In this document: positions 1-64,000 of the stretch, piece by piece | Numbering within the stretch: the stretch's first letter is position 1 | Layout: each line of letters starts with the position of its first letter | Assembly: GCA_027450205.1 (NCBI GenBank) | Contig: DAIDJL010000002.1 | Span: 205,007 to 269,006, forward strand | DNA from: Candidatus Parcubacteria bacterium | GTDB lineage: Bacteria; Patescibacteriota; Minisyncoccia; UBA6257; 2-01-FULL-56-20 | Length of the DNA: 64,000 nucleotides | Direction: 5' to 3' | Made by a program: the position numbers and the translations under genes | Notes under the pieces: model-generated | The model's input: only the letters and a program-made list of their open reading frames with translations | Database searches by the model: none | Told to the model about the DNA's origin: nothing

Positions 1-163
1 CGGCCGTGATTTTATCAGTATCATTTTGCGCATCACTGAATTCAATCTTATCCCCAATATTTAAAAGCTTTCTTTTTTCGTCATAAAGACGACACTCAAT
101 GATTTTTGTGCCATTTTTAATCTTCTGGAAATATTCGGTTGCAAGTTTCATTGAGTGAATCAT
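1..163 (-). CDS. ASCH-domain protein (partial, C-terminus outside window)
   Basis: Reverse translation from ATG (revcomp of 161-163) gives MIHSMKLATEYFQKIKNGTKIIECRLYDEKRKLLNIGDKIEF..., ASCH-like; ORF runs off the window start. Confidence 0.45.
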   Translation of the reverse strand, partial: MIHSMKLATEYFQKIKNGTKIIECRLYDEKRKLLNIGDKIEFSDAQNDTDKITA

Positions 164-292
164 ATTAATCAAGTATAACAGTTGGTTCTACTATCATCTA
201 CTTGTAGTGTCAGGGCAAGTGGATACCGGTCGAACAAAAACGATTTTTGTCGATCTTCCGCAAGCCAACAAAACCAAGAGGTTCTACCCATA

Positions 293-427
293 CTAAGGGT
301 GTACTTTCTAGCCTGCGTTTTTACAGCATTAAAATCGATGAGCGGGTTAGTGGATGACGTCAGAACCTTTTTGATGGAAAAGCCCAGCAAATTTCACATT
401 TCAGATTTAATAAGCGAGAAATGTTGA
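293..427 (+). repeat. Conserved intergenic element, family 1 copy A (core GGATGACGTCAGAACCTTTTTGATGG)
   Basis: About 90 nt identical to 3188-3280, and the upstream roughly 45 nt is similar with paired substitutions. Followed by hairpin 438-461 (gaggctgg..ccagcctc). Confidence 0.7.
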
Positions 428-470
428 GATAAAATATGAGGCTGGAAATTAATCCAGCCTCCACAAGCAT

Positions 471-932
471 TCATGTTTTTGTCGGATCGGAGCATTCTTC
501 AGCATTCCTTGAAATCACGATGCCATATTGCTCCTTCATCAGCTCAAGGAAATTGCCTCCGGCCTCTTGCGCTACCGGACTGAAGTCTTCGTTATGCGTG
601 ATGGTGTAGACCGTACCGACGCACCATGCCCGCAGTACGGTAAGGGCAATTTCTAGGCGCGCGATATTGCCCGTGAAGCAGATGAACCGTCGCTTGCTTT
701 CCGGATTCTCGTGAATATGGATTGGCACATCCGGGTTGATCCTCTCCCACACCGGAGACGCCACAAGCTCTATTTCGTGATGGATTCCCCCGTGGAGTTT
801 GTTTTCAAACCCTAGGTAGAAAGCTGGATCGATCAACTGTTCTGACGGAGACTCGCTCCTGTGGATGCGAACGCGGAACGTATAGCTCTTGTCTCCCGCG
901 TCAATAACTACTATGCGATTTTGAGTTATCAC
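471..932 (-). CDS. hypothetical protein (153 aa)
   Basis: ORF with GTG start at 932, preceded by AAGGAG RBS at 8 nt spacing. Hairpin plus A/T run downstream at 438-461. Confidence 0.5.
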   Translation of the reverse strand: MITQNRIVVIDAGDKSYTFRVRIHRSESPSEQLIDPAFYLGFENKLHGGIHHEIELVASPVWERINPDVPIHIHENPESKRRFICFTGNIARLEIALTVLRAWCVGTVYTITHNEDFSPVAQEAGGNFLELMKEQYGIVISRNAEECSDPTKT

Positions 933-1042
933 GTCCTGCGCTCCTTCTTATGTGCCGTGCAAACAATAACACTTTACAATCCATCCGTCAAATGTTAGAA
1001 TGTGGGCGGATCCTAATAATCCAAAACGAAAGGAGGTGGCAC

Positions 1043-1612
1043 GTGAAAATCCAAGTCCGCTGGCCTAAGGAAAGCAACGTTTCACCCGATGACCTGATTA
1101 TCAGTTACTACAAGCCAGAATTCGTGTATGTCCACGAAAGGCTTTGGGCGGTGAACCTCAAGGTTTCCACGGTGCATGAGGCCTTGTTACACAGTTCATC
1201 CGTCATTTGGAAGATTCTAGAAGAAGGAGACCGCGTTCCGGGTCACCGCCCGTACGCAGTACGATCCTTCATCTCCGACGGCGAAAGCGATGAAGCCCTC
1301 GAGTTTCTGAACGAGTTCCTCACCTTGTACGACGGGAGAACTGGATATCTCGACGAAGCGATGAAGCAGGCGATCAACGACATCCAGCTAATCCCAGGCC
1401 CATTCTCGGACAAACATATCGGGTGGATTCGTCACGACCTGACTAATTGCCTGACGTTCGGAACCGAAGTCACACGCACCACCGGTGGGCAGTTTCGGAA
1501 GACGTCCATGCCGAAAACCCCCCAGCCGCATATCCGGCTCGTTTGGATTCGTGGTGAGCCACGTAAAGAGAGGAAGCTGTATACGAGAAAATCAAAAGCC
1601 GGTTCCACGTAA
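1043..1612 (+). CDS. hypothetical protein
   Basis: GTG at 1043 preceded by AGGAGG (1031-1036) at 6 nt spacing. Divergent from 471..932. Longer ORF-track start at 950 lacks an RBS. Confidence 0.5.
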   Translation: MKIQVRWPKESNVSPDDLIISYYKPEFVYVHERLWAVNLKVSTVHEALLHSSSVIWKILEEGDRVPGHRPYAVRSFISDGESDEALEFLNEFLTLYDGRTGYLDEAMKQAINDIQLIPGPFSDKHIGWIRHDLTNCLTFGTEVTRTTGGQFRKTSMPKTPQPHIRLVWIRGEPRKERKLYTRKSKAGST

Positions 1613-1784
1613 GGAGGAACGGGTCGAAGACTAACAAGTGCCTGATGCTAATCTCATTAGGCGCTTTTTTATCCGAATATCATCCATCCACCCCTAAGCC
1701 CCAACAAAATTCCACTCGGGCAAAAATAGCATTAACAGAATCGAATCTTTTTTAAAATCTATCCACCGGAAGCCTCTTGTGTTT

Positions 1785-1880
1785 GAGCGGGCTAGTGGAT
1801 GATGTTAGAACCTGCTTTAGAGAAAGTGCCAGCCAATTTGCGATTCCTGATTTAATGGCCGAGAAATGCTGAGATAAAAG
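1785..1880 (+). repeat. Conserved intergenic element, family 1 copy B (diverged, about 80% to copy A)
   Basis: gagcgggctagtggatgatgttagaacc...gagaaatgctgagataaaag aligns along the full length of copy A. Followed by hairpin 1883-1906 and a T-run. Confidence 0.65.
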
Positions 1881-1930
1881 TTTGACCCACCTCTTGCGAA
1901 GTGGGTCTTTTGTGCGAGCAGCAGTCCGAT

Positions 1931-2233
1931 TCATTGTTCGGCAGATACGCCGTGACGCAAATGCTTTGCATGTTCGAACAACTCGTCCTCAGGCGGTGCA
2001 CCATGTCGTAGGTTTTTAACATGTTCGAACACAATGCTGTTCTGAGGAGTCGCAGGGACTTCCCTGTGAAAGAGGGCGACGCCGATGATGGGCTTGCGTA
2101 CTGGATCACACATACTGCATGGTATCCATAGAGGGAGCGACATCAGCATGAACGCTCCGACCATCCACAGGCACTTGAGCGAGGCGTTAAGAAATCGTTC
2201 CATTTCGGAACCTCCATATTTGAAGAGCTTCAA
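1931..2233 (-). CDS. small membrane protein with internal LFEH.K.LRHG repeat
   Basis: 100-aa ORF, hydrophobic segment, duplicated FEHVKNLRHG/FEHAKHLRHG motif. Confidence 0.3.
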   Translation of the reverse strand: MKLFKYGGSEMERFLNASLKCLWMVGAFMLMSLPLWIPCSMCDPVRKPIIGVALFHREVPATPQNSIVFEHVKNLRHGAPPEDELFEHAKHLRHGVSAEQ

Positions 2234-2340
2234 TACTTCGCCATTATAGCACTTTACAAATATATAGTCAAATGGTACTATATGCCAAGAACCACAACAA
2301 TGGGAGGGCTATCCCAAAATAGCAGAAATGGAGTTGTCAT

Positions 2341-2997
2341 ATGACGACGAAGAAGCAGCGTGTTGTCGCGGACGATGTCCTTGGTCAAATTTCACGGAGA
2401 ACCTGGGATTTACAAAGACGAGTGATGGAAGGAACACTAGACCCACAACAAGTGCTTAACTCTTTGCAGTCATTCGCCGAGGGGCACCCGGTTGTTCCAA
2501 CTGACGCACCGCCATTTATTCTTGGCCAGCGCGTTTATGAGATCGAGCAGCCGCCTAGCGGTGTCGGAATTCTTGCATTTGCCCAGAGTTCGCAATTCGA
2601 GGTCTATGGTGCCCATTTAGCGGATCAATGGCCGAAAACTCAACGGGTTCTCGACGCGAGCCAAACCAGCAAGGTGCGAGTTGCGTATTTTCAGCAAACT
2701 TTCATTGCTCGTACTGCATTCTCGATTGTCCAAGATAGTGGGATCGAATGCGCTGACGCATGGGAATTGGTTGCCTTCTGTAAGCAGTCAAGTTTCATTG
2801 CGGCACGCGATTTCGGATTCCATAGTCCCGTGAGGTTTGTTTCGGCAGTCGGAATAGAAACCGGCGATGACTTTTTGGGTGATAGGTATATCTATCTTGA
2901 GTCCAGCACCCACGCGAGGAAATGGGGATTCAATAACGGATGCGAAGGGGCATTTTTCAAGATCAATGCCGGTGATTACGTTCTTGTTCACGCTTAG
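2341..2997 (+). CDS. hypothetical protein (218 aa)
   Basis: ORF with GGAG RBS 6 nt upstream of ATG; no recognised domain. Confidence 0.5.
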   Translation: MTTKKQRVVADDVLGQISRRTWDLQRRVMEGTLDPQQVLNSLQSFAEGHPVVPTDAPPFILGQRVYEIEQPPSGVGILAFAQSSQFEVYGAHLADQWPKTQRVLDASQTSKVRVAYFQQTFIARTAFSIVQDSGIECADAWELVAFCKQSSFIAARDFGFHSPVRFVSAVGIETGDDFLGDRYIYLESSTHARKWGFNNGCEGAFFKINAGDYVLVHA

Positions 2998-3143
2998 CAC
3001 GTGGGCTACTCATCTGAGTAGTTAACATTCCAGGCAGTCTTTGCATTATGCGGAGGCTGCCTGATTTTTTTACCCAACCGCACTACTCACTATTGTTTAA
3101 AAGATATTCTGAGTATCGCCCGTAGGTAAATAGGTTCGACCCG

Positions 3144-3280
3144 CACTAAGGGTGCACGATCCAGCCCGCATGATTGCAGGCCTAAAATTTAGGAGCGGGT
3201 TAGTGGATGACGTCAGAACCTTTTTGATGGAAAAGCCCAGCAAATTTCACATTTCAGATTTAATAAGCGAGAAATGTTGA
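3144..3280 (+). repeat. Conserved intergenic element, family 1 copy C
   Basis: 3188-3280 identical to 338-427. Upstream part cactaagggtgcac...gcaggcctaaaattt aligns to copy A with paired changes. Followed by hairpin 3293-3323. Confidence 0.7.
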
Positions 3281-3340
3281 TCATTAAAAGAATGGGCAGC
3301 AACCTCGTAATGAGGTCGCTGCCCTTCCTAGGTAAAGTGC

Positions 3341-3856
3341 CTAGACGTCCGTCTTTGATTCTGCGAGATAATCCTTGAAACTTCCTCTTACACCGAAATG
3401 TGCTTCTGCGGCAAGGGAATGAGCATCCCAGAATATCCGCTTCAAGTCTTTGATGATATCTCCAAGGTTGATAAACTCGGCGAGAGTCACATCAGCGTCG
3501 AGGGAAGGTTGTTTTGCAAGCTGTGCTTGTTGTTCGCAAACTCCCCAGAGCCGACGAGCGCGACGGGTAAGTTCATCAGTGATTGCTGCCTGGATATAAC
3601 TGTTGTTAGCGGACATGGGCCAGCCGAACACCAATTCGAAGCGGCCGCGTATATCGTTCCACCGTCGACTTTCCATCTTGCGGATTGCCAGTGTGATCAT
3701 CGCCTCGATAATAACTACGATGGTGACGGCAAGAATCATATAGAGAACAAACCGACCAAAAGAGATTTTGTCGGCATAGAGGAGATAGGCACAATACATT
3801 CCGATTATGCCACTCACAATGCGTCCGGGCCATACAACCTTTTTATCCAGCACCAT
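3341..3856 (-). CDS. membrane protein (two TM helices plus cytoplasmic domain)
   Basis: ATG at 3856 with GGAGAG RBS; hydrophobic helices in the N-terminal third. Confidence 0.5.
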   Translation of the reverse strand: MVLDKKVVWPGRIVSGIIGMYCAYLLYADKISFGRFVLYMILAVTIVVIIEAMITLAIRKMESRRWNDIRGRFELVFGWPMSANNSYIQAAITDELTRRARRLWGVCEQQAQLAKQPSLDADVTLAEFINLGDIIKDLKRIFWDAHSLAAEAHFGVRGSFKDYLAESKTDV

Positions 3857-3980
3857 AACATCCTGCTTTCTCTCCGCTCTCCGGAGTTGTTGAAATTGTT
3901 CGGCTGCTCTACAGCGGAACTGCGCACATCATATCATTTGACAATCCATCCGTCAAGAGGTAGAATGTGGGCAGTCGTTC

Positions 3981-4241
3981 ATGAGGTTTGAAATGACATG
4001 TGGCATCGTTGTTCCTCGACAGGAAGAAATCGTGGGCCATCGTCAAGATGGCTATTCGGCGGAATGTATTCTCAAGTCGGGAAATCACTCTCGGCATGTG
4101 ATAAAAATGCCGGAGGGAAAATTCTTTGCGTGGGAAGATGATTGGGACTGCGATTGCTGCGCGCCTGACGAAGACGATCGTTGTTATTGTTTTTGGGAAA
4201 TAAGCGAACAGGAGGCAATCAATCTCGGTGCCTCTTTGTGA
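3981..4241 (+). CDS. small Cys-rich acidic protein
   Basis: 86-aa ORF with CDCC..C.C cluster; weak support. Confidence 0.3.
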   Translation: MRFEMTCGIVVPRQEEIVGHRQDGYSAECILKSGNHSRHVIKMPEGKFFAWEDDWDCDCCAPDEDDRCYCFWEISEQEAINLGASL

Positions 4242-4517
4242 GCCTCGCGCTTCGGTGCGGGGCTTTTCTTATTTAAATATTGCGACGGCGATTGATACAA
4301 ATAAAGCAAGTATTGAAATCGCAAGTGTTACTAGGGAAAGATTTTTTTGGAAGCCTAGGGCGTAGCGATTTATCTCAAGCTGTAGCCGATTTGAGTGATA
4401 CAGCCAAAGGCGACACTTCGTGCATTCAGCAACTCCTGGGCCGCTTCGCTGATCGTAAGAAACTACCCTCCAATCGTGATCGCAATCAATTTGACGATCA
4501 GCCATGATTATCGGTCG

Positions 4518-4892
4518 CTAGCTAGTAGTCTTCGATTTCAAATCAATCATAAAGAGCTTGCCGAACTGAGGATCTTCTATCTCTATTGGAGAATATTTCC
4601 CCGCATATTTATTTAGATCTATGGAGTAGGCCTCAATGAATGACCACGCAGAAAAATATGCGCCTTTTTCATCTGCGCGTTTTTTCAATCTGAAAGTCCC
4701 GTCGGTTTCTTGCTCTAAGAGCTTGATGCCGATTTTCTGTTCGGCCTTGTCGAAGTAAAGTTTTACAGCGGCATATCGGTCAATTTCATATCGATGATGC
4801 ATGCCGGAGCTCAAACCAAAACCGCCAGATTTGTTGATGCTTACCTGGGGAGTGAATTTCCCTTTTCTCTTAGTGAATTCTTCAAAAGCCAT
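4518..4892 (-). CDS. hypothetical protein (124 aa)
   Basis: ORF; start next to an AT-rich region with TAATAAT near the ATG (possibly leaderless). Confidence 0.4.
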   Translation of the reverse strand: MAFEEFTKRKGKFTPQVSINKSGGFGLSSGMHHRYEIDRYAAVKLYFDKAEQKIGIKLLEQETDGTFRLKKRADEKGAYFSAWSFIEAYSIDLNKYAGKYSPIEIEDPQFGKLFMIDLKSKTTS

Positions 4893-4979
4893 TGTAAGAA
4901 TTATTAGTTTTTTTGTGTGAATACCTAGGGTTGTGGTATCCTAGGAAACATTCTAAACTTAAAGGGTGTGGATAAATTA

Positions 4980-5008
4980 TTGACAGTCAGTCCATTTTCA
5001 TTTAAAAT
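4980..5008 (+). promoter_or_regulatory. sigma70-type promoter (TTGACA-17-TAAAAT)
   Basis: TTGACA 4980-4985, 17 nt spacer, TAAAAT 5003-5008. Predicted TSS about 5016, right at the start of the long stem. Confidence 0.5.
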
Positions 5009-5016
5009 CTGTTCCT

Positions 5017-5140
5017 GAGCTTAGAAGCTCAATCTTGTGCCCGGCAGGGGGGACGATCCCCTTTTCCATAGTTCAAGGCTATGTGTCCTACCCACCGTAG
5101 ACGAGCCGGGCATAAGATTGAGTTTCTAAGCTCTTTTTTG
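5017..5140 (+). ncRNA. candidate small structured RNA (29-bp closing stem, three internal hairpins, U-tract end); alternatively a MITE-like element
   Basis: Arms 5017-5045 and 5105-5133 are reverse complements with two C-to-T changes that give G.U pairs. Inner hairpins ggggg/cccc and catag/ctatg. T6 at 5134-5139. No ORF. Confidence 0.35.
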
Positions 5141-5469
5141 ATATTCTTAGGGAAGTATACCATAAAATTCTAGCAAGTAATACCCCCAGAGATTTACCCT
5201 ATCTGATAATATCAAATGGTATCCGCTTGTCAAATGTCTGTTTTCTCACAGCATTTTGCTATGCAAATTGAATATGTGTCTAAGATACGATAAGTTTACT
5301 GCTTTATATTTTAAACATCTGTTCAATTTAATTCGGCGTTTATTCTTCAAATTCACGTGTTAATTTCCGAGTTCTTCCCCGCCTTTGTGCAATCTATCAT
5401 TTCAACCAGCGGACAGGGCAGAGACGGGTATAGGCGAAAAGAACCGCAGATTCACGTTTTATGCGGGGA

Positions 5470-5499
5470 TTGACAGATAAGCCAATTAAGGTGTATAAT
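5470..5499 (+). promoter_or_regulatory. sigma70 promoter (TTGACA-18-TATAAT) with a 110 nt leader containing a 9-bp hairpin
   Basis: Consensus hexamers at 5470-5475 and 5494-5499. Leader hairpin ggccgtagcc/ggctacggc at 5528-5574. AAGGAG RBS before ATG 5617. Confidence 0.55.
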
Positions 5500-5616
5500 A
5501 TAGTTGTTCTTTGAAATGGCGAATAATGGCCGTAGCCAAAAGGCATTGGAATGTCGATGCTTTCTGGCTACGGCTACGGATAGTAGTCCCTCTGGCAGAA
5601 AAAAGGAGAAAACACC

Positions 5617-6294
5617 ATGGCTAACACGGTGAAGACCTTTGATCGTCAGACCGCGCGGTTCCTTGCGGTCATCGCTGAAAACCTTCCGGAAATGCCTGCA
5701 GTATGTATGCAGATTTGGAGCGAACAACCCAAGCGAATCCAGGAAGTCTTACTAAAGGCTTTCGAGCCTCTTGTCCGCATCCCCCTGTGGTGGCACGAGA
5801 CAGTGAAGCCGGTCGTTCACGATGCCCGGAGTTGGAAAGAAGTGTTGCTGCAGCGCGGATTCACGATCAGTGATGAAGCACAAGCGATGCTTGAGAACGT
5901 TCTGCTCGTCCCGTTTCCCGAGACGGAGTACACTCAGGCCAGCGCGCATTCTTTCGGGTACGGCTTCGACGAGAAAAATCCACCTTCTCGCGCCGACTAT
6001 TACCGACGTGCGAAGATGTTGGGGCTCGAGCCAATTTCAGTTCAGGCGGCTCTCCAAGTTCTTCTGGAGGATCGCTACTCCAATCCCCCGAAGAATAATC
6101 TCAAGAAATTCCCTGAGCAGATTATCTTCGTTCTTGGGACAGAGCCCATCTCTGTCATCGACAAGGACGGCGCGACAACGAAGAAACTGTTTGTGTTCGA
6201 AAATTATGGCGGGCACAATTCGCTTCACGCCATGGATGTCGAGAGCAACAAGTTCCTTTATACACTCCTTGCCATACACAAGGATGAGCAGTAA
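5617..6294 (+). CDS. hypothetical protein (225 aa)
   Basis: Strong promoter plus RBS; ORF followed by a hairpin and T-run near 6330-6360. Confidence 0.6.
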   Translation: MANTVKTFDRQTARFLAVIAENLPEMPAVCMQIWSEQPKRIQEVLLKAFEPLVRIPLWWHETVKPVVHDARSWKEVLLQRGFTISDEAQAMLENVLLVPFPETEYTQASAHSFGYGFDEKNPPSRADYYRRAKMLGLEPISVQAALQVLLEDRYSNPPKNNLKKFPEQIIFVLGTEPISVIDKDGATTKKLFVFENYGGHNSLHAMDVESNKFLYTLLAIHKDEQ

Positions 6295-6775
6295 ACCATC
6301 AACCCATTATCGAAAAAGAGGAAAACCCTCTGCTTCGGTAGTGGGTTTTCTCTTTTTTATAATCCGGCCCCACAGTGCCACTCACTATATCTCCCCTGCA
6401 GACAATAGTGAGCGAGATGGGAGGGTCTTTAGAATTTCTTTACGAAATCTTTAACTTTTCTTTACCGCGAGGGCTACCAAATAAGCGTCCGCTTTGCTAT
6501 TTCCTCAATACTGTCCGCGAGCGGGTCGAACGTATAGCTCGCGCTTTTCTGCGGATTCTTGCGTATCGCGTATGGCGAGACAGGAAGGTTGTGGGCTGAA
6601 CGGATGTATTGGTCTACCCATATCATGCTCCGGCCATTTGCGTAAAAGCTTTTTTCAATTGAAAGATATTGTTCAGCTTCATTGATATCGATTGGGGTTC
6701 TCATGGGGTTTGGGTATCTTATATAATTACATTTTATGCATAAGTGTCGATGTTTTGTGCTGCCAAGGCCCACGT

Positions 6776-7240
6776 CTAAAGCATCCCTCTTTTTTTGATA
6801 TCCTTCCACCCGTGCTTTACCACGTTGCCATTTCGGTCGACGGAAAAGATGTATAGGCCAAGTCGTTTCGCTGCTTGCCATGGAATCCTGCGCAATGCGA
6901 TAGTTGCCGATGTTTCTGGCATTGCAATCCCGTAGTAGTTCGGCTCGAACGTCGTCATCCTCGTAACAATCTGGCCAAGGACGGCAACAAACGAACCATC
7001 ATCAGCGGAGCTTGCGTAGTGTGCTGACGAACCGCCTTTCACTTCGACTACAAAGTAGCGGGTATGCGGTGGTCTGCTGCTTCGGACGCGGATATCGACC
7101 CCTTTCTGATGGAGCGCAACCCTGCGGAGGTTATAGCCGAACCCATTGCGGAACAGCCAGTCCACCATTCTGTCGCCGACGAATTGCTCGGATTTTTTGT
7201 AATCCGCATGACGTACTCTTTTCGCTTTTGATTTTGCCAT
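6776..7240 (-). CDS. putative PD-(D/E)xK nuclease-fold protein
   Basis: 154 aa; motif GVDIRVRS...YFVVEVKGG resembles the D...(D/E)xK restriction-endonuclease-like core. Confidence 0.35.
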   Translation of the reverse strand: MAKSKAKRVRHADYKKSEQFVGDRMVDWLFRNGFGYNLRRVALHQKGVDIRVRSSRPPHTRYFVVEVKGGSSAHYASSADDGSFVAVLGQIVTRMTTFEPNYYGIAMPETSATIALRRIPWQAAKRLGLYIFSVDRNGNVVKHGWKDIKKRGML

Positions 7241-7245
7241 AGTTG

Positions 7246-7578
7246 TTAAAGACTAAGACAGAAGGTTGTTGGACTTCCACATGAGGCCTGCGGCGCGGGA
7301 GTCTCCCACGAGACGCCATTTGGCAGAGTGCTGGAAGTGAATATGGTGCCACTATTGGTATTGTCGGATGGATCTTCTAGCGTCGCTGCTAATACGTAGA
7401 CTGTTCCGCTCGCATCGGTGGCGTATGTATAATGGCGACCTTGGCTAGCTAGTGGATCGTTAGGGATGGTAATGCTGGAGAAATTACCGCCCGCGTTCGT
7501 TATCTTAGTTTGCAAATCCTGCCACGAGGTGATGCCGGTCGGGTACTGATTGTATTGGTTGTAATACACCTCAAGCAC
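7246..7578 (-). pseudogene. type IV pilin-like protein lacking the N-terminal signal and hydrophobic helix (probable remnant)
   Basis: R.A..DL.....L..YY...N.YP motif typical of pilins. In-frame upstream sequence runs into tRNA-Gly with no start codon or hydrophobic helix. GTG start only. Confidence 0.3.
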
Positions 7579-7717
7579 GGTTTGGGTCGTTAGAAGGTCG
7601 TTAATCCGCTGTGCGTCTCTTGCCCCCGTCGAGCAGGAAGTGGCAAGGTTCGAACACGGAGAAACACCTGATGAATCAGGCGGCCTAGAAGGATTCCATG
7701 AAATAAGTCCTAACTTG

Positions 7718-7788
7718 AGCGGGTAACGGGAGTCGAACCCGTGACTTCACCTTGGAAGGGTGACGTAATACCGTTATACAATACCCGC
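7718..7788 (-). tRNA. tRNA-Gly (anticodon TCC)
   Basis: Manual fold: acceptor GCGGGTA/TACCCGC, anticodon loop CTTCCAA, T-arm ACGGG-TTCGACT-CCCGT, discriminator T. CCA not encoded. Confidence 0.8.
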
Positions 7789-7860
7789 GGTATTTGCAGC
7801 ACGCATTGCGCTATCTGCGTGATTTAATCTACCATTCTTGCTTGCTTTTTTCAATCATTT

Positions 7861-8484
7861 TTGCTACAAATAGGTAATCCGAATATGTCCAAATTCTCGC
7901 GTCGCACCAAGATCATTGCGGCTTTCATCATACTCGTGGCGCTGGGATATGGGCTTGCCATCTTTTGGCAATCGCAGAACAAGGTGCCGGCGGACTTCAC
8001 CGCGGCACGGCTTCAGGGGGCGATCATCGCGCAGACGATCGTCAATACATCCAATCAGTCCACTGCGGCGCTCGAACAGATAAATAAATACGATCAGCAG
8101 GGCAATTATACCGCCGCGCTCGCTTCAACGACGGACCTTATCAATCAGAGCGCGGGGTTGCGCGACGAAGCGGTGCAGTTGTCCGCGCAGGTGAGCCAGA
8201 TGACGAAGGATCTCTCGAGTATCAACTCCGGCGCCGCACAGCAGGCGGCATTGGAATCCATTTCGAGCCGTCTTGCGCTCATCAACGAGCTTATCACGTA
8301 CAGCAACGATCTCGACCGCCTCCTCACCGTTCTCCAGGCGCGGTTTAGCGGCACGCTCGAACCGAATGGCGTCGTGCAGGGATTGGTGAACCAGATCAAT
8401 ACCGATGTGAATGCGATCAACAATTTCAATGCGCAGGCCGGGCAGGCGATGGATAAATTTGATTCGATAGAGAAGGGAAATTAA
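7861..8484 (+). CDS. membrane-anchored coiled-coil protein
   Basis: N-terminal TM (IIAAFIILVALGYGLAIFW), Q/A/L-rich helical remainder. Probable start at ATG 7885. Terminator-like hairpin plus T-run follows. Confidence 0.5.
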   Translation: MLQIGNPNMSKFSRRTKIIAAFIILVALGYGLAIFWQSQNKVPADFTAARLQGAIIAQTIVNTSNQSTAALEQINKYDQQGNYTAALASTTDLINQSAGLRDEAVQLSAQVSQMTKDLSSINSGAAQQAALESISSRLALINELITYSNDLDRLLTVLQARFSGTLEPNGVVQGLVNQINTDVNAINNFNAQAGQAMDKFDSIEKGN

Positions 8485-8729
8485 TAAAGAAGCTTCTTGT
8501 ATTTCTTCTTTTTTTAGGCGGCGGCGCGCAGCGTTCCGGCTTGCTGGCTGGCCGCCTCGGCGCTCGCCACTCACCACCCTGTGGCTCCGTAGCGCCCTTC
8601 AAAACATAAGAACATCCTTCTTTACTTCCCTCCGTCAATCTTTTATTCTGAACCAGTGGATGCGTTTGTAGCTCAGCGATAGCGTTGCTTCTCAAGGCAA
8701 CGGGATAAAGAATAGAAACGCAGCATTCA

Positions 8730-8801
8730 GGGGCGCGTAGCTCAATGGCAGAGCAGACGTCTTATACACGTCCGGTTCCAGGTTCGAGTCCTGGCGCGCC
8801 C
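8730..8801 (+). tRNA. tRNA with anticodon TAT (Ile-type, AUA decoder)
   Basis: Acceptor GGGCGCG/CGCGCCC, D-arm GCTC-AATGGCA-GAGC, anticodon stem GACGT/ACGTC with loop CTTATAC, T-arm CCAGG-TTCGAGT-CCTGG, discriminator A. Confidence 0.7.
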
Positions 8802-8820
8802 ACAATTTCTCTTTTTAGGT

Positions 8821-10650
8821 TTACGCCGCGATCGGCTTGATCTTGAACGGTTTTAGTACGGCGTTGAAGTCATCCTGTTCCAATACCTCTTTTTCGATCA
8901 ATGTGTCGGCGATCTTTTTAAGCGCAGCTTTATGCGTCTTTAATATTTTCTCCGCTATGTCATGTGCGTGCATAAGGAGTTTGCGTACCTGCTCGTCAAT
9001 TTCGGACGCGACACGCTCGGAATAGTTCTTTTCGTTGGATATTTCCTGGCCGAGGAACATCATCTGTTCTGTTTTGCCGAAAACGATAGGGCCGAGATCG
9101 CTCATGCCGTATTTGACCACCATGCGCCGCGCAAGCTCGGACGCTTCCTTAAGATCGTTCGACGCGCCGGTGGAAATATCGCCGAATGTAAGCTTTTCCG
9201 AGACATATCCGCCCATCATCATTGAAAGATCGGCAAGAAATTGATTGCGCGTCTTAAGATGCTGGTCTTCGCTGGGGAGCTTCATGGTATAGCCTCCGGC
9301 GAAGCCCCGGGAGATGATGGAAACTTTTTGCACGGGGTCGGCATCTTTGACCGATGCTGCCACAAGCGCATGGCCGCCTTCGTGATATGCGGTGATCTCT
9401 TTTTCTTTTTGCGAGATGACACGGCTCTTGCGCTCCGGTCCCATGATCACTTTTTCCGCCGCCTCGAGCAGCTCCGGCTGGCCGATCGATTTCTTGTTAT
9501 GCCGCGCGCTCGCGATGGCGGCCTCATTCATTAAGTTTGCAAGGTCGGCGCCGGAGAATCCCGGCGTGCGTGCCGCGACGCGGCGGAGGTCTACGTCCTT
9601 CTCGAGCGTCTTGCCTTCGGCGTGGATCTTTAATATTGCTTCACGGTCGTTCATGTCGGGGAGATCAAGGATGACGCGGCGGTCGAAACGGCCCGGGCGG
9701 AGCAGCGCCGGGTCGAGGATATCAGGGCGGTTCGTGGCGGCGAGGACGATGACGCGCGTGTCGCGGTCAAAGCCGTCCATCTCCACAAGGATCTGGTTCA
9801 GCGTCTGCTCGCGCTCATCGCTGCCGCCGCCCATGCCGGCGCCGCGCTGGCGGCCGACGGCGTCGATCTCGTCAATGAACAGGATCGCCGGCGCGGCGCG
9901 CTTGGCTTGCATGAAAGCGTCGCGCGTGCGTGATGCGCCCACGCCGACGAACATCTCTACGAATTCGGATGCGGAGATATAGAAGAAGGGAACATTGCTT
10001 TCGCCTGCGACTGCGCGCGCGACGAGCGTTTTGCCTGTGCCCGGAGGGCCCATCAAAAGAATACCGCGCGGGATGCGTGCGCCGAGATCAAGGAATTTTT
10101 GAGGATTTTTTAAGAAGTCCACAACCTCGATCAATTCCTCTTTTGCTTCCCTTAACCCCGCGACATCCTTAAAAAAGACCCGGTCTTTGACGTTGGAAAG
10201 CTTAAGGTTGGAACGGCCGAAGTTGAACGCCTGATTGACGCCGGTCTTCGCCTGGCGGAACATGAACCAGAACAGGATGCCGATGATAAGGAGTGTCAGT
10301 ATCGGATCGACCAAAATACCCGCCCAAAACTGCCATCCGGATTGGTTTACCACCTGGAGATCCACGGTTTGCAGGGCTTGCTGGTTTACGCCAAGATTCT
10401 TCAGCGTGTCGGAGATCCCGGACTCTGCCTCTTTTTGCGCGATCGCCGCACTGCCATCCGTCATGGTGATATCAAGTTCGTTGCCGTTCACCTTGATCTG
10501 CTTGACCTGGCCGGCGTTGATGTCCGCCACGAGCTGGTCAAGGTTAAGTGTCTTCGGCTGGGTTTGCGGCCCGACGAAATAGGAAAAGACGAGCGAGATG
10601 ACGATCAGTGTAATGACCGCCCAAATGATATTTTTGGTAAGGTTGGACAT
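8821..10650 (-). CDS. ftsH: ATP-dependent zinc metalloprotease FtsH
   Basis: N-terminal TM, AAA Walker A GPPGTGKT, second region of homology, HEGGHAL zinc motif; 609 aa. Confidence 0.95.
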
Positions 10651-10790
10651 GGGAGAGTTAATTAATGTATTACAATTATATGAATATTTCCTTACATGGT
10701 CAAAGATCTATGAATAAAAACTCCGTCATTTGTCGGGAAGAGCAAGGCTTTGGAAGCCCGTTTCCCGGGGTAAATGGCGTTTAGGGCGCA

Positions 10791-12551
10791 TTATCGCGCC
10801 GCGCGCAACGCGTTGAAGATCACCGCCACATCGATGCATTCCTGCAAAATAGCTCCGGTGACCGGAGGAATATAGCCGAGCGCCGCAAACATCATGCCAA
10901 CAACAGAAAGTCCGATGCCCCATATTATGCTTTCCTTCGCGATGCGCGTGGAGTCGTTCGCGATAAGAAGGATGGAGCGTACCCGCTCGATATCATGGCT
11001 GAGGATCGCGACCGATGCCGCTTCTATGGAGGCGCTGTTCTCGGTGCCGGAGAAAACTACGCCAACATCAGCGAGCGCGAGCGCGGGTGCGTCGTTCAAT
11101 CCGTCGCCGACCATCATCACCTTCCCCCCTCCGGCCTGTGCGGCTTTCACGATCGCAAACTTGTCTTCCGGGAGGCAGTGCGCGTGGATCGTTACGCCGA
11201 GATCTCCGAAAAGCCGCTCCGCATTCTCTTCTGAGTCGCCGGTAAGGATGGCGACCTTATAATATTTTTTTAATTGTTCGAGCAGCTTCGCGGTGCCGCC
11301 TTTTATTTGATCATCAAAGATGAGCCGCCCTGCGAGCGCGGCACCGGCGTACACATCGACAGCGATGCCATCAGCTGCCCTGGTACCCCTGGATTTTTCG
11401 ATGTGAAACACCGTGCCGTTGACCGTACCCGTGATGCCGTCACCGATCTTTTCAATGACGTCCGTTGCGGCATAGCTCGCCATGGCTTCGGAAAGGCCGC
11501 GTGCAGCCCTAGCCTGGACGACGGCCTTTGCGAGCGGGTGCAGGGAATGCAGTTCGATCGCCGCCGCCGCCGCGATGATCGCTTCTTCGGAAAATCCCTG
11601 TGCGAGATCTCTCACTTCCCGCAGGCGAGGCTCGCCGAGCGTGAGCGTCCCGGTCTTATCAAAAAAGATGGTCGTGATCTCGGAAAGCGTCTCGAGCGCT
11701 GCGGGCTTCTTTACCACGATATTTTTTCTTGACGCTTTATTGAGCCCGCCAAGGAAGCTTACCGGCGCGGCGATGAGCAGCGGACATGGCGTCGCCATCA
11801 CGAGCACGCCGAGCAGATTGCTCCACTGATGCGAAAAAAGATATGCGCCGGCGGCGAGCAAGAGTGTGATCGCCGTGAAGCCATAGTTGTAGCGCTCTGC
11901 CAGGCGTACGGTCCGCGCCGGATGTGCTTTCGCCTCTTGTACCAACCCCACGATCTTTTGGTATGTGGAATGCGAAAAATCCCCGACCACGCGCAATTCG
12001 ACGGATGATCCAAGATTGATGAGCCCGCTTTTTACGAGTCGGCCCTTTTGGTATTCTTGCGGTTCCAGCTCTCCCGTGAGGTTCGCTTCGTTCATCAGTG
12101 CGTGTTCGGAGGCAAGATATCCATCGAGCGGAACGATCTCCTCTGGCCGGATGAAGATAATATCACCCTCTTTTATATCGCGGATGCCGCGCGTTTCAAA
12201 TGTGCCGCTATCGGTCTTTACCTGGCAGGCCTTGGGTATCTTCTCGACGAAATTTTTGAGCGCGGCCTCCGCCTCGCGCGAACTGTATGCCTCAAGCGCC
12301 TCGCTTACGAGGATCATAATGGAGACGACCGCTCCGGCGATAAGCTCGTTCGTTGCGAGCGAGACTACCATTGCGAGGATGGCGATGTAGTCCAGCGAAT
12401 ACTGCCGCTGCCACATCTTTTTTACGGAATTATGTACGAGCACAAAAAGACCGATGCCGATCGCGGCAATAAAAAACAGGGAACGAAGTCCCGTTGCAAA
12501 TCCCGCGATGGTGAGCAGGAAGACGAATGAAGGGAGATAAAATTCCGCCAT
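10791..12551 (-). CDS. P1B-type heavy-metal ATPase with TPCP transmembrane motif (P1B-5-like), no N-terminal metal-binding domain
   Basis: DKTGTLT phosphorylation site, ATPCPLL in TM6, GDGLND hinge, about 8 TM helices; 586 aa. Confidence 0.8.
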   Translation of the reverse strand: MAEFYLPSFVFLLTIAGFATGLRSLFFIAAIGIGLFVLVHNSVKKMWQRQYSLDYIAILAMVVSLATNELIAGAVVSIMILVSEALEAYSSREAEAALKNFVEKIPKACQVKTDSGTFETRGIRDIKEGDIIFIRPEEIVPLDGYLASEHALMNEANLTGELEPQEYQKGRLVKSGLINLGSSVELRVVGDFSHSTYQKIVGLVQEAKAHPARTVRLAERYNYGFTAITLLLAAGAYLFSHQWSNLLGVLVMATPCPLLIAAPVSFLGGLNKASRKNIVVKKPAALETLSEITTIFFDKTGTLTLGEPRLREVRDLAQGFSEEAIIAAAAAIELHSLHPLAKAVVQARAARGLSEAMASYAATDVIEKIGDGITGTVNGTVFHIEKSRGTRAADGIAVDVYAGAALAGRLIFDDQIKGGTAKLLEQLKKYYKVAILTGDSEENAERLFGDLGVTIHAHCLPEDKFAIVKAAQAGGGKVMMVGDGLNDAPALALADVGVVFSGTENSASIEAASVAILSHDIERVRSILLIANDSTRIAKESIIWGIGLSVVGMMFAALGYIPPVTGAILQECIDVAVIFNALRAAR

Positions 12552-12618
12552 ACCATCCCATTATACATCTGCACCATGCAAATGCCGTTGCGCCGCCCGC
12601 GCGGAGTATACTTAATGG

Positions 12619-13167
12619 ATGAACAAAAAAAGATGGGCGGGCGCGGCGGCGGTGCTTGCGGTCGGTATTGGCGCGTATGTTCTTTTTGGAATGCACCGAC
12701 AGGCCAATGCGCCAACCATTGCGGCATTCGATCCGCTTGGCGCGACATATACGATCGACGGGCAGCCGGTCGCCCTGGCCAATGGCAGGTCGCAGGTGCC
12801 AGCTGCGCCGGGATCCGCGACGCAGGTGACAACCGTGGTATTCGGACAGCCCGCGGTCGGCGATCTGAATGGCGACGGAAGAGCCGATGCCGCTGTCATC
12901 CTCCAGCAGGACTCCGGTGGGAGCGGAACGTTCTATTATGCCGCTGTCGCCATCAACACTGCGGCGGGCGCGCGGGGATCGAATGCTATCCTCCTTGGCG
13001 ACCGCATTGCTCCTCAGAATATTTCCATTCAGAATGGGCGGGTCGTCGTGAATTACGCCGAGCGTAATCCCGGAGAACCAATGACCACGCCGCCCTCGCT
13101 TGGCGTGACAAAATATCTTATCTATCAAAATTCGGCGCTCGTGGAAGCCTCTTCGTCGGGCCAATAA
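12619..13167 (+). CDS. secreted hypothetical protein
   Basis: Signal peptide MNKKRWAGAAAVLAVGIGAYVLFG; 182 aa. Confidence 0.5.
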   Translation: MNKKRWAGAAAVLAVGIGAYVLFGMHRQANAPTIAAFDPLGATYTIDGQPVALANGRSQVPAAPGSATQVTTVVFGQPAVGDLNGDGRADAAVILQQDSGGSGTFYYAAVAINTAAGARGSNAILLGDRIAPQNISIQNGRVVVNYAERNPGEPMTTPPSLGVTKYLIYQNSALVEASSSGQ

Positions 13168-13210
13168 TTTTGTGCTCGTCGACTGCGCCGCTGGCGCATT
13201 GCGTCACTCA

Positions 13211-13780
13211 CTATCGTATCCCCGTGTCGCAGCTGATAGCGACGTTCTTGGCGTCTCCCGCGGCGATGGCGACGAGCTGCTCGTTGCACCGTGGATATGC
13301 TGATGAGGCCGGGGCATAAAAAAGATATTCACCGGCGGGAAGTGAAACGCTGAACGTACCCGAGGCGCTGCTCTGGATGGTCATGAGCGGCGTGGGGGTT
13401 TCGATGTTTTTGGAAACTGCGATCAACGTCTGATACGCGCGCGGGGCGCAGGCGGGGTCGGGCGGGATCCGTTCCACAGGGCACGTCGGCGAGAGTGAAA
13501 TAGTTCCATTTATGACGCCGTTACCCGGCGTTGGCGCGGGCGTTGAGCTTGTCGAGGATGTGGTGTTCGTCGCGCCGGGACATGCAGCAAACGCGCAGTT
13601 CGGGCCGGTACGGCCTACGTAGCTACCGTCGGGGCAAAGCATTGTCTCCTGCGTGCATGCCATGTCACCGCCAGGCGGCGGATTTGAGAAAATACCTTTT
13701 TGGAAAATAACGTACGACGTGGCGATGACAATAATAACGACGCCGATCCCGACGCCAAAAAGAAGCATCTTATTGTTCAT
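13211..13780 (-). CDS. secreted Cys-containing protein ending CDTGIR (paralog of 44097..44597)
   Basis: N-terminal TM, S/T/P linker, then conserved about 100-aa C-domain PTCPVE.IPP.P.CAPR.YQT...SKNIE.P.P.MT.QS.ASGTF...YPRC.EQLV..AAG...CDTGIR. Confidence 0.6.
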   Translation of the reverse strand: MNNKMLLFGVGIGVVIIVIATSYVIFQKGIFSNPPPGGDMACTQETMLCPDGSYVGRTGPNCAFAACPGATNTTSSTSSTPAPTPGNGVINGTISLSPTCPVERIPPDPACAPRAYQTLIAVSKNIETPTPLMTIQSSASGTFSVSLPAGEYLFYAPASSAYPRCNEQLVAIAAGDAKNVAISCDTGIR

Positions 13781-13817
13781 GCTGTAAGTATACCAAGTAT
13801 GACGATCGTAGCCGTCT

Positions 13818-14159
13818 CTAGTCGTCGTTTTCGCGGTGCTGCACGATCGTTGGGGGAGGAATCGGCGCAGGGGCTGGGGTTGCTGTCGGTGCGGAGGTTG
13901 GCGTAGAGGTTGCCGCTGCCGTGCTTGCCGGCGATGCGCTCTCTTGCGCAGAGACGTTGCCTGTTGTCGTGCTCGTTATGGATTGCGGCGCAGGCGTGAT
14001 CGGCTGGACCCCTGCGGCGTTCCCCCGCAGAAATGCCGCTGCCGCGATAAGGCAGATGAGGAGGGCTGTGTTTACAACAAAGAGATAATTGTCGCTTGAT
14101 GGTCGCTGTGTTGCCACGATATTAAAAACTATATTACGCGAATCCCGGGAAAAAGTCAC
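13818..14159 (-). CDS. small membrane-anchored Pro/Thr/Ala-rich protein
   Basis: TM followed by low-complexity TSTPTSAPTATPAPAP tail; overlaps upstream gene end; weak. Confidence 0.25.
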   Translation of the reverse strand: MTFSRDSRNIVFNIVATQRPSSDNYLFVVNTALLICLIAAAAFLRGNAAGVQPITPAPQSITSTTTGNVSAQESASPASTAAATSTPTSAPTATPAPAPIPPPTIVQHRENDD

Positions 14160-15651
14160 TCTTTATCTTAAAGCGCGAAACCCCCATATCGCGGAGCGTC
14201 GTCTCGAACGCGTCGACCATGGTGTGCGGTCCGGAGATATAAAACGTGCGGTCGCGGTAATCGGGGATCTGTTGCCGGATGAGGTCCGCGCTAACGGGCC
14301 CATTATACGTTCCCGGTACGGGGGTCTTTTCGTTGGTGAGCGCATAAATGGTCTTTATGCCGAGTTCGGTTTCCGCGCGATCAAAAACATCTTTATATGC
14401 GATGTCGCCGGCATTCCTGTTGGAATAGAACATGACGATGGGCCGCCGTTCTTTTTTATCAAGAAGATATTGGACCATGCTGCGGAACGGCGTCACGCCG
14501 ATGCCGCCGGCAATGAACACAAGTTTCTTGCGCGGATCTTTCGGGAGCGTGAATCCTCCTGCGATGTGCGCTGCGGAGATCTTGTCGCCGGCCTTCATTG
14601 CAGCGAGTGCTTGTTTGAATGTGCTGGATTGCGGATAGAATTTTACGCCGAGGTGTACGGAGTCTTCGGTCGGCGAGGAAGCGATGGTGAAATAACGCCG
14701 GTTTCCGCGATTATCCGGATAACGGTGTCCGAGAGTCCATTCCATATATTGCCCCGGCGCGAAAGAAAGCCTTCTGTCGGGTGCGAATATGAAATGGTAG
14801 ACGTCCTTTGCCACTTCTTCTATCTCTACCAGGGTGAGCATGAATCGCCCTTTGGGACTTACCGCATAGGAAAAAATATTACCAAGGAGCAGCGCGAGTT
14901 CGGGGCTGAAGTAGAATGATCCAATATGGACATTGGGTGCGAAGAATAACCCCACCAGTGCGCCGTATGCGATGCGGAGCGCGCGCGTAGGCGGTGTGGT
15001 AAGCGGTTCGGTAAGCATTACGAATGCAAAGAAGAAAAACGATGAACGGAGCAGGGTTTCCATGATCGGCGTCACATATCCGCCCGTCGGGCTTGTCAAT
15101 GCGACTGCTATGAGGGAAACGGCGGCAAAGCTTGCCACAAGGTCGAAACGCTGGACCTTCCGCACGATAAGCAGGCCGCCCACGAGTACGAAGGGCAGGA
15201 GCGGAAGATTTCCGGCGACCCACCATGTCGCCGACTGGCCGATGACGAGGGCCGAAAGCGCCACGCCGAACGCCGCAGGATTAAAAAGATGTTTTTTCCC
15301 GATCGCAAAAAGATATTTTGACGCCATCGCCCACGCCGATGCGAACACGAGGAAGCCGACGCCGGCGCTGTTTCCTGCAGTGACGGGAGTGATGATGAGG
15401 GCCAGGATGAGCGCGGTGATGTAGACTGATTCCACGTTCGTCACCGCATCAAAGATCTTTGCGCATATCCAGTTTGTTGCCCAGGAGACGGCGATGATAA
15501 CGATGGTTGAAAATGCGAGCGCGGTCGGATCGTAGGGAAGTATTCCGAAAAAGCCGAATACGAACGCGATGCCGAGAAGCGCCACAAGGTAATAGAGCAC
15601 GAGGCGGTACATCGTGACCCGATTGAGGAGATTATCTACCAAAGAGATCAT
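14134..15651 (-). CDS. polytopic membrane protein fused to an FNR-like FAD/NAD(P)-binding oxidoreductase domain
   Basis: C-terminal RRYFTIASS (RxYS FAD motif) and GGIGVTP (NAD(P) motif); N-terminal roughly 270 aa multi-TM; 505 aa. Confidence 0.75.
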   Translation of the reverse strand: MISLVDNLLNRVTMYRLVLYYLVALLGIAFVFGFFGILPYDPTALAFSTIVIIAVSWATNWICAKIFDAVTNVESVYITALILALIITPVTAGNSAGVGFLVFASAWAMASKYLFAIGKKHLFNPAAFGVALSALVIGQSATWWVAGNLPLLPFVLVGGLLIVRKVQRFDLVASFAAVSLIAVALTSPTGGYVTPIMETLLRSSFFFFAFVMLTEPLTTPPTRALRIAYGALVGLFFAPNVHIGSFYFSPELALLLGNIFSYAVSPKGRFMLTLVEIEEVAKDVYHFIFAPDRRLSFAPGQYMEWTLGHRYPDNRGNRRYFTIASSPTEDSVHLGVKFYPQSSTFKQALAAMKAGDKISAAHIAGGFTLPKDPRKKLVFIAGGIGVTPFRSMVQYLLDKKERRPIVMFYSNRNAGDIAYKDVFDRAETELGIKTIYALTNEKTPVPGTYNGPVSADLIRQQIPDYRDRTFYISGPHTMVDAFETTLRDMGVSRFKIKSDFFPGFA

Positions 15652-15664
15652 GTGGGTTTATTGA

Positions 15665-16228
15665 TTATGCTTTGGCCTGCGCGAGCGCCGATGCAAGCGA
15701 TTGCTGGAAGGCGATGCTTGTATCGGTCGCGCCGGAAACAATGTTCACGTTCGCGCTTTGCGCCTGGATGGCTTCCTGCTGCAGGTACGGCATTGCCTGT
15801 TGGTTAATATAGACGGATGTGCTGTGGGTGTCCGGATATTGGAGGAATTGCACGCTTGTGAGTCTGCCGTTTTGGATGGTCGCTTGGACCTGAACAAGGC
15901 CGTAATAGGCGTCGGCCGCCGATCCGGTATAGGTTCCGTTAACATACTGCCCTGCGGGTTTCGGGGCGGGAGTTGGAGCCGGAGCAGGCGTAGGCTTTTT
16001 CGCCGATGCGGAGGCTAGTTTTTGCGGCGTGGATTTTACCGCCGTCGGTGTCGGTGTTGGCACCGGGGCGCTCCCACTGCCGGCACTGTCGGCGATAGGC
16101 GAACTGGTTTGCTGTGTCGTTGCGGAAACGGCCGTTGTGGGGGCTATGGGCGCTGCGTTTTGATTGGCAAATAAGACATAAAACGCCGATGCCGCCACAA
16201 GTCCGAATGAAAAAAAAGCCTTCTTCAT
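15665..16228 (-). CDS. secreted FMN-binding-domain protein (paralog of 21752..22180)
   Basis: Signal peptide, PT-rich linker. C-terminal domain GTYTGSA.DA.YG.VQVQATI..G.....F...P.TH...S..INQQAMPYLQQEAI.AQSANVNIVSGATDTS.A. Confidence 0.7.
   Translation of the reverse strand: MKKAFFSFGLVAASAFYVLFANQNAAPIAPTTAVSATTQQTSSPIADSAGSGSAPVPTPTPTAVKSTPQKLASASAKKPTPAPAPTPAPKPAGQYVNGTYTGSAADAYYGLVQVQATIQNGRLTSVQFLQYPDTHSTSVYINQQAMPYLQQEAIQAQSANVNIVSGATDTSIAFQQSLASALAQAKA
15680..15850. repeat. about 170-bp near-identical segment shared (inverted) with 22020-22190
   Basis: Revcomp of 15713-15800 matches 22027-22115 base for base; two or three mismatches in the adjacent 50 nt. Confidence 0.85.
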
Positions 16229-16320
16229 GGTTCTTATCCACTAATACGCGACGCGGGGGCATTTTAGTGCGCCCTATGAATTATTTTTCCAGCGCGTGGC
16301 GTATTATATAGGATATTACC

Positions 16321-16923
16321 ATGAGCTCGAGTATTATTACGATGATGGCAGTCGATGATGGCGAGAGAGCGGAAAATTCCAATGCTTCCGGCGCGACCGA
16401 CGAAACCCTTGTTTCGCTCGCGCTCATTGATGACCGCTATTTTGAAGTGCTCGTCGAACGGTATGAGCGGAAGCTGCAGCATTATATCATGCGATTCATC
16501 AACTGCAGCGAGCAGGATGCACAGGACATCATCCAGGATGTTTTCATCAATGCGTACCGGAACCTGAACGGGTTTGACACCGGTCTGAAGTTTTCGTCGT
16601 GGATATACCGGATCGCGCATAACCAGGCGGTGAATCATCTGCGGCGCATCGCTGCACGGCCGACGGTGATCATGGACGACGAAGCGTTCGACGCGCTCGC
16701 GTCGGAGTTAAACGTTGAGCACGATGTCGGAAAAAACATGGAACATGCGGCGCTCCGCGCCGCGATCGGGCGGCTCGATGAAAAATATCGGGAAGTGATC
16801 GTGCTCCGTTATTTGGAGGGTAAGAGCTATGATGAGATATCGGATATTTTGCGAAAGCCGCGAGGAAGCGTCTCGTCGCTCATTACGCGCGCAAAAAAAC
16901 TTTTAAGAACATCGTTGCCGTAG
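16321..16923 (+). CDS. ECF-type RNA polymerase sigma factor (sigma-70 regions 2 and 4)
   Basis: Region 2 DIIQDVFINAYRNL...SWIYRIAHNQAVNHLRR; region 4 HTH at C-terminus; divergent from the FMN-binding operon. Confidence 0.8.
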   Translation: MSSSIITMMAVDDGERAENSNASGATDETLVSLALIDDRYFEVLVERYERKLQHYIMRFINCSEQDAQDIIQDVFINAYRNLNGFDTGLKFSSWIYRIAHNQAVNHLRRIAARPTVIMDDEAFDALASELNVEHDVGKNMEHAALRAAIGRLDEKYREVIVLRYLEGKSYDEISDILRKPRGSVSSLITRAKKLLRTSLP

Positions 16924-16933
16924 CGAAAATCCA

Positions 16934-17353
16934 ATGTCCGAAACCAGCAAGAAAATAATAGAGACGATCCATGAGCGGCACATCACGCACCGCCCGAAAT
17001 GGTATTTCTTCATTAGAAACGCTTTCGTGTGGGCCGCGCTCGTCGGATCGGTGTTCCTGGGCGCTCTCTCCTTCAGTATCGAAGAAACGGTGATAGAGAA
17101 GGGCATCGGCCTAAGCTGGTTCCCCGGTATCCCGTTGCTCTGGGTCGCATGCACGGCGCTCTTTGTGGTGCTCGCGTTCCTTAACCTGCGCCTTACCAAA
17201 GAAGGGTATCGGTATCGGGCGGTATGGATCATCCTCGGCCTTTTGCTCGTTGTCGCCACATTCGCACTGCTCTTTGGGCGGGAAGGCATCGGCGAACGGG
17301 CGGAATCGGTGATGGAACGTGCTTCGTTCTATCATGTTGCAGGAGAGCAATAA
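16934..17353 (+). CDS. membrane protein, putative anti-sigma partner
   Basis: Immediately downstream of the ECF sigma gene; 3-4 TM helices; 139 aa. Confidence 0.4.
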   Translation: MSETSKKIIETIHERHITHRPKWYFFIRNAFVWAALVGSVFLGALSFSIEETVIEKGIGLSWFPGIPLLWVACTALFVVLAFLNLRLTKEGYRYRAVWIILGLLLVVATFALLFGREGIGERAESVMERASFYHVAGEQ

Positions 17354-17506
17354 GAGCTTCGCCATATCACGGATCACGCATTAATTCCCCGGCACCCCGC
17401 GTAATAATAAATACAGAGATATGAACGCCGGTCACTCTGGCGTAATAATAGCCTCTTTTTAAACATCCGCTGCGCTTCCGGTGCGGACGGGGGTCATCTT
17501 AAAAAA

Positions 17507-18667
17507 TTGCTTACAGAAAAAATAAAGGATAACGGCCGCAGGCGGTCGTTTTGGAAAAAATGGCTATCTCTGGGTATTGGCGGCGCGATGCTTTTGTTGG
17601 TCGTTGCCGTGCTTTTTATCAAGCTTGATACTGCCGCCGCGGCGAATTTCACCGACCAAGTGCTGCGCCCCGTGATCGGAGACAGCCAGGTGATCTCTCT
17701 GGAGGGGCTGTTCTTCAATATTTCCGACAAGGTCAACCAGATCACATATCGGTTTATAAAGCCCGCGAATTCGTTCATTTTGAACGGCAGCGTGGCTATT
17801 TCGGCTTCCGATACTGCTGCGCAGTCGTCTGCATTGAACTTGTCGCCCCTGTCGGTTGCGACCGCCAGCATCTCGGCTGGAGAAGGAATATGGCGAAATA
17901 TTCCCCTAAGCTTGTTCCCGAACAATATCGTTCTTGCGGATACGTTCATTACTCCGGACCCCGCACGTCCGTATGCTTTTGTGACATTGGCACAGATGGA
18001 TATGTCCCGGCTGCGGCTTTGGAGTGTGGCAGGAACGCAGGAACCGGGTGGCAAGGTGGGAAAACCGGGGCCAGGCGTTATTCCCCGTAATGTCCAAGCC
18101 CAGGGTACGCTCGTCGCGGCGTTTGATGGGGGGTTCCAATATCGCGACGGGCAATATGGTATGGTGGTGGGGAACACTACATACCTGCCTCTTAAGAAAG
18201 ATCTGGCGACGCTCGTCGGGTATAATGATGGCCGGCTGGCCATCATAAAATACGAGGGGCAGGATCTGGGTGGTGGCGTCGCGTTCGTTCGTCAAAATTG
18301 TCCGATGCTTATCGAGAATGGGATCATTGAAACGCAGAACGAGGCAAATAGGAAGCTTTGGGGGCGGACGATAACCTCAAGCATCTATACGTGGCGGTCG
18401 GGGATCGGGATCACTGCAAAAGGAAATTTGATCTTTGCGGTAGGCAATTCGCTGGTTCCGTCAACGCTCGCCGCGGCGCTCGCTTCAGCCGGGGCGGTGG
18501 ATGCCATGCAGCTTGATATCAATCCATATTGGGTGCGATTCAACACGTTTAATAACTATGCCAATGGCGCGTATGCGCACGCAACAATAATGAACGGGGT
18601 CTTTGACGGATCGTATAATTATCTCCATGGATATCAAAAAGATTTTTTTTATATCACAAAAAAATAA
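17507..18667 (+). CDS. secreted protein, phosphodiester-glycosidase-like (DUF2233/NAGPA-like) C-terminal domain
   Basis: N-terminal signal anchor; C-terminal AAFDGGF...AMQLD pattern resembles phosphodiester glycosidase family; 386 aa. Confidence 0.45.
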   Translation: MLTEKIKDNGRRRSFWKKWLSLGIGGAMLLLVVAVLFIKLDTAAAANFTDQVLRPVIGDSQVISLEGLFFNISDKVNQITYRFIKPANSFILNGSVAISASDTAAQSSALNLSPLSVATASISAGEGIWRNIPLSLFPNNIVLADTFITPDPARPYAFVTLAQMDMSRLRLWSVAGTQEPGGKVGKPGPGVIPRNVQAQGTLVAAFDGGFQYRDGQYGMVVGNTTYLPLKKDLATLVGYNDGRLAIIKYEGQDLGGGVAFVRQNCPMLIENGIIETQNEANRKLWGRTITSSIYTWRSGIGITAKGNLIFAVGNSLVPSTLAAALASAGAVDAMQLDINPYWVRFNTFNNYANGAYAHATIMNGVFDGSYNYLHGYQKDFFYITKK

Positions 18668-19154
18668 CGGGGCAGAAGAGGAGATCCATGGGATATTCGA
18701 TGCCACGCTGTTGTTAAAAGGGGCTGGTGCGTTCGCCGAGCTGATCGGCGGGATGTTGCTCTATTTTATAAGCTCCGAGAACATATCCCGCATGGCAAAT
18801 TTCTTTCTGGGGGGAGAGCTCGTTGAGGATCCGCACGATCTTCTCGCCAATTATTTATTGCATGTTGCCCAGACGTTCGGCGGGGGTTCAAAGCTATTTG
18901 CGGCGCTTTATCTCGTGGGCCACGGGATCGTGAATGGATTGGTGGTGTTGGGATTATGGAAAGAGAAAATCTGGGCCTACCCGATATCGTTCGCCGTGAT
19001 CGGAGCGTTCGTCGTTTATCAGATTTATTCACTTATGTTCGGCTATTCATTATGGCTTGTGGTCCTGACGGTGCTCGATCTTATCGTGTTGCTCCTTGCC
19101 TGGCATGAGTACAAGATCTTAAAAAAGAGAAAAAGATTTATGACTTCCCACTGA
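18603..19154 (+). CDS. DUF2127-family membrane protein (paralog of 43624..44100)
   Basis: Shares ELxGG.LL......xxxxxxF..GEL.EDP.DLLAN.LLH..Q......F.A.YL..HG.....V..L...K.WAYP motif block with 43624..44100. Confidence 0.55.
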   Translation: MTDRIIISMDIKKIFFISQKNNGAEEEIHGIFDATLLLKGAGAFAELIGGMLLYFISSENISRMANFFLGGELVEDPHDLLANYLLHVAQTFGGGSKLFAALYLVGHGIVNGLVVLGLWKEKIWAYPISFAVIGAFVVYQIYSLMFGYSLWLVVLTVLDLIVLLLAWHEYKILKKRKRFMTSH

Positions 19155-19189
19155 AAAAAAAGGGGGGGGCGGAAACGAACCCGCCTACC

Positions 19190-20569
19190 CTACTTTGCTT
19201 TCCAAATTCGCTCCGCGAGGTGGAGTTTCTCCGGGAGACGGTTGATGTAGGGTAGAAACGGGAAGAGGACGAGAAGGAGTGCGAGCAGTCCCAGGATCTC
19301 GGCGCCGTCCCGATCTCCGTTGGTGTCATTTGCAAGGATGGTTTTGTCCAACAACCCTAACGGGGCAAGCCACCAGGCTCCCGGAGGGATGGATCGACCC
19401 TCTTCGTACATCATGCCCCACTGGTCGGTGGTGATATGGAGGCCGCTTGCTTCCGTATCCAATACTCCGGTGTCGGCAAGGAATCGCAGAGAATAGGCCG
19501 GATCCGAACCGGGGTTTTCATTGTTTAGCGCCGCTTGATAGAGACCGCTCTTCGCCATCACAACAAGGGAAGAAATGACGGAGGTCAACGTGTTTTGCGT
19601 GCCACCGCTCTGAAAATATATTTCCGCCTGGGCGACATCTTGGTCTTGAACCGCCGCTGGTTCCGCGGAAAAAATAGCGAGCTCATCCGTTCCTCCCGTG
19701 GCTTCAATAAAGCTTTTATACGGCACCGTGATATATATGGTGCGCGTATCGTAAGCATACGGATCGATGGAGTCCAGATAGGTTGCGGTATCCGATGTAT
19801 GGCTGAATTCACCGAGAAGGGTTTGTGCCATTAGCCCGGGATCCTGGCGCGCGATTTCCCCGATGGTGGTTTGTTCTACGAGCGGCGAGGGGAAAACGAC
19901 GGCGAGAAGGAGGATGAGCGCGACGAGTACGCCGCCACGGATAAAAAGACGGATATGGTTTGCGGGTACTGTCGGGACGGAGACGTCTTCGCGATAGGGC
20001 TTTGCGATGCCGCGTATTTTTACGAGAAGATAGTGGAGCGCAAGAAGTCCCAGGATGACGACGGGAATGATGATGACGTGGATCCCGAATACCTGCGCCC
20101 CGTTCAGCGTGTTTATAAACCTTCCAAGATATGACCCGTTATAGAAATCGGCTCCCTGCAGCGCCCGGTACTGCGAGGAAAAATCCCCGCGCAGGTCATA
20201 TCCGAATTCCGCCTCTAGGGCAATAAGGAGGAACGCGAGCGCGCCGAGCATCCACGTAAGACGCCGCGGCGTTTTGAACCCGCTGCTTAGAAACACGACG
20301 AGGCCGTGAAGTATGATGATAAGGATCAACGCCTGCGCCGCCCAAAGATGGATGCTCCGGAAAAAGATGCCGATAGGGTTTGCGATCCACCATGCCGATC
20401 CGAGAAAGACCATCACCAAGCCGGTGACGGCAAGGAGTGCGAGGCAGGTGAGCCCTAAAAATCCAAGCGAATAGAATATGCTGTTGCCGTACTGCGGCAC
20501 CTCCATGATGAAGAACTTCTCTTTGATGGCATCTACTATATTGCGGGGAGAGGTGTCGGTGTCGGGCAT
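19190..20569 (-). CDS. cytochrome b/b6-like membrane protein
   Basis: N-terminal domain pattern FRSIHLWAAQ...ILHGLVVFLSSGFKTPRRLTWMLG...FGYDL with paired His in TM helices; 459 aa. Confidence 0.6.
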   Translation of the reverse strand: MPDTDTSPRNIVDAIKEKFFIMEVPQYGNSIFYSLGFLGLTCLALLAVTGLVMVFLGSAWWIANPIGIFFRSIHLWAAQALILIIILHGLVVFLSSGFKTPRRLTWMLGALAFLLIALEAEFGYDLRGDFSSQYRALQGADFYNGSYLGRFINTLNGAQVFGIHVIIIPVVILGLLALHYLLVKIRGIAKPYREDVSVPTVPANHIRLFIRGGVLVALILLLAVVFPSPLVEQTTIGEIARQDPGLMAQTLLGEFSHTSDTATYLDSIDPYAYDTRTIYITVPYKSFIEATGGTDELAIFSAEPAAVQDQDVAQAEIYFQSGGTQNTLTSVISSLVVMAKSGLYQAALNNENPGSDPAYSLRFLADTGVLDTEASGLHITTDQWGMMYEEGRSIPPGAWWLAPLGLLDKTILANDTNGDRDGAEILGLLALLLVLFPFLPYINRLPEKLHLAERIWKAK

Positions 20570-20580
20570 GAAAATATAGA

Positions 20581-20784
20581 TCAGTTCCTTCCCCAGCGAA
20601 CGGCGACCCAGGCGCGTTCGTGGATATAGTAGGTGAGCACTTTAATAGTGAAATCGAGAACGCCTATGCCCAACGAAAGCCCCCACTTCCTCGTGAACGC
20701 AAAAATAAGAAATGCAGTGATGAACGTTCCGATGATCCTCCAGCTTACCGCCTTGGCGATGCTCCGCCGGTGTTTATCGTCCAT
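20581..20784 (-). CDS. small membrane protein (DUF2061-like)
   Basis: 67 aa, two TM helices, KAVSWRIIGT pattern. Confidence 0.4.
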   Translation of the reverse strand: MDDKHRRSIAKAVSWRIIGTFITAFLIFAFTRKWGLSLGIGVLDFTIKVLTYYIHERAWVAVRWGRN

Positions 20785-20937
20785 GGGCTGTTATATATTT
20801 AAATTGTCCGGCGTGGATACCATAATCATACCAATAAAACCTCGCTATTCAAGTATGATAAGCTGCCTGCCCGCGCCTTGACACGGGAATGGCAAAACCC
20901 GATAGTTACGGTGGTATTCTTACCATAAGGAGAAGGA

Positions 20938-21561
20938 ATGAACTATCTGCAGAAGATCGAAGATGCGAAGCGATTGATCGAGCAGGCAATCAGAGATTAT
21001 CCGAATATCTGCCTTGGGTGCTCCTTCGGCAAGGATTCAATGGTGACGCTTGACCTGGTTTGGTTCGTGAAACCGGACATTCCAGTCTTTGCGATCATGG
21101 CGAATACGGAATTTCCTGAGACGTATGCGTTTGCAGAGCGCATGGTGAAGAAATATCACCTGAACTACACCGATTATCGATTTATCCAGGACGGTGGAAA
21201 GTGCTGCGGGCGCCCAAAAGTCGAAAAGACCAAAGAAGCTTTACGCAGATATGATGCGTGGATCTCGGGCGTACGTTCAACGGAGGGCATCACGCGGTCC
21301 GATTTTGAGCCAGTGGAAGAAAAGGGCGGCTTGATGAAGTTCAACCCGATCCTCGGATTCACCGAGCTCGACGTCTGGCGGTATCTTGCCCTCAACCAGA
21401 TCCCGATCAACCCGATGTATCAATTGGGATATCGCAGCCTGGGGTGCAGTTTATGTTCCTTCCCCGAGGAAGACGAGGCTGAGACCGAACGCGCCGGCCG
21501 CTGGAAGGGTACGGAAAACGCTTGCGGTGAATGCGGCATTCATACCCAACCTCTCCGGTAG
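20938..21561 (+). CDS. phosphoadenosine-phosphosulfate reductase family protein (CysH-like)
   Basis: PP-loop-like CSFGKDS, C-terminal Cys cluster CC....C..C and CGECG; 207 aa; hairpin terminator follows. Confidence 0.7.
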   Translation: MNYLQKIEDAKRLIEQAIRDYPNICLGCSFGKDSMVTLDLVWFVKPDIPVFAIMANTEFPETYAFAERMVKKYHLNYTDYRFIQDGGKCCGRPKVEKTKEALRRYDAWISGVRSTEGITRSDFEPVEEKGGLMKFNPILGFTELDVWRYLALNQIPINPMYQLGYRSLGCSLCSFPEEDEAETERAGRWKGTENACGECGIHTQPLR

Positions 21562-21586
21562 TAATAGAAGAGCGAAGCAGACAGCG

Positions 21587-21620
21587 GGGCGGATGAGACA
21601 TCATCCGCCCCCTTATTATT
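21587..21620 (+). terminator. rho-independent terminator-like hairpin
   Basis: ggggcggatga-gacatc-atccgcccc followed by a T-rich run. Confidence 0.5.
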
Positions 21621-21751
21621 CTATTTAAGGGTGTAAATCGGGGGCTAATTTAGGTGGTTAAGCGGGAGGGGGCCGAATCGCGAGACTGTTTCGTCGACAC
21701 GGATCCGTTGGGGTTTCCCGCTGCATAAAAAAGCTGTCGGCATGCGTATTA

Positions 21752-22180
21752 ATGGGAAAGAGCAATAATACCATGAAAAAATACATCATCGGTTTTGCGG
21801 CGGTCGTCGTTATGGGAGGGTTCTATCTGCTTTATGAAAATCAGCACGCGATTTCCGCGCCCAAAACCCAACCGGTCAACAAAAGTTCGTCGGTTGTTTA
21901 CAAAAACGGGACGTATACGGGAAGCGCCGTAGACGCGTTTTATGGGAACGTCCAGGTGCAGGCGACCATCCATGGGGGCAACATCACTAATGTGGCGTTT
22001 TTACAGTATCCGAATACCCACAGCGCATCCGTCTATATTAACCAACAGGCAATGCCGTACCTGCAGCAGGAAGCCATCCAGGCGCAAAGCGCGAACGTGA
22101 ACATTGTTTCCGGCGCGACCGATACGAGCATCGCCTTCCAGCAATCGCTTGCATCGGCGCTTACCAAGGCGCAGGGTTGA
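21752..22180 (+). CDS. secreted FMN-binding-domain protein (paralog of 15665..16228)
   Basis: Signal anchor plus the same FMN-binding domain; C-terminal about 55 codons almost identical at DNA level to the paralog. Confidence 0.7.
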   Translation: MGKSNNTMKKYIIGFAAVVVMGGFYLLYENQHAISAPKTQPVNKSSSVVYKNGTYTGSAVDAFYGNVQVQATIHGGNITNVAFLQYPNTHSASVYINQQAMPYLQQEAIQAQSANVNIVSGATDTSIAFQQSLASALTKAQG

Positions 22181-22286
22181 TCGATCCCCCCCCGAGGGGC
22201 ACAAGCTTTAAACGTGGGGCCGGCAGTAGGATGATGGGGCGGGGGGGGGGTGGCAAACCCCAAGTGCAAAGATGTATAATGGGACT

Positions 22287-22703
22287 ATGAAAATTTTCAT
22301 TGCTTCTCCATGGAGAAACCAAGAAAAAGTTTTTGAGGCAAGTAAGCGACTGACCGAGCAGGGTCACGAAGTGTATTCTTTTCTGCAGAACGGCGCGAAT
22401 CTTTTAACGGGCAGTTCTATTGGAGAAGAGTTGCGAACATTTGGCGAAGCTTTGCAGAATTGGGAAAACAATCCGAATATAAAGCAAATTTTTGAATCGG
22501 AGCTTCAGGGGCTTAAGAACAGCGATATGGTGGTACTTCTGCTTCCGGCGGGACATTCATCGCTCATCGAGGCGGGCATCGGCTATGGTGCCGGCAAAAG
22601 GATCGTGATCATCGGGGAAGTTGAGAAGCCGGAAGTGTTTTACCTGATCTGTGAAAAAATATATCCCGATCTCGAATCTTTTTTGAAAGAAATAAAATCC
22701 TAA
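22287..22703 (+). CDS. nucleoside 2-deoxyribosyltransferase-like protein
   Basis: MKIFIASPW...LLLPAGHSSLIEAGIGYGAGKRIVII matches the family signature. TATAAT at 22275-22280 directly precedes the ATG (leaderless). ORF track starts at 22272. Confidence 0.5.
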   Translation: MKIFIASPWRNQEKVFEASKRLTEQGHEVYSFLQNGANLLTGSSIGEELRTFGEALQNWENNPNIKQIFESELQGLKNSDMVVLLLPAGHSSLIEAGIGYGAGKRIVIIGEVEKPEVFYLICEKIYPDLESFLKEIKS

Positions 22704-22811
22704 AACTTTTCCCGGGGCATACCGGGGGGAAGTTTTAGTTGTCGGGCGAATGATAAGGTGCTAGCATATCACTAGCATCCAACGCTTCCCAAGAAGCTCA
22801 AAGGAGTCCAT

Positions 22812-23495
22812 ATGAGTGAATTTCCGCAATCTACCCCACGGAATAGCGGCGCTTCTCTCGTTGTGCCCGTTCCGCCGGAATCAGCCAATGTTGATCAGCG
22901 AGAGCGGTCAAGGTGCGTGAATAAAAATTGTCTTTTGGTGCAATATCGCACGGATCGCGGCATGTGCAAAAAGTGTGGTATGGCATTGCCCGCTCCGAAA
23001 AAAGCTTCAAATTCGGGCAAGCCATGCATTCTTCTGGAAAACATGCTTACCCGGAAAGAGATGGTCATTGGCGAACTGCTTGCGAAGGGGGATGATATCA
23101 CAAGCATCGCAGAAAAACTCCGCACTTCGCGACAGACTGTCAAAAACTGCTTAAATGTCATTTATAAGAAACTTTGCATAACCAGGGGGTCGAAGTGGGT
23201 CATTTTCGCATGCAAGGTTTTTGCAGAAACTATGGAGCGGGAAGCGGAGGAGATTCGCGCGAGCGGATATCCGTGCGGCCGGAGGCTTCCGGAGATACTG
23301 ACAAAAAGAGAGATGGTCATCGTTCGGTGTATCGCGGGGGGAATGGCCAATAAGGATATTGCCCACGAAATGAACATTTCGGAGCAAGTGGTGAAAAACT
23401 ACATATGTGCGATCACCAGGAAGCTTGGCTTTTCTGACCGCCTGGAAGTTGCGCTCAGGTTCCATTACGAAGAATTTTACGCAAGCCGGGGATAG
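22812..23495 (+). CDS. regulator with N-terminal zinc-ribbon-like Cys cluster and two tandem LuxR/GerE-type HTH domains
   Basis: Two copies of the LT.(K/R)E..(I/V)......G.....IA..L..S..TVKN....I..KL HTH pattern; CVNKNC...CKKCG near the N-terminus. Confidence 0.65.
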   Translation: MSEFPQSTPRNSGASLVVPVPPESANVDQRERSRCVNKNCLLVQYRTDRGMCKKCGMALPAPKKASNSGKPCILLENMLTRKEMVIGELLAKGDDITSIAEKLRTSRQTVKNCLNVIYKKLCITRGSKWVIFACKVFAETMEREAEEIRASGYPCGRRLPEILTKREMVIVRCIAGGMANKDIAHEMNISEQVVKNYICAITRKLGFSDRLEVALRFHYEEFYASRG

Positions 23496-23679
23496 TCGCC
23501 TGATGGGGGGGGCGCAGCCGGCATATGCACTCCCTGCCGTTCCAGGGACGCTTGGTTGTCGGGAGGGATTGATCAATGTTTCCTACGGGCCCCGCAAAAC
23601 AGCGGGGCTCTTTTATATATAAAAAACCGAACGCCATTCCGATTGCCGAAGATCAAAAAATCCGCCCATAAAGAAGCGT

Positions 23680-24138
23680 ATGACATCCATCGGCGGCGTT
23701 TGCTATACTAAAAATATGAAACATACACAGGCGGTGCGAGAAGTGGGGAAATTCGTTTCGGGCCTTGTGACCGCCGACCTTATTACGGGGCTTTGGTTCC
23801 TTGCGTCCGGCACTCTTCCGCAGTGGCTTTTCGGGGTATATGTTACCGCACCGTTTGCATGGCTTTGGGTCGGATGCGATGTTTTCATACTGCTTGTGCT
23901 AGTGCATTATTCATGGCATCCAAAGGCACTCGAACCGCATACCTCAAGCCGTATGCTCTTTTCGGTGGTTGGCGTGATTATGGCTGCGGTCGCCCTCATC
24001 CATTTCCTCCGCCTCGTTTTCGGATGGTCGGTTGTGATCGGTGCATGGGATGCTCCGCTGTGGATCAGCTGGATCGGCGTGCTCGTCGCCGGATATATCT
24101 CGTACGCAAGTTTTCACCTTGCGTCTCGTAAAAATTGA
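23680..24138 (+). CDS. membrane protein (4 TM)
   Basis: Hydrophobic helices throughout; 152 aa (start may be 23716). Confidence 0.45.
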   Translation: MTSIGGVCYTKNMKHTQAVREVGKFVSGLVTADLITGLWFLASGTLPQWLFGVYVTAPFAWLWVGCDVFILLVLVHYSWHPKALEPHTSSRMLFSVVGVIMAAVALIHFLRLVFGWSVVIGAWDAPLWISWIGVLVAGYISYASFHLASRKN

Positions 24139-24215
24139 TTCAGCGTACATGGCGTTTAAAAGCCCCGAAGGGTCGGGGCTTTTAAACGAAATTTGTCCGG
24201 TATATTTTCATATGG

Positions 24216-24632
24216 TTATGACGAGAGCATGTTGTTGGCGGCAACTAGGTCGTTTTTTGCAGTGCCGAGCAATATGACCTCTCCGGTTCGTAGGTCAACA
24301 AGGCCGGAGACGATCGGGGCCAAGCCATTGATTTGTGATGTGATCGTTTTGATTTGCGCAGAGACTGCCGCTCGTTCGTCCGTCGTCGCAAGTGGCATGC
24401 CCGCGAGCGCGCTCGTTTCTTTGGCTGCCGCCGCAAGTTGTACGGTTGCGATCGCGGAAATGCTTTCCCTTTGGGCTTCAATTTTTGTCACCGAGGCGAT
24501 GATGTTACTTGCCTCGGACACCATATCTGCGGGAGTTTTTGCCGTGACGGTTGTTTGAGCGACGACACTCTCTGCAGTTGCAAGAATGGCAAGAACTCCG
24601 CACATCAATACCGACACACAGATTTTTTTCAT
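24216..24632 (-). CDS. secreted Ala-rich protein
   Basis: Signal peptide MKKICVSVLMCGVLAILATAESVVAQ; 138 aa. Confidence 0.45.
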   Translation of the reverse strand: MKKICVSVLMCGVLAILATAESVVAQTTVTAKTPADMVSEASNIIASVTKIEAQRESISAIATVQLAAAAKETSALAGMPLATTDERAAVSAQIKTITSQINGLAPIVSGLVDLRTGEVILLGTAKNDLVAANNMLSS

Positions 24633-24730
24633 TGCAATACGTGCGATATTTTATTTGCCGACCTTTCCCCTGCTTAGTAAGGAACGGAACAGCATTAAAA
24701 AATGTTACGTAGGGATAGGAGCTTGTTTTT

Positions 24731-24768
24731 GGGTGCCTGGGTGGAGGAAGTCAGAACCTGTTTGGGGG
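24731..24768 (+). repeat. Conserved intergenic element, family 2 copy D (GGGTGCCTGGGTGGAGGAAGTCAGAACCTGTTTG)
   Basis: Shares gggtgcctgggtg.agga.gtcagaacctgtttg with copies at 25794 and 27431. Confidence 0.65.
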
Positions 24769-24786
24769 CAAAGGGTTGAAAGTTTT

Positions 24787-25629
24787 CTAGAAACAGCCGC
24801 CGGAATCCATTTGTGCGGGGGCTAAATGCATATTCACCCAACCCTGCGGCGTATTTTCCATCGCACTGGTAAATTCTCCGTCGCCATTGATATATTCAAA
24901 TCTTACGGTGGCTTTGGAGGTATCAGAGGGGCAGAGCTGGTAATCTTTTACTGCCAGAGTGGTACTCGCATATTGAGCACCTAACCCTTTTATAAAAGGA
25001 GCTTCATTGTTATAGGCGGTTTGATAACTTATTTGGTCAATACAGGTGAGACTTCCCAAATAAGGGGTCTCTAAATCTAATCCCTCAGGACCTGCATTAA
25101 TCCAAACTTGAATCCTGCACCGCAGGCCGGACTGTGAACTATAATATGCGTTCGAGAACACAAAGCCGCCCACAGCCGAATAATCAGAATTGCCCGTTGA
25201 CTGATTTGTCTGTAACACAAAGCCATGTAGACCCATGTAGCCATCCACAGTTTTAATCAAGGCCGTATTGAAGTTATATGCGATCTGAGGTGAAAGCGAA
25301 GTTGTCGTGGGGGCAGATGATACGGAGATTGTCGCCGCGGCAAAAGTTAATGAGCTCGAAGCGTGAACATCGATTGGCGTGCCATCCTGGTCGATCCATA
25401 CCAGGTCGCCTAATGTTGCGTTGGTGGTATTGTACCCGAGTGTGGCAATCTTGCCTTGCAGATCCGCCGTGACTCCGGCGATGCTTGTAGTTGAACTAGC
25501 TGACTCACCCTGGGAAGAAGTGGAAATGATTCCGTTATGTTGCGATGTATAATACCAAAATCCTACCGCGGCAATGACGACGATCACTAAAACGATTACA
25601 ATAATCGTCGCGAAGCCATCCTTTTTCAT
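24787..25629 (-). CDS. membrane-anchored extracellular protein
   Basis: N-terminal signal anchor IIVIVLVIVVIAAVGFWYY; S/T-rich; 280 aa. Confidence 0.5.
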   Translation of the reverse strand: MKKDGFATIIVIVLVIVVIAAVGFWYYTSQHNGIISTSSQGESASSTTSIAGVTADLQGKIATLGYNTTNATLGDLVWIDQDGTPIDVHASSSLTFAAATISVSSAPTTTSLSPQIAYNFNTALIKTVDGYMGLHGFVLQTNQSTGNSDYSAVGGFVFSNAYYSSQSGLRCRIQVWINAGPEGLDLETPYLGSLTCIDQISYQTAYNNEAPFIKGLGAQYASTTLAVKDYQLCPSDTSKATVRFEYINGDGEFTSAMENTPQGWVNMHLAPAQMDSGGCF

Positions 25630-25793
25630 ATACTCACTGTATCACACCCCAGATACAGTTCTTTAATGGCGCAAGGGGATGGCAGGTCGCTGGCCAGAAC
25701 GTCGAGGTGTAATAGGCGGACTCGGGCACGTGAAGTTCTATTTCCCGTTAGGGGTATGCAAAATTAGCCCCATAAAATCTATCTAAAAATCGA

Positions 25794-25840
25794 TGGGTGC
25801 CTGGGTGAAGGATGTCAGAACCTGTTTGATCGGATTATAA
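25794..25840 (+). repeat. Conserved intergenic element, family 2 copy E
   Basis: gggtgcctgggtgaaggatgtcagaacctgtttgatcggattataaa; intergenic. Confidence 0.65.
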
Positions 25841-25891
25841 AAATGCGGCTTGCCCCTTTCGAAGCAAGCCGTTGATACATGCAGAGGAGTT

Positions 25892-26599
25892 CTAGAGAGA
25901 CACTCCCATTTTCCTGTCGTTCTCGTTGCGAAGCTCAATGTCCACGAATAGATTTCGCGAGTCGTTCCGGACGCGGGCAATCGCGAGAAGATGCGCGAGT
26001 TCATATCCCCAGAGGGACGCTGGAGAATCCTTCTGTAGGTATTCTCTGAGTTCCGTAAGCCAGGCCCGCGTTACCCGTTCGTTGAAGTCTCCCGTATGCT
26101 TGAGTCGTTCGCGGAGGATTCCAAGGACCATTTCCTTCTCGGCGGAAAGCAGCTCAACGTGATCCCTGCCGGGCATGATTGCTTCCCACAAGAACCGGAA
26201 GATCGCCTTTCCGAAATCGTCAAAGTTCTGCCCCCACTTGAAGGACAGGCGCTTCAGGATGTCCCCTCGGATTCCCATGAGGGATGGTTTTTCGGTGTCC
26301 TGAGGATCTTTGCGTCGGATGCTTCCTTTTGGGTAGGCATACATGAGCGCGAAGCAAAATTCGCGATCAATCCTCTCAACTTCATCGAAGTACTCGCGAT
26401 CTCCGGCGTGCTTCGGGTTGCCATCGGGCTTGATGAGTTCCGGTATGGCGCGAACTAGCTCACGGGCATAATCCTCTTGCGATTTGACGATCGCCTCCCG
26501 CAATGCACCAGAGAGGACGAGGAGGCGTTCGGATGAAGTGAGCCCTCCTGCGAGGCGCTTCACTAACGCAAGGTTTGTGGAATCACTAAACTGAGACAT
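25892..26599 (-). CDS. hypothetical cytoplasmic protein
   Basis: ORF, likely start MSQFSDS at 26599 (track extends to 26674); no recognised domain. Confidence 0.45.
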   Translation of the reverse strand: MSQFSDSTNLALVKRLAGGLTSSERLLVLSGALREAIVKSQEDYARELVRAIPELIKPDGNPKHAGDREYFDEVERIDREFCFALMYAYPKGSIRRKDPQDTEKPSLMGIRGDILKRLSFKWGQNFDDFGKAIFRFLWEAIMPGRDHVELLSAEKEMVLGILRERLKHTGDFNERVTRAWLTELREYLQKDSPASLWGYELAHLLAIARVRNDSRNLFVDIELRNENDRKMGVSL

Positions 26600-26716
26600 G
26601 GAATAGATGCTCCTTTCAAGATCTTTTCCCCTTGGAGAAAAGAGCGCTGTTTTGCCCTTGGGCAGAAACAACACGCTGATATCCGTATATCACTTAACTA
26701 CTTAAAAGTCCAGGAA

Positions 26717-27247
26717 ATGAAGCTGGGCCAGTTGATTGTGTGGTTCTACGGTAGCAAGCTTTCTGCTATGGATGATCTCTCGAATTACGACAAACTAAAG
26801 GAAGATGCCCAGCGATTTTATAGCAGCACTGGCCGGATTACCTCACCGGCATTTAATGAAGACATCTATTTTACCGCCGAGGGGTTCAACCACATCATCT
26901 ATAAGAGAGCCCGATCCGAGCGGGAGAAATCCTCGCAGATATTGCGTTTTAAACTCCTTCCTCTTGCGGTTAAGCTCATAAAACTTTCGACGACATTTCA
27001 GGAGTTTGAAGAAACACTCCAACAGTTTGAGGTAAAGAGCTTCAAGAAACGGGTGACGAAGAGTAAGCCGGTGAAGTACTGGGGTATCATCGCGATCATC
27101 GAGGGAAGAAAGATAAAAGTCATACTTCGCAAGATAGGCGATAACGGCCAGATGCATTTCTGGAGCATTGTTCCGGCGTGGACAACAAACAAATTCAGGG
27201 ATACGAGATTTTTCACAACGATGAAGGGCAACCCTGACGAAGACTAA
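26717..27247 (+). CDS. hypothetical protein (176 aa), divergent from 25892..26599
   Basis: ORF; basic C-terminal half; no recognised domain. Confidence 0.45.
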   Translation: MKLGQLIVWFYGSKLSAMDDLSNYDKLKEDAQRFYSSTGRITSPAFNEDIYFTAEGFNHIIYKRARSEREKSSQILRFKLLPLAVKLIKLSTTFQEFEETLQQFEVKSFKKRVTKSKPVKYWGIIAIIEGRKIKVILRKIGDNGQMHFWSIVPAWTTNKFRDTRFFTTMKGNPDED

Positions 27248-27414
27248 AAACAAAAACACCGCCAAAGGCGGTATCTTTGTCGTGCCTGCCTTCGGCTTAT
27301 GTATTAGCCGAATAGGGCTGACGCCCCACAAGCACATTTACATATTACACTTTTGGGGCGAAAATGCAACACGCATTTTATATGGATTTAATGAGCTTTC
27401 CATACCCCTCGGAC

Positions 27415-27476
27415 TAGGAAGTCAGAACTTGGGTGCCTGGGTGAAGGATGTCAGAATCTGTTTGATGAGATTATAA
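27415..27476 (+). repeat. Conserved intergenic element, family 2 copy F with partial internal duplication
   Basis: ggaagtcagaac (27417-27428) immediately precedes the full unit gggtgcctgggtgaaggatgtcagaatctgtttgatgagattataaa. Confidence 0.65.
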
Positions 27477-27743
27477 AAAAAAGCGGCCCGGATCGCTTAA
27501 TGCAACCCGAGCCATGGCCGCTCTTGGTCAGTAAATGTATTCACTGCGGTTAAGAGTGTTTTATCGCATATTCGTGTTATGGGTGGGCTAGTGGGGAAAA
27601 TTGGAAATTATCTTACCTCTTCGTCTCAATCCCTTTTTCTTACAGTCCAATCCATAACAATTGAGGCGTATACATCTCTAGGGACATTATTAATGCGAGG
27701 AGCTATTACAGGATTGATGGTTCGGGAGTCATTAACAACGTCA

Positions 27744-27773
27744 CGAGAGCTCATTTGACACCAAATACCCACT
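27744..27773 (+). promoter_or_regulatory. promoter with embedded CsoR-type operator palindrome (ATACCCACTAGGGGTAT)
   Basis: TTGACA 27744-27749, palindrome in the spacer, TATCAT -10; drives the csoR-like gene. Same architecture at 39104-39133. Confidence 0.6.
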
Positions 27774-27791
27774 AGGGGTATCATATGCTAT

Positions 27792-28061
27792 ATGAACCAG
27801 ATTATTAAGAAAAAAGCTTTGCGGCGCCTCCAGATTGTGAAAGGCCAAATTAAGGGCCTTGAAAAGATGATCGGTGATGAAAAATATTGTATTGATATTA
27901 TCACGCAATCATCTGCAATCAAGCAAGCACTTTCCGGCGTTGAGGGGTTGCTGCTCGAAAATCACCTCGCCACCCACGTAGCGATGCAGATGAAGGCCGG
28001 GCATGGCAAGAAAGCCGCTGATGAAATATTAAAAGTCTATAAATTATCACAACGAAGATAA
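27792..28061 (+). CDS. csoR: CsoR/RcnR-family metal-sensing transcriptional repressor
   Basis: 89 aa; family pattern ...L.RL.R..GQ..G...M......C.D...Q..A...AL......L...H. Confidence 0.75.
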   Translation: MNQIIKKKALRRLQIVKGQIKGLEKMIGDEKYCIDIITQSSAIKQALSGVEGLLLENHLATHVAMQMKAGHGKKAADEILKVYKLSQRR

Positions 28062-28816
28062 TGACAAAAAGAATAATTACCTATATCGGGTTATCGCTTG
28101 CAACATTCTCCGTATTTCTTGTCGTGGGAACGGCGAACGCGCAAATGATGGGAGGATATAACGGATCGTACGGTTCTATGATGGGCGGCTGGACTTACCC
28201 GGGCGCGTCTTCAACGACAATGTCCGCAAGCGACACGCAGGCGATCGCGGACGGTAAGGCGCTATACGGGCAGTTGCAAGCAGGGCAGGCGCAGTGCAGC
28301 CAGCTCACGCAGGATAACTATGATCAGCTCGGCGAATATTTTATGGACCAGATGACGGGATCGGGCCACGCGGCGATGGATTCGATGCTCTCATCCATGA
28401 TGGGCCAGCAGGGTGACACGGCGATGCACATCGCGCTCGGCGAACGATATTCGGGCTGCGATCCGAACGCCGCGCTCCCCGCGGGCGCGATGATGGGTTA
28501 TGGCAATTACGACAACGGAGCTTCGTCGACTCCGTATCAAAATAATTTTTTAAACAACATGATGGGATATGGATACGGCGGGTACGGACCCATGGGGTAT
28601 GGCTACGCGGATCCGCTGGGGTGGATCTTCATGCTCCTTTTTTGGGCACTGATCGTCATCGGCGTCATCGTGCTCATTCGCTGGCTTGGCCACGGCAGGC
28701 ATCGGCACGGATGGCATGAACACGGCCATTCGGCGATGGACGTTCTCAAAGAGCGTTACGCGAAGGGCGAGATCGACAAGAGGGAGTTTGAAGAAAAGAA
28801 AAAAGATCTGGAATAA
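28061..28816 (+). CDS. membrane protein with Met/Gly/Tyr-rich repeats and C-terminal SHOCT domain
   Basis: Repeats MMGGYNGSYGSMMGG, MMGYGNYDNG, MMGYGYGGYGPMGYGYADP, one TM, His-rich HGRHRHGWHEHGH, then SHOCT-like DVLKERYAKGEIDKREFEEKKKDL. Start overlaps csoR stop (TAATG). Confidence 0.6.
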   Translation: MTKRIITYIGLSLATFSVFLVVGTANAQMMGGYNGSYGSMMGGWTYPGASSTTMSASDTQAIADGKALYGQLQAGQAQCSQLTQDNYDQLGEYFMDQMTGSGHAAMDSMLSSMMGQQGDTAMHIALGERYSGCDPNAALPAGAMMGYGNYDNGASSTPYQNNFLNNMMGYGYGGYGPMGYGYADPLGWIFMLLFWALIVIGVIVLIRWLGHGRHRHGWHEHGHSAMDVLKERYAKGEIDKREFEEKKKDLE

Positions 28817-28818
28817 AA

Positions 28819-29234
28819 GCATGAAATCGGCGCTCGCAACCATGGTCATCGTAACGGCTGTTCTCGCCCTTGTGGCGGGCGGCTTTGCGATGGCCACTAT
28901 GGGGGCGGGCAATCATACGAATTGTCTTGCGGCGATCCCGGGAAGTCCGGAGTGCGTGAACGGCATGAGCCCGATCCAGTTCGTGGAGATGCACATCAAC
29001 ACCCTCCTCGGCGCTTCACTGGGCATCGTGGGCTCTCTTGCGTTTTCATTTTTTGCATTGCTCGTGGCATTTATGTGGCTTACGATTTCTGCCGCCACAG
29101 ATCCGTTGTTTATGGTTTCGCGTCGGTTAAGTATTATCAGCAACGCAAGGGCGAGCGGCATTGGTAAACAGCGTCATTGGATTTCCCTCCTCGAAAAGCG
29201 CGATCCGTCTCTGTTGTGCGCTATGAACGCCTAA
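28819..29234 (+). CDS. membrane protein
   Basis: Internal Met start of ORF 28686..29234; 3 TM helices. Confidence 0.35.
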
Positions 29235-29290
29235 GCGAACCAGATTCGCCGCGTCGTTTGTAGCGCCCTAAACCGCAGAAATGCGGTTTT

Positions 29291-29809
29291 TTGGTTCGCA
29301 ATCAATTCACAATTACCATGAACACAAAACCAACGCTGGAAGAATTTCTCAAAAAAATAGCATCAATCAAGGAAAAAGCGGGCGTCGATCTCTCGACGAC
29401 GGAAGATCTGAGCGTCGCCGTCATGAATCTCGTGAGCCTCGAAGAGCACTTTTTCTTTACGGGGGTAAAAATAAATAAAGACGAGTATTTCGATACGGCG
29501 CAAGAGATCAGGGAATTGCGCAAGCAATTCCTCGCTCAGCTTATGCCGGAGAATGAAGGCGAGACGTGGTGCATCGCAAAGCATCTCCTCGCGGCGACCA
29601 TGCGCCTCATCGAGGTCGGGAACAAACTGCAATCGGAAGGAGAAAAGCAGCGGGCGAAGCAAACGTTCGAGGGCGCGTACAAGGTGTATTCGATCTTTTG
29701 GGCGCTGAAATTGAAGCTGGTCACGGGAGGGAAAATAAAAAGGATTGCCAAGGGCAGTCCGCAATTCGAGGATCTCGTCAATAAACTTGCCGCGTGCTGC
29801 GACGAATAG
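29291..29809 (+). CDS. hypothetical cytoplasmic helical protein
   Basis: 172-aa ORF; no recognised domain. Confidence 0.45.
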   Translation: MVRNQFTITMNTKPTLEEFLKKIASIKEKAGVDLSTTEDLSVAVMNLVSLEEHFFFTGVKINKDEYFDTAQEIRELRKQFLAQLMPENEGETWCIAKHLLAATMRLIEVGNKLQSEGEKQRAKQTFEGAYKVYSIFWALKLKLVTGGKIKRIAKGSPQFEDLVNKLAACCDE

Positions 29810-29812
29810 CTC

Positions 29813-30811
29813 ATGAACAATATGGAACACGAACAACATCAGCACGAATCAGAGCCGACAGATAATCTTCCTTCGGCAGCGGTGGCAAAGAGTGACAAAA
29901 AAGATCTGTTTTTGCCGCTCAGCATTCTTGCGTCCGCGCTGCTTATCGCTTCGGCGTTTGTGTATATCGGCAACCAACGGGAGGCGGGAGGACAAGCTGC
30001 CTTTGTGGCGAAAGGGGTTTCGGCCACGACAACGCGAGAAGTAGCATCCGTTTCCGCGCTTCAAGAAAAAGTGATTCCGGCGAACGGCGTGACGCTGCCT
30101 GCACGTTGGGGAGATTTGGGGAAACAGTTAGTTTCTGCGGGTGTGATCGACGAGTCGCAATTTGAGGCGCTCTATGCGCAGCGCGGCGGATTGCCTCCCG
30201 ATATGAGGGCGCTGCTTGGTAATGCAGACAATGGCAATCTCGTCATCACGCCCCAGAATTCAGGCGTTCTCCTGAACCTTTTGTGGGCGCTTGGCTTGGG
30301 GAATAACAACCCGGTTCTCACGAGCGGCCAGATGCAGAATCCGCAATACGGCGGGGCGAAGAACTTCGCCTCGACGGGCGGTTGGACGCTTTCGGTCGGC
30401 GACGCGATGAGCCACTACAGCGCCCATTCGTTCATAACCCTTACCGCCAATCAGCAGGCCCTCGTCGATCGTGTCGCGCAGAACATTTACCGTCCGTGCT
30501 GCGGCAATTCGACCTACTTCCCGGATTGCAATCATGGCATGGCGATGCTGGGACTCCTCGAGCTCATGGCCTCGCAGGGCGTCTCCGAAACGGATATGTA
30601 CAAGGCCGCGCTCACAGTGAACTCCTACTGGTTCCCAGGCACCTACATGACGCTTGCGACCTACTTCCAAAGCCAAGGCGTTGATTGGGGCGCGGTTGAC
30701 CCGAAGACGGTCCTCGGTGCCGCGTATTCAAGCGCCCAGGGATATCAGCAGATAGAGAACAAAATTATCCCGGTGCAGACGCAATCGTCGGGCGGCTGCG
30801 GGGTGCAGTAA
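29813..30811 (+). CDS. membrane-anchored secreted protein ending ...SSGGCGVQ
   Basis: TM anchor LPLSILASALLIASAFVYI; 332 aa; C-terminus GCGVQ shared with the next gene, including the DNA motif ggctgcggggtgca.taa. Confidence 0.5.
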   Translation: MNNMEHEQHQHESEPTDNLPSAAVAKSDKKDLFLPLSILASALLIASAFVYIGNQREAGGQAAFVAKGVSATTTREVASVSALQEKVIPANGVTLPARWGDLGKQLVSAGVIDESQFEALYAQRGGLPPDMRALLGNADNGNLVITPQNSGVLLNLLWALGLGNNNPVLTSGQMQNPQYGGAKNFASTGGWTLSVGDAMSHYSAHSFITLTANQQALVDRVAQNIYRPCCGNSTYFPDCNHGMAMLGLLELMASQGVSETDMYKAALTVNSYWFPGTYMTLATYFQSQGVDWGAVDPKTVLGAAYSSAQGYQQIENKIIPVQTQSSGGCGVQ

Positions 30812-30827
30812 TCGGGAATGAAAAAGC

Positions 30828-31028
30828 ATGAAACCAACCAATGATAATTTCTGGCTCTTCATCAGCATCGCGCTCTTTGTGATGATCGTCGGCACGGCAT
30901 GGGTTTACGCATTCCGGCCGTTCAGCGCGAACGCGGTGACGCAATCACAGGATAGTGCCACTGCATCGTCGCAAGCCCAGACCGCACCCCCATCCTACGG
31001 CCAAAGCAGCGGCTGCGGGGTGCAATAA
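30828..31028 (+). CDS. small membrane protein ending ...SSGCGVQ
   Basis: 66 aa, one TM, same C-terminal GCGVQ. Confidence 0.4.
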   Translation: MKPTNDNFWLFISIALFVMIVGTAWVYAFRPFSANAVTQSQDSATASSQAQTAPPSYGQSSGCGVQ

Positions 31029-31033
31029 CAATT

Positions 31034-31894
31034 ATGGAACTCCTCATCAGCACATCATTAGTAGCAGCATTCGTGGCGGGCGTGGCGGCATTGTTCGCGC
31101 CGTGCTGCGTCACAGTTCTTCTGCCCTCGTACTTCGGGTCAATCTTTGAGACGCGGAGAAAGGTATTCCTCATGACCTTCATCTTCTTCCTCGGCATCCT
31201 GACCGTATTCTTGCCGCTCGGATTAGGATTTTCGTCATTAAGCACCTTCTTTGGACACTATCACCACGAAATCTTTACGATCGTCGGTTTACTGCTCCTC
31301 GCTTTGGGCATCTCGCTCCTTTTCGGGAAGCGATTGCCCATGCCGTCCTCGTGGAAACCAAAGTTTGAAATGAAGGAAAAGGAAACAGCGGCGTCGGTCT
31401 ATGTCCTCGGCATTTTCTCCGGCATCGCGACGACCTGCTGCGCCCCCGTGCTCGCGGGAGCGCTTGCGCTTTCCGTGCTTCCGGGTTCGTTCACGTGGGG
31501 CATTATCTACACCTTGGCTTACGTGCTCGGCATGGTGACGCCGCTCTTCATCTTGGCCACCGTCATTGATCGTACGCATCTCACGAACCGGCTCTTCGAG
31601 GCACGGAAGCCATTTACGTTCAACTTGTTTGGAAAGGAATTCAAGACACGATTCTCCGACCTCTTGGCGGGCGCGACCTTCACTATTATGGGCGTCTTCA
31701 CGCTCATCTGGGCGGCGAACAACCCGATGGGATACTCGGCCACTGCTGTGGACATCAACATCTTCATTACGCAGGCATTGCAGTCCGCAAACCGATTCAT
31801 CGGATGGGTGCCGCAGTTCGCATGGGCGATCGTCATTGTCGGACTTCTCGCGTGGCTTACGGTAATGGCCACAAAACAAAACAAAGAAAATTAA
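31034..31894 (+). CDS. CcdA/DsbD-like transmembrane thiol-disulfide transfer protein
   Basis: Polytopic; Cys pairs inside TM helices (APCCVTVLLP, TTCCAPVLAG) as in the DsbD/CcdA family. Confidence 0.5.
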   Translation: MELLISTSLVAAFVAGVAALFAPCCVTVLLPSYFGSIFETRRKVFLMTFIFFLGILTVFLPLGLGFSSLSTFFGHYHHEIFTIVGLLLLALGISLLFGKRLPMPSSWKPKFEMKEKETAASVYVLGIFSGIATTCCAPVLAGALALSVLPGSFTWGIIYTLAYVLGMVTPLFILATVIDRTHLTNRLFEARKPFTFNLFGKEFKTRFSDLLAGATFTIMGVFTLIWAANNPMGYSATAVDINIFITQALQSANRFIGWVPQFAWAIVIVGLLAWLTVMATKQNKEN

Positions 31895-31913
31895 TCGATA
31901 GAGAAGTAAAAAA

Positions 31914-32540
31914 ATGAAAACATATCAGAAAAAGAACAATACGACAGCAATTGTGGCGATCATCGCTATCGCGGTGTTCGCCATCGGTGGCATCTACATG
32001 CTAAGTCGCGGCAGCGGTGGCCCGCAGACAGGCGGCGACCCCATGCATTCGGGAAGCGCGGCAGCGTCATCGGGATCGCCGAACGATCTTGTCGGCAAGC
32101 CCGCTCCGCAGTTCTCGCTCCAAGACCGGAACGGCACGATCTACACGAACGAAAGCTTGAAAGGAAAGGATGTAGTGCTGTTCTTCAATGAGGGCATCAT
32201 GTGCTATCCGGCATGCTGGAATCAGATGGTGGCGCTCCCGCAGCTCGACAGCTCGAATACCGTCGCACTGTCGGTGGTGATCGATCAGCCAGCGGATTGG
32301 GCCAGCGCAATCCAGAAGATGCCTCAGCTTGCCTCTGCGACGGTGCTCTTTGATACGGACAAGAGCGTATCGAATGAGTACGGCATGCTCACGGTAAATT
32401 CCTCGATGCATTACGGATCGTACCCTGGCCACACATTCGTTCTTATCGACAAGCAAGGCATCGTCCGTTACGTTTTCGATGATCCAAATATGGGCGTCGA
32501 CAACGATAAGGTCGCGAGTGAACTCGCACAGCTGAATTAG
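31914..32540 (+). CDS. thioredoxin-fold thiol:disulfide oxidoreductase (TlpA/ResA/redoxin-like)
   Basis: Signal anchor; VVLFFNEGIMCYPACWNQ with CxxC active site; 208 aa. Confidence 0.65.
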   Translation: MKTYQKKNNTTAIVAIIAIAVFAIGGIYMLSRGSGGPQTGGDPMHSGSAAASSGSPNDLVGKPAPQFSLQDRNGTIYTNESLKGKDVVLFFNEGIMCYPACWNQMVALPQLDSSNTVALSVVIDQPADWASAIQKMPQLASATVLFDTDKSVSNEYGMLTVNSSMHYGSYPGHTFVLIDKQGIVRYVFDDPNMGVDNDKVASELAQLN

Positions 32541-32541
32541 C

Positions 32542-32985
32542 ATGAACCGCACCATCATCACATCGATTGCGAAGGGAGCAGCCGCGACGCTGGTTTTGGT
32601 CGGCGCATATTTCCTGGTCGTTGGCCTTATCTCTGGCGTTGGATTTGCCGCGAGCCAATTCACAAGTTACTGGTACTATCTTGGAAGCCTCGCCGTTGGG
32701 TTCGGTATCCAGATCGGGCTATACAGCTACCTGAAAGCCGCGATCCACGCCAAAGGTCCGAGCGGTAAGATGCTTGCCGTGACGGGGACAACGTCCACGG
32801 GCGCGATGGTCTCCTGCTGCGCCCACTACCTCGTGAACATTTTGCCCGTCTTGGGCGTGAGCGCATTCGCCTCATTTATCGGGGCGTATCAAGTGCAGCT
32901 TTTCTGGGTCGGCATCGCATTCAATCTCGCGGGCATTGCTTACATGATCAGTCGGATCGTGAAATTCAAGAAACAAATTGTATGA
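32542..32985 (+). CDS. membrane protein (4 TM, CC pair)
   Basis: 147-aa hydrophobic ORF, ATGA overlap with upstream stop. Confidence 0.4.
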   Translation: MNRTIITSIAKGAAATLVLVGAYFLVVGLISGVGFAASQFTSYWYYLGSLAVGFGIQIGLYSYLKAAIHAKGPSGKMLAVTGTTSTGAMVSCCAHYLVNILPVLGVSAFASFIGAYQVQLFWVGIAFNLAGIAYMISRIVKFKKQIV

Positions 32986-33455
32986 ATACAAAAAACGCAA
33001 TTCTCATTGGACTTGCTGTTCTCGCGGTCATGTTTTTCCTCTATACCTTGAGCGTTCCGCGAGGCACGCCTACGGAATACGGAGGAACGACAAGCCAAAC
33101 GCAGCAATCGTCCGGCAAGGCATCGGCGCCCTACGGATCGCAAACCAATTCCGAGGGTACGGCGGAAGTCGTCGCGCAACCGCGCGCGCCCGGCACCAGC
33201 ACATGGACGTTCAGCTTCGGCATCGACACACACATGGGCAGCCTCGACATGGATATGACGAAAGTGGCCGTGCTGACCGATGATCGCGGTGACTCGCTTG
33301 CACCCATCGCATGGGATGGCCCTGCTGCCGGAGGGCACCACCGCAACGGTACGCTTACGTTCCCTGCGCCATCGTCCACGCCGAAGACGATAACGCTCAC
33401 GGTGAGCAATGTCGGTGGGGTTGCGACAAGGACGTTCACATGGAATGCGCAATAA
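32982..33455 (+). CDS. secreted protein
   Basis: Signal peptide MNTKNAILIGLAVLAVMFFLY; 157 aa. Confidence 0.45.
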   Translation: MNTKNAILIGLAVLAVMFFLYTLSVPRGTPTEYGGTTSQTQQSSGKASAPYGSQTNSEGTAEVVAQPRAPGTSTWTFSFGIDTHMGSLDMDMTKVAVLTDDRGDSLAPIAWDGPAAGGHHRNGTLTFPAPSSTPKTITLTVSNVGGVATRTFTWNAQ

Positions 33456-33487
33456 AGGCCGAACAAAGAAATTAACCAAGCAAAAAT

Positions 33488-33808
33488 ATGGAAAATCAAA
33501 ATAATAACACTACTCATGACCATGAAAGTGGCCATAGCTCATCAATGATGTGGATGATGATCGCCTGTTGCGCGGTACCGATTATCGCCATCTTGCTTTT
33601 GGGTGGGGGAGCGGCAGCGTTCGGCGGAACAGCACTCCTGCCGCTCATCGCGCTCGTGCTTCTCGCGGCGTGCGTCATCATGATGATGCGGCATCGGAAG
33701 TCGTCGCACAGTGACGCGCCGCATGATAGTCACGTCGTGGATATTGAGCAATCCTCAAAGGCCGAAACTCATGACGATACAAAGCAGGATCATTCCTGTT
33801 GCCACTAG
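33488..33808 (+). CDS. His-rich small membrane protein ending SCCH
   Basis: N-terminal HDHESGHSSS, two TM, C-terminal HSDAPHDSHV...THDDTKQDHSCCH. Confidence 0.4.
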   Translation: MENQNNNTTHDHESGHSSSMMWMMIACCAVPIIAILLLGGGAAAFGGTALLPLIALVLLAACVIMMMRHRKSSHSDAPHDSHVVDIEQSSKAETHDDTKQDHSCCH

Positions 33809-33812
33809 CTTT

Positions 33813-34454
33813 ATGGACAACGCCTACGGCCTCTGGCCACTCGTCATCATCAATTCTGCCATCTTCATCGTATTCGCATTCAGCTTTACGAAGCCGAAAA
33901 CCCCGCGCGACTGGCGCTCGTTCGGAGCGTTTTCGGCATTCATCGTCGCGCTTTTCACGGAGATGTATGGGTTTCCTCTCACGATCTATCTTCTCTCGGG
34001 GTGGCTTACGAAAGCACTGCCGGGCGTGGATCTCTTAAGTCATAATTCCGGCCATCTTCTTGAAGACTTCTTCGGCTGGGGCGGCGATCCCCACTTCGGG
34101 CCGTTCCATCTCTTGAGCTATGTCCTGATCGGCATAGGAGTCTTTCTCTTGATGGATGCATGGACTGTCCTCTACAAAGCGCAGCGTGAACATACGCTTG
34201 CGACCACCGGGCCGTATGCCCGCATCCGCCATCCGCAGTATGCGGCGTTCATCCTCATCATGCTCGGGTTCCTGTTCCAGTGGCCGACGATCCTCACGCT
34301 CGCCATGTTCCCGGTGCTTGTATGGATGTATATCCATCTTGCGCGGACCGAAGAGCGGGAAGCAAAAGAAGTGTTTGGTGTTACATGGGATATCTACGTG
34401 GCGCGAACGCCCGCATTCATTCCTCGGTGGGGGAGAAATAAATCATCGAAATAA
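33813..34454 (+). CDS. isoprenylcysteine carboxyl methyltransferase (ICMT/PEMT) family membrane protein
   Basis: RIRHPQYAAFILIMLGFLFQ...E.E...FG..W..Y pattern of the ICMT family. Start at Met 33813, right after the upstream stop. Confidence 0.65.
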   Translation: MDNAYGLWPLVIINSAIFIVFAFSFTKPKTPRDWRSFGAFSAFIVALFTEMYGFPLTIYLLSGWLTKALPGVDLLSHNSGHLLEDFFGWGGDPHFGPFHLLSYVLIGIGVFLLMDAWTVLYKAQREHTLATTGPYARIRHPQYAAFILIMLGFLFQWPTILTLAMFPVLVWMYIHLARTEEREAKEVFGVTWDIYVARTPAFIPRWGRNKSSK

Positions 34455-34460
34455 AAATCT

Positions 34461-34637
34461 ATGCTCAGAATCTTCAAGAAAAAATGTCCGATTTGCAGGA
34501 TGACGCTCGAAGAAGGGAAGGAATATCCGGAAGGGTTCGGTAAGCGATTCTATTCCGAGAGATGCAAAGATCAATATCGGTTGCTGTTAGATAAACAACA
34601 GCAACCCCGCAGATCCAAAGGCGGCGGATGCTGCTGA
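34461..34637 (+). CDS. small Cys-rich metal-binding-like protein (CPICRM...) ending GGCC
   Basis: 58-aa ORF below the 60-aa track cutoff: MLRIFKKKCPICRMTLEEGKEYPEGFGKRFYSERCKDQYRLL...SKGGGCC. Confidence 0.35.
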   Translation: MLRIFKKKCPICRMTLEEGKEYPEGFGKRFYSERCKDQYRLLLDKQQQPRRSKGGGCC

Positions 34638-34649
34638 CCGCATAAAGGT

Positions 34650-35954
34650 ATGCGAGGGCTGCCTGTCTCTCTCGGGTTCGGATTTATCGCGGCCATGGTC
34701 GTAAGTATTCTTTTTATTCCTTACGTGAAGGCGGCGGCAATACAGACTGCGACGAGTACGGGCAGCGATTCTGCACAGGCCCAGCAAATCAGCACGGACA
34801 ACCAGCAGATTGCCACCCTCAATCAAGAGATCGCGACATACCAAGCGCAACTCCAAAAAGTCGGCGCGGACAAGAAGACCCTCCAGTCCGCTATCAATGC
34901 GCTCGATCTTGAGCGAAGCAAGGGACGGGCACAGGTCGCCCTCACTCAAGTGCAGATCAATACCACCCAGGCGCAGATTTGGCAGCTGGGTGGGGAAATG
35001 ACAAAGGCGAAGCAAACGATCGCCACGGATCAGGCGGCGCTCGGGGGATACTTGCGAAGCCTTCAAAAAGCCGATGGTAAGCCGCTCATCGTGCAGATGC
35101 TTTCGTCGGGCAGCCTCGTTGCAGTATGGGATGACATTAATGCGACGTTGAAAATGCAAAATGCCGTCCAAGGCCAAATGCAAACATTACGTATTCAGGA
35201 GGGCAACCTCGCGGATTCGCAGGCTGCGTCGAAACAGAAACAGGAGACGCTCACATCCCAAAAGCAAACGCTCGCATCACAGCAGCAATCGCTCGTCGCG
35301 ACGGAGCAATCGAAAACCCAGCTGCTTGCCGAAACGAAATCACAGGAGGCGATCTACCAGAAATTACTTGCGGCGGCGGAAGCGGAACTCAATAGCTTCT
35401 CGACGTTCACCCAGAATGCCGGTGGTCCAAAACTGCTTGCCGATCAGACGAGTTGCAATGCGTCGGGTTGCTATTACAATCAGCGCGATGTTGCGTGGGG
35501 AAGCGACACGCTTGACGGGACGAAATACACCCTTGCGAGCGCCGGGTGCCTCATCGCATCCGTGGCGATGGTGCTCACCCATTACGGCTACCGCGACGTA
35601 ACGCCCGCGACCATCAATGCGGACCCGGATAATTTTGCCGCGTACTCTCCCGATCTACTGCTCGCGACGATCAGCGTGGATGGCGCGACCGTCACGCGGA
35701 AGGCCGTGAATGTGCGCGGCGCGGCTGTCGCACGCAAGGTCGACGTCATCGACGCGATGCTTGCGACCGGCCATCCGGCGATCGTCGGTATGAACGCCCT
35801 CGGCGGAACACACTTTGTCGTGCTCACGAGTGGGAGCAACGGCGATTACCTCATGCGAGATCCCTACGTGGCGAACGGCAATAATATCAGTTTCTCTTCG
35901 CATTACTCTCTGAAAGAAATATACAGTGTTGCGAGGGTTGTTGTTAGTAATTAG
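34650..35954 (+). CDS. secreted coiled-coil protein with C-terminal papain-like (C39-like/CHAP-like) peptidase domain
   Basis: Signal anchor, Q-rich coiled coil, then ...LASAGCLIASVAMVL...GTHFVVL (Cys/His pair). Confidence 0.5.
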   Translation: MRGLPVSLGFGFIAAMVVSILFIPYVKAAAIQTATSTGSDSAQAQQISTDNQQIATLNQEIATYQAQLQKVGADKKTLQSAINALDLERSKGRAQVALTQVQINTTQAQIWQLGGEMTKAKQTIATDQAALGGYLRSLQKADGKPLIVQMLSSGSLVAVWDDINATLKMQNAVQGQMQTLRIQEGNLADSQAASKQKQETLTSQKQTLASQQQSLVATEQSKTQLLAETKSQEAIYQKLLAAAEAELNSFSTFTQNAGGPKLLADQTSCNASGCYYNQRDVAWGSDTLDGTKYTLASAGCLIASVAMVLTHYGYRDVTPATINADPDNFAAYSPDLLLATISVDGATVTRKAVNVRGAAVARKVDVIDAMLATGHPAIVGMNALGGTHFVVLTSGSNGDYLMRDPYVANGNNISFSSHYSLKEIYSVARVVVSN

Positions 35955-35994
35955 TGTTGATCACGAGAGTACATGACGAATAAAAACCGTGATA

Positions 35995-36486
35995 TTATTT
36001 TTTTACGGCGTAAGAGATGACGATCTGGTCATTATCGTGCATCACGGTATTCTCGTAAGTGTCCACCGGACTGCCGTTCACCGTCACGGTGATCGTGTGG
36101 CTCGCATCGACCACGCTGTTGAGAATTTGGTTCTGATTGAATGTTTTGCCCCAGACGGCGAAGAAATCCCCGAGCGTGAAGTCGCGTGCCACCGGGGACT
36201 CGATGTGGATGGTGCCACTGTCGTCGTGAGTGTGGATTGGGTGCATACAGGCCAAACTAATCCCGATATCCGCGGGAATGGTTTGCGTCGCGTTGTTCAC
36301 GACGATCGTGAGATGCGGGTGGATATGGAATCTCGTCAATGGATCGGTCGTACAACTCAATGCCAGTTGCCGCGTCGTGAGCGTGGATGCGGAATGATTG
36401 CCCCAGACTATTAGTCCGACGGCGGCGAGAACGACCCCTCCCGCGATCCACCACCCTGAATATGATTTTTTGTGAGAGTATTTGTT
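35995..36486 (-). CDS. secreted protein with His-rich motif (HIHPHL...CMHPIHTHDDSGTIHIE)
   Basis: Signal peptide after MNKYSHKK start (36486); track ORF extends to 36558. Confidence 0.45.
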   Translation of the reverse strand, partial: NKYSHKKSYSGWWIAGGVVLAAVGLIVWGNHSASTLTTRQLALSCTTDPLTRFHIHPHLTIVVNNATQTIPADIGISLACMHPIHTHDDSGTIHIESPVARDFTLGDFFAVWGKTFNQNQILNSVVDASHTITVTVNGSPVDTYENTVMHDNDQIVISYAVKK

Positions 36487-36496
36487 CATGGTTTTG

Positions 36497-37189
36497 TCAT
36501 CCGCAAATGTCCGATGCATCCCAATATGCAGCAATTTTTTGCGCGTCCCATGTGCCATCGATGATCATTTTTTTGGCGATGCCTTCGTTTGTGAAATAGT
36601 GCCAGCACTTGCAGCAGCAGGGCTTTTCTTTCGAGATCGCATATGCCTGGTCATAGATGGCTTGTTGCGCAGGCGTAAGCGTCGTCGCATTATCGTAGTC
36701 AATCCAATATTTTGCCATCGCGATCGGCGTATGCATCGGGTCGAGCGGGATGTTTGGCGTATCCCTAAATGCCTGGAGCTTCTGCAGGTTCGCGTGATAA
36801 TCGACAGTGTCTTTCATCGCACCACAGCATTGGCCGCCCATAAAGAGGCCGGTCGTGCTTGCGAGGGTCGTAGGACCGGCCGCACAGCTCCCTCCTGTCG
36901 TGGGGTTATTACTGAGCAACCCGTCAACGTTCGGGGCGCAGCTTATGATCTGGCTGTCGAGATCGACGAGTTCCGGATCGACGGGCTTTGTGAGGCTTGC
37001 GCTTTGTTGGACGAAGTTCGCTTTACCCGCCGCCGTGGGAATTTTGTCGTAAGCGGCCTGATCTGCGGCAAGTGCGGTGCTGGCGTTTTTGCCACTTCGG
37101 CTTGTTATGACCCACGCGCCTGCGATTACCGCTACTGCAATAATAGCGATAGGGAGCAGTTTATTCTTTTGTTTTTTAATGAGTTTCAT
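36497..37189 (-). CDS. secreted Cys-rich protein (CCGAM, CCCKCWHY)
   Basis: Start MKLIKKQ at 37189; signal anchor; multiple Cys clusters. Confidence 0.45.
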   Translation of the reverse strand: MKLIKKQKNKLLPIAIIAVAVIAGAWVITSRSGKNASTALAADQAAYDKIPTAAGKANFVQQSASLTKPVDPELVDLDSQIISCAPNVDGLLSNNPTTGGSCAAGPTTLASTTGLFMGGQCCGAMKDTVDYHANLQKLQAFRDTPNIPLDPMHTPIAMAKYWIDYDNATTLTPAQQAIYDQAYAISKEKPCCCKCWHYFTNEGIAKKMIIDGTWDAQKIAAYWDASDICG

Positions 37190-37199
37190 GGTTGGTAAT

Positions 37200-37766
37200 T
37201 TATTTTTCATTTCGATGTTCGACGGGATCGCATACCTGTGGCGATCCGATCCGTTTGGCGACGAGGACAAGAGAAGTGCCGAGCAGGGCGACGCTTAGGA
37301 TGCCGAACTCGCCCCCGTGAAGCGGAAGGAGGGCGATACCGCCCGAGAGTCCGATTGCGGCAAATATGTTCATCAAGACGAATGATCCGCAGGCAGCGCA
37401 CCCTATCCCGAAAACGCCGCTCACCATGCCGCCCACGCTCGCCGCAACAGCTCCCTGCCGCCACGCGAACGCCCGCTCCTTCATGTAATACGCAATCAAG
37501 GCGATATCGATTCCCAAAAGAATGGCGCTCGCGATCGTTGACGCGGCGGAAAGCGCGCTGAAATTCGTTCCGATGCTCTCCGTAAGGCCGACGAGAAGCT
37601 GCAGCTTGATTGCGAACGGAATCGATTGCGGCATCATCTGTACCACGACGCCGAGATTCGGCAGCCATGTCGCGAACAAGAATGCGCCAACCGCGACGAT
37701 GACGGCAAGCGCGACGTATCGCGGCTTCGTAAATACTTCTTTTATTCCTCGTAACAACACGGACAT
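37200..37766 (-). CDS. membrane protein with intramembrane GCAACGS Cys pair
   Basis: 5-6 TM; adjacent to the DsbA-like gene; possible disulfide partner. Confidence 0.45.
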   Translation of the reverse strand: MSVLLRGIKEVFTKPRYVALAVIVAVGAFLFATWLPNLGVVVQMMPQSIPFAIKLQLLVGLTESIGTNFSALSAASTIASAILLGIDIALIAYYMKERAFAWRQGAVAASVGGMVSGVFGIGCAACGSFVLMNIFAAIGLSGGIALLPLHGGEFGILSVALLGTSLVLVAKRIGSPQVCDPVEHRNEK

Positions 37767-37769
37767 AGC

Positions 37770-38600
37770 TTATGATTTCTGCAATGACGCATCAATGACT
37801 GCCTTGAACGCGGAGTATGGCTGGGCGCCCACAACCTGCGTGCTGTTGATGAACACGGTCGGCGTCGAATCCACGCCTGCCGCGGCGGCGTCCGCTTTTT
37901 CCTGCGCCACTTGGCTTGCAAATTTATTGCTGTCGATACAGCTCGTGAATTGGGGGACGTTGAGGCCGACATGGCTTGCAAGTTTCAAGAAAAGTGTCCG
38001 GTTAAAGAACCCGTCGTCTTCGCTGCCTCCCTTCTGGACTTCTGCGACTTTCCCCGCATAGAGCGCGTCGTGGTACGGCCAAAGCTTGTTCTGATCTTCC
38101 GCACACTCTGCCGCCTGCGCCGCCGCCGTTGATTCGGGCCCGAGGAATGCTAAATTCCTGAATACCATCCTCACTTTGCCGGTATTTACGTAATTGGCGA
38201 CAATCTGCGGTTGGGTTTGAGAAAAGAATTCACCGCAGAACGGGCACTGGTAGTCGCCGTATTCGATGAGCGTTACGGGAGCGTTCGCGTTCCCTAAGAT
38301 ACTGTCATGCGAAGTAAGTTGCATGACTTGCGTGGCGGAGACGGATGGCTGCGGTTGCGCGTTCGGAACGGTAGCCCCCGCTGTTCCACTGGGAGCTGGT
38401 GCTCCCCCGTAAAGCGTAGCGAAGGTAATTGCACCGCCGATCATGACTGCCGCGACAAGGATTGAGATCGGCAGGAAGCGATCTTTCTTTTGCGCTTGCT
38501 GTGGTTGAAGCGGTTCATCTGGTTGAGGGTGATGAGGTTCGTGTTCCATGGTTAGAATTAATACATTAATTTTTATAGGAAAAAATCTAAAACGCCGCAA
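37770..38600 (-). CDS. DsbA-family thiol:disulfide oxidoreductase (membrane-anchored)
   Basis: TM anchor; YGDYQCPFCGEFF CxxC active site; 276 aa. Confidence 0.7.
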   Translation of the reverse strand: MRRFRFFPIKINVLILTMEHEPHHPQPDEPLQPQQAQKKDRFLPISILVAAVMIGGAITFATLYGGAPAPSGTAGATVPNAQPQPSVSATQVMQLTSHDSILGNANAPVTLIEYGDYQCPFCGEFFSQTQPQIVANYVNTGKVRMVFRNLAFLGPESTAAAQAAECAEDQNKLWPYHDALYAGKVAEVQKGGSEDDGFFNRTLFLKLASHVGLNVPQFTSCIDSNKFASQVAQEKADAAAAGVDSTPTVFINSTQVVGAQPYSAFKAVIDASLQKS

Positions 38601-38620
38601 TCAAAATGTGGCGGTAGACA

Positions 38621-39028
38621 TTAGAAACCAAAAAAGGGACGGTAGCACTTCGAATGAAGAATGCCTCTGCGGAATGCCAAACGGAGTGGGTCGAAAATAG
38701 AAAAAGCGAAACGGTTCTTGATGACTGAAAGCGCTGTTCCCGATAAACTGTTTTTGAGAAAACGTTCCAATATAGAAATTACGAGCGAAAGAACAAGTAG
38801 TAAAAATAGAAGGGCGATGGTGGGTGTGGTAGCCGTGAACAGCGATCCCCACGCATTGATGTGCTGCATGATGTTCATACTGCAAAGGGAGCCTGTGTCA
38901 TTCACCAAGGGGCACTGGGCCATGCTGTTGTGGGCGTCGGTCATCGCTATCGCCTGCGTACAGATAAACGGTGCAACCAAAAACAGCACAAGTATCAGAA
39001 TGGTAAAGATGGGCTTCGATAGCTGCAT
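38621..39028 (-). CDS. small membrane protein
   Basis: 135 aa, 3 TM. Confidence 0.35.
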   Translation of the reverse strand: MQLSKPIFTILILVLFLVAPFICTQAIAMTDAHNSMAQCPLVNDTGSLCSMNIMQHINAWGSLFTATTPTIALLFLLLVLSLVISILERFLKNSLSGTALSVIKNRFAFSIFDPLRLAFRRGILHSKCYRPFFGF

Positions 39029-39103
39029 GGATAAATTTTAACAGAATCGGGGGCAATTTTGAACCTTTATTGCGGTAGGTAAATAGCGCTGTCCACAGGA
39101 TCA

Positions 39104-39133
39104 TTTGACAAGAAATACCCTAGGGGGGTATAC
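39104..39133 (+). promoter_or_regulatory. second promoter with CsoR-type operator palindrome (ATACCCTAGGGGGGTAT)
   Basis: TTGACA 39104-39109, palindrome in spacer, TATACT 39128-39133, ATG 39140 (near-leaderless). Confidence 0.6.
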
Positions 39134-39139
39134 TGGCAA

Positions 39140-39851
39140 TATGATCACCTCCGCATACTACGCCTGGTTCTTCTGGAGCTTGCTCCTGCTCGTCGTTTGG
39201 GCGGTCATTTACCTGTTCCTTAAGACCAAAGCAAGCAAGCGGGAGATGCTCATTGTAAGCGCGTGGACATCGCTGCTCGGTCTCACCGAACCGATCTTCG
39301 TGCCCCGCTATTGGAATCCGCCGTCGCTCTTTGGCCTTGCATATCGCACCCACTTCGATCTTGAAAGCTTCATCTTCTCATTCGCGATCGGCGGCATTGC
39401 AGTCGTGCTCTACGAACTGTTCTTCTCGTATCGTCCCGATGCGATGGGCGGCATGGAGCGGCACCACGCGCGGCACCGGTATCATCTGTGGGCGCTCCTC
39501 TCGGCCCCGGTCGTCTTCGCAGCATTACTCCTTATCGCTCCGATCAATCCCATCTACAGCGCGTTCATCGCGATGATGGTCGGCGGCTTCGCCACCTGGT
39601 ATTGCCGCCCCGACCTCAAAAAGAAAATGATCGCGAGCGCGTTCCTCTTCCTCGGACTGTACTTCCTCTACTTCCTCACACTCATTGCCGCCTATCCCGG
39701 CTACGTCGAACGGGTGTGGAATTTGTCCGTGATCTCCGGCATTCTCATCGCGGGCGTACCGCTCGAGGAACTGATGTTCGCCTTCGGCCTCGGATTCTAC
39801 TGGTCGAGCGTGTACGAGCACGTCGGATGGCATAAATTGACGAAGGGATAA
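39140..39851 (+). CDS. polytopic membrane protein, first gene of operator-controlled operon
   Basis: Start MITSAYYAWFFW directly after the -10 (track ORF starts 39105); about 7 TM. Confidence 0.5.
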
Positions 39852-39856
39852 ATCAC

Positions 39857-40060
39857 GTGGATCACACTATTAAGAAAATCTACTGTTGCCCTGAATGTGG
39901 CTTGCACTACGAGGATGAGAAGCTCGCGAAAAAGTGTGAAGCGTGGTGCGGGGAACACAAAAGCTGCAATCTGGAAATTACGAGCCACGCAATCGAAAAC
40001 AAGGCCGAAAACAAAGTTGAAAATAATAATCAAAAATCCAATGAACAACGAATCAAATAA
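39857..40060 (+). CDS. small zinc-ribbon-like protein
   Basis: CCPECG...CEAWCGEHKSC; 67 aa. Confidence 0.35.
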   Translation: MDHTIKKIYCCPECGLHYEDEKLAKKCEAWCGEHKSCNLEITSHAIENKAENKVENNNQKSNEQRIK

Positions 40061-40205
40061 AACGATTTACACGTGCCCGATGCATCCGGATGTGAAACAG
40101 GATGCGCCGGGGAGGTGTCCAAAATGCGGCATGAATCTGGTAGCGGTGGATGCGGGTACGACAGAAAGTGGACATGCGCACAAATCTTCAGGCGGTTGCT
40201 GTTAA
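40041..40205 (+). CDS. small metal-binding protein (CPMHPD...CPKCGMNLV module) ending GGCC
   Basis: [37 protein letters not shown]...SSGGCC; paralogous to the N-terminus of the downstream ATPase. Track ORF 39897..40205 is an upstream extension. Confidence 0.5.
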
Positions 40206-40212
40206 CGATACA

Positions 40213-42315
40213 ATGAATAACGAATCCCAAAAACTTTATACCTGCCCCATGGATCCGGATGTCATTTCCGACCATCCCGGGGAATGCCCGAAGTGCGGCA
40301 TGAATCTGGTTCCCATGGACATGGGCGGCCATGATGGTAGTGATGCGCACGCCGGTCATGGCGGCGCCGAGCAGGATTTCAAGCGCCGCTTCTGGATCAC
40401 GCTTCCTTTCGTGCTGGTTGCCATGGCGCTCTCGCCGAACATCCAGCTATGGTTTCATTTTGAATGGACGGTTCCCGGCGGGAGCCTGTGGCTCTTCCTG
40501 ATCGGCGCCTTCGTGTTTTCCTACGGCGGCTGGCCGTTCTTCAAGGCGGCCAAGGGCGAACTGACGCATAAGAATCCTGCCATGATGACGCTCGTCGCTT
40601 TTGCCATCACCGTAGCATTTGCATTCTCCGTGGCCGCCACGTTCTTTTTCCCCGGATCATCACTCTACTGGGAGATGGCGACACTGATCTCCGTTTTCCT
40701 GCTCGGCCACTGGCTTGAGATGCGGGCGGTGCGCGGCGCGACCGGCGCTCTTTCGGAACTGGCGAAACTCATTCCGCCCTCCGCGCACCTCGCAAAAGAC
40801 GGCCAGCTTACCGACGTGCAGACTAGCCAATTGATGATCGGCGACAGGGTATTGGTAAAACCCGGCGAGAAGGTTCCGGTGGACGGCAGGGTTGTGGACG
40901 GTGAAAGTTCGGTGAGTGAAGCGATGCTCACTGGCGAATCGCGCCCGATCGGCAAAAAGGCGGGCGACGAGGTTGTGGGCGGATCGCTCAATCAGGACGG
41001 ATCGCTCACGGTCGAAGTGGCGAAGACCGGGGCGGATACGGCCATCGCTCAGATCATGAAACTCGTGCGCGAGGCACAGGGTTCCAAGCCGAACGTCCAG
41101 CATCTCGCGGATCGCGCGGCATCGGTGCTCTTTTATGTTGCCGTTGCGGCGGGTCTGATTTCGTTCGTGGTCTGGTATTTTGTGTTCCCGCAGGGGGCGA
41201 TCTTCGCCGCCACCGTGGCCGTTGCCGCGATCGTCATCGCCTGTCCGCACGCGCTCGGCCTTGCGATCCCCACGGTAACGTCCATCACGACGACCTTGGG
41301 CGCGAAGAACGGCATTTTAATCAAAGATATGAAGGGTTTGGAGATTGCGCGGAAACTTAACTACGTGGTATTCGACAAGACCGGCACGCTCACCAAGGGT
41401 GAATTCGGGGTTGTCGATATCGCCGCGTCCGGAACGTCCGATGTCCGCGATGAGAATGAACTGCTCGCGCTCGCCGCAGCCGTTGATGTGCCGTCGCAAC
41501 ATTCGATCGCGCAGGGCATCGTGAAGGCCGCCAAAGAAAAGAACCTCCGCATAGAGGAGGTCAAGGGCTTCAAATCGTATCCGGGCAAAGGGGTTTCCGG
41601 CATGGTCGGCGACAAAGAGGTTTTGATTGGCAACAAGGTGCTCATGCAGGAGCAAAATGTGGCAGGCGTAATGGACGTCGTGAGCCGCAGCGCCGAGGTG
41701 GGCACCCCGAACTACGTGGCAGTGAACGGAAAGTTTGCGGGGACGATCTTTCTCGCGGATATAGTGCGGGATGAATCCAAGGAAACCATCGCACGCTTGC
41801 GTGCGATGGGCATCAAGACGGCGATGCTCACGGGCGACACGCAGGACGTCGCCGATGCCGTCGGCCGTGAACTCGGCATCGACACGGTGTTCGCGCATGT
41901 ATTACCCGAAGACAAGGTCAACAAGGTGAAGGAGCTCCAGTATGGCGGCAATATCGTCGCCATGGTGGGCGACGGCGTGAACGACGCCGCATCACTCACC
42001 CAGGCGCACGTCGGTATCGCGATCGGGGCGGGCACAGACGTGGCGGTGGCATCGGCGGACATTGTCCTGATGAAGAGCAACCCGCTCGACGTGGCGAAGA
42101 CGATTACCCTCAGTCGCAAGACGAACCGCAAGATGGTCCAGAACCTCGCGTGGGCGACGGGGTACAACGTGTTCGCCATCCCTATCGCCGCGGGCGTGCT
42201 CTATCCTTCATTCGGCATCCTCCTCCCTCCTGCGTGGGCGGCGATCCTCATGAGCACATCGTCGGTGATCGTGGTCGGGAACGCGCTGCTCTTGAGAAAA
42301 GAAAAACTGGGATAG
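40213..42315 (+). CDS. copB: copper-exporting P1B-type ATPase, CPH subtype (CopB-like) with N-terminal CPMDPD...CPKCGMNLV domain
   Basis: [24 protein letters not shown], 8 TM; start [15 protein letters not shown] at 40213 (track 40150). Confidence 0.9.
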
Positions 42316-42363
42316 AAATATCACCCCAAAGGCCGATAAACATCATACATACAAAACAAAATC

Positions 42364-42561
42364 ATGAAACCGATTTGGAAAATATTAGCGTGGCTGTTTG
42401 CCGCGTGCGGCATCCTCGCATACCTCTCCGCGTGGGGCAATATATGGTTTGGATGGAACCTGTGGGGTTCGCCAGCGCAGGCGCTCTTTAGCGATGCAAC
42501 CGCCACAGGGATATTCGCCTTATTCTTCCTCGTGTGGGGCAAGTGGGGCGGCGAGCGGTAA
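42364..42561 (+). CDS. small membrane protein
   Basis: 65 aa, two TM. Confidence 0.3.
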   Translation: MKPIWKILAWLFAACGILAYLSAWGNIWFGWNLWGSPAQALFSDATATGIFALFFLVWGKWGGER

Positions 42562-42637
42562 GGGCCGTCATAAAAATGACGCTAGATAAAATAAAAAACC
42601 GATTAGCGCAGGTCGGGTTTTAATGGGCGGCGGCTTC

Positions 42638-43099
42638 CTATTTGTGGAGCAGATGCCCTGCATTATATGTCTCCCAGCTTTCACCTAAAAGAAGCGCAAC
42701 GAAGACGAGGATGTAAATGATTGCCACGCCGATGTCAGTCGATCCCGCCGCATACGGCCCGCCGAAGCCTTCAGCGGTTGACCAGATCACGAACGCCATG
42801 GCAATGCCGCCGTACATGGCGTATCGGCTTAAGACGCCGGAGATGAGGCTGAGCGCGATCGCGGTTTCCGCGACGGCGACGACGATGGCAAAGAAATGAG
42901 GATCGACGTTCACAACGTTGATCCAAAAATTGATCCATCCGGCAATGATCGGCGACTGGTTCTGCGCCCCCGTTTCCAGATAGCCGACAAAGTTGGAGAT
43001 GAAGTCGGGACTCCATTTGAAATACACGTCAATGAACCACACGAATCCGAAAACGATCCGCAAGATGCCGAACCCCTTACTTTTTGAGTTTTCCGTCAT
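42638..43099 (-). CDS. DoxX-family membrane protein
   Basis: Start MTENSKSKGFGILRIVFGFVWFIDVYFKW; 4 TM typical of DoxX. Confidence 0.55.
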   Translation of the reverse strand: MTENSKSKGFGILRIVFGFVWFIDVYFKWSPDFISNFVGYLETGAQNQSPIIAGWINFWINVVNVDPHFFAIVVAVAETAIALSLISGVLSRYAMYGGIAMAFVIWSTAEGFGGPYAAGSTDIGVAIIYILVFVALLLGESWETYNAGHLLHK

Positions 43100-43138
43100 G
43101 CGTTCATTATAACGTGATTTTTCATCCGTGTACCGACG

Positions 43139-43627
43139 GTGTATACTGAGCGGATGTTTTTGAACGCACTGGCGGTCTTCGTCGCTCAATATCTCTATCT
43201 CTTCGCCCTCCTCATCGCGGCGATTTTCTTTTTCACCCAGACGAAGGCAGTGATGAAAAATATGGCGATCTGCGGCGTCATCATCGCGCCGCTCGCGTAT
43301 GTCGTTTCGCGCATCTCATCCCTCTTCTATTACGACCCCCGTCCCTTTGTCGTCGGTCATTTTGTGCCGCTTATCGCCCATGCCGCCGACAACGGCTTTC
43401 CGTCCGACCACGTGCTTCTCACGGGAGCCGTGGCGATGATCGTGTGGTTCTATAACAAGAAATTGAGTGTTGTGCTTTGGGCGCTCGCGCTTCTCATCGG
43501 CTGGGCACGGGTCTTCGTCGGGGTTCATCACTGGACCGATATTATTGGGAACATTGTTATGGTGATCGTCTCCGGCGTGGTCTATTCTGTCATAATGAAA
43601 AATCAAAAAACTGTTACTGTCCAATGA
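43139..43627 (+). CDS. PAP2-family phosphatase (membrane)
   Basis: PSDH and GVHHWTDIIG motifs. Confidence 0.7.
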   Translation: MYTERMFLNALAVFVAQYLYLFALLIAAIFFFTQTKAVMKNMAICGVIIAPLAYVVSRISSLFYYDPRPFVVGHFVPLIAHAADNGFPSDHVLLTGAVAMIVWFYNKKLSVVLWALALLIGWARVFVGVHHWTDIIGNIVMVIVSGVVYSVIMKNQKTVTVQ

Positions 43628-44100
43628 AAGAAAGGACATGGCGCGACCTGTTTGACCTCGGCGTCGTCATTAAGGGGATCGATGGGACATTGGAGCTCGT
43701 GGGCGGAGTCGCCCTCTTTCTTGTTTCACCCACAACCATCAACACCATCGCCCTTTTCTTCATACGCGGAGAATTGAGCGAGGATCCAAAGGATCTTCTC
43801 GCGAACCTGTTCCTTCACGCGACCCAGAGCGTCATTCAGATGCAGGCCTTCGCGAGTATCCTCCTTATCGTCCATGGCGCGGTGAAGCTGTTCCTTGTCG
43901 CCGCACTGCTGCGCAACAAGCTCTGGGCGTACCCCGCATCCATTGCCGTCTTTGGCGGATTCGTGTTTTACCAGCTTTATCAACTGAGCATCGCCAATTC
44001 ACTCTTCCTTTGGGTCGTGACGATCGTCGATATTTTGGTCATCGGTCTTATTGCGCACGAATATCGGTATGTGCGGCGGCACGGTATACTAAAACAATGA
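43624..44100 (+). CDS. DUF2127-family membrane protein (paralog of 18603..19154)
   Basis: ATGA overlap with PAP2 stop; shared motif block with 18603..19154. Confidence 0.55.
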   Translation: MKERTWRDLFDLGVVIKGIDGTLELVGGVALFLVSPTTINTIALFFIRGELSEDPKDLLANLFLHATQSVIQMQAFASILLIVHGAVKLFLVAALLRNKLWAYPASIAVFGGFVFYQLYQLSIANSLFLWVVTIVDILVIGLIAHEYRYVRRHGILKQ

Positions 44101-44597
44101 ACAAGGAGTCTATCATTACCGTCGTTATCGCCGTCGTGTTGGTAGTGGGAATTTTCGTATTCTATGCGGCAAGTAAGCTGACAACTCCCTCGCCACCACC
44201 CGTTGTTTCGAGTACGCAATCGTCGGAAACCTCTTCGTCAACTTCAAGCACTATGCCGCCGACCCCGTCGCCGGTTCCCACGGAAAAAGGAACCGTGAAC
44301 GGGAGTGTCGTTCTCGGCCCAACGTGCCCCGTGGAACATATTCCGCCCTACCCGAACTGCGCTCCGAGGCCATACCAAACGTCAGTCACTATTTCAAAGA
44401 ATATAGAAAATCCTTCGCCGTTCATGACGGTCCAAAGCGATGCCTCGGGCACGTTCAGTGCATCCCTCCCTGCTGGCGAATATGTCTTTTCCGCGCAGGG
44501 AGGATCACCGTACCCGCGGTGCAGCGAGCAGCTCGTGGAAGTGGCCGCGGGACAGACTGCCAGCACCACGATCGATTGCGATACAGGAATACGGTAA
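44097..44597 (+). CDS. secreted Cys-containing protein ending CDTGIR (paralog of 13211..13780)
   Basis: ATGA overlap with upstream stop; TM anchor, S/T/P linker, conserved C-domain. Confidence 0.6.
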   Translation: MNKESIITVVIAVVLVVGIFVFYAASKLTTPSPPPVVSSTQSSETSSSTSSTMPPTPSPVPTEKGTVNGSVVLGPTCPVEHIPPYPNCAPRPYQTSVTISKNIENPSPFMTVQSDASGTFSASLPAGEYVFSAQGGSPYPRCSEQLVEVAAGQTASTTIDCDTGIR

Positions 44598-44631
44598 AAG
44601 GCGGTTAATAGATGAGCCCGATTGGTTACCG

Positions 44632-45903
44632 CTACCCTTCAAAAGCCTTTTTTAATATAGAGAAGACCACGAGTGCTGTAAATGCGATCACGGCAGCAAG
44701 CGCAAAAGCGTAGGACGGATCGATCGTCCACAGCCGTCCGGCAATGACGGATGCGGGCAGGTAGATAAGCCCGGTGACGAAGTTATAGAGGCCAATCGCC
44801 GAACCGCGTCGCGTGGGCTCCAAATCGGCAATGAACGCCTTGCTTTGTGCCTCATCGATGGCGTAGAACACGCCGAAGACGATAAAGAGGACGATAATCT
44901 CCCACTTGGCGAACGCGAACATGAACCCGGATGCCATTACGGCGTAGATGAGATAGCTCAGCATGATGACCCACGTGCGACCGATCCGATCGCCAAGCCT
45001 TCCCATTGGAATCGAAGCAATAACGAACGCGACATTGAACAGCGCATACAGAAGGATGACGTCCGCCACGGAAAAGCCGACAAGGTATGCTTTGAGGAGC
45101 AGGAATCCGAAGCTGAAATAGGCAAGCGAAAAGATGCTCGCGGGCACAAGATACCGCTTGAACGAGGGCGATAGCATCTTCCATGACACGAACATATTTT
45201 CTCGCTCATGCGGCGGGCCGGGGCGCTCTTTCATCACAAGGAGCACGACGACCGCGAGCGTGGCCACGATCGCCGCTCCGATAAAGAGAATATGGAAGCT
45301 ATGAAGGCTCTGCCCAAGCCAGGCAAAAAGAGCGAACGCCAAGAGCGGCCCCGCCACGGCGCCTGCCTTGTCCATCGCTTTATGCACACCGAACGAATAC
45401 CCGCGATCCGCTTCAGATGCAACTTCGGCAAGCCACGCATCCCGCGGCGGCCCGCGGAAGCTTTTCCCGAGGCGCTCGACGATGCGGAAGAGCGCGAGCG
45501 ACGATATCGAATTCGCCACGACGAGAAAGAATTTCGCGAGCGTGGAGAACCCATACCCCACGGCCGCAAGTGATTTTCGCTTGCCGCTGTGGTCGGATAG
45601 CCATCCCGAAAGATAATCGAGGGATGACGCCGAAAAATCCGCAAGTCCCTCCACGAGGCCGAGCAATGCTGCCGAGGCACCGGCGAATACAGTGAAGAAC
45701 ACCGCGAATACCGAAAATATTGCCTCCGAGCTCACGTCAGTGAGAAAACTCACGAGCCCGAGCCGTATCACGTCTGGATGAACCCCGAAACGGTGGCTAC
45801 CTTCATTCGTAGGCATATCGTCAATTATATCCGAGATTAATCGGTTGGGTATGCAAGCGGGTCGAGGTTGGAAATATAAGGCTCCAGTTGCCTTTTTGCG
45901 CAC
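44632..45903 (-). CDS. MFS transporter
   Basis: 12 TM; GRLGDRIGR (MFS loop 2-3 signature); 423 aa (start may be 45816). Confidence 0.8.
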   Translation of the reverse strand: MRKKATGALYFQPRPACIPNRLISDIIDDMPTNEGSHRFGVHPDVIRLGLVSFLTDVSSEAIFSVFAVFFTVFAGASAALLGLVEGLADFSASSLDYLSGWLSDHSGKRKSLAAVGYGFSTLAKFFLVVANSISSLALFRIVERLGKSFRGPPRDAWLAEVASEADRGYSFGVHKAMDKAGAVAGPLLAFALFAWLGQSLHSFHILFIGAAIVATLAVVVLLVMKERPGPPHERENMFVSWKMLSPSFKRYLVPASIFSLAYFSFGFLLLKAYLVGFSVADVILLYALFNVAFVIASIPMGRLGDRIGRTWVIMLSYLIYAVMASGFMFAFAKWEIIVLFIVFGVFYAIDEAQSKAFIADLEPTRRGSAIGLYNFVTGLIYLPASVIAGRLWTIDPSYAFALAAVIAFTALVVFSILKKAFEG

Positions 45904-46195
45904 GCAGGCGCTACACTTAACCCATAACTGAATATGATGGGGCGCAAGCCTCGGAGCCTAAACCTTCACCGGCATGGCTCATAAGACTCAAACCAGAATA
46001 CTGAACCCCGCGTTCAGCAACTCTGGTTTGAGCCGTACTGGGAAACTGGTACGGGACCGAAAGGTCTAGCTGACACGGGGTTCAGTGTTATTTCTTTCCG
46101 TGTCGGCTATCAAAGGCCGGCATTTTTGTTTATCAATTCGTGATCAAAATCAATCACAGAAAGAAAATTAAGGAGGATAGAAAATAACCAATACT

Positions 46196-47191
46196 ATGGC
46201 AAAAAGTAAAAATAAAAAGATTCCCGGGTGGGCATGGGCTGTCTCCGGCCTTCTTGTCGGCATTGTGGGTGCATGGATCGCGGTCGAATACACGGTTGCA
46301 ATAAACCAACCGACGAATAGCGGACAACCGATTACGGCGCCACAACCGGCTCAGAACCAGGCGGCCGTGCAGCAACAGCAAGCCCAACAGCAAATATCAC
46401 AGCAGGAGATCGCAAATCTCAAGACGGAGAATGCGCAGGCACAGACGACCTTGGCACAACAACAGGCCGAAATTGCGAAGCAGCAAGAGCTTTCGCAGCT
46501 CTTTACTATCGGCAACACGCTCCAGGACTATTACAACAAAATCCGTGATGCACAGAATCTCGGATCGGCATCATGTTCTTATGGGTCCCAGTGCGAAGTG
46601 AATTTCTGGGCAGTCTTGGCGAATAACATCAACAGTGGCACAAGCTATGAGGGAACGTACAACTCGCTCACTAACCAGGGTAATTCCGGCATGTACAGCG
46701 ATGCCGCGATGGCTGCGGGGAAGCAGCTCGATACCCTCGTATTCGCCCCGTATGCGGCTGATGTCATCTCAACGGATTCCGATGCGGTGAAGATCAAGAA
46801 AATCCTCGATTTCATCGATGCAAACCTCACCTATGAGCGTGACATGCAGGAAACGCCGCGGGCACCTGCCGAAACGCTCGGGCTAAGATCGGGGGACTGC
46901 AAGAGCTATTCAATTCTTGCGAGCGCGGCATTCTCGGTCGCCGGAGTACACTCGGCTGTTATGCAGGTGGAAAACGCAAGTGGGACGCTCGGCCATGCGA
47001 TGGTGCTTGTGCAGTCAAGCGAGAACTTACCACTTTCCGAATCATATTCTGATTTGACCTCGGTTGGCCTTCCTGCTGGGAGATGGTGGGTCATCGAGCC
47101 ACAGTACACCTATGAGGAGCAACAGCAGCACCCGGACTGGTTCTCGCAGTGGAAACTGGTACACGCCGCGCAGGTGGCGCTCAGGGGATAA
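46196..47191 (+). CDS. secreted Gln-rich protein with transglutaminase-like Cys-protease core
   Basis: Signal anchor, QQQ-rich coiled coil, then GDCKSYSILASAAF...GHAMV (Cys/His). Confidence 0.55.
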   Translation: MAKSKNKKIPGWAWAVSGLLVGIVGAWIAVEYTVAINQPTNSGQPITAPQPAQNQAAVQQQQAQQQISQQEIANLKTENAQAQTTLAQQQAEIAKQQELSQLFTIGNTLQDYYNKIRDAQNLGSASCSYGSQCEVNFWAVLANNINSGTSYEGTYNSLTNQGNSGMYSDAAMAAGKQLDTLVFAPYAADVISTDSDAVKIKKILDFIDANLTYERDMQETPRAPAETLGLRSGDCKSYSILASAAFSVAGVHSAVMQVENASGTLGHAMVLVQSSENLPLSESYSDLTSVGLPAGRWWVIEPQYTYEEQQQHPDWFSQWKLVHAAQVALRG

Positions 47192-47294
47192 AGATAAGGC
47201 GGGCTTATATAAGTTCCCTGCCCGATCTTACCCCATATATGCGGAAGGCAAAGTTGCTGATGTGAGGGGAAAGCGATACCGTTAAGGTATCCCA

Positions 47295-47660
47295 ATGGAC
47301 AATCAGCCCGTTAAAAAGTCCAAGAAAGCATGGTGGGTCATAGGTGGCATAGCGCTCGCCGTAACGATCGTTGGCATAGCGAGCGGTAATTCAAATACGC
47401 AAACTTCTGCACCTAACACTCAAACGGCGAATGTTTTCCAGCAGGTCGTTGCACCTACAGCGCCCACCCCACCAGCGCCAGCTATGCTTTCGAATAGCAA
47501 CTACTATACGAATTCCGACGGCAATACCGTTCACTCACCTGCGTATTCAAACGCTGTTCCTGTGGGAGCGACCGCGCAGTGCGCCGACGGGACATACAGC
47601 TTCAGCCAGCATCGCAGCGGCACGTGTTCGCATCACGGGGGAGTGGCGACGTGGCTATAA
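47295..47660 (+). CDS. DUF3761-like secreted protein
   Basis: TM, then YYTNSDGNTVHSP...CADGTYSFSQHRSGTCSHHGGVATWL. Confidence 0.5.
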   Translation: MDNQPVKKSKKAWWVIGGIALAVTIVGIASGNSNTQTSAPNTQTANVFQQVVAPTAPTPPAPAMLSNSNYYTNSDGNTVHSPAYSNAVPVGATAQCADGTYSFSQHRSGTCSHHGGVATWL

Positions 47661-47734
47661 ATCCCCCGTCCCTATTAATTTGCTGCTTGCCCTAGTCTGC
47701 TTACTTTGCGTGAAACATTACGCCGCCGTAGAAT

Positions 47735-50700
47735 GTGAGCATGAACGGCGATTTACAACCAAACACACAAGGGTTACCGGATGGGTTTAAGCGGGACGAT
47801 CATCAGGACTCAATTTATGAGCGCCTTAGGCGACTAGTAGGCCCCGGCCCTGCCGATTTTTACAATGACGCATGTAGGCATTTCGCTACCCAACCGCCTT
47901 TTTCCAGCGCCACCCACCTTATCGGGCATCTTATGCGCGAAATCGAAAGCGCCCTGCGAGATGTCTTAGAGCCGCTCGCCGATTCCACAAAATTGGCGGC
48001 GATCGATAAAAATAAAAAACACGACGGCACCATCAGGGTCATCTTGGACGCGCTCGGCATTCCCGAGTCAGATCCGATTGCGAAGGCCTGGCTGAGCATG
48101 GCCGGCGACGACGGATTGTACAGTCGGGCTCATCGGAATAATCTCGAGGCCGCGCGGCCGCTCGACGATGAATTTGTTGAATTTTGGGCGCAGTTCGAAT
48201 CGGTGTTGTCTGCGGTGCTCGACAAATTCGAGGGTCAGTATACAAAAGTATTCGAGACGATCGATGTTCTTGCGAAAAGATCGAATCCTACCGAGGGAGA
48301 TGCCAAGCTTTTCCTGTTGCATATCCCTAACGATTTCCTTTCCCGCACCCGTCTCTTCGATCAGATGATTGATCCCGGATGGCTGCCTTTATTGAAGGGG
48401 AAAGGGGTGTTCGATGAGGTGCCACGTCCAGAGCAGAATTTCGAAGAGCGTACCACGCGCTACTTGCCATGGCCGCCCGTGAATTACCTGATCAAAATGG
48501 CTCCACTGGATGGAAAGGCGGTGGCGGCCATCCTGCTTGCAGTGAAAGACAACGACAATGCCATAGCAAAAGGCAACCTTCTGACGATCGCTGCCAACCT
48601 TCCGAAAGAACAAAGGGAATCCATTCTGGAGAAGGCAAAGGAGTGGATGAAAACGCATCATCCGTTTTATGTAGTCGACGCAGCGAAGAAACTTGCCGGG
48701 CAATTTGCGGATGATGGGCAAACCGATTCAGCTCTCGAAATTGCGAGCACCCTCCTGGAAATTCTGCCCGATCCAAGATCGCAAGCCGGTGAGGAAAATA
48801 AGGCAGCATGGTTTTCTCCCGATCCCCAGACCCGCCTCGATGACTGGCAGTACGGAGAATTTTTGAAAAGGGATTTTCAGAAGATTGTTGCACTCGATCC
48901 GCAAAAAGCCTACGACCTCACGGCTCGGCTATTGTTGGATTTTGTGAACCTGAAGACAGGCCACTATCCCGATCACAATTTCGATGATGCGATGCACATC
49001 TCGTGCCCGTCTATCGGTGGAGGCGACGATCAGCGCGACTTCGATCGTCTGGAACGCATCTTGGTCCATGCGGTGCGCAGTACCGCAGAGGCCGTCGTGC
49101 AAAAAAATCCAGAGAAATTCCCCGCGGTAATTTCCGATTTGGAAGGCAAAAAATGGACCATCTTCCGGCGCATCGCCCTCTATATCCTGAGCGAAGCTCC
49201 TGATTCCATGCGAGATCTCATCGCGCAGCACCTCACGGACGATGCACTCTTTAATGATTCATCCTTTAGAGCAGAATACAAACTGCTTGCCGAGAAGAGG
49301 TTCCCATTGCTGACAAAAGAAGAGCAAGGCCTTATTTTCGGGTGGATCGAAAAAGCCGAACGGCCGAAGGAGATGATCGCGGCAGATAAAAACGAGTTCA
49401 CGCCGAAGCAGGCCGAAGATTATGTGAGACGGTGGCAACGAAATAAGCTCGATTATCTGGAAGGGCATCTTAACGACGATCTGAAGGAGCGCTACGCGAC
49501 GCTGCTGGCTACTCAGCCAGACCCCCCGGACGGCACCATCACCGAATGGTATGGTCCGACGAGCAGCCTGAACGCCCAGCAGTTGATCACTATGGATTCG
49601 TCCGCTATCATCGAGCACCTGAAGGCATGGGAACCGAAAAACGAGCATTTCGGTTTTGGTCCGACCAAAGAGGGGCTGGGCCGTGAAATTGTGTCTGCAA
49701 TCAAGCTGAAGCCGGAATTGTTCCGGGATCTCGCCGATGAATTTAAGGGGCTAGATCCGACCTATATCCGCTCTTACATCTCGGGATTTGAAGAGGTTGC
49801 CCGGAAAGGGACGGCGCTTGATTGGCCTGCAATGTTCTCGCTCATCCAGTGGGTTATGGATCAGCCGCGGGAGATGCCGGGCAGGAGGGGCGGCGATATG
49901 GATCAGGACCCCGACTGGGGATGGACGAGGAAAGCCATCGCTTCGCTTTTCACGCATGCGGCCAATGCGAACCAAATCCCATTCGAGATGAGAAAGCAGT
50001 TTTGGAAAGCGTTGGAGCCGCTTACCGACGATACGGATCCGACTCCAGGCAAGGAAAAAATCGATGAGAATTCATTTGCAAATGATGCCTACGGATGGAC
50101 GATCAACACAACCAGAGGGGAAGCGATGAGTGCACTGATCGAGTATGCATTGTGGGTATACCGCAACACGGAAAAACTCCCCAACGGGAAAGAGGAAATC
50201 AAAAAAGGATTCGGCATTATGCCCGAAGTGAAAGAAGTTCTAGAAAAACACCTCGATCCGAAGGTCGATCCTTCCATCGGAGTGCGTGCCGTCTATGGAA
50301 GGTTCTTGCCGTGGCTCATATTCATGGACGAACCCTGGGTCATTAAGAACCTCGAGAACATCTTCCATCGGGGTGAATTCGGCGAACCTCTTTACGCCGC
50401 CGCATGGGATACCTACATGATGCATGTCCCAGGCGCATACAATCGCCCTTTCGAAGTGCTGCAAGATCAGTACAAAGAAGCGGTGAGGAATCTCGGCAAG
50501 GTAAAAAGGAAACAGGGTCGGTTTACTGACCGCGATGAACGCGTCGCCGAACAATTAATGATCTTCTTTTGGCGCGACAAAGTTAAGCTGAGCGACAACC
50601 TTTTCAAGTCCTTTTGGGAGAATGCCGATGCCTCTCTCCGCGGTCATGCGATTAGCTTCGTCGGACGGAGCATCAAGAATATTGAAGATGTTCCGCCACC

Positions 50701-51139
50701 CGAGGTCATCGTCGCCCTAAAGGGACTCTGGCAGAACCGCATTGACGCACTCGCGAAAGCGGACGACAAAAAGCAATTCGCCGAAGAAATGGCTGCATTT
50801 GGCTGGTGGTTCGCATCGGGGAAGTTCGACGACGAATGGAGCGCGGCCCAGTATTTGGCCGCTCTCGACATCGGGACGAAATTCCAATCCGATCACTTCG
50901 TGCTGCAACGTCTTGTGGAATTGGTAAAAACAATGCCATTTGAAGCGGTGCGGATTTTGACCAAGCTGCTTTTGGCCAAGGATCAGGCGCAATGGAGGGT
51001 GGCAGGGAATAAAAATGAAATCACGCAAATCCTTTTGGCGGGGTTAGGCAGTGCAGATTCAACCGCTCAAAATGAAGCACGGGATTTGATCAATCGATTG
51101 GTGGCAAGAGGATACGACGATTTTCAGGCATTACTTTAA
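47735..51139 (+). CDS. large (1134 aa) cytoplasmic alpha-helical repeat protein of unknown function
   Basis: Uninterrupted ORF, no signal peptide, no P-loop recognised by eye; immediately followed by a protease gene. Confidence 0.7.
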   Translation: MSMNGDLQPNTQGLPDGFKRDDHQDSIYERLRRLVGPGPADFYNDACRHFATQPPFSSATHLIGHLMREIESALRDVLEPLADSTKLAAIDKNKKHDGTIRVILDALGIPESDPIAKAWLSMAGDDGLYSRAHRNNLEAARPLDDEFVEFWAQFESVLSAVLDKFEGQYTKVFETIDVLAKRSNPTEGDAKLFLLHIPNDFLSRTRLFDQMIDPGWLPLLKGKGVFDEVPRPEQNFEERTTRYLPWPPVNYLIKMAPLDGKAVAAILLAVKDNDNAIAKGNLLTIAANLPKEQRESILEKAKEWMKTHHPFYVVDAAKKLAGQFADDGQTDSALEIASTLLEILPDPRSQAGEENKAAWFSPDPQTRLDDWQYGEFLKRDFQKIVALDPQKAYDLTARLLLDFVNLKTGHYPDHNFDDAMHISCPSIGGGDDQRDFDRLERILVHAVRSTAEAVVQKNPEKFPAVISDLEGKKWTIFRRIALYILSEAPDSMRDLIAQHLTDDALFNDSSFRAEYKLLAEKRFPLLTKEEQGLIFGWIEKAERPKEMIAADKNEFTPKQAEDYVRRWQRNKLDYLEGHLNDDLKERYATLLATQPDPPDGTITEWYGPTSSLNAQQLITMDSSAIIEHLKAWEPKNEHFGFGPTKEGLGREIVSAIKLKPELFRDLADEFKGLDPTYIRSYISGFEEVARKGTALDWPAMFSLIQWVMDQPREMPGRRGGDMDQDPDWGWTRKAIASLFTHAANANQIPFEMRKQFWKALEPLTDDTDPTPGKEKIDENSFANDAYGWTINTTRGEAMSALIEYALWVYRNTEKLPNGKEEIKKGFGIMPEVKEVLEKHLDPKVDPSIGVRAVYGRFLPWLIFMDEPWVIKNLENIFHRGEFGEPLYAAAWDTYMMHVPGAYNRPFEVLQDQYKEAVRNLGKVKRKQGRFTDRDERVAEQLMIFFWRDKVKLSDNLFKSFWENADASLRGHAISFVGRSIKNIEDVPPPEVIVALKGLWQNRIDALAKADDKKQFAEEMAAFGWWFASGKFDDEWSAAQYLAALDIGTKFQSDHFVLQRLVELVKTMPFEAVRILTKLLLAKDQAQWRVAGNKNEITQILLAGLGSADSTAQNEARDLINRLVARGYDDFQALL

Positions 51140-51175
51140 GCCGCGCTTATAAAAATCTGATAGAGTTAATTTGTC

Positions 51176-51874
51176 ATGATCCCGGACTTAATTCTTACGG
51201 GTGTAACTCTCATTAAAACATTCTCGACCGAATTGGCGGGGCAGAAAACCCGGCCGATTCCGGTCGATATGGCAACGGGGTTCTTCTACTCGCGCACCGA
51301 AAAGCTTTATCTGATTACGAATAAGCACGTCATCTATGGAGATTATTTTTGGAGCGAGGCAGCCACGCCACAGGTCAGCCTGTTTAGTATTCTGCTATAT
51401 GAAAATCCAAAAGATTTAACGCAGAAAAAATGGGTTGATATGCCCTTGGTGGTGGACGACAGGAATATATGGCTGGAACATCTTCGAAGGGTTGATGTCG
51501 TAGCAATCCCGCTCCCGCCAGACATCAACCCGCAGAATTACGCGGTCACTCCGCTCGTCAGTTTTTCTTCGCCCGTTGCCAATACCGACATCTTCACCGT
51601 TGGCTATCGGCGAGATTTATTTAACGCGGCTACTCCGGAGCCGATCGATGAGATCGAGCCAATTATGACGACAGGCCGCCTGTTAAGAGTCGCTCCGACA
51701 AGGATGCCCGCAGATATAGAAACTCACGTCGGGATGAGCGGCAGTCCGGTCTTTGCGGGATTGCCGGACAGGAACAACGAACTCATCGGAGTCCATTCAG
51801 GCCAAAATTCGGGACTCGCCGTGGTTTGGAATGCGAAGCTGATATCGGAGATAATCGAGCAACTTCCGCAATAG
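51176..51874 (+). CDS. cytoplasmic trypsin-like (S1/chymotrypsin-fold) serine protease
   Basis: His (ITNKHVI), Asp (VDVVAIPL), Ser (GMSGSPVF) triad in the correct order; no signal peptide; 232 aa. Confidence 0.65.
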   Translation: MIPDLILTGVTLIKTFSTELAGQKTRPIPVDMATGFFYSRTEKLYLITNKHVIYGDYFWSEAATPQVSLFSILLYENPKDLTQKKWVDMPLVVDDRNIWLEHLRRVDVVAIPLPPDINPQNYAVTPLVSFSSPVANTDIFTVGYRRDLFNAATPEPIDEIEPIMTTGRLLRVAPTRMPADIETHVGMSGSPVFAGLPDRNNELIGVHSGQNSGLAVVWNAKLISEIIEQLPQ

Positions 51875-52030
51875 CAGATTTTATCTGCGAATCATCACTC
51901 ACCTATTTTGGAAAGGATCATCAAAGGTAGAAAACTTGATATGTGGAGGAAAGGGCAGGGCGTAATCACGAGTGACTAATAAGATTCCTGAAATATTGAC
52001 GGCCGTGATTTTCGCGGGTATGGTGCGGGA

Positions 52031-52414
52031 ATGACCCCGACTTCGACGGCCCAGTTTATCACAGATCTATTTCAAAAGACGGAGGTACTCGCGGAACAGC
52101 AGGCTGCAGTGTTTCTGAAGATGCTCTTGATATCGGTCTGGACATACTTCAAGCCATATCTTCCTTATGTCGTAACGATCCTCTTTGGCGGGCTGATCAT
52201 TGCGTCGGTGAAGGCGATGTTCGGGAAAACGGGCATGTTGGGCAGTCTGCTTTACCACATTTTCTATTTCGCCGTTCTGGGCATCGTGCTTTGGATCATG
52301 GGACTACAACTCGTTTTCAATCCCTATTTTGATTTGGTCTGTTTTGTCATCTATCGTCTGTGTTACTGGTTGACCGGCATTGTCTTGGAAAAATTTAAAC
52401 ATGCGCGATTATAA
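52031..52414 (+). CDS. membrane protein (4 TM)
   Basis: 127-aa hydrophobic ORF. Confidence 0.4.
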   Translation: MTPTSTAQFITDLFQKTEVLAEQQAAVFLKMLLISVWTYFKPYLPYVVTILFGGLIIASVKAMFGKTGMLGSLLYHIFYFAVLGIVLWIMGLQLVFNPYFDLVCFVIYRLCYWLTGIVLEKFKHARL

Positions 52415-52945
52415 TTTTATCTTCTCTTTCTTCTTTGATCGAATTTCCAATCGCGCGCCTCGCTTAGGGAAGACGATAACGTGCTCGGACTGGTATCTGT
52501 TTTGTCGATAATCCTCGAATTCAATCGTGAGCACAAGCACGCCGTCACCGCCGAAATCATCTTTGCTGATCGGAATCCGATAACCATCCGAAGGAACGGC
52601 GGCATAGTCCAATAACTGCGGCGTTCCTTTCTGGAACCAATAGCGGTTGAGATATACGGTATATGTGCCAACACTCTTCACGATAACATCCATGTTCTGC
52701 GGCTGGAAGTAGCCCGTCGCGGCGGCCTCTGGCAGAGAATTGACCGGGATTGCTTGTACCGACAGTTCCACGAAATGCTCGGCGTCCGTCTGCTTTGCCT
52801 GCAACGCCTTTATGCCTTCGTTGATTTCATTCTGCTTCTCGCCGATCTTCTTGGCGCAATAAGCTGCCCACCATGCGACGCCAACGGCGATTACGGCTGC
52901 GGCGGCAGCAACCCATGTGGCTACGGTCTGACTCGTGTTGTCCAT
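52409..52945 (-). CDS. membrane-anchored protein
   Basis: N-terminal TM WVAAAAAVIAVGVAWWAAY; 178 aa. Confidence 0.4.
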   Translation of the reverse strand: MDNTSQTVATWVAAAAAVIAVGVAWWAAYCAKKIGEKQNEINEGIKALQAKQTDAEHFVELSVQAIPVNSLPEAAATGYFQPQNMDVIVKSVGTYTVYLNRYWFQKGTPQLLDYAAVPSDGYRIPISKDDFGGDGVLVLTIEFEDYRQNRYQSEHVIVFPKRGARLEIRSKKKEKIKL

Positions 52946-52999
52946 ACGATAATTATATTCAAATCAGAAAAACATCCTAGGAAGTGGTAAAATATCCCC

Positions 53000-53476
53000 A
53001 TGAGTCGCCCATCAAAAAAGATTACCCCTAGCGAACCAAAGGCACTAGTCATTCAGAAAAGGCTAGAGTATGTCGTCGTGCCTAAGGAGTCCGCCTTAAA
53101 GATCGTGCGGGATATGCTCGGCGCGGATAAAGCAATCATTTTCAGCAAGGACGCTATACCGAAAGAGCTTTTCCTCACCAGATCCGGTGAATTATATCGC
53201 GGCGACAACCGTGCGCAGTTTTCATTCATGTTCGAAAACCGCCGTGCCGCTCTTATTAGGGCGTTCCTCGGAAATGGAAATGATTTTATTCCAGGCGTGG
53301 ACCTCCAGGAAGAGGCTGGGTATAAAACCAAGGAGTCGATGTATAAGGCCATCGACGCTATCAATATGAACGTACGGCGTCAGCTCGGCATCCAGGAAAA
53401 GGAATTGATTGAAAGTAGGGGTGCTAAGGGCTTCCGCATCACTCCCGCGTACAAAATTATCCGCGCAAAAGAGTAG
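53000..53476 (+). CDS. winged-helix DNA-binding protein (OmpR/CadC-type C-terminal effector-like)
   Basis: ...MYKAIDAINMNVRRQLG...ESRGAKGFRI resembles the trans_reg_C wing. Confidence 0.4.
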   Translation: MSRPSKKITPSEPKALVIQKRLEYVVVPKESALKIVRDMLGADKAIIFSKDAIPKELFLTRSGELYRGDNRAQFSFMFENRRAALIRAFLGNGNDFIPGVDLQEEAGYKTKESMYKAIDAINMNVRRQLGIQEKELIESRGAKGFRITPAYKIIRAKE

Positions 53477-54027
53477 GCTCCGCTCATTATCCGAGTGGAG
53501 TGTATAGTCGAACTGAAAACGCCCCTTTCAGGAGCTTTTTTGTCTTAAAACTCCACTCGCACTCCAATCGACCGCCTTGAAGGGTCGGGTTCTAATGAGT
53601 ACATGGAGCGTGATGGAAGAGACGTATCTAAAAAAAGGGGGTCAGGAAGCAAGTCAGCGAAAGAATCCGCTGAAAGGCAGGCTGGCGTAGCAGTGACCGT
53701 AGACCTGAATCGCTCGGACGGATTTTATGTTGCTCACTTCGGTCAATCACTCCCATGTTGACCGACGCCCAGGTTGAAAAATACCGGGCGCTTTATCGCA
53801 AACGCTTCGGTAAGGAGATCAGCAAGGAGGATGCCTTTGAACAAGGCACTAGGTTTGTGCGCCTCGTGGAGCTTATCCGTAGGCCGATGGCCACGGAAGA
53901 ATATAAGGCGATACCGACTCGCCACTTAGAAAAGAGTCGGGCCACCAATGAGCCTCCATAATGTCCCTATATAACGTGATCTAGAAGGGGTATCAAGGTC
54001 AAAAATCAACCACATTCAACAAAAAAT

Positions 54028-54456
54028 ATGAATGAAAACAATGAAGACGTGGATCTCGCGGCACTTTTAGCTAAGAATCGCGATGAAAGGGAAACAATAC
54101 GATGGCTGAAGCGGCGTCAAAAAAATAGAACCTATTATCTCGAACATAAGGGCGTGATTAAGGAGCGGTCGCTAAAAAATTATTACCTAAAGCGAGAGGA
54201 AAAAGAACAAGCGGAGAAAATACAAGGAATGGGTACTGAACAATCGGCGGAAAGGATTGGCAGGTACGTCATCCTGGTATTCTGGGCTTCATGCATATTT
54301 GCCGGGATGGCAGTCGCCGTGTGGTTGTCGAACAAGCAGAAAAAACCGGACGCGTTGTCCTTGAATCAAGGAAATAAGGAATCGGATGTCGAAGAGGGAA
54401 ATTCATCAAGTTTTCCGTTTGAAAAGCCTCAAGCCAAGTATTGGGGATTAGGGTAG
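54028..54456 (+). CDS. membrane protein with charged coiled-coil N-terminus
   Basis: 142 aa; one TM. Confidence 0.35.
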   Translation: MNENNEDVDLAALLAKNRDERETIRWLKRRQKNRTYYLEHKGVIKERSLKNYYLKREEKEQAEKIQGMGTEQSAERIGRYVILVFWASCIFAGMAVAVWLSNKQKKPDALSLNQGNKESDVEEGNSSSFPFEKPQAKYWGLG

Positions 54457-54653
54457 ACTATCCACTTTCATTATGCACTATTGATGGAAAATACCAATTG
54501 CGCCATAATAACAAGGCACACAGTCATCGGGTTCGCGGGCTTTTGTATTCAAAAAGGGGTAGCTCCGTACAAGCGTCCGCGAGGATGATTGTGTGCAACG
54601 GGGCTATCCCTTTTTGCGTATAAAGGCCGGAAAATAAAAACCAATAAATTACA

Positions 54654-56252
54654 ATGGAAAAATCAGCAGAGAAAATTAAATACTTCATGTACGCTCGCAA
54701 ATCGTCCGAGAGCGAGGATCGGCAGATGGCGTCTATCGAATCCCAGATTGACGAGCTGAAAAAGCTTGCCAAAGAAAACAATCTCGAGATCGTCGAGGTG
54801 TTTTCCGAATCAAAGTCGGCGAAAGCGCCGGGTCGCACGGAGTTCAGGAAAATGATCGAGCGCATTCAGGAAGGTGAAGTACAAGGTGTCATCTGCTGGA
54901 AGCTGAACCGGCTGGCGAGGAATCCTGTTGATGGCGGGGAAATCAGCTGGCTGCTTCAGCAGAGTGTCATCAAGCACATCCAGACGTATGGGCGGAGCTA
55001 TTACCCGACCGATAACGTCTTAATGATGAGCGTGGAGTTCGGCATGGCGAACCAATTTGTGAAGGACTTGAGCGTGGATACGAAGCGCGGCATGCGGGCA
55101 AAGGCGGAGCGAGGATGGTGTCCCGGTCCGGCTCCCGTCGGATATCTCCATAATCCCATTAAGAAACAGGGCGAAAAGGAGGTTCTTTCCGATGAAAAGC
55201 GTTTTGGCATCGTCTCAAAATGCTGGGCGATGATGCTCATGGGAGCGCATACGGTGCCACAGGTGTGGGAGGTTGCGGTGAACCGGTGGGGCCTTACCGG
55301 TCGCATGGGGAAGAAGCTCAGTTTGAGCAACATGTATGCTTTGTTTGCTAATCCCTTCTATTGCGGAGAGTTTGAGTATCCTCTTGGAAGCGGTATCTGG
55401 CATCAGGGGAAGCACGAGCCGATGATTACCCGGAAAGAATTCGAGCGCGTGCAGACCATTATGGGCTGGGGCAACAAGTCACGGCGGAAGACGCATGACA
55501 TTTCCATGCGCGGCCCGATCCTGTGTGGGGAGTGCGGCGCAATGATTACAGCCGAGGAGAAAGTCAAAATCCAAAAGAATGGAAATCGCCATGAATACAC
55601 TTACTACCACTGTACTGGGCGAAAAAACAAGAATTGCTTGCAGAAGCGCATCCGCATTGAAGAGAAGGAGTTAGAGCGACAGGTTAAGGAAATCTTTTCA
55701 AAGGTTGAAATCCCGCAGGAGTTTTATGAGTGGGCCATGGATGTATTACGCGAGTCGAATGAGGCGGAGTCGACAACTCGTGCGAAGATCACCGACAGTC
55801 AGCGGGCAGAATACGATCGTAGCGTGAAGATGATCGACGCCATCATCGATATGCGGGCGCGTGGCGAAATCACCGAGGAAGAGTTTACGCGACGCAAGAC
55901 ATCGCTGCTTACGGAAAAACATCACTTACAAGGGCTTATTAACGATGCCGACAAAGGTGTAGATGATTGGCTCGCAACGGCCGACAAGTATTTCAACTTC
56001 GCGGCGAATGCCAAGCGGAAGTTCGAAAACGGCACATCCGACGAGATCCGGGAGCTACTAACCCTCTTAGGTTCGGACCTCCTCTTAACGCAAGGAAAAC
56101 TCAGTGTTTCCTTGGCCGAACCACTCATCGTGATCGAAAAATTAGCGCCGGGAGCACGACTCATAAATGAGAGGTTTGGACCTGCAAAAAATGCAGAAGA
56201 TATAAAGGAATTAAGAACGTTATACGCTCAAAATTCAACAAGGGGTGCCTAA
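54654..56252 (+). CDS. large serine recombinase (resolvase catalytic domain plus recombinase and zinc-ribbon domains)
   Basis: N-terminal YARKSSESEDRQMASIESQ (catalytic Ser region), recombinase domain, Cys4 CGECG...C..C, C-terminal coiled coil; stop codon lies inside tRNA-His. Confidence 0.85.
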   Translation: MEKSAEKIKYFMYARKSSESEDRQMASIESQIDELKKLAKENNLEIVEVFSESKSAKAPGRTEFRKMIERIQEGEVQGVICWKLNRLARNPVDGGEISWLLQQSVIKHIQTYGRSYYPTDNVLMMSVEFGMANQFVKDLSVDTKRGMRAKAERGWCPGPAPVGYLHNPIKKQGEKEVLSDEKRFGIVSKCWAMMLMGAHTVPQVWEVAVNRWGLTGRMGKKLSLSNMYALFANPFYCGEFEYPLGSGIWHQGKHEPMITRKEFERVQTIMGWGNKSRRKTHDISMRGPILCGECGAMITAEEKVKIQKNGNRHEYTYYHCTGRKNKNCLQKRIRIEEKELERQVKEIFSKVEIPQEFYEWAMDVLRESNEAESTTRAKITDSQRAEYDRSVKMIDAIIDMRARGEITEEEFTRRKTSLLTEKHHLQGLINDADKGVDDWLATADKYFNFAANAKRKFENGTSDEIRELLTLLGSDLLLTQGKLSVSLAEPLIVIEKLAPGARLINERFGPAKNAEDIKELRTLYAQNSTRGA

Positions 56253-56315
56253 CGGGAATCGGACCCGTATTGCCGCTGCCACAGAGCGGAGCTTTACCAT
56301 TAAGCTATAGGCACC
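56244..56315 (-). tRNA. tRNA-His (anticodon GTG) with genomically encoded G-1
   Basis: G-1 plus acceptor GTGCCTA/TAGGCAC, D-arm GCTT-AATGGTA-AAGC, anticodon stem CCGCT/AGCGG with loop CTGTGGC, T-arm ACGGG-TCCGATT-CCCGT, discriminator C. Confidence 0.8.
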
Positions 56316-56494
56316 ATCATTGGTTGCGGCCACCATCATTGAATTTGCCGCCCCTGGCGGGCGGCCCATCCGCATCATTAATGTACACGGCTTTGGCTGA
56401 TTTTTCAATATTTTGGGAGTATGATTAGGGCATGGTGTAGTACTCATTACCGTTTTGAGGGGTCATATTAATCAGCTAATTTTACGCACATTCC

Positions 56495-57745
56495 ATGAAC
56501 TATTTCGAAGTACAAAAACACGATCCGCAGGTATACGAGATCATCAAGCGCGAGGAGCAGCGGCAGAAAGAAGGCATCGAATTGATCGCAAGCGAGAATT
56601 ATGTTTCCGCGGCGGTGCTTGAGGCGATGGGCTCCGTGCTCACCAATAAATATAGTGAAGGCTATCCGGGTAAGCGCTATTACGGCGGCAACGAGATCAT
56701 CGATCAGGCTGAGACATTGGCAATCGAACGCGCGAAGGAGTTGTTCGGTGCGGAGCATGTGAACGTGCAGCCGCTTTCAGGTTCGCCGGCGAATCTGGCT
56801 GTGTATATGGCGCTCTTACAGCCGGGCGACAAGGTATTGGGATTTTCGCTTGACCAGGGCGGACATCTTTCGCACGGGCACCCGCTCAATTTTTCCGGAA
56901 AGCTGTATACGATCATTCCCTATTTCGTAAATAAAGAAACCGAGATCATCGACATGGACGAAGTGGAAGCGATCGCGATGCGCGAGAAGCCAAAAATGAT
57001 CCTGGCCGGATTCTCCGCGTACTCGCGCTCGATGGACTGGGCGCGTTTCCGCGCGATCGCGGACAAGGTGGGCGCGTTCCTCTTCGCCGATATTGCGCAT
57101 ATCGCGGGACTCGTGGCGGGGAAGCAGCTTGAGAATCCGGTGCCGTTCTGTGATGTTGTTTCAACGACCACTCATAAGACCTTGCGCGGCCCGCGCGGCG
57201 CGATGATCATGTGCTGCGAGCAGTTCGCATCCGCGATCGATAAAGCGGTGTTTCCCGGAGTGCAGGGCGGCCCGCACGATCATATCAATGCCGCAAAAGC
57301 GGTGGCGTATGGCGAGGCGCTCAAGCCGGAGTTCGTGGAATATTCCAAAGCGGTGATCGCGAACGCCCGTGCGCTCGCGGCCGCACTGCAGGGGAAGGGG
57401 TACCGTATCATATCCGGGGGTACGGATAACCATCTGATGCTTGTCGATCTTTTTGGCAGCAAGAATATCACTGGCAAGGAGGCGGAAAAGGCTTTGGAAA
57501 AAGTCGGCATCTCGATCAATAAGAATATGATCCCGTTCGATCCGCGAAAGCCGCTCGACCCGTCAGGGATTCGTCTGGGCACGCCGGCACTCACCACGCG
57601 CGGCGCCGGTGAAGGCGACATGAAGACGGTTGCTGACCTGATGGACGAAACGCTTGCGCATCGCGAAGACGATGCGGCGCTTGCGGCGGTCCGGGAGAAA
57701 GTGAAGAAATTCTCGCTGCGATTCCCCGTGCCTGGGATTGAATAA
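56495..57745 (+). CDS. glyA: serine hydroxymethyltransferase
   Basis: Canonical SHMT sequence incl. PLP-Lys region VVSTTTHKTLRGPRG; 416 aa. Confidence 0.95.
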   Translation: MNYFEVQKHDPQVYEIIKREEQRQKEGIELIASENYVSAAVLEAMGSVLTNKYSEGYPGKRYYGGNEIIDQAETLAIERAKELFGAEHVNVQPLSGSPANLAVYMALLQPGDKVLGFSLDQGGHLSHGHPLNFSGKLYTIIPYFVNKETEIIDMDEVEAIAMREKPKMILAGFSAYSRSMDWARFRAIADKVGAFLFADIAHIAGLVAGKQLENPVPFCDVVSTTTHKTLRGPRGAMIMCCEQFASAIDKAVFPGVQGGPHDHINAAKAVAYGEALKPEFVEYSKAVIANARALAAALQGKGYRIISGGTDNHLMLVDLFGSKNITGKEAEKALEKVGISINKNMIPFDPRKPLDPSGIRLGTPALTTRGAGEGDMKTVADLMDETLAHREDDAALAAVREKVKKFSLRFPVPGIE

Positions 57746-58379
57746 ATCGGTTAATCTATTTTTAATGTCGGCAGTCGCGCATCATAAAAAAATCGCCCAC
57801 CTCAAAAAGAGTGATCCGATATTGGGAGCCGTCATCGAGGCGACCACGCTGCGCGAGATCACCATCACCCGCGCGCCGTTCGAAGCGCTCGTGGAGGCGA
57901 TCGTGAGCCAGCAGCTTTCGATCAAGGCGGCCGACACGATCTTCAGCCGGCTTGCCGCGCTTACGCCCGGGAAGAAGTTTCCGACGCCGCGCCAGATCCT
58001 CGCGATACCCGCATCCAAGATGCGCAAATGCGGCCTATCTAAAATGAAAGTGAGCTTTATAAAAGACCTCGCGCGCAAAACACTCGACGGCACACTCGAT
58101 TTTAGGCACATGGATACGATGAGCGACGAGGAGGTCATTGAGCATCTCGTGAATGTAAAGGGGATCGGGCGTTGGACGGCGGAAATGTTCCTTATCTTTT
58201 CGTTAAAACGCGACGATGTGTTTTCGTTCGGCGATCTTGGCTTGCGCAACGGCCTCAAAAAGATATATAAGTTGAAAGGCGCACCGACGCCCGCGCAGGC
58301 CGCGCGCATCACGGCAAAGTGGAAGCCGTATCGGAGCTTGGGTGCGCGCTATCTCTGGGCAAGTTTGGATAACAGATAA
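57738..58379 (+). CDS. alkA: HhH-GPD DNA glycosylase (AlkA/3-methyladenine glycosylase II-like)
   Basis: VKGIGRWTAEMFLIF...D (helix-hairpin-helix, Gly/Pro-rich loop, catalytic Asp). Confidence 0.75.
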   Translation: MNKSVNLFLMSAVAHHKKIAHLKKSDPILGAVIEATTLREITITRAPFEALVEAIVSQQLSIKAADTIFSRLAALTPGKKFPTPRQILAIPASKMRKCGLSKMKVSFIKDLARKTLDGTLDFRHMDTMSDEEVIEHLVNVKGIGRWTAEMFLIFSLKRDDVFSFGDLGLRNGLKKIYKLKGAPTPAQAARITAKWKPYRSLGARYLWASLDNR

Positions 58380-58411
58380 AGATTAAAAAAATCGTTAAAA
58401 TAAAAAACAGC

Positions 58412-59254
58412 ATGATCATTGACGGCAAACTCATCGCAAACGATATTATAGAGCGTCTGCGCGCATTGCCTCGGCCAGCCGGAAAGTTTTTCGGCGCGGT
58501 GGTGGTGGGCGACGATCCCGCATCACTCAATTTTTTAAAACAGAAAGAGCGCGTCGCGCGTGAGCTTGGCATTGAGTTCCGATTGCATCAGTTACCGTTG
58601 GGTATTACGACCGACGCTTTGCGCGCGGAGATCGGTCGGCTCGCATCGCCAAAAACATGCGGGGCATTTATTGTGCAGTTGCCGTTGCCGGAGTCGATCA
58701 ATCGATATTATGTTTTGAATGCGATCCCAAAGGAGAAAGATGTTGATTGTTTAAGCGAGGCGGCACTCGGCGCGTTCTACACGGAGCGCGGGAAGATCGT
58801 GCCGCCATCGGTGGCGACCGTTGAGAAAATTTTGGCGCACGCGCAACGCGACATTTCCGACGCGGCTGCGCCCGGCGCGTTGCGTGAGCTGAAGGCGGTC
58901 GTGATCGGCGCAGGGTTTTTGATCGGCAAGCCCGTCGGCTTTTGGTTGCAAAATCGCGTGGCGGAACTGGTGGTTCTGGATGCCGCGGTAAAAAATATCC
59001 ACGACAAGCTGGGCGACGCGGATATCGTGGTCGCGGGAGCGGGCCATGCCAAGCTCTTTAATGCGAACAACCTCAAGGATGGCGCGATTGTGATCGATTT
59101 TGGTTTCAATCACGATGCCAACGGCAAGATCGTCGGCGACTTCGACCCCGCCGGCGCGCACGATAAAAACATCGCGTACACCCGGACTCCCGGCGGCACC
59201 GGTCCGGTGCTCGTGGCTGAGCTGTACGAAAACTTTTACAAAATGAACTCTTAG
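58412..59254 (+). CDS. folD: bifunctional methylenetetrahydrofolate dehydrogenase/cyclohydrolase
   Basis: Typical FolD N- and C-domains (IIDGK..A, GRS..VGKP, PGGVGP.T); 280 aa. Confidence 0.9.
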   Translation: MIIDGKLIANDIIERLRALPRPAGKFFGAVVVGDDPASLNFLKQKERVARELGIEFRLHQLPLGITTDALRAEIGRLASPKTCGAFIVQLPLPESINRYYVLNAIPKEKDVDCLSEAALGAFYTERGKIVPPSVATVEKILAHAQRDISDAAAPGALRELKAVVIGAGFLIGKPVGFWLQNRVAELVVLDAAVKNIHDKLGDADIVVAGAGHAKLFNANNLKDGAIVIDFGFNHDANGKIVGDFDPAGAHDKNIAYTRTPGGTGPVLVAELYENFYKMNS

Positions 59255-59329
59255 TGGTGCGCGCTGAGGGAGTTGAACCCCCGACCCACTCGGTGTAAAC
59301 GAGTTGCTCTACCGCTGAGCTAAGCGCGC
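59255..59329 (-). tRNA. tRNA-Val (anticodon TAC), CCA encoded
   Basis: Acceptor GCGCGCT/AGCGCGC, anticodon loop TTTACAC, T-loop TTCAACT, 3' ACCA. Confidence 0.8.
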
Positions 59330-59979
59330 CGACGAAAAGAATAGTAGCGAAAATGGGCGCACTTTGCAATCGGCAAGAATTTTTATCCCCAGAAGAGTGT
59401 GGGTTATGCACAGCTTTTTCAGAAATATCATCTATAATGAATTTAGGCATTTTAATTTTTGATCAAACAAGCGGGGAGGCTGAATCATGACCGGTGTTTT
59501 GGTTACTGTGGAATGTGGGGGGAGATGCGGGCACGTTGCGAACATCCCTGGCAGTGCGGCTTGCGACCTGTTTCTCGAGAATGGAAAGAGAGATCCAGAT
59601 CGGCTGGTTCTCTGCGTCGACTGTCAGATATGGTTTGCGACGATGGTGGCTTGGGCCACTCCGAGCAGAATTAGCGAGCCAGTGCCGCTTGCAACGATCG
59701 AAAAATGATTCGCGACGTCTAGGTGGCGTTCGCGGGGCCCCGATTTTTTCGGGGCCTCTTTCTCGGGAAACAGTAACAGGATCGCCTTCTTGGACAATCC
59801 TGTTTTTGATCTGTCGGGCCGCAGGGAATTGGACCCTGTCTACCTGCTCCCAAAGCAGGCGTACTACCGGTATACGACGGCCCGTTATACATCGGCGCAT
59901 CACGCGCCGCACAAGCCTCTTTAAAGTATCCTACTTTTGGTTTAGAATCAATGCGACGAAAGCAATTCGTGCGATCCAT

Positions 59980-60051
59980 GCCCCTGTAGCTCAATGGATA
60001 GAGCAGGTCTCTTCTAAGGACTTGATGTGGGTTCGATTCCTACCGGGGGCA
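59980..60051 (+). tRNA. tRNA-Arg (anticodon TCT)
   Basis: Acceptor GCCCCTG/CGGGGGC (one G.U), D-arm GCTC-AATGGATA-GAGC, anticodon loop CTTCTAA, T-loop TTCGATT. Confidence 0.7.
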
Positions 60052-60071
60052 CAGGAAAAATATTATTAAAT

Positions 60072-60105
60072 AAAAATAGAGCAATGGTCCAGCCATGCTC
60101 TATTT
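60072..60105. terminator. bidirectional terminator hairpin between convergent tRNA genes
   Basis: aaaaatagagca-atggtccagcca-tgctctattttt; A-run on one side and T-run on the other. Confidence 0.55.
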
Positions 60106-60115
60106 TTACAAACTG

Positions 60116-60186
60116 TGCCGCGAGAGAGAATCGAACTCACTTACTCCGCTCTTCAGGCGGATGCTCTACCATTGAGCTATCGCGGC
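60116..60186 (-). tRNA. tRNA-Phe (anticodon GAA)
   Basis: Acceptor GCCGCGA/TCGCGGC, D-arm GCTC-AATGGTA-GAGC, anticodon stem TCCGC/GCGGA with loop CTGAAGA, T-loop TTCGATT, discriminator A. Confidence 0.8.
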
Positions 60187-60215
60187 CCTGCAATTTCAGG
60201 TATAAGGATACCCGA

Positions 60216-61312
60216 TTATTTCTTCGTTTTCAAAGTGATGCGCTTCTCTTCCTGTTTGACGGTGTCGATGACGAACGGATAGCTCTCGCCGATGGTGAGC
60301 GCTTTCTTCATCTCATCCTGGCCGCCGAATTCGGAGATGTGCACCATGCCCTGGAGGTCGCCATCAAGCGCGACCACTGCGCCGAACGGATTGAACTTAT
60401 ATACCTTGCCCTGGACGGTTTCGCCCGGCTTGAAGAGTTCGCCGGCTTTGACCCATGGATCTTCCTTGAGCGCCTTGAGAGAAAGGAAAACGCGGCCCTC
60501 TTTAATATCAATGATCTTCGCTTTGAGCGGATCGTTTACCTTAACGAGTTCCTTCGGGTTATCGATCAATTTGTAATCGAGCTCGGAGATGTGGATCATG
60601 CCCTCGATCTGCGGGTTATCGGTAAAGCGGACGAACACGCCGAAATCCGCGGTGCCGGATACCATGCAGTCCACTATCTGGCCGATCGTATACGCGTTGA
60701 GCAGTTCTTTGACGTTTGCCGAGAGCACTTCGCGCTCGGAGACGATCACTTTATTCGTGCGCGGATTGACGTCGATGATCTTGACGTTCAGTTCCTGCCC
60801 GACGAACTTTTTCAGCTCTTCGGCGATCTTGATGCGGTCGCCGTCCGGAACTTTCGGATAGTGCTCGAGTGAAAGCTGTGAGACGGGAAGGAACGCCTTG
60901 AGATCGTCCGCGACGACGGTCATGAGCCCGCCCGCGTTCGCGCCGGCGATTTTTGCCTTGATGACCTCGCCGGACTCGGCGAGGTCCTTTGCGAGCTGCC
61001 AGAGCTTCTGCTTGCCGGCTTCGGAGAGCGAAAGCTCGATATTGCCTTCTTCGCCGTCAAGCGCGACGATCTTTGCCTGGAGCGAATCGCCGGGCTTGAG
61101 AGCACGCAATGCCTCGCGCGCATTCGCGATCTCCACGCCGAACACGATGCCGGTGCCAAAGCGGCCCATGTCAAAATAGGCTTTGCGGGGGAGTTTCTTT
61201 AAGAGCGTGACCTCGACGACGCTGCCCTCTTTCGGCCAGTCGGTGGTGGAGATCTCCGTCTTGATGGCCGCCGCGACCGCGGAAGCCTTTGGTTCTTCTG
61301 TTTGTGGCATGA
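60216..61312 (-). CDS. rpsA: 30S ribosomal protein S1 (four S1 domains)
   Basis: Repeated S1-domain motifs (G.V......G.FV....GL.H.S.); start MPQTEEP at 61312. Track ORF extends to 61538 only because the upstream palindrome has no stop codons. Confidence 0.85.
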
Positions 61313-61334
61313 GGATGATTATATCAGCGATTTC

Positions 61335-61463
61335 CGCTTTTGCAAGAGCAGGGCACATCTTTCGAAAGGACGGCGTTCCGGTCTGCTGACCGGCCGCCTT
61401 GGCGCTCGGCACCTTCATGCCTCCGCGGCACCTTTCAAAAGATGTGCCCTGCTCTTGCAAAAG
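61335..61463. repeat. 34-bp near-perfect inverted repeat (one mismatch) around a 61-nt spacer holding a smaller hairpin
   Basis: Arm 61335-61368 gcttttgcaagagcagggcacatctttcgaaagg vs arm 61430-61463 cctttcaaaagatgtgccctgctcttgcaaaagc. Inner ccggtc-tgc-tgaccgg. Confidence 0.85.
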
Positions 61464-61527
61464 CGAAGACCTTCTACATATTTTGGGCTGGAATTTTGCT
61501 TCGGTTTCTGCTAAAATATATCCATAT

Positions 61528-62115
61528 ATGGTCATCAACTACTTCGGAAACGGCTGTTTTCGTTTGCAAAGCGGAGACACTTCCGTGCTCGTGAATCCCG
61601 AGAACAACAGGCTTAAGGCAGATGTGACGCTAAAGACCCTTACGGCGACCGTGCCTGATGCGGCGGCAGCCGGCGACGGTGAGAAGGGCGACGAGGTTGT
61701 GATTTCTTTTGCGGGCGAGTACGAAGAAAAGGAGATCGAGATTCTGGGATTTAGCGTACCGGAAGAGTCGACGGATAAATTTTTGAAGACGGCCTATGCG
61801 GTGTTGTGGGAAGGGATGAAGTTCGTGTTCCTCGGCCATCTTTCCAAGCCGATCGACGCGGCGCTGATGGAGGAATTCTCGGAGCCGGATGTGCTGTTCC
61901 TGCCGGTGGGCGGCGGTCACTTTCTGGAGCCGGAGGTCGCGGCGAAGATCGCGAAGCAGCTCGAGGCGCGCGTCGTGATCCCGAGCTTCTATAAAACACC
62001 GGCGGAATTTTTGAAGGCCTCCGGCAAAAAGGGCGAGGAGATGGAAAAATTCGTCTTTAAACAGAAGGATATCGCCGGCGATCGCGGCCGTGTGGTGATC
62101 CTGAACGCAATCTAA
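61528..62115 (+). CDS. MBL-fold-like metal-dependent hydrolase family protein
   Basis: Start MVINYFGNGCFRL 10 nt after a TAAAAT -10; fold-family pattern ...VLFLPVGGGHF...; low specificity. Confidence 0.45.
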   Translation: MVINYFGNGCFRLQSGDTSVLVNPENNRLKADVTLKTLTATVPDAAAAGDGEKGDEVVISFAGEYEEKEIEILGFSVPEESTDKFLKTAYAVLWEGMKFVFLGHLSKPIDAALMEEFSEPDVLFLPVGGGHFLEPEVAAKIAKQLEARVVIPSFYKTPAEFLKASGKKGEEMEKFVFKQKDIAGDRGRVVILNAI

Positions 62116-62468
62116 TGTTGGAAGAATTGCAGTCGCTTAGTCCGGAAAAGAAAAAGCAAGTGCTTATCGTCGCCACCATCATTATTATGGCTATTATCAT
62201 CGGAGTGTGGGTATCATATTTCAACAGCATTGTGATCGGATCGGTGCAGGAGACGGCTACGGAGTTAACATCAAGCGCGACGGCGACTCCGGCGTCCGCT
62301 CCGACTCCGGCTCCGGCTCCGGCTCCGGCGGCCGCGCCCGCCGTGTCCCAGGCAGGCGGCCCTGGCGTGTGGCAAAATATGGAGAACTGGTTCGGATCCG
62401 CCTTCGGATCCGTTGCGAACATTTTCCGGAAACCATCGCAATATAATATTCAACCGCAGGGCAATTAA
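62115..62468 (+). CDS. small membrane protein with (PA)n tract
   Basis: TM then [19 protein letters not shown] low complexity; 117 aa. Confidence 0.4.
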
Positions 62469-62488
62469 CAGAGAAAAATATCTTTACC

Positions 62489-64000
62489 ATGGCAGACATT
62501 GAACCACGAGAAATAACGAGCGAACTTGGCGAATCGTACCTGGATTACGCGATGTCGGTGATCGTCGCGCGCGCCCTGCCGGACGTCCGCGACGGCATGA
62601 AGCCGGTGCACCGTCGCGTGCTCTGGGCGATGTGGGACACCGGGCTCACGAGCACGGCCAAATTCCGCAAGTCGGCGAATGTCGTCGGTGAGACGATGGC
62701 GAAATACCATCCGCACGGCGACACGGCGATCTATGACACGATGGTGCGCATGGCGCAGGATTTTTCACTGCGTTATCCGCTCGTGCGCGGGCAGGGAAAC
62801 TTCGGTTCGGTGGACGGCGATCCGCCGGCGGCCATGCGTTACACCGAGGCGAAGCTTGCGGCGATCGCGAACGAGATGATGGGTGATATTGAAAAGGAAA
62901 CGGTCAACTGGATCCCCAACTATGACGCAACGCGCGACGAACCGACCGTGCTCCCGGCGCGGCTTCCGAACCTCCTTTTGAACGGCGCACTCGGCATCGC
63001 CGTCGGTATGGCAACAAGCATCCCCCCGCACAATCTCAACGAGGTTGCGGACGCCATTCTTCACCTTGCCGATAATGAGGATGCGACAAGCGAAGATCTG
63101 CTGCAGTTCATCAAGGGTCCGGATTTTCCGACCGGCGGCATCATCTACGACGCGAAGGCCATCAAGGAGGCATATGTTTCCGGGCGCGGTGCGATACTCG
63201 CCCGTGCGAAGGCGGAGATCGTGGAAAAGAAAAACAGCCGGCAGTTCGACATCGTCATTACCGAGATCCCGTACATGGTCAACAAGGCAGAGCTTATCAA
63301 GACGATCGCCGAGCTCGCGACGGAAAAAAAGATCGAGGGCATCCGCGACTTGCGTGACGAATCCGACCGCGAAGGCATGCGGATCGTGATTGAACTCAAG
63401 AACGATGTCGCGCCGCAGAAGGTGCTGAACTGGCTCTATAAGCACACTGACCTTGAGCGCAACTTTAATATGAACATGATCGCGTTGATGCCGGACCTTA
63501 CGCCGCAGCTCCTCACGCTCCGCGATGTCCTTGTGGAATACATCAAGCACCGGAAAGAGATCGTTACCCGCCGCACCAAGTTCGACCTTCGTAAGGCGGA
63601 GGAACGCGCGCATATTCTGGAAGGCCTCATGATCGCGCTCGATGCAATTGACCGTGTGATCGCTACGATCAGAAAGTCAGAGGATAAGGAGGTCGCGCAC
63701 ACGAACCTGATGAAGTTGTTCAAGTTGAGCGACCTGCAGGCGACGGCGATTTTGGAAATGCGGCTGCAGACGCTCGCGGCGCTCGAGCGGCTTAAGATCG
63801 AAGCCGAGCTCAAGGAAAAGCACGCGCTCATCGCGGAACTGAAATTGATATTAAAGAGCCCGGCGCGGATTTTGAAGATCATTAAGGATGAAGTGGCCGA
63901 GCTCAAAGAAAGATACGGCGATGAGCGGCGCACGAAGGTGGTCGTGCGCGCGGTGGAATCCGTGAGCGATGAGGACCTGATCCCGGAGGAGGAGGCGATC
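62489..64000 (+). CDS. gyrA: DNA gyrase subunit A (N-terminal part; continues beyond window)
   Basis: [26 protein letters not shown] active-site Tyr region, GyrA box-adjacent sequence. Confidence 0.95.

Follow-up and report, generated by a model that had tools for sequence, protein, structure and literature searches.

A low-GC island at a Patescibacteria tRNA-Gly gene as probable stacked remnants of large serine recombinase elements

The window analysed here, a stretch of 64,000 nucleotides from a Candidatus Parcubacteria bacterium (contig DAIDJL010000002.1), opens with a block of low GC that runs up to the 3' end of a tRNA-Gly(TCC) gene, and raises the question of what kind of element brought it there. 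The GC content of nucleotides 1–7716 is 47.2% versus 53.2% in 7717–64000, which makes the block the minimum-GC 7.7-kb stretch of the window, about 3 standard deviations under the other sliding windows; the mean GC3 of its ORFs is 0.52 versus 0.66–0.70 for ftsH, the ATPase gene, glyA and a 207-aa ORF. Searching within 10 kb on either side of ftsH in 80 related Patescibacteria species, we found no homologues of the block ORFs, and the 207-aa ORF adjoining tRNA-Gly in 33 of the 80. The gene order ftsH, tRNA-Ile, 207-aa ORF, tRNA-Gly is kept in relatives, and DNA homology to L172 and L005 begins at base 7717, the 3' end of tRNA-Gly. Between tRNA-Gly and the conserved core (F19/F36, TyrRS, ClpP), which does not occur within the window, 24 relatives have 13–3981 nt, and empty or near-empty sites, sought in related species, were found in L016, L030, L034 and L040 (13–78 nt). 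The shift in GC and GC3, the lack of block ORFs near ftsH in relatives, the start of homology at 7717 and the short sites elsewhere establish the block as a genuine accessory island in a tiny Patescibacteria genome. A preliminary description of this DNA had proposed an integrated, perhaps decayed island of low GC that ends at the tRNA 3' end and shows no visible integrase. Our data support horizontal acquisition, decay and the end at the tRNA, and there is no complete integrase in 1–7716.

The left end of the island lies beyond the window, since the gene fragment at the left edge is itself low in GC. This fragment is a real ASCH gene, as had been proposed: the minus-strand N terminus (187 to 2) matches DUF3850 (23.9 bits, cut-off 22.9, E = 4.7e-5) and ASCH (21.7 bits, cut-off 21.2, E = 3.3e-4), both passing the Pfam cut-offs. 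The features discussed below are collected in Table 1.

Table 1. Coordinates of features in and near the island (LSR, large serine recombinase; scar, LSR gene tail with half-site)
Feature	Position	Strand	Remarks
ASCH/DUF3850 gene, N-terminal part	1–187	-	Runs off left window edge; low GC
Flank X1	183–337	-	Followed by promoter-like stretch for next gene
Scar 1	341–427	+	LSR tail SGLVDDVRTFLMEKPSKFHISDLISEKC and stop; half-site 341–367
Distal unit, cargo	471–1612		Divergent gene pair 471–932 (-) and about 1010–1612 (+)
Distal unit, promoter module	959–1007		Conserved, 50 nt; second copy 3924–3972
Distal unit, terminators	438–461; 1636–1666	-; +	
Scar 2	1786–1872	+	LSR tail SGLVDDVRTCFRESASQFAIPDLMAEKC and stop; half-site 1786–1812; no X flank
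Middle unit, cargo	1931–2997		Divergent gene pair 1931–2233 (-) and 2341–2997 (+)
Middle unit, bidirectional promoter	2243–2288		
Middle unit, terminators	1884–1907; 3031–3063	-; +	
Flank X3	3042–3190	-	About 150 nt; accompanies scar 3
Scar 3	3194–3280	+	LSR tail SGLVDDVRTFLMEKPSKFHISDLISEKC and stop
tRNA-proximal unit, remaining cargo	3341–6881	mixed	Orphan ORFs and tRNA-like hairpin
Proximal-unit orphan ORFs	3341–3856; 3981–4241; 4269–4505; 4518–4892; 5617–6294; 6474–6881	-; +; -; -; +; -	
tRNA-like hairpin, proximal unit	5017–5133	-	
154-aa cargo ORF	6776–7240	-	Homologue in L100 element
Type IV pilin-like gene remnant	7246–7641	-	5'-truncated, globular domain only; HMMER, Pfam
Spacer right after tRNA-Gly	7642–7716	-	75 nt, with small hairpin; from sequence
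tRNA-Gly(TCC)	7717–7788	-	Intact; ARAGORN, Rfam tRNA 65 bits; proximal island boundary
LSR at tRNA-His, outside island	54654–56252	+	Intact, 532 aa; Resolvase 3e-21, Recombinase, Zn_ribbon_recom

The repeated elements noticed earlier in the block are real and present in three copies, here called scars. Each corresponds to the last 28 codons and the stop codon of an LSR gene together with an attP-type half-site, which in scar 3 occupies the first 27 nt (3194–3220, AGCGGG...AGAACC), and all three are oriented as tRNA-Gly. A motif scan matched the repeat family in at least 120 metagenome contigs. Among the 58 informative loci, i.e. those with an upstream tRNA, the nearest tRNA is a same-strand tRNA-Gly in 53, with the repeat 0.3–10 kb downstream of it, and in relatives the core repeat occurs downstream of tRNA-Gly only. 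Conservation stops at ...CCCGCT(CCA), and the antisense strand encodes a conserved tail of 28–31 aa that shows synonymous changes, including AGA to CGT for Arg, and has no conserved start codon.

Intact elements elsewhere reveal how such tails are connected to recombinases. In L149, a 557-codon LSR antisense to tRNA-Gly(TCC) ends ...FPTLSG at a stop codon 7 nt inside the tRNA, and the tail SGLVDDVRTYWQSSGDLFYIPSF with its own stop lies 8.6 kb away; L100 has the same split, with the LSR running antisense into the tRNA-Gly 3' end and the tail 10.2 kb away. Joining the LSR end to the distant tail gives a single continuous reading frame in both cases. Both LSRs carry the Pfam domains Resolvase, Recombinase and Zn_ribbon_recom, and uninterrupted LSR versions occur in L151 and P0171. 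The junctions in L149 and L100 fit the hybrid attL and attR of LSR elements, and the three scars of the window are homologous to those tails. The architecture extends to other tRNAs, as eight LSR ORFs run antisense into tRNA 3' ends (Gly three times, His twice, and Ile, Pro and Arg). The intact LSR outside the island shares it, with a stop codon 8 nt inside the 3' end of tRNA-His (56242–56314, minus strand) and 36–37% identity to the tRNA-Gly-linked LSRs.

The preliminary description had suggested a search of the block for a direct repeat of the tRNA 3' end. With up to 3 mismatches allowed, the 23-nt 3' end occurs just once, and the only other matches are of 13/16 nt, inside the three scars. 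Identity between tRNA and scar is limited to about 10–15 nt, with a shared core of about 10 nt (ACCCGCTCAA), besides a T-loop-like motif, GGTTC, that is shifted by 5 nt; this shortness is explained if the enzyme is an LSR. The 3' half of tRNA-Gly would then be the left half-site of attB. In this left half-site the starts of GGTTC and CCCGCT are 16 nt apart in the tRNA versus 21 nt in the scar. This agrees with serine integrases, whose attB half-sites have the zinc-ribbon-domain motif shifted by 5 bp relative to those of attP (PMC3783163). The right half-sites (P' and B') were also sought and could not be defined. The 75-nt spacer has the position held in intact elements by the 3' end of the recombinase gene, and contains no recognisable recombinase remnant; antisense translation across the junction reads ...HEISPNL in the spacer and SG followed by a stop in the tRNA.

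Taken together, the island (1–7716 and more leftward) is probably a stack of at least three remnants of LSR elements that inserted at the 3' end of tRNA-Gly. The attP of this LSR family would lie within the 3'-terminal part of the LSR gene. The integrated gene adjoins the tRNA in antisense and takes its stop codon from it (AGC GGG TAA, ...SG and stop), and its last 22–40 or so codons (28 in the window) stay with an attP-type half-site at the opposite end of the element. The repeats of the window would be far-end scars of such integrations, presumably one event per scar, and the LSR genes were probably deleted later. Because tblastn with four LSRs found no LSR gene or LSR-body fragment in 1–7716, we class the block as an LSR-element remnant and not as an element proper, and we infer LSR action at this locus from the scars alone. 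An intact LSR with the tail subtype of the window (...EKC and stop) was not found either, all 45 database proteins that match the tail being 29–86 aa long. Integration into attL is not known for canonical serine integrases, and the stacking of several units at one tRNA is to that extent a point against the explanation.

What remains of the cargo would be small orphan genes that each have a promoter and a terminator to themselves. L100 supports the explanation: its intact LSR element of 10.2 kb, which lies at tRNA-Gly(GCC), includes a 36%-identical homologue of the ORF at 6776–7240. The PD-(D/E)xK-like label once given to this ORF could not be confirmed, as it has no match in Pfam, PHROG, PADLOC or PDB sequences and an AlphaFold pLDDT of 35. 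Each orphan ORF of the proximal unit has its own promoter-like and terminator-like sites, and ORF 5617–6294 has two database matches, itself and one 81%-identical protein. ARAGORN called a tRNA-Gln at 5037–5111, within the hairpin of this unit; it is no canonical tRNA, and Rfam gave no hit at E ≤ 1. ORF 1931–2233 and its scar are 80–86% conserved in L174 and L113. The X3 element is found directly after the true tRNA-Gly in L005 and L007; the X flank is a candidate P' or B' arm.

The pilin-like ORF next to the tRNA is as originally described, with the pilin hallmark, no signal peptide or hydrophobic segment, and a reading frame that is open from within tRNA-Gly. Homology to type IV pilin globular domains begins near nucleotide 7641 (HMMER, 667 hits at E ≤ 1e-3; best 40% identical), and residues ~18–20 of the remnant align to residues ~34–45 of 150–180-aa pilins. 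The first possible start codon, giving the longest product, is GTG at 7578, within the conserved helix ARDAQRINDL...LEVYY. The remnant retains the conserved ARD..R..DL...LE.YY and C-terminal C.SL motifs, and its matches to Pfam ComP_DUS and T2SSG are below threshold. Its homologues carry GFTLIE or a TM anchor; here, a class III signal peptide or hydrophobic helix (G/FTLIE...) is absent from the upstream frames, all frames lack a hydrophobic segment, and the motif occurs nowhere in the window. The ORF had been taken for a resident gene disrupted or displaced by the integration. A pilin gene was sought at the tRNA-Gly site and none of the relatives has one, and with its island-like GC3 of 0.54 and its position inside the island we read the fragment as island cargo, not as a disrupted resident. 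Its truncation may be due to the deletion closest to the tRNA, which would also have removed the 5' end of this cargo gene.

A second reading, which we hold to be possible but doubtful, is that the units are not decayed elements but non-autonomous cassettes of one or two genes, with both arms kept, moved at tRNA-Gly by an LSR acting in trans and forming an integron-like array. The distance from tRNA to first scar fits this, being 320–1150 nt in 45 of the 53 tRNA-Gly loci and too small for a 1.7-kb LSR gene. Units carry single unrelated genes (GIY-YIG, deaminase, Nudix, GNAT, methyltransferase, patatin), and arrays of 2–3 scars spaced 0.4–2.2 kb apart recur (L088, L165, L194, L195). L174 and L113 have the unit of ORF 1931–2233 and its scar in another array setting, the cassette genes of the window keep intact predicted promoters and terminators, and the X flank is found after the tRNA as well as after internal scars. 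However, deletion bias in streamlined genomes, combined with a search motif that selects scars, could give the same picture; no circular form or empty/occupied polymorphism was observed, and the 64-kb window has no cognate tRNA-Gly LSR. By extension, and just as tentatively, Patescibacteria might possess a serine-recombinase cassette system that has the tRNA-Gly genes of all three anticodons as anchors and captures, stacks and exchanges short units of one or two genes in trans. Each unit would have one arm of an attP at either end, the attP lying in the LSR 3' end, and the C-terminal tail of the LSR, lost on integration and regained on excision, would act as a built-in switch. If true, this would be a functional analogue of the integron that relies on an unrelated enzyme, and one of the main ways in which genes enter and leave these ultra-small genomes.

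A rival model, along the lines of the preliminary description, is a classical tRNA island made by a tyrosine integrase encoded left of the window, in which the repeats would be small genes or sRNAs of no relation to it. According to Islander, islands of tyrosine integrases are the most common of those linked to tRNAs, and the left end of the block does lie outside the window, yet we consider this model very improbable. The repeats share homology with tails of LSR genes, and such tails have a physical link to LSRs at tRNA-Gly; the tRNA/repeat identity of about 10–15 nt with its displaced GGTTC is typical of serine-integrase sites; and none of 97 six-frame fragments from the block matched Phage_integrase. 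The enzyme family indicated here is the LSRs and not the tyrosine integrases usually implied for tRNA islands, and an integrase left of the window is unlikely since intact members of this family have the recombinase gene right beside the tRNA. It is equally hard to credit a vertically inherited, fast-evolving region with functional small-protein or sRNA genes as repeats and no site-specific recombination: the tail is conserved at the protein level and in some copies it is immediately preceded by ATG, GTG or TTG, but many copies lack a start codon and show a stop codon 0–3 codons upstream, empty sites exist in related species, and such a reading would explain neither the association with tRNA-Gly nor why the tails continue LSR genes in frame.

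The elements resemble the serine-integrase elements phiC31, Bxb1, A118/LI and SPbeta in their domain set (Resolvase, Recombinase, zinc ribbon) and in attP and attB sharing short identity only; as with LI integrase (PMC3783163), the distal motif of the left half-site is shifted by 5 bp between the attB-type (tRNA) and attP-type (scar) sequences. They differ in that the target is a tRNA 3' end instead of an intergenic or protein-coding sequence, attP would form part of the 3' coding region of the recombinase itself, integration would swap the last ~22–40 codons for at least two tRNA-derived codons and a stop, and recombinase-less scars pile up in arrays.

A recombination site within the recombinase ORF also characterizes the SSV-type ('suicidal') archaeal tyrosine integrases, for which integration into tRNA genes that splits the integrase gene, and fixed remnants that accumulate, are described (PMC7253208). 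These likenesses are set against a different enzyme and host, the recombinase here being a serine recombinase in bacteria (Patescibacteria), and against a split into two inactive pseudogene halves where here just a short C-terminal tail is removed. The tycheposon islands of Prochlorococcus likewise lie beside tRNA genes. They expand as each new integration displaces the older elements outward, and partial tRNAs and broken integrase genes are left behind (bioRxiv 10.1101/2020.12.28.424599). Tycheposons mostly use tyrosine recombinases, a minority using LSRs, often have replication modules, and leave a long partial tRNA as scar, whereas no replication genes are seen here and the scar is a recombinase gene tail plus a half-site.

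Integrons, finally, have an IntI tyrosine recombinase, attI and an attC hairpin, all lacking here; the repeats are recombinase-tail coding sequence without attC-like inverted repeats, derive from the end of a serine recombinase gene, and are anchored at a tRNA gene. The resemblance is architectural only, and lies in short, mostly single-gene units that each end in a conserved recombination-site-like element and are arrayed from one fixed anchor.

The first 7716 bases of the window have a GC content of 47.2% against 53.2% in the remainder, the minimum among all 7.7-kb stretches of the window, and GC3 averages 0.52 in the ORFs of this block as compared with 0.66–0.70 in the adjacent core genes. 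For comparison we used 80 species-level Patescibacteria genomes, labelled Paceibacterota, Parcubacteria or Minisyncoccia, with proteins 62–93% identical to the FtsH of the window. Across these 80 related loci there was no tblastn match to the block ORFs within 10 kb of ftsH, and DNA homology to the closest usable contig (L172) begins at base 7717. The gene order conserved in relatives is ftsH, tRNA-Ile(TAT), a 207-aa ORF and tRNA-Gly(TCC), the 207-aa ORF immediately right of tRNA-Gly being detected by tblastn in 33 of the 80 loci. The block's twelve main ORFs fall into no Pfam family, save for sub-threshold pilin-family matches at 7246–7716 and the N-terminus of an ASCH/DUF3850 gene; the label "PD-(D/E)xK-like" earlier attached to ORF 6776–7240 is not confirmed. 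The block is accessory DNA ending at tRNA-Gly, and both the low GC noted in the preliminary description and its interpretation as an island hold.

In relatives, a core set lies 3' of tRNA-Gly: F19/F36 (an unknown protein), TyrRS, ClpP, pyrophosphatase, NusA, YraN, a DksA-like protein and ComM. The gap between tRNA-Gly and this set is 13–3981 nt in 24 species, and three further species carry >4.8–8.7 kb of unrelated DNA at the site. The shortest gaps (13 nt in L016, 58 nt in L030, 78 nt in L034 and L040) establish that empty tRNA-Gly sites exist, the counterpart for which comparison with related genomes had been proposed. The core set is present nowhere in the 64-kb window, and the island therefore extends leftward past the window edge. 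At the related locus L174 an array of the repeats described below (scars) is followed by F36, TyrRS, ClpP, NusA and YraN, and at L117 F19 is directly adjoined by a scar. Together these loci suggest how the island continues beyond the left window edge: the model predicts more scars of like orientation there, then F19/F36, TyrRS, ClpP, perhaps pyrophosphatase, NusA and YraN, and no tyrosine integrase. Orthology of the window's ASCH gene with the ASCH-like gene after tRNA-Gly in L032 and L006 would have given the left boundary of the island, but the two show no tblastn similarity.

On the other side of the tRNA, the 207-aa ORF has an N-terminal TM segment and weak coiled-coil-type matches alone (DUF2514 and an Rz-like spanin PHROG), and tRNA-Ile, which adjoins ftsH, is kept in all relatives examined. 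A further lower-GC stretch (0.45–0.51) occupies 24000–28000 of the otherwise 53% GC window. The variable region 3' of tRNA-Gly in L019 (16547–18542) contains two transposase-like ORFs, assigned by sequence alone to the IS30 and IS481 families, so that genes at this tRNA-Gly site are also exchanged by another route.

Three direct repeats, in the orientation of the tRNA and spaced by 1445 and 1408 nt, lie within the block. Homologues occur in L004, L005, L007, L019, L021 and L037, solely in the variable stretch 3' of tRNA-Gly. On the strand opposite the tRNA the repeats encode (M/V/L)SGLVDDVRTFxGExGSKFxIPDLMxEKC*, and differences among copies are synonymous or conservative, including AGA to CGT for Arg. 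The motif GGTTCTNANNNCATNNACNNNCCCGCT matched at least 120 contigs in JGI metagenomes and was absent from viral contigs. Among the matches listed, 58 loci have a tRNA upstream of the motif; in 53 of these the nearest is tRNA-Gly on the same strand (anticodon GCC in 22, TCC in 19, CCC in 12), usually at 320–1800 nt. Among these same matches, conservation ends at ...CCCGCT(CCA), the peptide takes the general form (W)SGIVDDVRTYWQSSTDLFYIPSLSLEAAKIN*, no start codon is conserved, and in many copies a stop stands 0–3 codons upstream. The codon-like conservation had suggested a small gene or sRNA; with inconsistent start codons and stops immediately upstream, this reading was rejected, and the tail is therefore not an independent gene. 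No long protein with the tail peptide at its C-terminus was found, all matches being 29–86 aa in length.

At the metagenome locus L151 the motif lies within a long ORF, the upstream part of which matches a recombinase zinc-ribbon domain, and tblastn with this ORF found homologues abutting tRNA genes. In L149, tRNA-Gly(TCC) at 866–938 is followed by an antisense ORF of 557 codons ending ...FSKKFPTLSG*, the stop of which (TAA, complement of the TTA in ...TTACCCGCT) sits 7 nt within the tRNA. The tail SGLVDDVRTYWQSSGDLFYIPSF* is found, together with the motif, 8.6 kb away. L100 is arranged likewise, with tRNA-Gly(GCC), a 570-codon ORF ending ...QQFPILSG* and the tail SGIVDDVRTYWQSTNDLFYIPSL...* at a distance of 10.2 kb. 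Both ORFs have the Resolvase, Recombinase and Zn_ribbon_recom domains of a large serine recombinase (LSR), and joining body and tail regains one reading frame in both loci. The record P0171 is an uninterrupted 3' fragment (...KLEPLENGLNTELLESFALKFPTWSGLVDDVRTYWQSTKDLFYIPNLLASQYQS). In all, eight LSR ORFs run antisense into tRNA 3' ends (three at tRNA-Gly, two at tRNA-His and one each at tRNA-Ile, -Pro and -Arg), among them one in the window itself. Such genes in L033 (12441–14008), L124/L126 (near 7010–7081), L181 (3329–3403) and L037 (8251–9875) enter tRNA-Ile(TAT), -Pro(TGG), -Arg(CCT) and -His, which extends the self-truncating architecture beyond tRNA-Gly.

The split LSR genes, the regained frame and the tRNA overlaps indicate integrative elements whose attP is embedded in the 3' end of the LSR gene that they carry. 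Insertion at the 3' end of the tRNA puts the recombinase gene beside it, and the last ~22–40 LSR codons (28 in the window copies) remain with an attP-type half-site at the far end of the element. As regards the left half-sites, GGTTC and (A)CCCGCT(CAA) occur both in the 3' half of the tRNA and in the scar, at a distance, start to start, of 16 nt in the former and 21 nt in the latter; the half-sites of serine integrases have the zinc-ribbon-domain motif 5 bp nearer the crossover in attB than is the case in attP (PMC3783163). With a crossover in CCCGCT, GGTTC would fall at about positions 16–24 in the scar and 11–19 in the tRNA. The putative attP would comprise ~50 bp around ...GGTTCTAAC...CCCGC|TCAA..., and the putative attB ~40 bp centred on the 3' end of tRNA-Gly.

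An intact LSR gene is present elsewhere in the window, at the tRNA-His end of a second low-GC island. The stretch upstream of it contains a trypsin-like peptidase, an orphan ORF of 1134 aa and other orphans, and for none of these is there a homologue at the related loci. A candidate distal scar of this element (51064–51139) is a weak 16/20-nt match whose half-site spacing does not fit.

Positions of the features discussed, in window coordinates
Feature	Position	Strand	Remarks
ASCH/DUF3850 N-terminus	187 to 2	minus	Pfam; runs beyond left window edge
Flank X	183-337 and 3042-3190		
Scar 1 with flank X, then ASCH gene	340-428 (core)		tRNA-distal part of block
Second divergent gene pair	about 1010-1612 and 471-932		between scars 2 and 1
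50-nt promoter module	959-1007 and 3924-3972		
Scar 2	1785-1872 (core)		between the two divergent pairs
Divergent gene pair	2341-2997 and 1931-2233		between scars 3 and 2
Scar 3 with 150-nt flank X	3193-3280 (core)		beyond tRNA-proximal cargo
Three-hairpin fold	5017-5133	minus	
Promoter 5' of hairpin	5233-5206	minus	near-consensus, sigma-70 type
tRNA-proximal cargo			ORF 6776-7240, several orphans, tRNA-like hairpin
Spacer (75 nt), then truncated pilin			directly beside tRNA
tRNA-Gly(TCC)	7717-7788	minus	
207-aa ORF	7861-8484	plus	between tRNA-Gly and tRNA-Ile
tRNA-Ile, anticodon TAT	8731-8803	plus	
ftsH	8821-10650	minus	
Second low-GC island	47735-56314		
1134-aa orphan ORF	47735-51139		
Trypsin-like peptidase	51176-51874		
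Intact LSR, 532 aa	54654-56252	plus	stop 8 nt within tRNA-His 3' end
tRNA-His	56242-56314	minus	

The window block can be read in the same terms. No recombinase body survives in it, in agreement with the preliminary description, although the type of integrase implied there does not stand, the repeats matching LSR gene tails. Probably at least three integration events took place and the recombinase genes were lost afterwards, and a deletion beside the tRNA would have taken away the pilin 5' end. Promoter-like and terminator-like sites are enriched in the block (21 versus 11 ± 3.4 and 18 versus 8.3 ± 3.0, respectively) and flank each ORF, so that the cargo genes look intact. The L100 element encodes a homologue (36% identity) of ORF 6776–7240.

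Several further features of the cargo were recorded. ORFs 6474–6881 and 6776–7240 (both minus) overlap by 106 nt; probably the downstream one starts later than its listed ATG, or one of the two is no gene. The promoter module (TTGACA/TTTACA, 17 nt, TAGAAT) recurs in L003, L004, L005, L006, L115, L172, L174 and L201, and its conservation of 84–92% across species and cassettes with unrelated genes exceeds that of the genes downstream. The "tRNA-Gln(TTG)" called by ARAGORN at 5037–5111 has no Rfam tRNA match even at E ≤ 1; the surrounding fold has a cloverleaf-like three-hairpin core and a closing 29-bp stem (−62.7 kcal/mol, z = −8.5), has no copies in the related loci compared, and may represent a tRNA-like RNA or an sRNA carried by an element.

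Scars 1 and 3 are accompanied by flank X, a conserved stretch of ~150 nt that follows scars and, in L005 and L007, also genuine tRNA-Gly (copies at 4983–5134 and 6145–6300 of L005 and at 4932–5022 of L007); it is absent from relatives with empty tRNA-Gly sites. Its frame is open for just ~22 codons before SG, and it contains the tRNA-Gly-like pieces GCGGGCT, CACCCTAATGGTG and GGCTCGAACC. Flank X may be the P' arm; on mixed evidence, other candidates are a degenerate copy of tRNA-Gly, a remnant of LSR 3' coding sequence and the native flank of the tRNA. Stacked units would not be expected from canonical serine integrases, for which attL is no target. Among the matches listed, most occupied metagenome tRNA-Gly sites hold units too short for a recombinase. 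That these are cassettes mobilised in trans agrees with unit lengths below the size of an LSR gene, but a strong deletion bias also fits them, and we consider mobilisation in trans less likely than not. The unit of ORF 1931–2233 plus scar is 80–86% conserved in L174 and L113 in another array context, and no paralogy was found among cassette ORFs. A phage origin found no support: none of 50,697 phage records matches the DNA, three block ORFs are without relatives in IMG/VR, and the PHROG matches of the block are weak and of unknown function. A defence island is likewise unsupported, with no PADLOC matches.

The pilin-like ORF has 667 relatives in a full HMMER scan, the best match (40% identity) being a TM-anchored two-domain protein. 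Residues ~34–45 of type IV pilins of 150–180 aa align with the query GARDAQR, so ordinary pilins carry a leader and GFTLIE hydrophobic helix that are missing in the window. Homology starts near nt 7641, the first in-frame ATG/GTG/TTG is a GTG at 7578, within the conserved helix, and no hydrophobic segment is encoded in the other frames. The loss of the N-terminus is thereby confirmed and the ORF is, on its sequence, a 5'-truncated remnant. The suggestion that it was a disrupted resident neighbour fails: no relative has a pilin gene at the tRNA-Gly site and its GC3 (0.54) is island-like, and it is therefore island cargo.

As a tRNA-linked island the feature itself is of an ordinary kind, and the novelty sits in the mechanism. 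Candidate-phyla-radiation bacteria have very small genomes, and to our knowledge little has been established about how they acquire genes; the locus and its scar family point to a specific route, LSR elements targeting tRNA 3' ends. The recognisable 90-nt scar offers a marker for mapping islands where metagenome assemblies are fragmentary, and the self-truncating LSR gene makes it worth asking if directionality is governed by the C-terminal tail. With a natural target as short and highly conserved as the tRNA-Gly 3' end, such serine integrases could interest genome engineering. The literature searched contains no account of serine-recombinase elements at tRNA-Gly in Patescibacteria. The concepts nearest to these elements are tycheposon islands and the archaeal SSV-type "suicidal" or self-splitting integrases, of which the self-truncating LSR gene is a bacterial, serine-recombinase counterpart.

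Follow-up and report, generated by a model that had tools for sequence, protein, structure and literature searches.

Repeats beside a Saccharibacteria tRNA-Gly gene as probable integration junctions of a large serine recombinase family with its attachment site in its own gene

Three direct repeats and the genes between them

The window, which here means the whole 64,000-nucleotide stretch of Saccharibacteria DNA that we analysed, carries three repeats close to its start, at 339-434, 1784-1879 (78% identical) and 3192-3287 (94%). That they are real and in direct orientation, as a first-pass annotation had proposed, was borne out; copies 1 and 3 are 100% identical exactly from an AGC (341/3194) to a TGA stop (427/3280), at the end of a 152-nt common stretch of 88% identity (276-427 and 3129-3280), and the 27-mer AGCGGGYTAGTGGATGAYGTYAGAACC occurs three times in the window as compared with 0 in 100 shuffles. 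The palindrome TGACGTCA, however, which was said to be common to all three, is present in copies 1 and 3 only, and is incidental because copy 2 and most relatives carry GAYGAYGTT at this position.

Each copy consists of 8-10 nt matching the antisense 3' end of tRNA-Gly, a module of ~20 nt and an open frame of ~28 codons. In copy 1 (340-427, plus strand), these are the core GAGCGGGT (340-347), which is identical to the antisense tRNA-Gly 3' end, a P'-type half-site TAGTGGATGACGTCAGAACC (348-367), and the frame SGLVDDVRTFLMEKPSKFHISDLISEKC followed by a stop (341-427), which we read as the detached tail of a large serine recombinase (LSR). Copy 3 (3193-3280, plus strand) has the same core (3193-3200), a P' half-site at 3201-3220 and its tail frame at 3194-3280, while copy 2 (1785-1872, plus strand) has the core GAGCGGGC (1785-1792), a P' half-site that reaches to 1812 and the tail frame SGLVDDVRTCFRESASQFAIPDLMAEKC, again closed by a stop (1786-1872). 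The module recurs in two additional copies that have diverged more, at 24731-24758 and 25795-25822.

Sequences to the left of the core are of more than one kind. Copy 1 is preceded by a non-coding "type 1" arm (184-339, plus strand) with homologues in L012, L026, L049 and L061; it contains an inverted degenerate module (184-201), and both the core (CTAGCC.GC) and the GAACC motif (AGAGGTTC) recur in it in inverted form. The type 1 arm adjoins an intact tRNA-Gly in L012 and, in L026, a 19-nt tRNA remnant, a true remnant that exists separately from the repeat. Copy 3 likewise has a type 1 arm (3100-3192, plus strand). The arm of copy 2 is of a different type ("type 2", with TCCACCGGAAGCCTCTTGTGTTT), and the homology of this copy with L049 and L026 starts exactly at the core, as does cassette homology between different genomes.

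The units that follow the copies have a common layout. Cassette 1 (cargo 471-1612) comprises a minus-strand gene (471-932), a divergent promoter module (959-1007), a plus-strand gene (1043-1612) and a terminator (1636-1666); cassette 2 (cargo 1931-2997) has a minus-strand gene at 1931-2233, a promoter module at ~2243-2290, a plus-strand gene at 2341-2997 and a terminator at 3031-3063, and its 100-aa gene is common to L026, L049 and L066; and cassette 3 (cargo 3341-4241) has a minus-strand gene at 3341-3856, a promoter module at 3924-3972 and a plus-strand gene at 3981-4241. We rejected these genes as defence or toxin systems, the ten cargo ORFs of the window having no Pfam or PADLOC match; cargo elsewhere is miscellaneous (CYTH, NTase-like, EEP, acetyltransferase). 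The hairpin that had been noted after each copy is indeed present (438-461, 1884-1907 and 3294-3324), but a terminator scan assigns all three to the minus strand, where their T-runs lie and where each ends the convergent gene beside it (471-932, 1931-2233 and 3341-3856). The first is an intrinsic terminator whose minus-strand hairpin is followed by ATATTTTATC, and the second is bidirectional, copy 2 alone also having a plus-strand T-run.

Repeats of this kind are not confined to the window: scans for exact patterns returned 69 stretches from metagenome contigs, together with 14 reference-genome matches of which about 9 are family members, and at least 20 loci hold arrays of 2-5 copies in the same orientation. 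Copy number differs among relatives that have these flanks in common, with ASCH, one copy and tRNA-Gly in L082, one copy in L012 and three in the window. A scan of viral contigs with a 25-mer gave 0 matches, and blastn of the first 8 kb against a phage database returned tRNA matches only.

tRNA targets and the recombinase tail

The array lies upstream of a minus-strand tRNA-Gly(TCC) gene (7717-7788), the presumed target, whose antisense 3' end GAGCGGGTAACGGGAGTCGAACC would constitute a B'-type half-site. The repeat module equals this acceptor/T-arm sequence plus exactly 5 extra nt. Across 32 pairs of elements and tRNA genes, with targets that include Gly, Asp, Arg, Ser and His, the element is identical to the antisense tRNA end over 5-11 nt (median about 8). 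When the core is measured against the T-loop motif T(T/C)(A/C)GAAC, the gap in the element exceeds that in the tRNA by 5 nt for 26 of the 32 pairs as scored (too loose a motif gives a mixture of 5, 10 and 11); 5 of the other 6 pairs were judged to be regex artefacts by reading the printed sequences. The same displacement separates the two attachment sites of LSRs, where the ZD motif lies 5 bp nearer the centre in attB than in attP (bp 11-19 versus 16-24; PMC3783163), and with that numbering the centre falls between GAGC and GGGT, within the identity block. Comparing the left halves (the LSR 3' end and the type 1 and type 2 arms) with P'/B' manually, we found weak TTAG-like matches only and no mirroring where it would be expected.

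Cores and tRNA genes go together. For class A copies (xGA-GCGGGY), the next downstream tRNA is an antisense tRNA-Gly in 16 of the 19 loci in which a tRNA was found; for class B (xGC-GCGGGC) it is tRNA-Asp in 9 of 13 such loci, with one more in a locus of unscored class. A predicted third class was confirmed in L087, where the core GGAGAG accompanies tRNA-Ser, and a fourth, within the window, pairs the core GGGTGCCT with tRNA-His.

At this last locus the recombinase itself is present. An LSR gene (54654-56252, plus strand) ends in AGG GGT GCC TAA, codons that overlap the 3' end of tRNA-His(GTG) (56242-56314, minus strand), the likely target of the LSR-bearing element, and it crosses the core in the same frame as the tail frames. 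Its Pfam domains are Resolvase, Recombinase and Zn_ribbon_recom, and not a tyrosine recombinase fold. The two more diverged copies noted above are of this tRNA-His type and lie on the plus strand, at 24731-24779 (core GGGTGCCT, module GTGGAGGAAGTCAGAACC, short tail GAWVEEVRTCLGAKG and stop) and at 25795-25840 (the same core, module GTGAAGGATGTCAGAACC, tail GAWVKDVRTCLIGL and stop), the second being a candidate for the distal junction of the LSR-bearing island.

Searches with the window LSR yielded more than 5,231 homologues at E<=1e-30. Among the best 120 of these, about 22 run on into tails of the form x[DN][DENK][VI]RT..., about 36 read through an antisense tRNA (..DSNPRP..) and about 60 end at or just past the core. 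The tail-bearing LSRs are encoded on phage- or plasmid-like contigs with no tRNA nearby, in DNA that has both core and module. In free forms (P0063, P0066, P0081, P0095 and L055), the ORF is continuous across the core, the frame in L055 running on through ..SPTLSGLVDDVRTYW..LIPRF.. to a stop. In integrated forms (the window LSR, L042 and L072), the ORF is interrupted: the recombinase frame closes within the antisense tRNA, its tail lying kilobases away. The LSR ORFs of L042 and L072 end on antisense tRNA-Gly with ..PTLSG and ..PLLSG, respectively, and in L042 a tail copy (LSGLVDDVRTYWQSSGDLFYIPSF and stop) lies 8.6 kb upstream, with the same core at the LSR 3' end and at the distal copy. A motif of the form hydrophobic-x-hydrophobic-P-x-L/F is conserved about 12 residues after VRT. 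On these comparisons, the start-less frame is the detachable C-terminal tail of the LSR. The first reading of this DNA had noted the conserved frame and its lack of credible start codons, and had set it aside; the frame, as the 3' end of an LSR gene parted from the rest by integration, is the key to the repeats.

We also considered, and rejected, a large conserved host gene of which the frame would be a stray 3' end, a tail-profile search of 5.8 billion proteins having returned ORFs of 29-95 aa only. At first this outcome seemed to speak against a gene end of any sort. That search found no long fusions because fused LSR tails are too diverged or too short for the profile; the LSR homologue search did find longer tail fusions, with more diverged tails.

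Alternative readings of the repeats

Several observations favour an independent gene for a protein of ~29 aa, present in triplicate: third codon positions are the most variable (entropy 0.96/0.99/1.31), codons F18, I20, P21 and L23 retain positions 1-2, and the identity of copies 1 and 3 stops exactly at the stop codon. There is also an ATG or TTG at -2 in copies 1 and 2. Copy 3, however, has AGG there, a start codon occupies the position in about half of all copies, and the -2 triplet simply reproduces the tRNA 3' trailer or the complement of CCA (TGG, TTG, CGG and others). With no Shine-Dalgarno sequence, and with the same frame serving as the LSR C-terminus in free elements, we consider a separate gene very improbable.

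Tycheposons and other tRNA islands likewise sit at a tRNA 3' end and stack in tandem, so the array might be a classical island built by a tyrosine integrase, with displaced tRNA 3' fragments as its repeats. But the identity to tRNA extends over 5-11 nt and not ~40, the repeat beyond it is of non-tRNA sequence, complete elements have a serine recombinase abutting the tRNA, and the 5-bp offset is an LSR signature. No tyrosine recombinase was detected within 5 kb of the arrays by motif regex, nor a tyrosine integrase among the neighbours in spot Pfam scans, making this origin very unlikely.

The suggestion of a structured small RNA family, with plus-strand transcripts ended by the following hairpin, fares still worse. 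Folded singly, copies 1 and 3 exceed their shuffles in stability (z about -4) and a hairpin does follow each copy, but the fold of copy 2 is no better than its shuffles (z -0.29), and the extra stability derives from DNA-level inverted repeats in the left arm, without compensatory change. For the conserved 72 nt in 22 diverse copies, RNAalifold returns 3 pairs at -0.22 kcal/mol with 0 compensatory changes and hence no consensus structure. The "paired substitutions" upstream, initially taken as helix-preserving covariation, did not hold up either: 7 homologous left arms with 26 predicted pairs contain 0 compensatory changes (covariation term +1.47). The RNA reading is disfavoured because covariation is absent; in addition, Rfam gives nothing at the repeats, even at E<=10, the T-runs of the hairpins are on the minus strand, terminating genes of the other strand, and in free forms the repeat sequence is part of a 530-600-aa ORF, so that un-integrated copies show the embedding in a longer protein-coding gene which the first reading had itself named as refuting. 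We regard a small RNA as highly unlikely.

Least credible of all are integron-like attC sites or Xer/dif-like sites (IMEX) used by a host recombinase, for although the recombinase-less cassettes are stacked one way, the left arms contain inverted repeats and GATGTTAGAA faintly resembles the XerD arm of dif by eye, that resemblance covers only 6-7 nt, the ORFs scanned include no integron integrase, no R''-L''/L'-R' architecture was visible on reading the sequence, and the sites are tRNA-specific, lying at several different tRNA genes rather than at one dif locus, with a core that changes along with the tRNA.

Two further candidates were rejected by inspection. Differences between copies are not adenine-specific in the alignment as read, which speaks against the template and variable repeats of a diversity-generating retroelement, and a minus-strand pseudo-tRNA would have a tRNA-like 3' end but neither a 5' acceptor partner nor a T-stem; ARAGORN and Rfam called no tRNA at the repeats.

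A probable attachment site inside the recombinase gene

The explanation that we favour, and hold to be very probably correct, is that the copies are attL-type junctions of elements integrated by an LSR at the 3' end of tRNA-Gly, with the attP core in the LSR's own gene. The first-pass annotation had offered a mobile or recombination-site element as one of its options, and it is this option that the analysis upheld, in the form of recombination junctions at a tRNA gene. An LSR family that is widespread in Patescibacteria would carry its attP core within the 3' end of the recombinase gene. In the free form, the LSR gene is followed by the core (antisense to the final 8-10 nt of the tRNA), then by the P' half-site, some 25 further codons and a stop. 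Recombination with the tRNA gene, where the core and acceptor/T-arm would act as B', would bring the LSR beside the tRNA, so that the integrated frame would end at a stop in the antisense tRNA (AGC GGG TAA for Gly, GGT GCC TAA for His), while the P' half-site and tail codons would come to lie at the insert's distal end. In the window, the copies at 340, 1785 and 3193 would be distal ends of this sort, in the same orientation, belonging to recombinase-less cassettes stacked upstream of the antisense tRNA-Gly; the units between them consist of 1-2 cargo genes furnished with promoters and terminators of their own, and lack a recombinase. The match to the tRNA, the attP/attB offset of 5 bp, the continuity of LSR and tail in free forms and the overlap of LSR and tRNA in integrated forms all point this way at the level of sequence, and from them we infer that these sites do recombine.

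An LSR is linked to the junction at the window tRNA-His, L042, L072 and L055, and not at the three tRNA-Gly copies, where hmmsearch detected neither an LSR gene nor a pseudogene remnant in the array (all E>1); the recombinase-less units may have been moved in trans or may be deletion remnants. To our knowledge, canonical LSRs recombine attP with attB only, and because of this, repeated integration at a site that has been turned into attR is not expected. Such reuse of attR, the lack of an LSR in the tRNA-Gly array and left halves without clear dyad symmetry count against attL-type junctions as the explanation. So, too, do the failure of a motif regex and spot Pfam scans to show a recombinase within 5 kb of most arrays, and the tail-profile search that returned ORFs of 29-95 aa only, although the LSR homologue search found longer fusions.

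The arrangement has partial parallels in several known systems. LSR att systems (A118/LI, Bxb1, phiC31) have in common with it a short identity core, an attP half-site that is 5 bp longer with a shifted ZD, the Resolvase, Recombinase and Zn_ribbon_recom domains and a recombinase gene that adjoins one junction; here, in contrast, it is tRNA genes that are targeted, at their acceptor/T-arm end, and attP has its core within the recombinase 3' coding region, such that integration would change the protein C-terminus, the left half-sites are barely symmetric and recombinase-less arrays form in tandem. SCC elements, at rlmH (orfX) of staphylococci, are tandem cassettes at the 3' end of a conserved gene that depend on the CcrAB LSRs, with short direct repeats between units, many of which are ccr-less (pseudo-SCC). 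Composite SCC islands thus resemble the arrays in their LSR-driven tandem cassettes, short direct repeats and many units without recombinase, but the arrays differ in their tRNA target, host phylum and att site inside the LSR gene, and the window LSR matches the NCBIfam models of CcrB and CcrA weakly, at 87 and 71 bits, far from the cut-offs of 900 and 700.

In mycobacteriophages of clusters G, N and P, a tyrosine integrase acts, and integration at a tRNA gene truncates the C-terminus of the repressor. As here, the 3' part of a phage gene contains attP, and one isoform is encoded before integration and another after it; what is shortened there is the repressor, whereas here it is the serine recombinase itself. 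Integration-dependent immunity with attP inside the repressor gene has been reported for these phages (PMC4557955). In the SSV1-type "suicidal" integrases, too, att lies within the recombinase gene and integration at a tRNA splits it, leaving a piece of the ORF at the distal junction, but these are tyrosine recombinases, reported to be exclusive to archaea (PMC8371274), and are split near the N-terminus, whereas the bacterial serine recombinase would lose only its last ~12-30 residues. In tycheposons and other tRNA-linked tandem islands, elements likewise arrive in series at a tRNA gene and form a variable island that includes degenerate remnants lacking an integrase (10.1101/2020.12.28.424599), but tycheposon repeats are partial tRNA copies of ~40 nt, as opposed to 5-11 nt followed by a conserved non-tRNA module and a tail frame.

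A possible, if doubtful, extension is that exchange of the tail works as a built-in switch, with the free element encoding a tail-bearing recombinase and the integrated element a truncated one, with orphan tails and their P' half-sites as alternative excision partners. If so, integration itself would alter the activity, stability or directionality of the enzyme, and an LSR element could gain neighbouring cassettes by excising via a distal attL and drop them via a proximal one. This would amount to integron-like cassette exchange by serine recombinases at the tRNA genes of Patescibacteria, and would parallel, in bacteria and with a serine recombinase, the "suicidal" integrases of archaea.

Attachment sites of this kind would account for a repeat that is otherwise hard to explain and whose nucleotide sequence is conserved across Patescibacteria, and they point to an LSR family of very large size (more than 5,000 homologues), with the tRNA acceptor/T-arm as its target and its attachment site in its own gene. 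The family would offer natural attP/attB pairs for at least five tRNA targets, with only the short core differing between them, which may be useful for understanding, and perhaps retargeting, serine integrases. For Saccharibacteria, the tRNA-Gly locus would be a hotspot that accumulates cassettes of variable genes.

Direct repeats at tRNA-Gly and their reading as RNA

The first-pass annotation reported three same-direction repeats, each followed by a hairpin, and both features were recovered here: the direct repeats lie at 339-434 (copy 1), 1784-1879 (copy 2, 78% identical) and 3192-3287 (copy 3, 94% identical), and the 27-mer AGCGGGYTAGTGGATGAYGTYAGAACC occurs three times in the window and not at all in shuffles. 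Copies 1 and 3 have 152 nt in common, with 100% identity running exactly from AGC to TGA. A consensus terminator scan places all three hairpins on the minus strand, each with a T-run on that same strand; they are thus terminators of the convergent genes at 471-932, 1931-2233 and 3341-3856. In each repeating unit a copy is accompanied by two genes, one on the minus and one on the plus strand, by a divergent promoter module of ~50 nt between them (959-1007, ~2243-2290 and 3924-3972) and by a terminator after the plus-strand gene. The promoter module, found once per cassette, is also present in related loci L012, L027, L049, L061, L067 and L079; its -35/-10 pairs overlap on both strands, and its palindrome TTGAC-N9-GTCAA could be an operator. 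The cargo genes of this Gly array yielded no family matches, and the array holds no large serine recombinase (LSR) or LSR remnant.

The proposal of a structured small RNA family found no backing. Rfam returned nothing for the repeats even at E<=10, shuffled sequences fold just as well as copy 2, and a joint RNAalifold run over 72 conserved nt from 22 diverse relatives gave 3 pairs, -0.22 kcal/mol and 0 compensatory changes. The upstream substitutions once read as covariation fared no better: none of 26 pairs across seven homologues has a compensatory change, and this part contains DNA inverted repeats. The repeats are very unlikely to be a structured RNA.

tRNA linkage and the half-site signature

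The other early reading, a mobile or recombination-site element, was supported, as the copies start with the complement of a tRNA 3' end and carry a putative attP-type (P') half-site. In reference genomes, exact pattern scans recovered the core from 14 stretches, of which ~9 are true members (MAGs of Patescibacteria, Saccharibacteria, Gammaproteobacteria and Vicingus); in metagenomes they recovered it from 69 stretches, and no viral contig matched. At least 20 loci have arrays of 2-5 copies in the same orientation. Every copy opens with 8-10 nt that are the reverse complement of a tRNA gene 3' end (CCA or trailer, discriminator, acceptor strand), and the matching tRNA gene lies downstream of the copies on the opposite strand. 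After xGA|GCGGG starts, the next tRNA is an antisense tRNA-Gly in 16 of 19 informative loci; for xGC|GCGGGC starts it is tRNA-Asp in 9 of 13, with one additional locus of an unscored class. This rule predicted new classes, the core GGAGAG of protein match P0030 leading to a locus where an antisense tRNA-Ser follows after 490 nt. In the window, tRNA-Gly(TCC) at 7717-7788 (minus strand; plus strand, cttGAGCGGGTAACGGGAGTCGAACC) faces the Gly-type copies, and further copies at 24731 and 25795 have the core GGGTGCCT, which matches the antisense end of tRNA-His (56242-56314). Related loci L084/L085 (767-5994) hold a copy with the core TGGCGGAGGTT, hence a different tRNA target. Behind it come genes for a D12 DNA methyltransferase, a DUF6996/6997/7226 protein and an excisionase-like HTH_17 product, which points to restriction-modification cargo and perhaps a directionality factor.

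After the core, the element reads TAGTGGA-TGACG-TCAGAACC and the tRNA AACGGGA-GTCGAACC, the two being alike except for 5 extra nt in the element. Across 32 element/tRNA pairs from five tRNA classes, the stretch between the core and the motif T(T/C)(A/C)GAAC was 5 nt longer in the element in 26 pairs as scored; five others scored 11, probably, judging from the printed sequences, because the regular expression had matched the T-stem. In LSR sites, the zinc-ribbon-domain motif spans bp 16-24 of the attP half-site but bp 11-19 of the attB half-site, a 5-bp shift, attB being ~10 bp shorter overall (Rutherford et al. 2013, PMC3783163), and by this numbering the crossover centre is GAGC|GGGT, within the identity block. 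The matching offset identifies the element as a predicted P'-type and the tRNA end as a predicted B'-type (attB-type) half-site. Judged from sequence, the three copies are attL-type junctions (left arm, core, P' and tail) stacked at tRNA-Gly. The outer end of the copy 1 left arm (184-201, minus strand) carries a degenerate inverted copy (GTAGATGATAGTAGAACC) of the conserved ~20 nt that follow the core, and inverted core and GAACC copies occur at odd spacing at 279-320 (AGAGGTTC-N23-CTAGCCCGC-N25-GCGGGCTAG-N12-GAACCTTT).

The reading frame as a recombinase tail

A conserved frame without credible starts had also been noted, and both observations stand: nearly every copy has [SR]GLVDDVRTxFxxxxxxFxIPxL as an open frame, and a start codon at -2 is present in only about half, that triplet being the complement of the tRNA trailer. 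The window LSR gene (54654-56252; Resolvase, Recombinase and Zn_ribbon_recom domains) enters tRNA-His and ends at TAA (AGG GGT GCC TAA), in the same frame over the core as the His-type copies (GGT GCC TGG GTG GAG GAA GTC AGA ACC). A search with it at E<=1e-30 gave more than 5,231 homologues, many of them patescibacterial; among the best 120, ~60 stop at or just past the core (..LLRG, ..NSTRGA), ~36 read through the tRNA antisense (..RGWDSNPRPAG) and ~22 run on into the element's peptide, as in P0063 (..NSTRGRIVEDVRTRIMRQNGHIYIPELVRA), P0066 (..RIVEDVRTRIATQNEYVYIPDL..) and P0081 (..LLRLLDDVRTCLMG..). Genes of this last kind come from contigs that resemble phages or plasmids (Rad52, RuvC, PDDEXK, Phage_CRI, AAA_25) and lack a nearby tRNA; the DNA of these genes contains the core and the conserved stretch after it. 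The LSR frame of L055 is continuous into ..SPTLSGLVDDVRTYWMNEREPVLIPRF.. up to its stop; in L072 (..QQFPLLSG, stop) and L042 (..KKFPTLSG, stop) it ends on antisense tRNA-Gly, and in L042 a tail copy (LSGLVDDVRTYWQSSGDLFYIPSF, stop) lies 8.6 kb upstream. The frame is thus the recombinase's detachable C-terminal tail. Part of its conservation (VRT = GTT AGA ACC) is the predicted DNA-binding motif itself; a later hydrophobic-x-hydrophobic-P-x-L/F motif, with variable third codon positions, looks conserved at the protein level.

From the second His-type copy to where the LSR meets tRNA-His, a stretch of ~30 kb (25795-56252) may be one or several integrated elements. Among its contents are a CopA-type ATPase (40150-42315), an MFS transporter, a 1134-aa ORF (47735-51139; weak Dsr1-like match) and a LOOT RNA (45955-46067, plus strand; Rfam RF03000, gathering score 46.4, 70.7 bits here), which, from its position between the His-type copies and the LSR, may be inside an island integrated at tRNA-His.

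Array turnover, setting and known systems

The window is bacterial chromosome (FtsH, P-type ATPases, SHMT, scattered tRNAs), with lower G+C in its first 8 kb, and is syntenic with L012, from a MAG labelled Candidatus Saccharibacteria, at 74-82% nucleotide identity. Between the same flanks, copy number is one in L082 (ASCH, one copy, 0.7 kb, tRNA-Gly), one in L012 and at least five in L079. On its right the variable array borders on fixed sequence, marked by a 207-aa predicted membrane/coiled-coil protein (7861-8484, plus strand; weak DUF2514 match) that every related Saccharibacteria locus keeps beside tRNA-Gly, tRNA-Ile and FtsH. A minus-strand cloverleaf at 5037-5111, called tRNA-Gln(ttg) by ARAGORN only and not by the Rfam tRNA model, is enclosed by a 29-nt inverted repeat (5017-5045/5105-5133); with a plus-strand consensus promoter before it (4980-5008, TTGACA-17-TAAAAT) and a T-run after 5133, 5017-5133 may be a plus-strand tRNA-like small RNA.

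In the cassette common to the window, L049 and L026, homology starts exactly at the core and the left arms differ. Cross-genome cassette homology likewise stops in the promoter module, which may thus be a second recombination hotspot. The non-coding left arm of copies 1 and 3 adjoins P' in the window, L012, L049 and L061; it also adjoins an intact tRNA in L012 and a 19-nt remnant of one in L026, as expected from swapping of right halves at the core. The L026 remnant (1588-1606) is a true tRNA-Gly 3' end (GAGCGGGTAAGGGGAGTCG) with the same arm before it and unrelated DNA after it; that tRNA copy was broken by a different event. Because canonical LSRs, to our knowledge, do not integrate into attR, we can only infer how recombinase-less units accumulate: in a candidate model, an LSR element would excise via a distal or proximal attL and so gain or drop cassettes.

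With their tandem cassettes that lack a recombinase and adjoin a conserved gene at its 3' end, the arrays resemble SCC composite islands and tycheposon arrays. An att site inside the recombinase's own gene is a likeness to archaeal SSV-type tyrosine integrases, a group exclusive to archaea according to a review (PMC8371274), and mycobacteriophage integration-dependent immunity likewise has attP within a gene, there the repressor (PMC4557955). In the length of the core, the 5-bp rule and the domains of the enzyme, the sites behave like LSR att sites. They point to a bacterial family of serine recombinases directed at tRNA ends, whose own C-terminus would be changed on integration.

Follow-up and report, generated by a model that had tools for sequence, protein, structure and literature searches.

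Is the long hairpin that can be drawn at positions 5017-5133 of this DNA the product of a small-RNA gene, or is it a palindrome that exists at the DNA level and merely lies between a promoter and a T-run? We addressed this question in a 64-kb window, i.e., the whole stretch of 64,000 nucleotides that was analysed. The homologues of its ribosomal protein S1, 75-95% identical, are named Candidatus Paceibacterota or Minisyncoccia, so that the organism can be placed in the Patescibacteria. A sequence-only reading of the locus had proposed a small RNA, driven by its own promoter and ended by its own terminator, and had retained a MITE as the alternative. It had placed this element in an AT-rich gap of roughly 700 bp, and the gap is indeed 724 bp long (4893-5616), with a GC content of 38% outside the element vs. 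53% within it. The features on which the argument relies are the following.

4269-4892, minus strand: operon for proteins of 124 and 78 aa, from the ORF list (the 124-aa gene is 4518-4892)
4980-5008, plus strand: promoter P1, TTGACA-17-TAAAAT, matching the consensus at 11 of 12 positions
5017-5045, plus strand: 5' arm of the closing helix, from the repeat search (G5017 is the putative transcription start)
5046-5104, plus strand: interior, with three predicted 7-bp hairpins at a four-way junction in the minimum-energy and centroid folds
5105-5133, plus strand: 3' arm, completing the helix, in which T5113 and T5123 pair with G
5134-5139, plus strand: U6 tract (TTTTTT) directly abutting the stem, forming a terminator with the stem base
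5206-5233, minus strand (read 5233-5206): promoter P2 facing P1 (TTGACA-16-TATTAT, -10 extended by TG), matching at 11 of 12 positions
5470-5499, plus strand: promoter P3 of a 225-aa gene, matching at 12 of 12 positions

Folding of the Element and Strand Preference

The repeat search delimits an inverted repeat whose two arms of 29 nt are complementary at 27 positions (93%) and are separated by 59 nt, giving a whole hairpin of 117 nt. When the arms were searched for with three mismatches tolerated, only these two were found in the 64 kb, and none of 100 shuffles gave a match. The two exceptions to complementarity, G5027/T5123 and G5037/T5113, are the G.U-making changes that had already been noticed, the rest of the arms being fully complementary. 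Both of them read as G.U in an RNA of the plus strand and as A.C in an RNA of the minus strand. The predicted folds differ in the same direction: the plus-strand RNA reaches -73.2 kcal/mol (z = -10.5) with 51 pairs, 7 of them G.U, while the minus-strand RNA reaches -61 to -63 kcal/mol (-62.7) with 43 pairs, no G.U, and the two A.C mismatches in its long helix.

The three small hairpins that had been described in the interior are found in the predicted fold, but their stability is no better than that of shuffles (z = -0.73). Indeed, the 59-nt interior taken alone folds at -17.4 kcal/mol vs. -15.4 +/- 2.8 kcal/mol for the shuffles, 44 out of 200 being at least as stable. The folding signal resides wholly in the arms, and the three interior hairpins, which may be real, carry no evidence.

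This interior, together with the inner 7 bp of the arms, has the size of a tRNA, and one can imagine a tRNA-like RNA or a degenerate tRNA, i.e., a cloverleaf of 73-75 nt released from a long processing stem. Its middle hairpin can show the 7-nt loop UUCAAGG on the plus strand, and ARAGORN makes a weak tRNA-Gln(UUG) call at 5037-5111 on the minus strand. However, this call sits on the strand bearing the A.C mismatches, neither a T-loop (TTCGA) nor a D-loop consensus is present, the "T arm" is separated from the acceptor stem by extra bases, and the interior folds no better than chance. The tRNA reading is largely refuted because the Rfam tRNA covariance model gives no match to the element at E <= 10, when seven real tRNAs score 54-70 bits, and we hold it for extremely improbable.

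Several other identities were considered for the palindrome. The ends of an integron attC site were not recognized, since the palindrome starts with GAGCTTAG... and finishes with ...CTAAGCTC, without R''/R' cores (RYYYAAC ... GTTRRRY). A retron msr-msd was rejected as well: Pfam, PHROG, and PADLOC detected no reverse transcriptase in the 11 flanking ORFs, and the interior is too short. As for a replication origin, neither tandem repeats nor iterons were found. Both arms terminate in 14-bp sub-palindromes, GAGCTTAGAAGCTC (5017-5030) and GAGTTTCTAAGCTC (5120-5133), whose centres are 103 bp apart. The first of these spans positions +1 to +14 of P1 and could be an operator; this idea was set aside, the sub-palindrome GAGCTTNNAAGCTC of each arm being found nowhere else in the window.

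Signals for Transcription of the Plus Strand

The near-consensus promoter announced at 4980-5008 was recovered by the promoter scan with 11 of 12 matching positions. It ends 8 nt ahead of the 5' arm, which places a recognisable promoter at the proper distance from the 5' end of a small-RNA gene. Its -10 hexamer ends at 5008; the usual spacing of 7 nt would put the start at C5015, but from 5013 to 5017 no purine is met before G5017. Judging from these positions, P1 would start transcription at G5017 or within about 3 nt of it. Promoters of such quality are far more numerous than expected. In the 64-kb window, eight reach at least 11/12 when first-order Markov simulations predict 0.33, and three of them are in the 724-bp gap, for an expectation of 0.023. 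Four of the seven others (+3938, +5470, -2271, and -10703) are located directly upstream of listed ORFs, namely 86-aa, 225-aa, and 100-aa genes and ftsH, which indicates that the consensus is predictive in this genome.

At the other end, the T6 run that had been reported at 5134-5139 does directly follow the last paired base. The stem base, GAGC/GCUC, followed by U6 has the form of an intrinsic terminator, and this on the plus strand only. T6 runs start at 4908, 4909, and 5134 in the gap, the last one being the only T6 within about 200 nt of the element. On the minus strand, no U-tract is found at the stem, and the first U-run (UUUU) comes 9 nt past the hairpin, in AGGAACAGAUUUUAAAU. Taken together, three independent indications of orientation, P1, the one-sided U-tract, and the wobble asymmetry (7 G.U vs. 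none), fit an RNA of the plus strand. This RNA would fold into the 117-nt hairpin with its 29-bp closing helix, and the helix base together with U6 would end transcription, leading to a predicted product of about 120 nt.

It had also been stated that the element contains no ORF. This is right inasmuch as no plausible coding capacity was found, but mechanical ORFs of 30-44 aa do cross the element. None of them is preceded by a ribosome-binding site, and they are buried in the helix.

A Convergent Promoter and a Possible Antisense Partner

P2, which the sequence-only reading had overlooked, faces P1 and points into the element. P1 and P2 are thus face to face, while P2 and P3 are back to back; this three-promoter layout of the 724-bp gap is reminiscent of a mobile-element switch region. 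The start of P2 would lie near 5199, with transcription reading leftward through the element, and the terminator scan found no minus-strand terminator between P2 and the 124-aa gene. The P1 and P2 transcripts would then overlap over about 180 nt, with perfect complementarity throughout the hairpin. A cis-antisense arrangement calls for overlapping complementary transcripts from convergent promoters; P2, with its 11/12 match, would be the partner of P1, both transcripts being putative. Action in cis appears the most probable: the small RNA, or P1 transcription itself, could oppose the P2 transcripts heading to the 124-aa/78-aa operon, either by formation of a duplex and its cleavage by RNase III or by transcriptional interference from head-on transcription. 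Both the 29-bp helix and the sense/antisense duplex would be natural substrates of RNase III.

The search for targets in trans, in which each hairpin and the whole interior were confronted with both strands of the window using RNAduplex, returned only their own antisense strand. This strand is the sole strong partner of the interior in the window. The putative P2 transcript is the only concrete target. The antisense mechanism specifically is nevertheless advanced as a tentative proposal, with distinctly less confidence than the existence of the RNA. The link between the RNA and the operon is a putative one. The proximal region of the 124-aa gene in the window has a weak -10, TAGAAT (4955-4950), and no usable -35, so P2 may contribute to the expression of the operon. 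On the other hand, proximal promoters with a good -35 precede the homologues of the 124-aa gene, whose leaders are short and lack a Shine-Dalgarno sequence. These homologues possess no leader comparable to that of P2, which suggests that the operon need not depend on P2.

The convergent promoters also bring to mind a pair resembling type I toxin-antitoxin systems, in which P2 would express a minus-strand ORF of 44 codons (5163-5029) and the plus-strand RNA would be its antisense antitoxin. This ATG-initiated ORF, downstream of P2, overlaps the RNA almost completely, and complete-overlap pairs such as Ibs/Sib exist. However, the 44-aa peptide is basic and hydrophilic, contrary to a membrane toxin, and has no ribosome-binding site. 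Its ORF runs through the 29-bp helix, and any palindrome makes mirror ORFs on both strands. No homologue was found with which coding constraint could be compared. Such a pair seems to us highly improbable.

The Island and the Neighboring Genes

The element belongs to a region of distinct composition. From position 1 to 7716, the GC content of the window is 44-50% vs. 51-59% over the next several kb, and the low-GC region ends exactly at the 3' end of a tRNA-Gly gene (7717-7788, minus strand), the pattern expected of an integrated island. No integrase was found in the part of the island which is inside the window, and the short island genes gave no informative Pfam, PHROG, or PADLOC match (11 flanking ORFs tested). 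The island is built from promoter-gene-terminator modules, including repeated promoter modules and a small module repeated three times. A promoter module of 49 nt (TTGACA/TTTACA ... TAGAAT) is found at 959-1007 and 3924-3972, the two copies being 82% identical and each lying upstream of a different plus-strand island gene. The other module, of about 100-150 nt, occurs at 276-427, ~1785-1875, and 3129-3280; it carries a conserved ORF of 25-29 codons (...SGLVDDVRTFLMEKPSKFHISDLISEKC*) with synonymous differences between copies, and a terminator-like hairpin stands after every copy. The module may represent a gene for a small peptide, or else the copied 3' end of a gene, marking the boundaries of cassettes or attachment sites.

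On the left of the element, the 124-aa protein has about 20 homologues, all in islands of Patescibacteria, next to genes for restriction-modification, DUF3892, and DUF3800, and no relatives of the family were found in IMG/VR. Its AlphaFold model, a confident one (pLDDT 85), presents only a weak likeness to B3 and DNA-binding pseudobarrel domains, with a Foldseek probability of about 0.55 and a TM of 0.43-0.47; a sequence search of the PDB found no match. On the right, the 225-aa gene has one homologue (locus L001), with 81% identity. In this sole homologue the 12/12 promoter is kept, as is a leader hairpin (5529-5574; 298-349 in L001) with at least one compensatory change, from GCCGTAGCC/GGCTACGGC to GCCATAGCC/GGCTATGGC. 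To the left, the homology with other loci reaches no further than the start codon of the 124-aa gene; to the right, it resumes at P3. These limits define a separate module of 573 bp (4893-5465), comprising P1, the element, P2, and an AT-rich stretch, which was found nowhere else among the loci compared.

The proximity of the 225-aa gene suggests another use for the stem and its U6, whose geometry is that of an intrinsic terminator: the element could be a regulated leader or attenuator, at which P1 transcripts would normally end but from which they would continue, under some condition, through the AT-rich region into this gene, or an insulator between leftward and rightward modules. P1 and P3 have the stretch ATTGACAG...CCAxTT in common (family D1), and the modular construction of the island goes in the same direction. 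Against attenuation, about 480 nt and the strong opposing P2 separate the terminator from the 225-aa gene, which is served by a 12/12 promoter and a conserved leader hairpin of its own. Moreover, the only homologous locus possesses this promoter and this leader but no upstream hairpin element, and for a 29-bp stem at -73 kcal/mol there is no plausible antiterminator as alternative fold. We consider the leader, attenuator, or insulator improbable.

Search for Relatives and Copies

An Rfam comparison, which had been suggested as a check, gave no family match for the element; the whole window was compared at the gathering threshold, and 4850-5650 at E <= 10. The set comprised 4227 models, including those for tRNA, 6S, Y RNA, SRP, C4, pRNA, ribozymes, and DUF3800 motifs, and nothing in it overlaps 5017-5139 even at E <= 10. 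A BLAST of 4900-5620 against phage and plasmid records found no match. Words taken from the arms, the junction, and the hairpins retrieved nothing related in IMG/VR, in 185,579 GTDB species genomes, or in the JGI metagenomes, these scans of public collections being exact-word searches which diverged homologues could escape. One 18-mer had eight genome matches, when about 17 would roughly be expected by chance. Of these matches, the longest two fall in an unrelated intergenic region in Alphaproteobacteria, just upstream of a short ORF judged by eye to be LysR-like, with no wider similarity.

Whether the element is present at other loci had likewise been raised as a check. It is a single copy in the 64 kb. 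BLAST revealed no second one in the window or among 23 loci retrieved for comparison, and a covariance model based on the element gave the same result; these loci are those around homologues of the 124-aa gene (L002-L010, L019, and L020), of the 225-aa gene (L001), and of rpsA. It is absent from all 13 distinct homologous neighbor loci. In these 23 loci and in the exact-word public scans, neither conservation nor covariation in relatives was found, and the literature searches brought up nothing on the element.

A Second Palindrome of Similar Geometry

Scanning the whole window for long inverted repeats brought out only one other outlier, 61335-61369/61431-61465. With 35-nt arms that are 97% complementary and a 61-nt interior, its geometry is near the 29/59/29 of the element. 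This palindrome is flanked by rpsA and a divergent gene, the rpsA -35 (TTGCAA) being inside the proximal arm, and it presents neither a promoter reading in nor a T-run after it. In relatives with a 94-95% identical S1 (L021-L030), the rpsA-proximal arm is present while the distal arm and the interior are absent, which implies that one arm was duplicated or lost at the DNA level. To judge from this comparison, palindromes of such size and spacing can thus emerge or degenerate in this lineage as DNA structures, and need not be RNA genes. As a side observation, rpsA is apparently leaderless, its -10 TATAAT (61323-61318) ending 7-8 nt before the ATG (61310). This layout is kept in relatives, and the 124-aa family has likewise short leaders without Shine-Dalgarno.

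The existence of this second palindrome, devoid of transcription signals, lowers the prior that the hairpin of the element was shaped by an RNA function. The symmetry of the arms had been presented as that of an RNA rather than of DNA. The wobbles, the promoter, and the U-tract do agree on the plus strand, but the palindrome at 61335-61465 leaves room for an origin at the DNA level. According to this alternative, the element would be a MITE or a local inverted duplication located by chance between a promoter and a T-run, and its RNA would have no dedicated function. Its 117 bp and its near-perfect 29-bp terminal repeats suit bacterial MITEs, its interior is not significantly structured, and the second palindrome, of almost the same geometry and devoid of promoter and T-run, is reduced to its rpsA-proximal arm in relatives. 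Several observations are opposed to it. No target-site duplication is present, the flanks ...GTTCCT and TTTTTTGA... being devoid of direct repeat even with the boundary shifted by 1-2 nt. The element is unrepeated in the 64 kb, and its arm words are absent from the species genomes, metagenomes, and viral sequences scanned for exact words, so that the MITE suggested by the sequence-only reading received no positive support from copies or insertion traces. In addition, the two palindromes are unrelated in sequence (score 15 vs. a shuffle mean of 15.7). Finally, an 11/12 promoter 8 nt upstream, a T6 at the stem, and seven wobbles out of seven favoring one strand would very unlikely be brought together by chance. 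The second palindrome does not account for P1, the U-tract, or the wobble bias of the element. We regard the DNA-level explanation as unlikely, but as deserving more weight than an attenuator or insulator.

The two palindromes could also represent a class of Paceibacterota defined by geometry, made either of long-stem RNAs, which RNase III would process into a tRNA-sized head and a short duplex, or of hairpins built by a dedicated mechanism of inverted duplication with a fixed spacer (~60 nt). In the element, this structure would have been captured as a small-RNA gene. We judge such a class quite improbable, a little more so than the attenuator or insulator.

Other Putative Structured RNAs in the Window

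Two other candidate RNA features were observed in the window. A 91-nt hairpin with 31-nt arms (54538-54628) is rich in G.U on the plus strand, where it folds at -54.9 vs. -33.1 kcal/mol for the other strand. It stands in what appears to be the 5' UTR of a gene for a large serine recombinase (ATG at 54654), with a weak promoter upstream (54481-54509). A LOOT RNA (Rfam RF03000) was detected at 45955-46067 with 70.7 bits, above the gathering score of 46.4, in a 292-nt gap between the ORF of an MFS-like transporter (44632-45903, minus strand) and the next plus-strand ORF (46196).

Comparison with Known Systems

RNA-OUT/RNA-IN of IS10 (Tn10) is the type example of cis-antisense hairpin RNAs produced from face-to-face promoters; RNA-OUT, of about 70 nt, overlaps the start codon of the transposase mRNA. 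The element has in common with this system a strong promoter, a short, very stable, and largely double-stranded hairpin as predicted RNA, a second promoter facing the first, transcripts that would be perfectly complementary over their overlap, and a mobile-element setting. It differs by its predicted size (about 120 nt), its branched head, its expected overlap of about 180 nt, the absence of a transposase, and its position, some 125 nt or more ahead of the closest start codon. In Sib/Ibs type I toxin-antitoxin systems, a structured RNA of ~110-140 nt is encoded opposite a short transcript made by a convergent promoter, and is entirely antisense to it. The element is likewise predicted to give a structured RNA antisense to the transcript of a convergent promoter. 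On the contrary, the 44-codon ORF on its opposite strand is hydrophilic and lacks a ribosome-binding site, its locus is unrepeated in the window, and it has no sequence or Rfam match.

C4 and CI of phages P1, P7, and P4 are small structured antisense RNAs with a closing stem, whose loops pair with a nearby transcript. They are processed from longer leaders and are not promoter-to-terminator units. Like them, the element is located in the regulatory region of mobile DNA and is predicted to give a small structured RNA whose hairpin loops are borne by a closing stem, but it has no Rfam match (4850-5650, E <= 10), and sites complementary to its loops are found on its own antisense strand only. MITEs such as Correia of Neisseria, ERIC, and RUP measure ~100-150 bp, have terminal inverted repeats of ~26-30 bp, and are intergenic and near promoters; their transcripts are long hairpins with dsRNA stems that RNase III could cut. 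The element is like them in size, terminal repeats, intergenic site near a promoter, and dsRNA stem; unlike them, it has no further copy in the 64 kb, no target-site duplication, and no relative in the collections searched.

Conclusions

The best explanation is that the element is a stand-alone non-coding transcription unit of the plus strand, expected to produce a very stable candidate hairpin RNA of about 120 nt, and we give this proposal about an even chance. The sequence signals, their rarity, and their agreement on one strand are direct observations, whereas transcription, the ends of the RNA, its antisense pairing, and its target are inferred. The initial idea of a small RNA with its own promoter and terminator is strengthened by the agreement of P1, the U-tract, and the wobbles on one strand, and weakened on other points: no conservation or covariation was found in the collections and loci searched, and the head is unsupported statistically. 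As a sequence feature, the element is real and well formed, and it is an orphan. It fits a known kind, the small RNA running from promoter to terminator, here within a mobile island and probably cis-antisense, and requires no new category. It raises no question of long standing and would not surprise a specialist. Almost nothing is known, however, about regulatory RNAs in Patescibacteria (CPR). If expressed, the RNA would be a clean example from this group, combining a consensus promoter with a defined terminator and a convergent promoter in an island of unknown genes, and it would offer a handle on how this mobile island is regulated.

Follow-up and report, generated by a model that had tools for sequence, protein, structure and literature searches.

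A conserved ftsH-linked tRNA-Ile(UAU) gene in Paceibacteria and the likely scar of a tRNA gene inserted into an older copy

Results and discussion

The tRNA-Ile(UAU) locus

The locus described here lies in the window, that is, the whole stretch of 64,000 nucleotides analysed from contig DAIDJL010000002.1 of a Candidatus Parcubacteria bacterium. It comprises a tRNA gene and a tRNA-like element upstream of it, placed between a conserved ORF that follows a tRNA-Gly gene and the convergent ftsH gene, whose stop codon lies 18 nt past the tRNA (Table 1). The gene upstream of ftsH encodes a P-type ATPase and is not tilS.

Table 1. Features of the tRNA-Ile(UAU) locus in the window
Feature	Position	Strand	Basis
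tRNA-Gly(UCC)	7717-7788	-	Neighbour of the 207-aa ORF
Conserved 207-aa ORF between tRNA-Gly(UCC) and the tRNA-Ile locus	7861..8484	+	ORF list; 3' end aligns across close relatives
Putative promoter-like TTTACT-17 nt-TATTCT upstream of the scar	8621..8649	+	Block conserved with L004 and L007
Probable decayed 5' half (positions 1-35) of an earlier resident tRNA-Ile(UAU), type B allele	8662..8694	+	25/34 match to type B; aligns with the outer 5' half of L002
Probable leader s1 of the inserted cassette (GGCAACGGGATAAAGAATAGAAACGCAGCATTCAG), diverged, ca. 36 nt	8695..8730	+	Aligns with s1 of L002, L030 and L085; within the HMM match 8663-8721
tRNA-Ile(UAU), type A allele, probable inner gene of a former nested unit	8731..8803	+	ARAGORN, Rfam, 67 orthologues
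Probable stub of the trailer s2 (CAATTTCTCTTTTTA)	8804..8818	+	Resembles the start of the L002 s2, CATTTCTATTTTTGACG
ftsH, conserved neighbour, convergent with the tRNA	8821..10650	-	Pfam Peptidase_M41, AAA, FtsH_ext

ARAGORN identified the gene as a tRNA-Ile with anticodon tat, and the Rfam tRNA model matched 8731-8802 with 70 bits, the gathering score being 29. A preliminary description of this DNA had proposed a cloverleaf tRNA with a UAU anticodon at 8730-8801; the tRNA and its anticodon were recovered by both programs or by ARAGORN, respectively, and the ends are shifted by 1-2 bases (8731-8803 according to ARAGORN). The arms are formed by GGGCGCG/CGCGCCC (acceptor), GCTC/GAGC (D), GACGT-CTTATAC-ACGTC (anticodon) and CCAGG-TTCGAGT-CCTGG (T), with A as the discriminator base, and because the anticodon loop is CTTATAC the position of the anticodon is beyond doubt. 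The identity set of Escherichia coli tRNA-Ile reportedly consists of A73, C4-G69, U12-A23, C29-G41 and A37, all of which can be read in the window copy, where position 38 is C and not A. Among 67 orthologous copies A73 is invariant, as is the CTTATA of the anticodon loop, the 4-69 pair is C-G in 56, the 12-23 pair is U-A in 61 and the 29-41 pair is C-G in 39. In the alignment of these copies 18 of the 21 base pairs of the cloverleaf show compensatory change, the covariation pattern of a functional tRNA. We take the gene at 8731-8803 to be the working tRNA-Ile(UAU) of this organism, predicted to read AUA directly.

Distribution and linkage to ftsH

Related loci were anchored by a search with the FtsH protein, keeping one genome per species, which rendered 80 loci (here given L numbers). 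All of them belong to metagenome-assembled genomes of Paceibacterota / Parcubacteria / Minisyncoccia, with FtsH identities of 62-93%, which places the window in a member of the Paceibacteria within the candidate phyla radiation. According to ARAGORN a UAU tRNA adjoins ftsH in 66 of these loci, and several of the remaining ones are contigs that end near ftsH. The tRNA-Ile(UAU) gene is near-universal in the Paceibacteria class and tied to ftsH. The rarity of UAU tRNAs that the preliminary description had implied is not borne out: apart from their presence in 66/80 loci of this class, they are common in viral contigs (12 contigs with UAU tRNAs in our scan) and 371 TAT tDNAs have been counted in metagenomes (PMC3575796).

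The arrangement of the locus varies around this constant association. Distant relatives have the order ftsH, tRNA-Ile(UAU), tRNA-Val(UAC), all on the same strand; in the clade of the window tRNA-Ile is inverted and is followed by the conserved 207-aa ORF and tRNA-Gly(UCC), the pairing of tRNA-Ile with tRNA-Gly being found in ca. 40 loci. The distance from ftsH to the tRNA ranges among relatives from 18 nt to 7.8 kb. In the FtsH tree there are sister species that carry very different tRNA-Ile alleles at the same locus, for instance L005 and L006.

Decoding of AUA

Codon usage, to which the preliminary description had pointed as a check on direct AUA reading, shows that AUA is in use. In ten genes of the window 42 of 393 Ile codons are ATA (ca. 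11%), and in 81 ftsH genes 547 ATA codons make up 16% of the Ile codons. The ATA columns of the ftsH alignment contain I (55%), V (16%), L (15%) and M (4%); being thus mostly Ile in 81 genes, they indicate that AUA means isoleucine. The assignment of the tRNA to isoleucine made in that description agrees with these codons, regularly used and aligned with Ile, as well as with the expected Ile features of the tRNA itself.

No ORF with a PP-loop (SGGxDS) was found among the six-frame ORFs of the window, and a search for tilS by the same motif within 10 kb of ftsH in the 80 loci, of ca. 20 kb each, rendered only an MnmA-like ORF and one unrelated ORF. An IleRS gene, searched for by the KMSKS motif, was found neither in the window nor in the 80 loci. 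An IleRS that accepts a UAU anticodon would be expected to have a special Arg or to be a type-2 enzyme. Minisyncoccus archaeiphilus belongs to the class and has been cultured; the IleRS in its gene table carries DUF5915 and is thereby of the type-2, eukaryote-like kind, and tilS, K04075 or PF01171 does not appear among the first ca. 590 genes listed for this organism. In the literature we found no paper that pairs 'lysidine' with 'Patescibacteria', and none relevant to tilS in Patescibacteria.

Taniguchi et al. (2013) described nine species in three clades that lack tilS and carry tRNA-Ile(TAT), and the tilS-less cases of Bifidobacterium and Neorickettsia have an IleRS of the eukaryotic type (PMC3575796), as does the cultured member of the Paceibacteria class with its DUF5915-containing, type-2 enzyme. 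The window tRNA resembles the tRNA-Ile2 of the Mycoplasma mobile type and of other tilS-less bacteria, whose UAU anticodon is unmodified (PMC3575796), in its bacterial UAU cloverleaf, in its Ile-type features and in AUA being used as isoleucine; whereas those cases are a few scattered species, here the trait belongs to a whole class of the candidate phyla radiation and has a fixed linkage to ftsH. The UAU tRNA of the window is accordingly a new and very broad lineage of the known tRNA-Ile(UAU) kind.

A different AUA-decoding strategy, which the preliminary description had seen implied by the UAU tRNA, may exist in this organism, but the tRNA could also be redundant with a lysidine system.

The element upstream of the tRNA

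In the element that precedes the tRNA, GCGTTTG (8662-8668) resembles an acceptor 5' strand and GCTC..AGC (8671-8683) a D arm; GTTGC (8684-8688) and GCAAC (8697-8701) form a stem around an 8-nt loop, TTCTCAAG, and there is no T arm. The preliminary description had noted this build, and the sequence bears it out. The element matches neither an ARAGORN tRNA nor any Rfam family, even at E<=10.

Such an element might be a functional structured leader or regulatory RNA that is kept for its fold, since it forms a long hairpin (-21.5 kcal/mol) and contains an inverted repeat (8661-8670 / 8713-8722). The stability of the hairpin is, however, only z=-2.2, with 5 of 200 shuffles folding equally well; its closing helix is not conserved in the other loci with nested tRNA genes described below, and the element, which has no Rfam match, is missing from the closest relatives, L004 and L005. 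We regard a conserved RNA function of this kind as extremely improbable.

Nested tRNA units in related genomes

Four relatives (L002, L026, L029 and L030) have a clear tRNA 5' half upstream of the orthologous tRNA, and L019 has a partial one. These 5' halves all stop at CTTA (position 35) and are followed by a related spacer of 30-40 nt (AAAAYNGGNAGCGAG..AAATAGAAAYG) and then by the intact tRNA. A blastn-short comparison of all tRNAs with all loci paired these upstream 5' halves with 3' halves located downstream of the same intact tRNA. Full units could be read in L002, L019, L026, L029, L085 and L088; L085, L086, L087 and L088 came from a metagenome pattern search, L086 being a near-duplicate of L029 and L087 of L026. 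The order of the unit is outer 5' half (positions 1-35), s1 (28-40 nt), inner tRNA-Ile(UAU), s2 (47-63 nt) and outer 3' half (from position 36), so that the resident gene is split at anticodon-loop positions 35/36 by an insert of 149-166 nt. Because the insert ends in TA, the TA of positions 34-35 is found at both junctions, which read CTTA/AAAC and ..CATA/TAC (the slash marks the junction), and each of the 8 Ile-type 3' junctions that could be read has TA before T36 (6 distinct units, the near-duplicates L086 and L087, and L063). The nested loci are distributed over three separate clades of the FtsH tree. An assembly artefact was rejected, as projects independent of each other yielded the same architecture with different sequences, on contigs of 726 and 914 kb among others.

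The insert has a common secondary structure. Its 5' end pairs with s2 in a helix, P_a (AAAACTGG/CCAGTTTT, with CCGG and TGGG/CCCA variants), a second helix, P_b, joins leader and trailer by 13-18 bp under the inner tRNA, and a hairpin, P_c, stands directly before the 3' junction; conserved CAGCGAGG and CGAGYGAA motifs occupy the internal loop. Covariation was observed in P_a (CTGG/CCAG, CCGG/CCGG, TGGG/CCCA) and in P_c (GGGC/GCCC, CCGC/GCGG, GGCCC/GGGCC), with counts that are small, coming from six to eight independent Ile units.

These properties would suit an RNA-level intron of a new kind, in which case the outer tRNA would still be made in intact nests, yielding two tRNAs per gene, and the window would hold a dead example. 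Removal of the insert together with one TA restores a perfect anticodon loop, the insert folds as a conserved three-way junction with covarying helices and loop motifs, the complementarity of leader and trailer recalls that of split tRNAs, and tRNA introns of Patescibacteria are frequent at 35/36 (PMC13011429). On the other side, Rfam at E<=10 matched only the inner tRNA in the nested unit of L085, with no intron or ribozyme, and the insert has neither a U at the 5' splice site nor a terminal G. The outer halves decay freely (in the window, L002, L019 and L030, and at position 68 in L029 as compared with L086), and cutting by RNase P and RNase Z would sever them from each other. To our knowledge no bacterial enzyme set for such splicing has been described. 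We hold splicing of the insert to be highly improbable. A group I intron remnant was rejected separately, on the lack of a match to the Rfam core (RF00028) and on the wrong bases at the splice sites.

Nesting is not restricted to tRNA-Ile. Nests of tRNA-Val(UAC) with other flanks (s1 TTCACCCCG.., s2 ..ACGGGGCAAGC) were found in L041, L059 and L062, the intact tRNA-Val gene of L080 has two successive 5' halves before it, in a three-layer nest, and L044 contains a tRNA-Gly nest. The Val- and Gly-type junctions show no clean duplication. A different kind of interruption is found in the tRNA-Phe of L012 and L019, which is split by a true group I intron, the one in L012 serving as a positive control (52.4 bits in Rfam). 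This agrees with the report of Nakagawa et al. (2026) that tRNA genes of Patescibacteria often carry group I introns in the anticodon loop, including at 35/36 (PMC13011429).

With regard to a tRNA gene nested in the anticodon loop of a copy of the same tRNA, we found no prior description in the literature searched; searches for nested or split tRNA in bacteria and for truncated or partial tRNA in the candidate phyla radiation rendered nothing relevant.

The upstream element compared with the nested units

When the element in the window was compared with the unit formed by 5' half and leader in L002, the alignment reached z=8.5, and none of 2000 shuffles was as good. An HMM built from seven such units of other genomes matched 8663-8721, almost from end to end of the model (E=0.025 over both strands of the 64 kb); this was the sole near-full-length match in the window, and its location is the expected one. 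The part beyond the D arm gave a weaker signal when taken alone (z=3.1-3.9), and an HMM of the leader only (s1) was not significant (E=48). The window leader can nevertheless be aligned with the s1 of the three relatives given in Table 1 (GGCAGCGAG..AAAATAGAAAYG). Taken over the whole unit, the similarity of the scar exceeds chance, and 8662-8730 is best read as a decayed tRNA 5' half plus a leader of ca. 36 nt.

The tRNA part of the scar matches the intact type B tRNA of the close relatives L007, L032 and L008 in 25 of 34 positions, and its own type A neighbour in 20 of 34. The conserved block at 8621-8649 ends 10-13 nt before the intact tRNA in L004 and L007, and because it precedes an intact tRNA there, the scar sits where the old gene stood. 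As a promoter this block scores 8/12, the threshold of the scan being 9/12, and a scan for sigma-70 promoters and terminators near the tRNA listed nothing useful. On the other side of the tRNA there is no space for more trailer than the stub, because of the ftsH stop codon at 8821. Positions 8708-8718 of the leader pair with 8806-8816 of the stub in the minimum-free-energy fold; this helix is missing from the centroid, and the fold is no better than those of shuffles (z=-1.0).

Seen in isolation, the window presents a 5' fragment ca. 36 nt before an intact copy, as would result if slippage had duplicated part of the tRNA gene, its 5' half, in tandem and the copy had then decayed, with no cassette or mobile element involved. 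The fragment is, however, nearer to the type B allele than to its neighbour, the relatives have matching 3' halves downstream, which amounts to nesting, the same break point and a homologous spacer recur in three separate clades, and both filled and empty sites occur. Partial duplication is very improbable on these grounds; the identity of the allele and the nesting led us to reject a simple tandem duplication.

Filled sites, empty sites and decay

When the outer halves were joined in silico, ARAGORN called the product tRNA-Ile(tat) in 5 of 6 cases. The joined outer tRNA of L085 is identical to the uninterrupted gene of L014 (73/73), and that of L029 matches the gene of the sister species L033 in 72 of 74 positions. 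In the acceptor and T stems the outer alleles are set apart from the inner ones by compensatory changes, for example in L085, which indicates that the outer copies were working alleles until recently. Where tRNA-Ile genes are not nested their flanks are unrelated and lack the s1/s2 motifs, and an HMM of the s2 core run over 1.6 Mb detected nested tRNA-Ile loci only, with no dispersed copies.

Several stages of decay can be distinguished: in L002 the 3' half is mutated, in L019 the 5' half is mostly gone, and L030 and the window have no 3' half. Position 68 of the outer half carries different substitutions in L029 and L086. Inner and outer halves are identical in some units (L019, L029), so that gene conversion could preserve the intact look of old outer copies and make the insertions seem more recent than they are.

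Proposed origin of the scar

The account that we consider likely combines a working UAU tRNA with an upstream scar left by a cassette that inserted in an older copy and later decayed. In this account a resident type B tRNA-Ile(UAU) gene would have been broken at the TA of its anticodon (34-35) by a cassette of 149-166 nt containing the present type A gene. Composed of the leader s1, a complete tRNA-Ile(UAU) and the structured trailer s2, the cassette would split the resident gene into halves and at the same time supply its replacement. The redundant outer halves would then decay or be lost by recombination between the direct repeats of 34-39 nt; the window would have lost the distal trailer and the outer 3' half by deletion, and would have kept the outer 5' half and the leader in mutated form. 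Old 5' half and leader would probably now lie between the old promoter and the new tRNA, as part of a pre-tRNA leader removed by RNase P, both the promoter and the processing being predicted.

Because of the recurrence of the units, the pairs of filled and empty sites, the discrete flanks and the multiple nesting, we favour repeated insertion of a discrete unit and not local duplication or the scar of an island. We infer that the cassette is mobile, and that insertion may have taken place either through a recombinase or transposase or through homologous recombination in which the tRNA halves act as arms. A 2-bp target duplication would account for the TA at both junctions, as would a 2-bp crossover; the TA could also be a conserved end of the cassette instead of a target duplication. 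Neither a recombinase or transposase nor a free or donor copy of the cassette came to light in the nested loci, in the viral and metagenome scans or with the s2 HMM over 1.6 Mb: a scan of viral contigs for the trailer hairpin gave four chance matches, the 12 viral contigs with UAU tRNAs have no cassette flanks, and a metagenome scan with the exact 20-mer TTTTATGGGCGAAGCCCATA gave 0 matches.

A serious alternative is that the unit spreads through recombination of the homologous tRNA halves. According to it, the nested unit arose rarely, perhaps once, without machinery of its own, and passes from one related cell to another by DNA uptake and homologous recombination, with the tRNA halves and the flanks, ftsH among them, as arms, in a manner like enzyme-free homing. 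It would explain that s1 and s2 are homologous everywhere and the s2 motif is found in the nested form only, that the outer acceptor ends are recipient-like (the outer tRNA of L085 being the L014 allele, and that of L029 being equated with L033), that there is no recombinase nearby and that tracts within the tRNA look mosaic, for example in L003. Arms of 34-39 nt are, however, short for efficient recombination, the three-layer nest of L080 requires repeated entry into the newest copy, and the separate Val/Gly family, which follows the same logic, argues for a recurring process. On balance we consider this route rather unlikely.

Comparison with known systems

Insertion of a cassette into a resident tRNA gene has one of its closest counterparts in the integrative elements that target tRNA genes, which likewise insert within a tRNA gene, keep its function by the incoming tRNA sequence, break it in the anticodon loop and leave scars in the form of partial copies. 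Such elements reportedly carry a copy of the displaced part of the tRNA and leave attL/attR fragments. The cassette differs from them in its size of 149-166 nt, in encoding no protein, in containing a whole tRNA gene and in being nested inside the old gene, the scar being an upstream 5' half. As in an att-site scar, the 5'-half copy at 8662-8694 repeats part of the intact tRNA gene in direct orientation.

tRNA genes are the usual targets of integration, and the scar could be the classical one of an integrase-mediated genomic island or prophage that was later lost; the range of ftsH-tRNA distances among relatives and a large serine recombinase encoded elsewhere in the window, beside tRNA-His, would fit. 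Integrase scars are said, however, to lie downstream of the intact gene as 3' fragments, separated from it by the island, whereas here a 5' half lies upstream at a spacing of ca. 30-36 nt and the intact gene is inside the old one, and no integrase adjoins the tRNA in the window or in any nested locus. An origin of this type seems to us very improbable. The preliminary description had seen in the element a decayed tRNA, possibly left by a past integration; decay after insertion is supported by the homologous units and the alleles of the relatives, and an ordinary integration scar is not, a whole tRNA cassette having been placed inside the anticodon loop.

Correia elements and MITEs of the IS630/mariner type are miniature inverted-repeat elements with TA target duplication. 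The cassette is likewise small, does not code for protein, contains inverted repeats (those of P_a, TAAAACTGG / CCAGTTTTA) and has TA at both junctions, but it carries a gene, its right repeat is subterminal and followed by an additional hairpin of 15-19 nt, and in 1.6 Mb it was found only inside the cognate tRNA gene.

In the split and permuted tRNAs of Nanoarchaeum equitans and Cyanidioschyzon merolae (reviews PMC4390854, PMC4033280) the expressed halves are ligated through an archaeal/eukaryotic splicing endonuclease and ligase. The halves described here are similarly broken in the anticodon loop and have mutually complementary extensions (13-18 bp between s1 and s2, with no bulge-helix-bulge motif recognised in the folds), but in Paceibacteria they flank a complete gene and look like pseudogenes.

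The group I introns of Patescibacteria (PMC13011429) share with the cassette the lineage, the site in the anticodon loop and the fact that the interrupted gene is missed by tRNA finders. They differ from the Ile insert in that the latter has no group I core, splice-site signature or Rfam intron match, contains a complete tRNA, and is accompanied by an interrupted copy that decays.

Conclusions

AUA decoding by tRNA-Ile(UAU) had been described in nine species of three clades (PMC3575796), and here it is a conserved, ftsH-linked trait of a very large uncultured class. If tilS is truly absent, a major branch of the bacteria would do without lysidine, which would bear on the evolution of the discrimination between AUA and AUG, on annotation, and on TilS and IleRS as antibiotic targets.

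The nesting of one tRNA gene in another is recurrent: independent lineages show it, and so do three tRNA species. A wider interpretation, which we offer tentatively and with less confidence than the account of the window itself, is that minimal, selfish tRNA-in-tRNA cassettes form a family in Paceibacteria and would repeatedly enter the anticodon loop of the cognate Ile-UAU, Val-UAC and Gly-UCC genes, kill these and replace them, driving a rapid turnover of alleles between species and producing nests and half-tRNA scars, together with class-wide, TilS-independent decoding of AUA by the UAU tRNA. If mobile, these cassettes would be the smallest gene-carrying elements that hit an essential gene while compensating for their own damage. 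They would also provide a mechanism for the lateral replacement of tRNA genes, and in genomes of the candidate phyla radiation they would give rise to half-tRNA pseudogenes and to tRNA genes that are missed or miscalled.

Nested genes and structured elements at tRNA loci

The arrangement seen at tRNA-Ile, with a complete tRNA inside the anticodon loop of an older cognate copy, is shared by tRNA-Val(UAC) and tRNA-Gly(UCC), which carry a different flank family, with the leader of the inserted cassette reading TTCACCCCG.. and its trailer ..ACGGGGCAAGC. At L080 the intact gene is preceded by two successive 5' halves, making a three-layer nest. A clean duplication was absent from the junctions of the tabulated Val/Gly-type nests.

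A GC-rich structured element of ca. 75-110 nt, with the core GACGGCGTTCCGG..CCGGCCGCCTTGGCGCTCGGCAC..GTGCCTCCGCGACAC, recurs twice in the window and in four related loci, often adjoined by tRNA genes; copy 1 lies directly upstream of the scar, the decayed 5' half of an old tRNA-Ile(UAU) with its leader. A long closing stem around two hairpins is predicted, whose pairing is kept despite sequence differences among copies, and compensatory changes occur at 11 of the 25 predicted pairs (six copies). Rfam held no family for the element, giving only sub-threshold matches to miRNA hairpins.

Two related loci have a tRNA-Phe(GAA) gene, missed by ARAGORN, that is split at position 32/33 by an insert of ca. 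200-220 nt matching Rfam's group I intron model (52.4 bits for the L012 insert), in agreement with published tRNA introns of Patescibacteria (PMC13011429). In the window, the 3' end of a large serine recombinase gene overlaps tRNA-His(GUG) by ca. 10 nt, and this region may be an element integrated at tRNA-His; blastn-short found no partial copy of this tRNA. The window also holds a LOOT RNA between genes for an MFS transporter and a transglutaminase-like protein.

Features at tRNA loci and structured RNAs (L002-L080, related Paceibacteria loci)
Feature	Locus	Position	Strand	Remarks
Nested tRNA-Val/Gly type	L041	8180-8370	-	
Nested tRNA-Val/Gly type	L059	6420-6580		
Nested tRNA-Val/Gly type	L080	12320-12560		
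Nested tRNA-Val/Gly type	L062	11180-11370	-	
Nested tRNA-Val/Gly type	L044	2920-3110		
GC-rich repeat, copy 1	window	8510-8612		
GC-rich repeat, copy 2	window	61340-61465		
GC-rich repeat	L002	13177-13290		
GC-rich repeat	L006	12745-12850		
GC-rich repeat	L004	12535-12645	-	
GC-rich repeat	L032	12830-12945	-	
Interrupted tRNA-Phe(GAA)	L012	2600-2875	+	
Interrupted tRNA-Phe(GAA)	L019	4014-4308	-	
Large serine recombinase	window	54654-56252	+	Resolvase, Recombinase, Zn_ribbon_recom, SHOCT domains
tRNA-His(GUG)	window	56242-56314	-	
LOOT RNA	window	45955-46067	+	Rfam 70.7 bits (gathering score 46.4)
Class-I-shaped tRNA, anticodon UAA, 74 nt	L089	7728-7801		ARAGORN label 'Leu'

UAU tRNAs in viruses and turnover of tRNA-Ile(UAU)

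tRNAs whose anticodon arm reads ..CGTCTTATACACG.., giving the anticodon UAU, occur on twelve viral contigs of IMG/VR (L090-L101), among them a giant-virus bin that has two, so that such tRNAs are not rare in viruses; the cassette flanks were found on none of the 12. The UAA tRNA of L089, an unrelated GC-rich metagenome contig, is unusually short for a tRNA-Leu.

The distance from ftsH to tRNA-Ile(UAU) is 18 nt in the window vs. 7.8 kb in L008 (11828-19623), and 0.4-2 kb in other loci; the 3' side of this tRNA is a variable insertion hot spot. Alleles of the gene at the same locus are very different between sister species of the FtsH tree (e.g. GGGCGTA..GACGT in L005 vs. GGGCCGG..TCTTG in L006). 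The L003 allele appears to be a chimera, similar to its relatives in the acceptor and T arm and to a distant clade in the D loop and anticodon arm. These sequence comparisons suggest lateral replacement of, and recombination within, the tRNA-Ile(UAU) gene.
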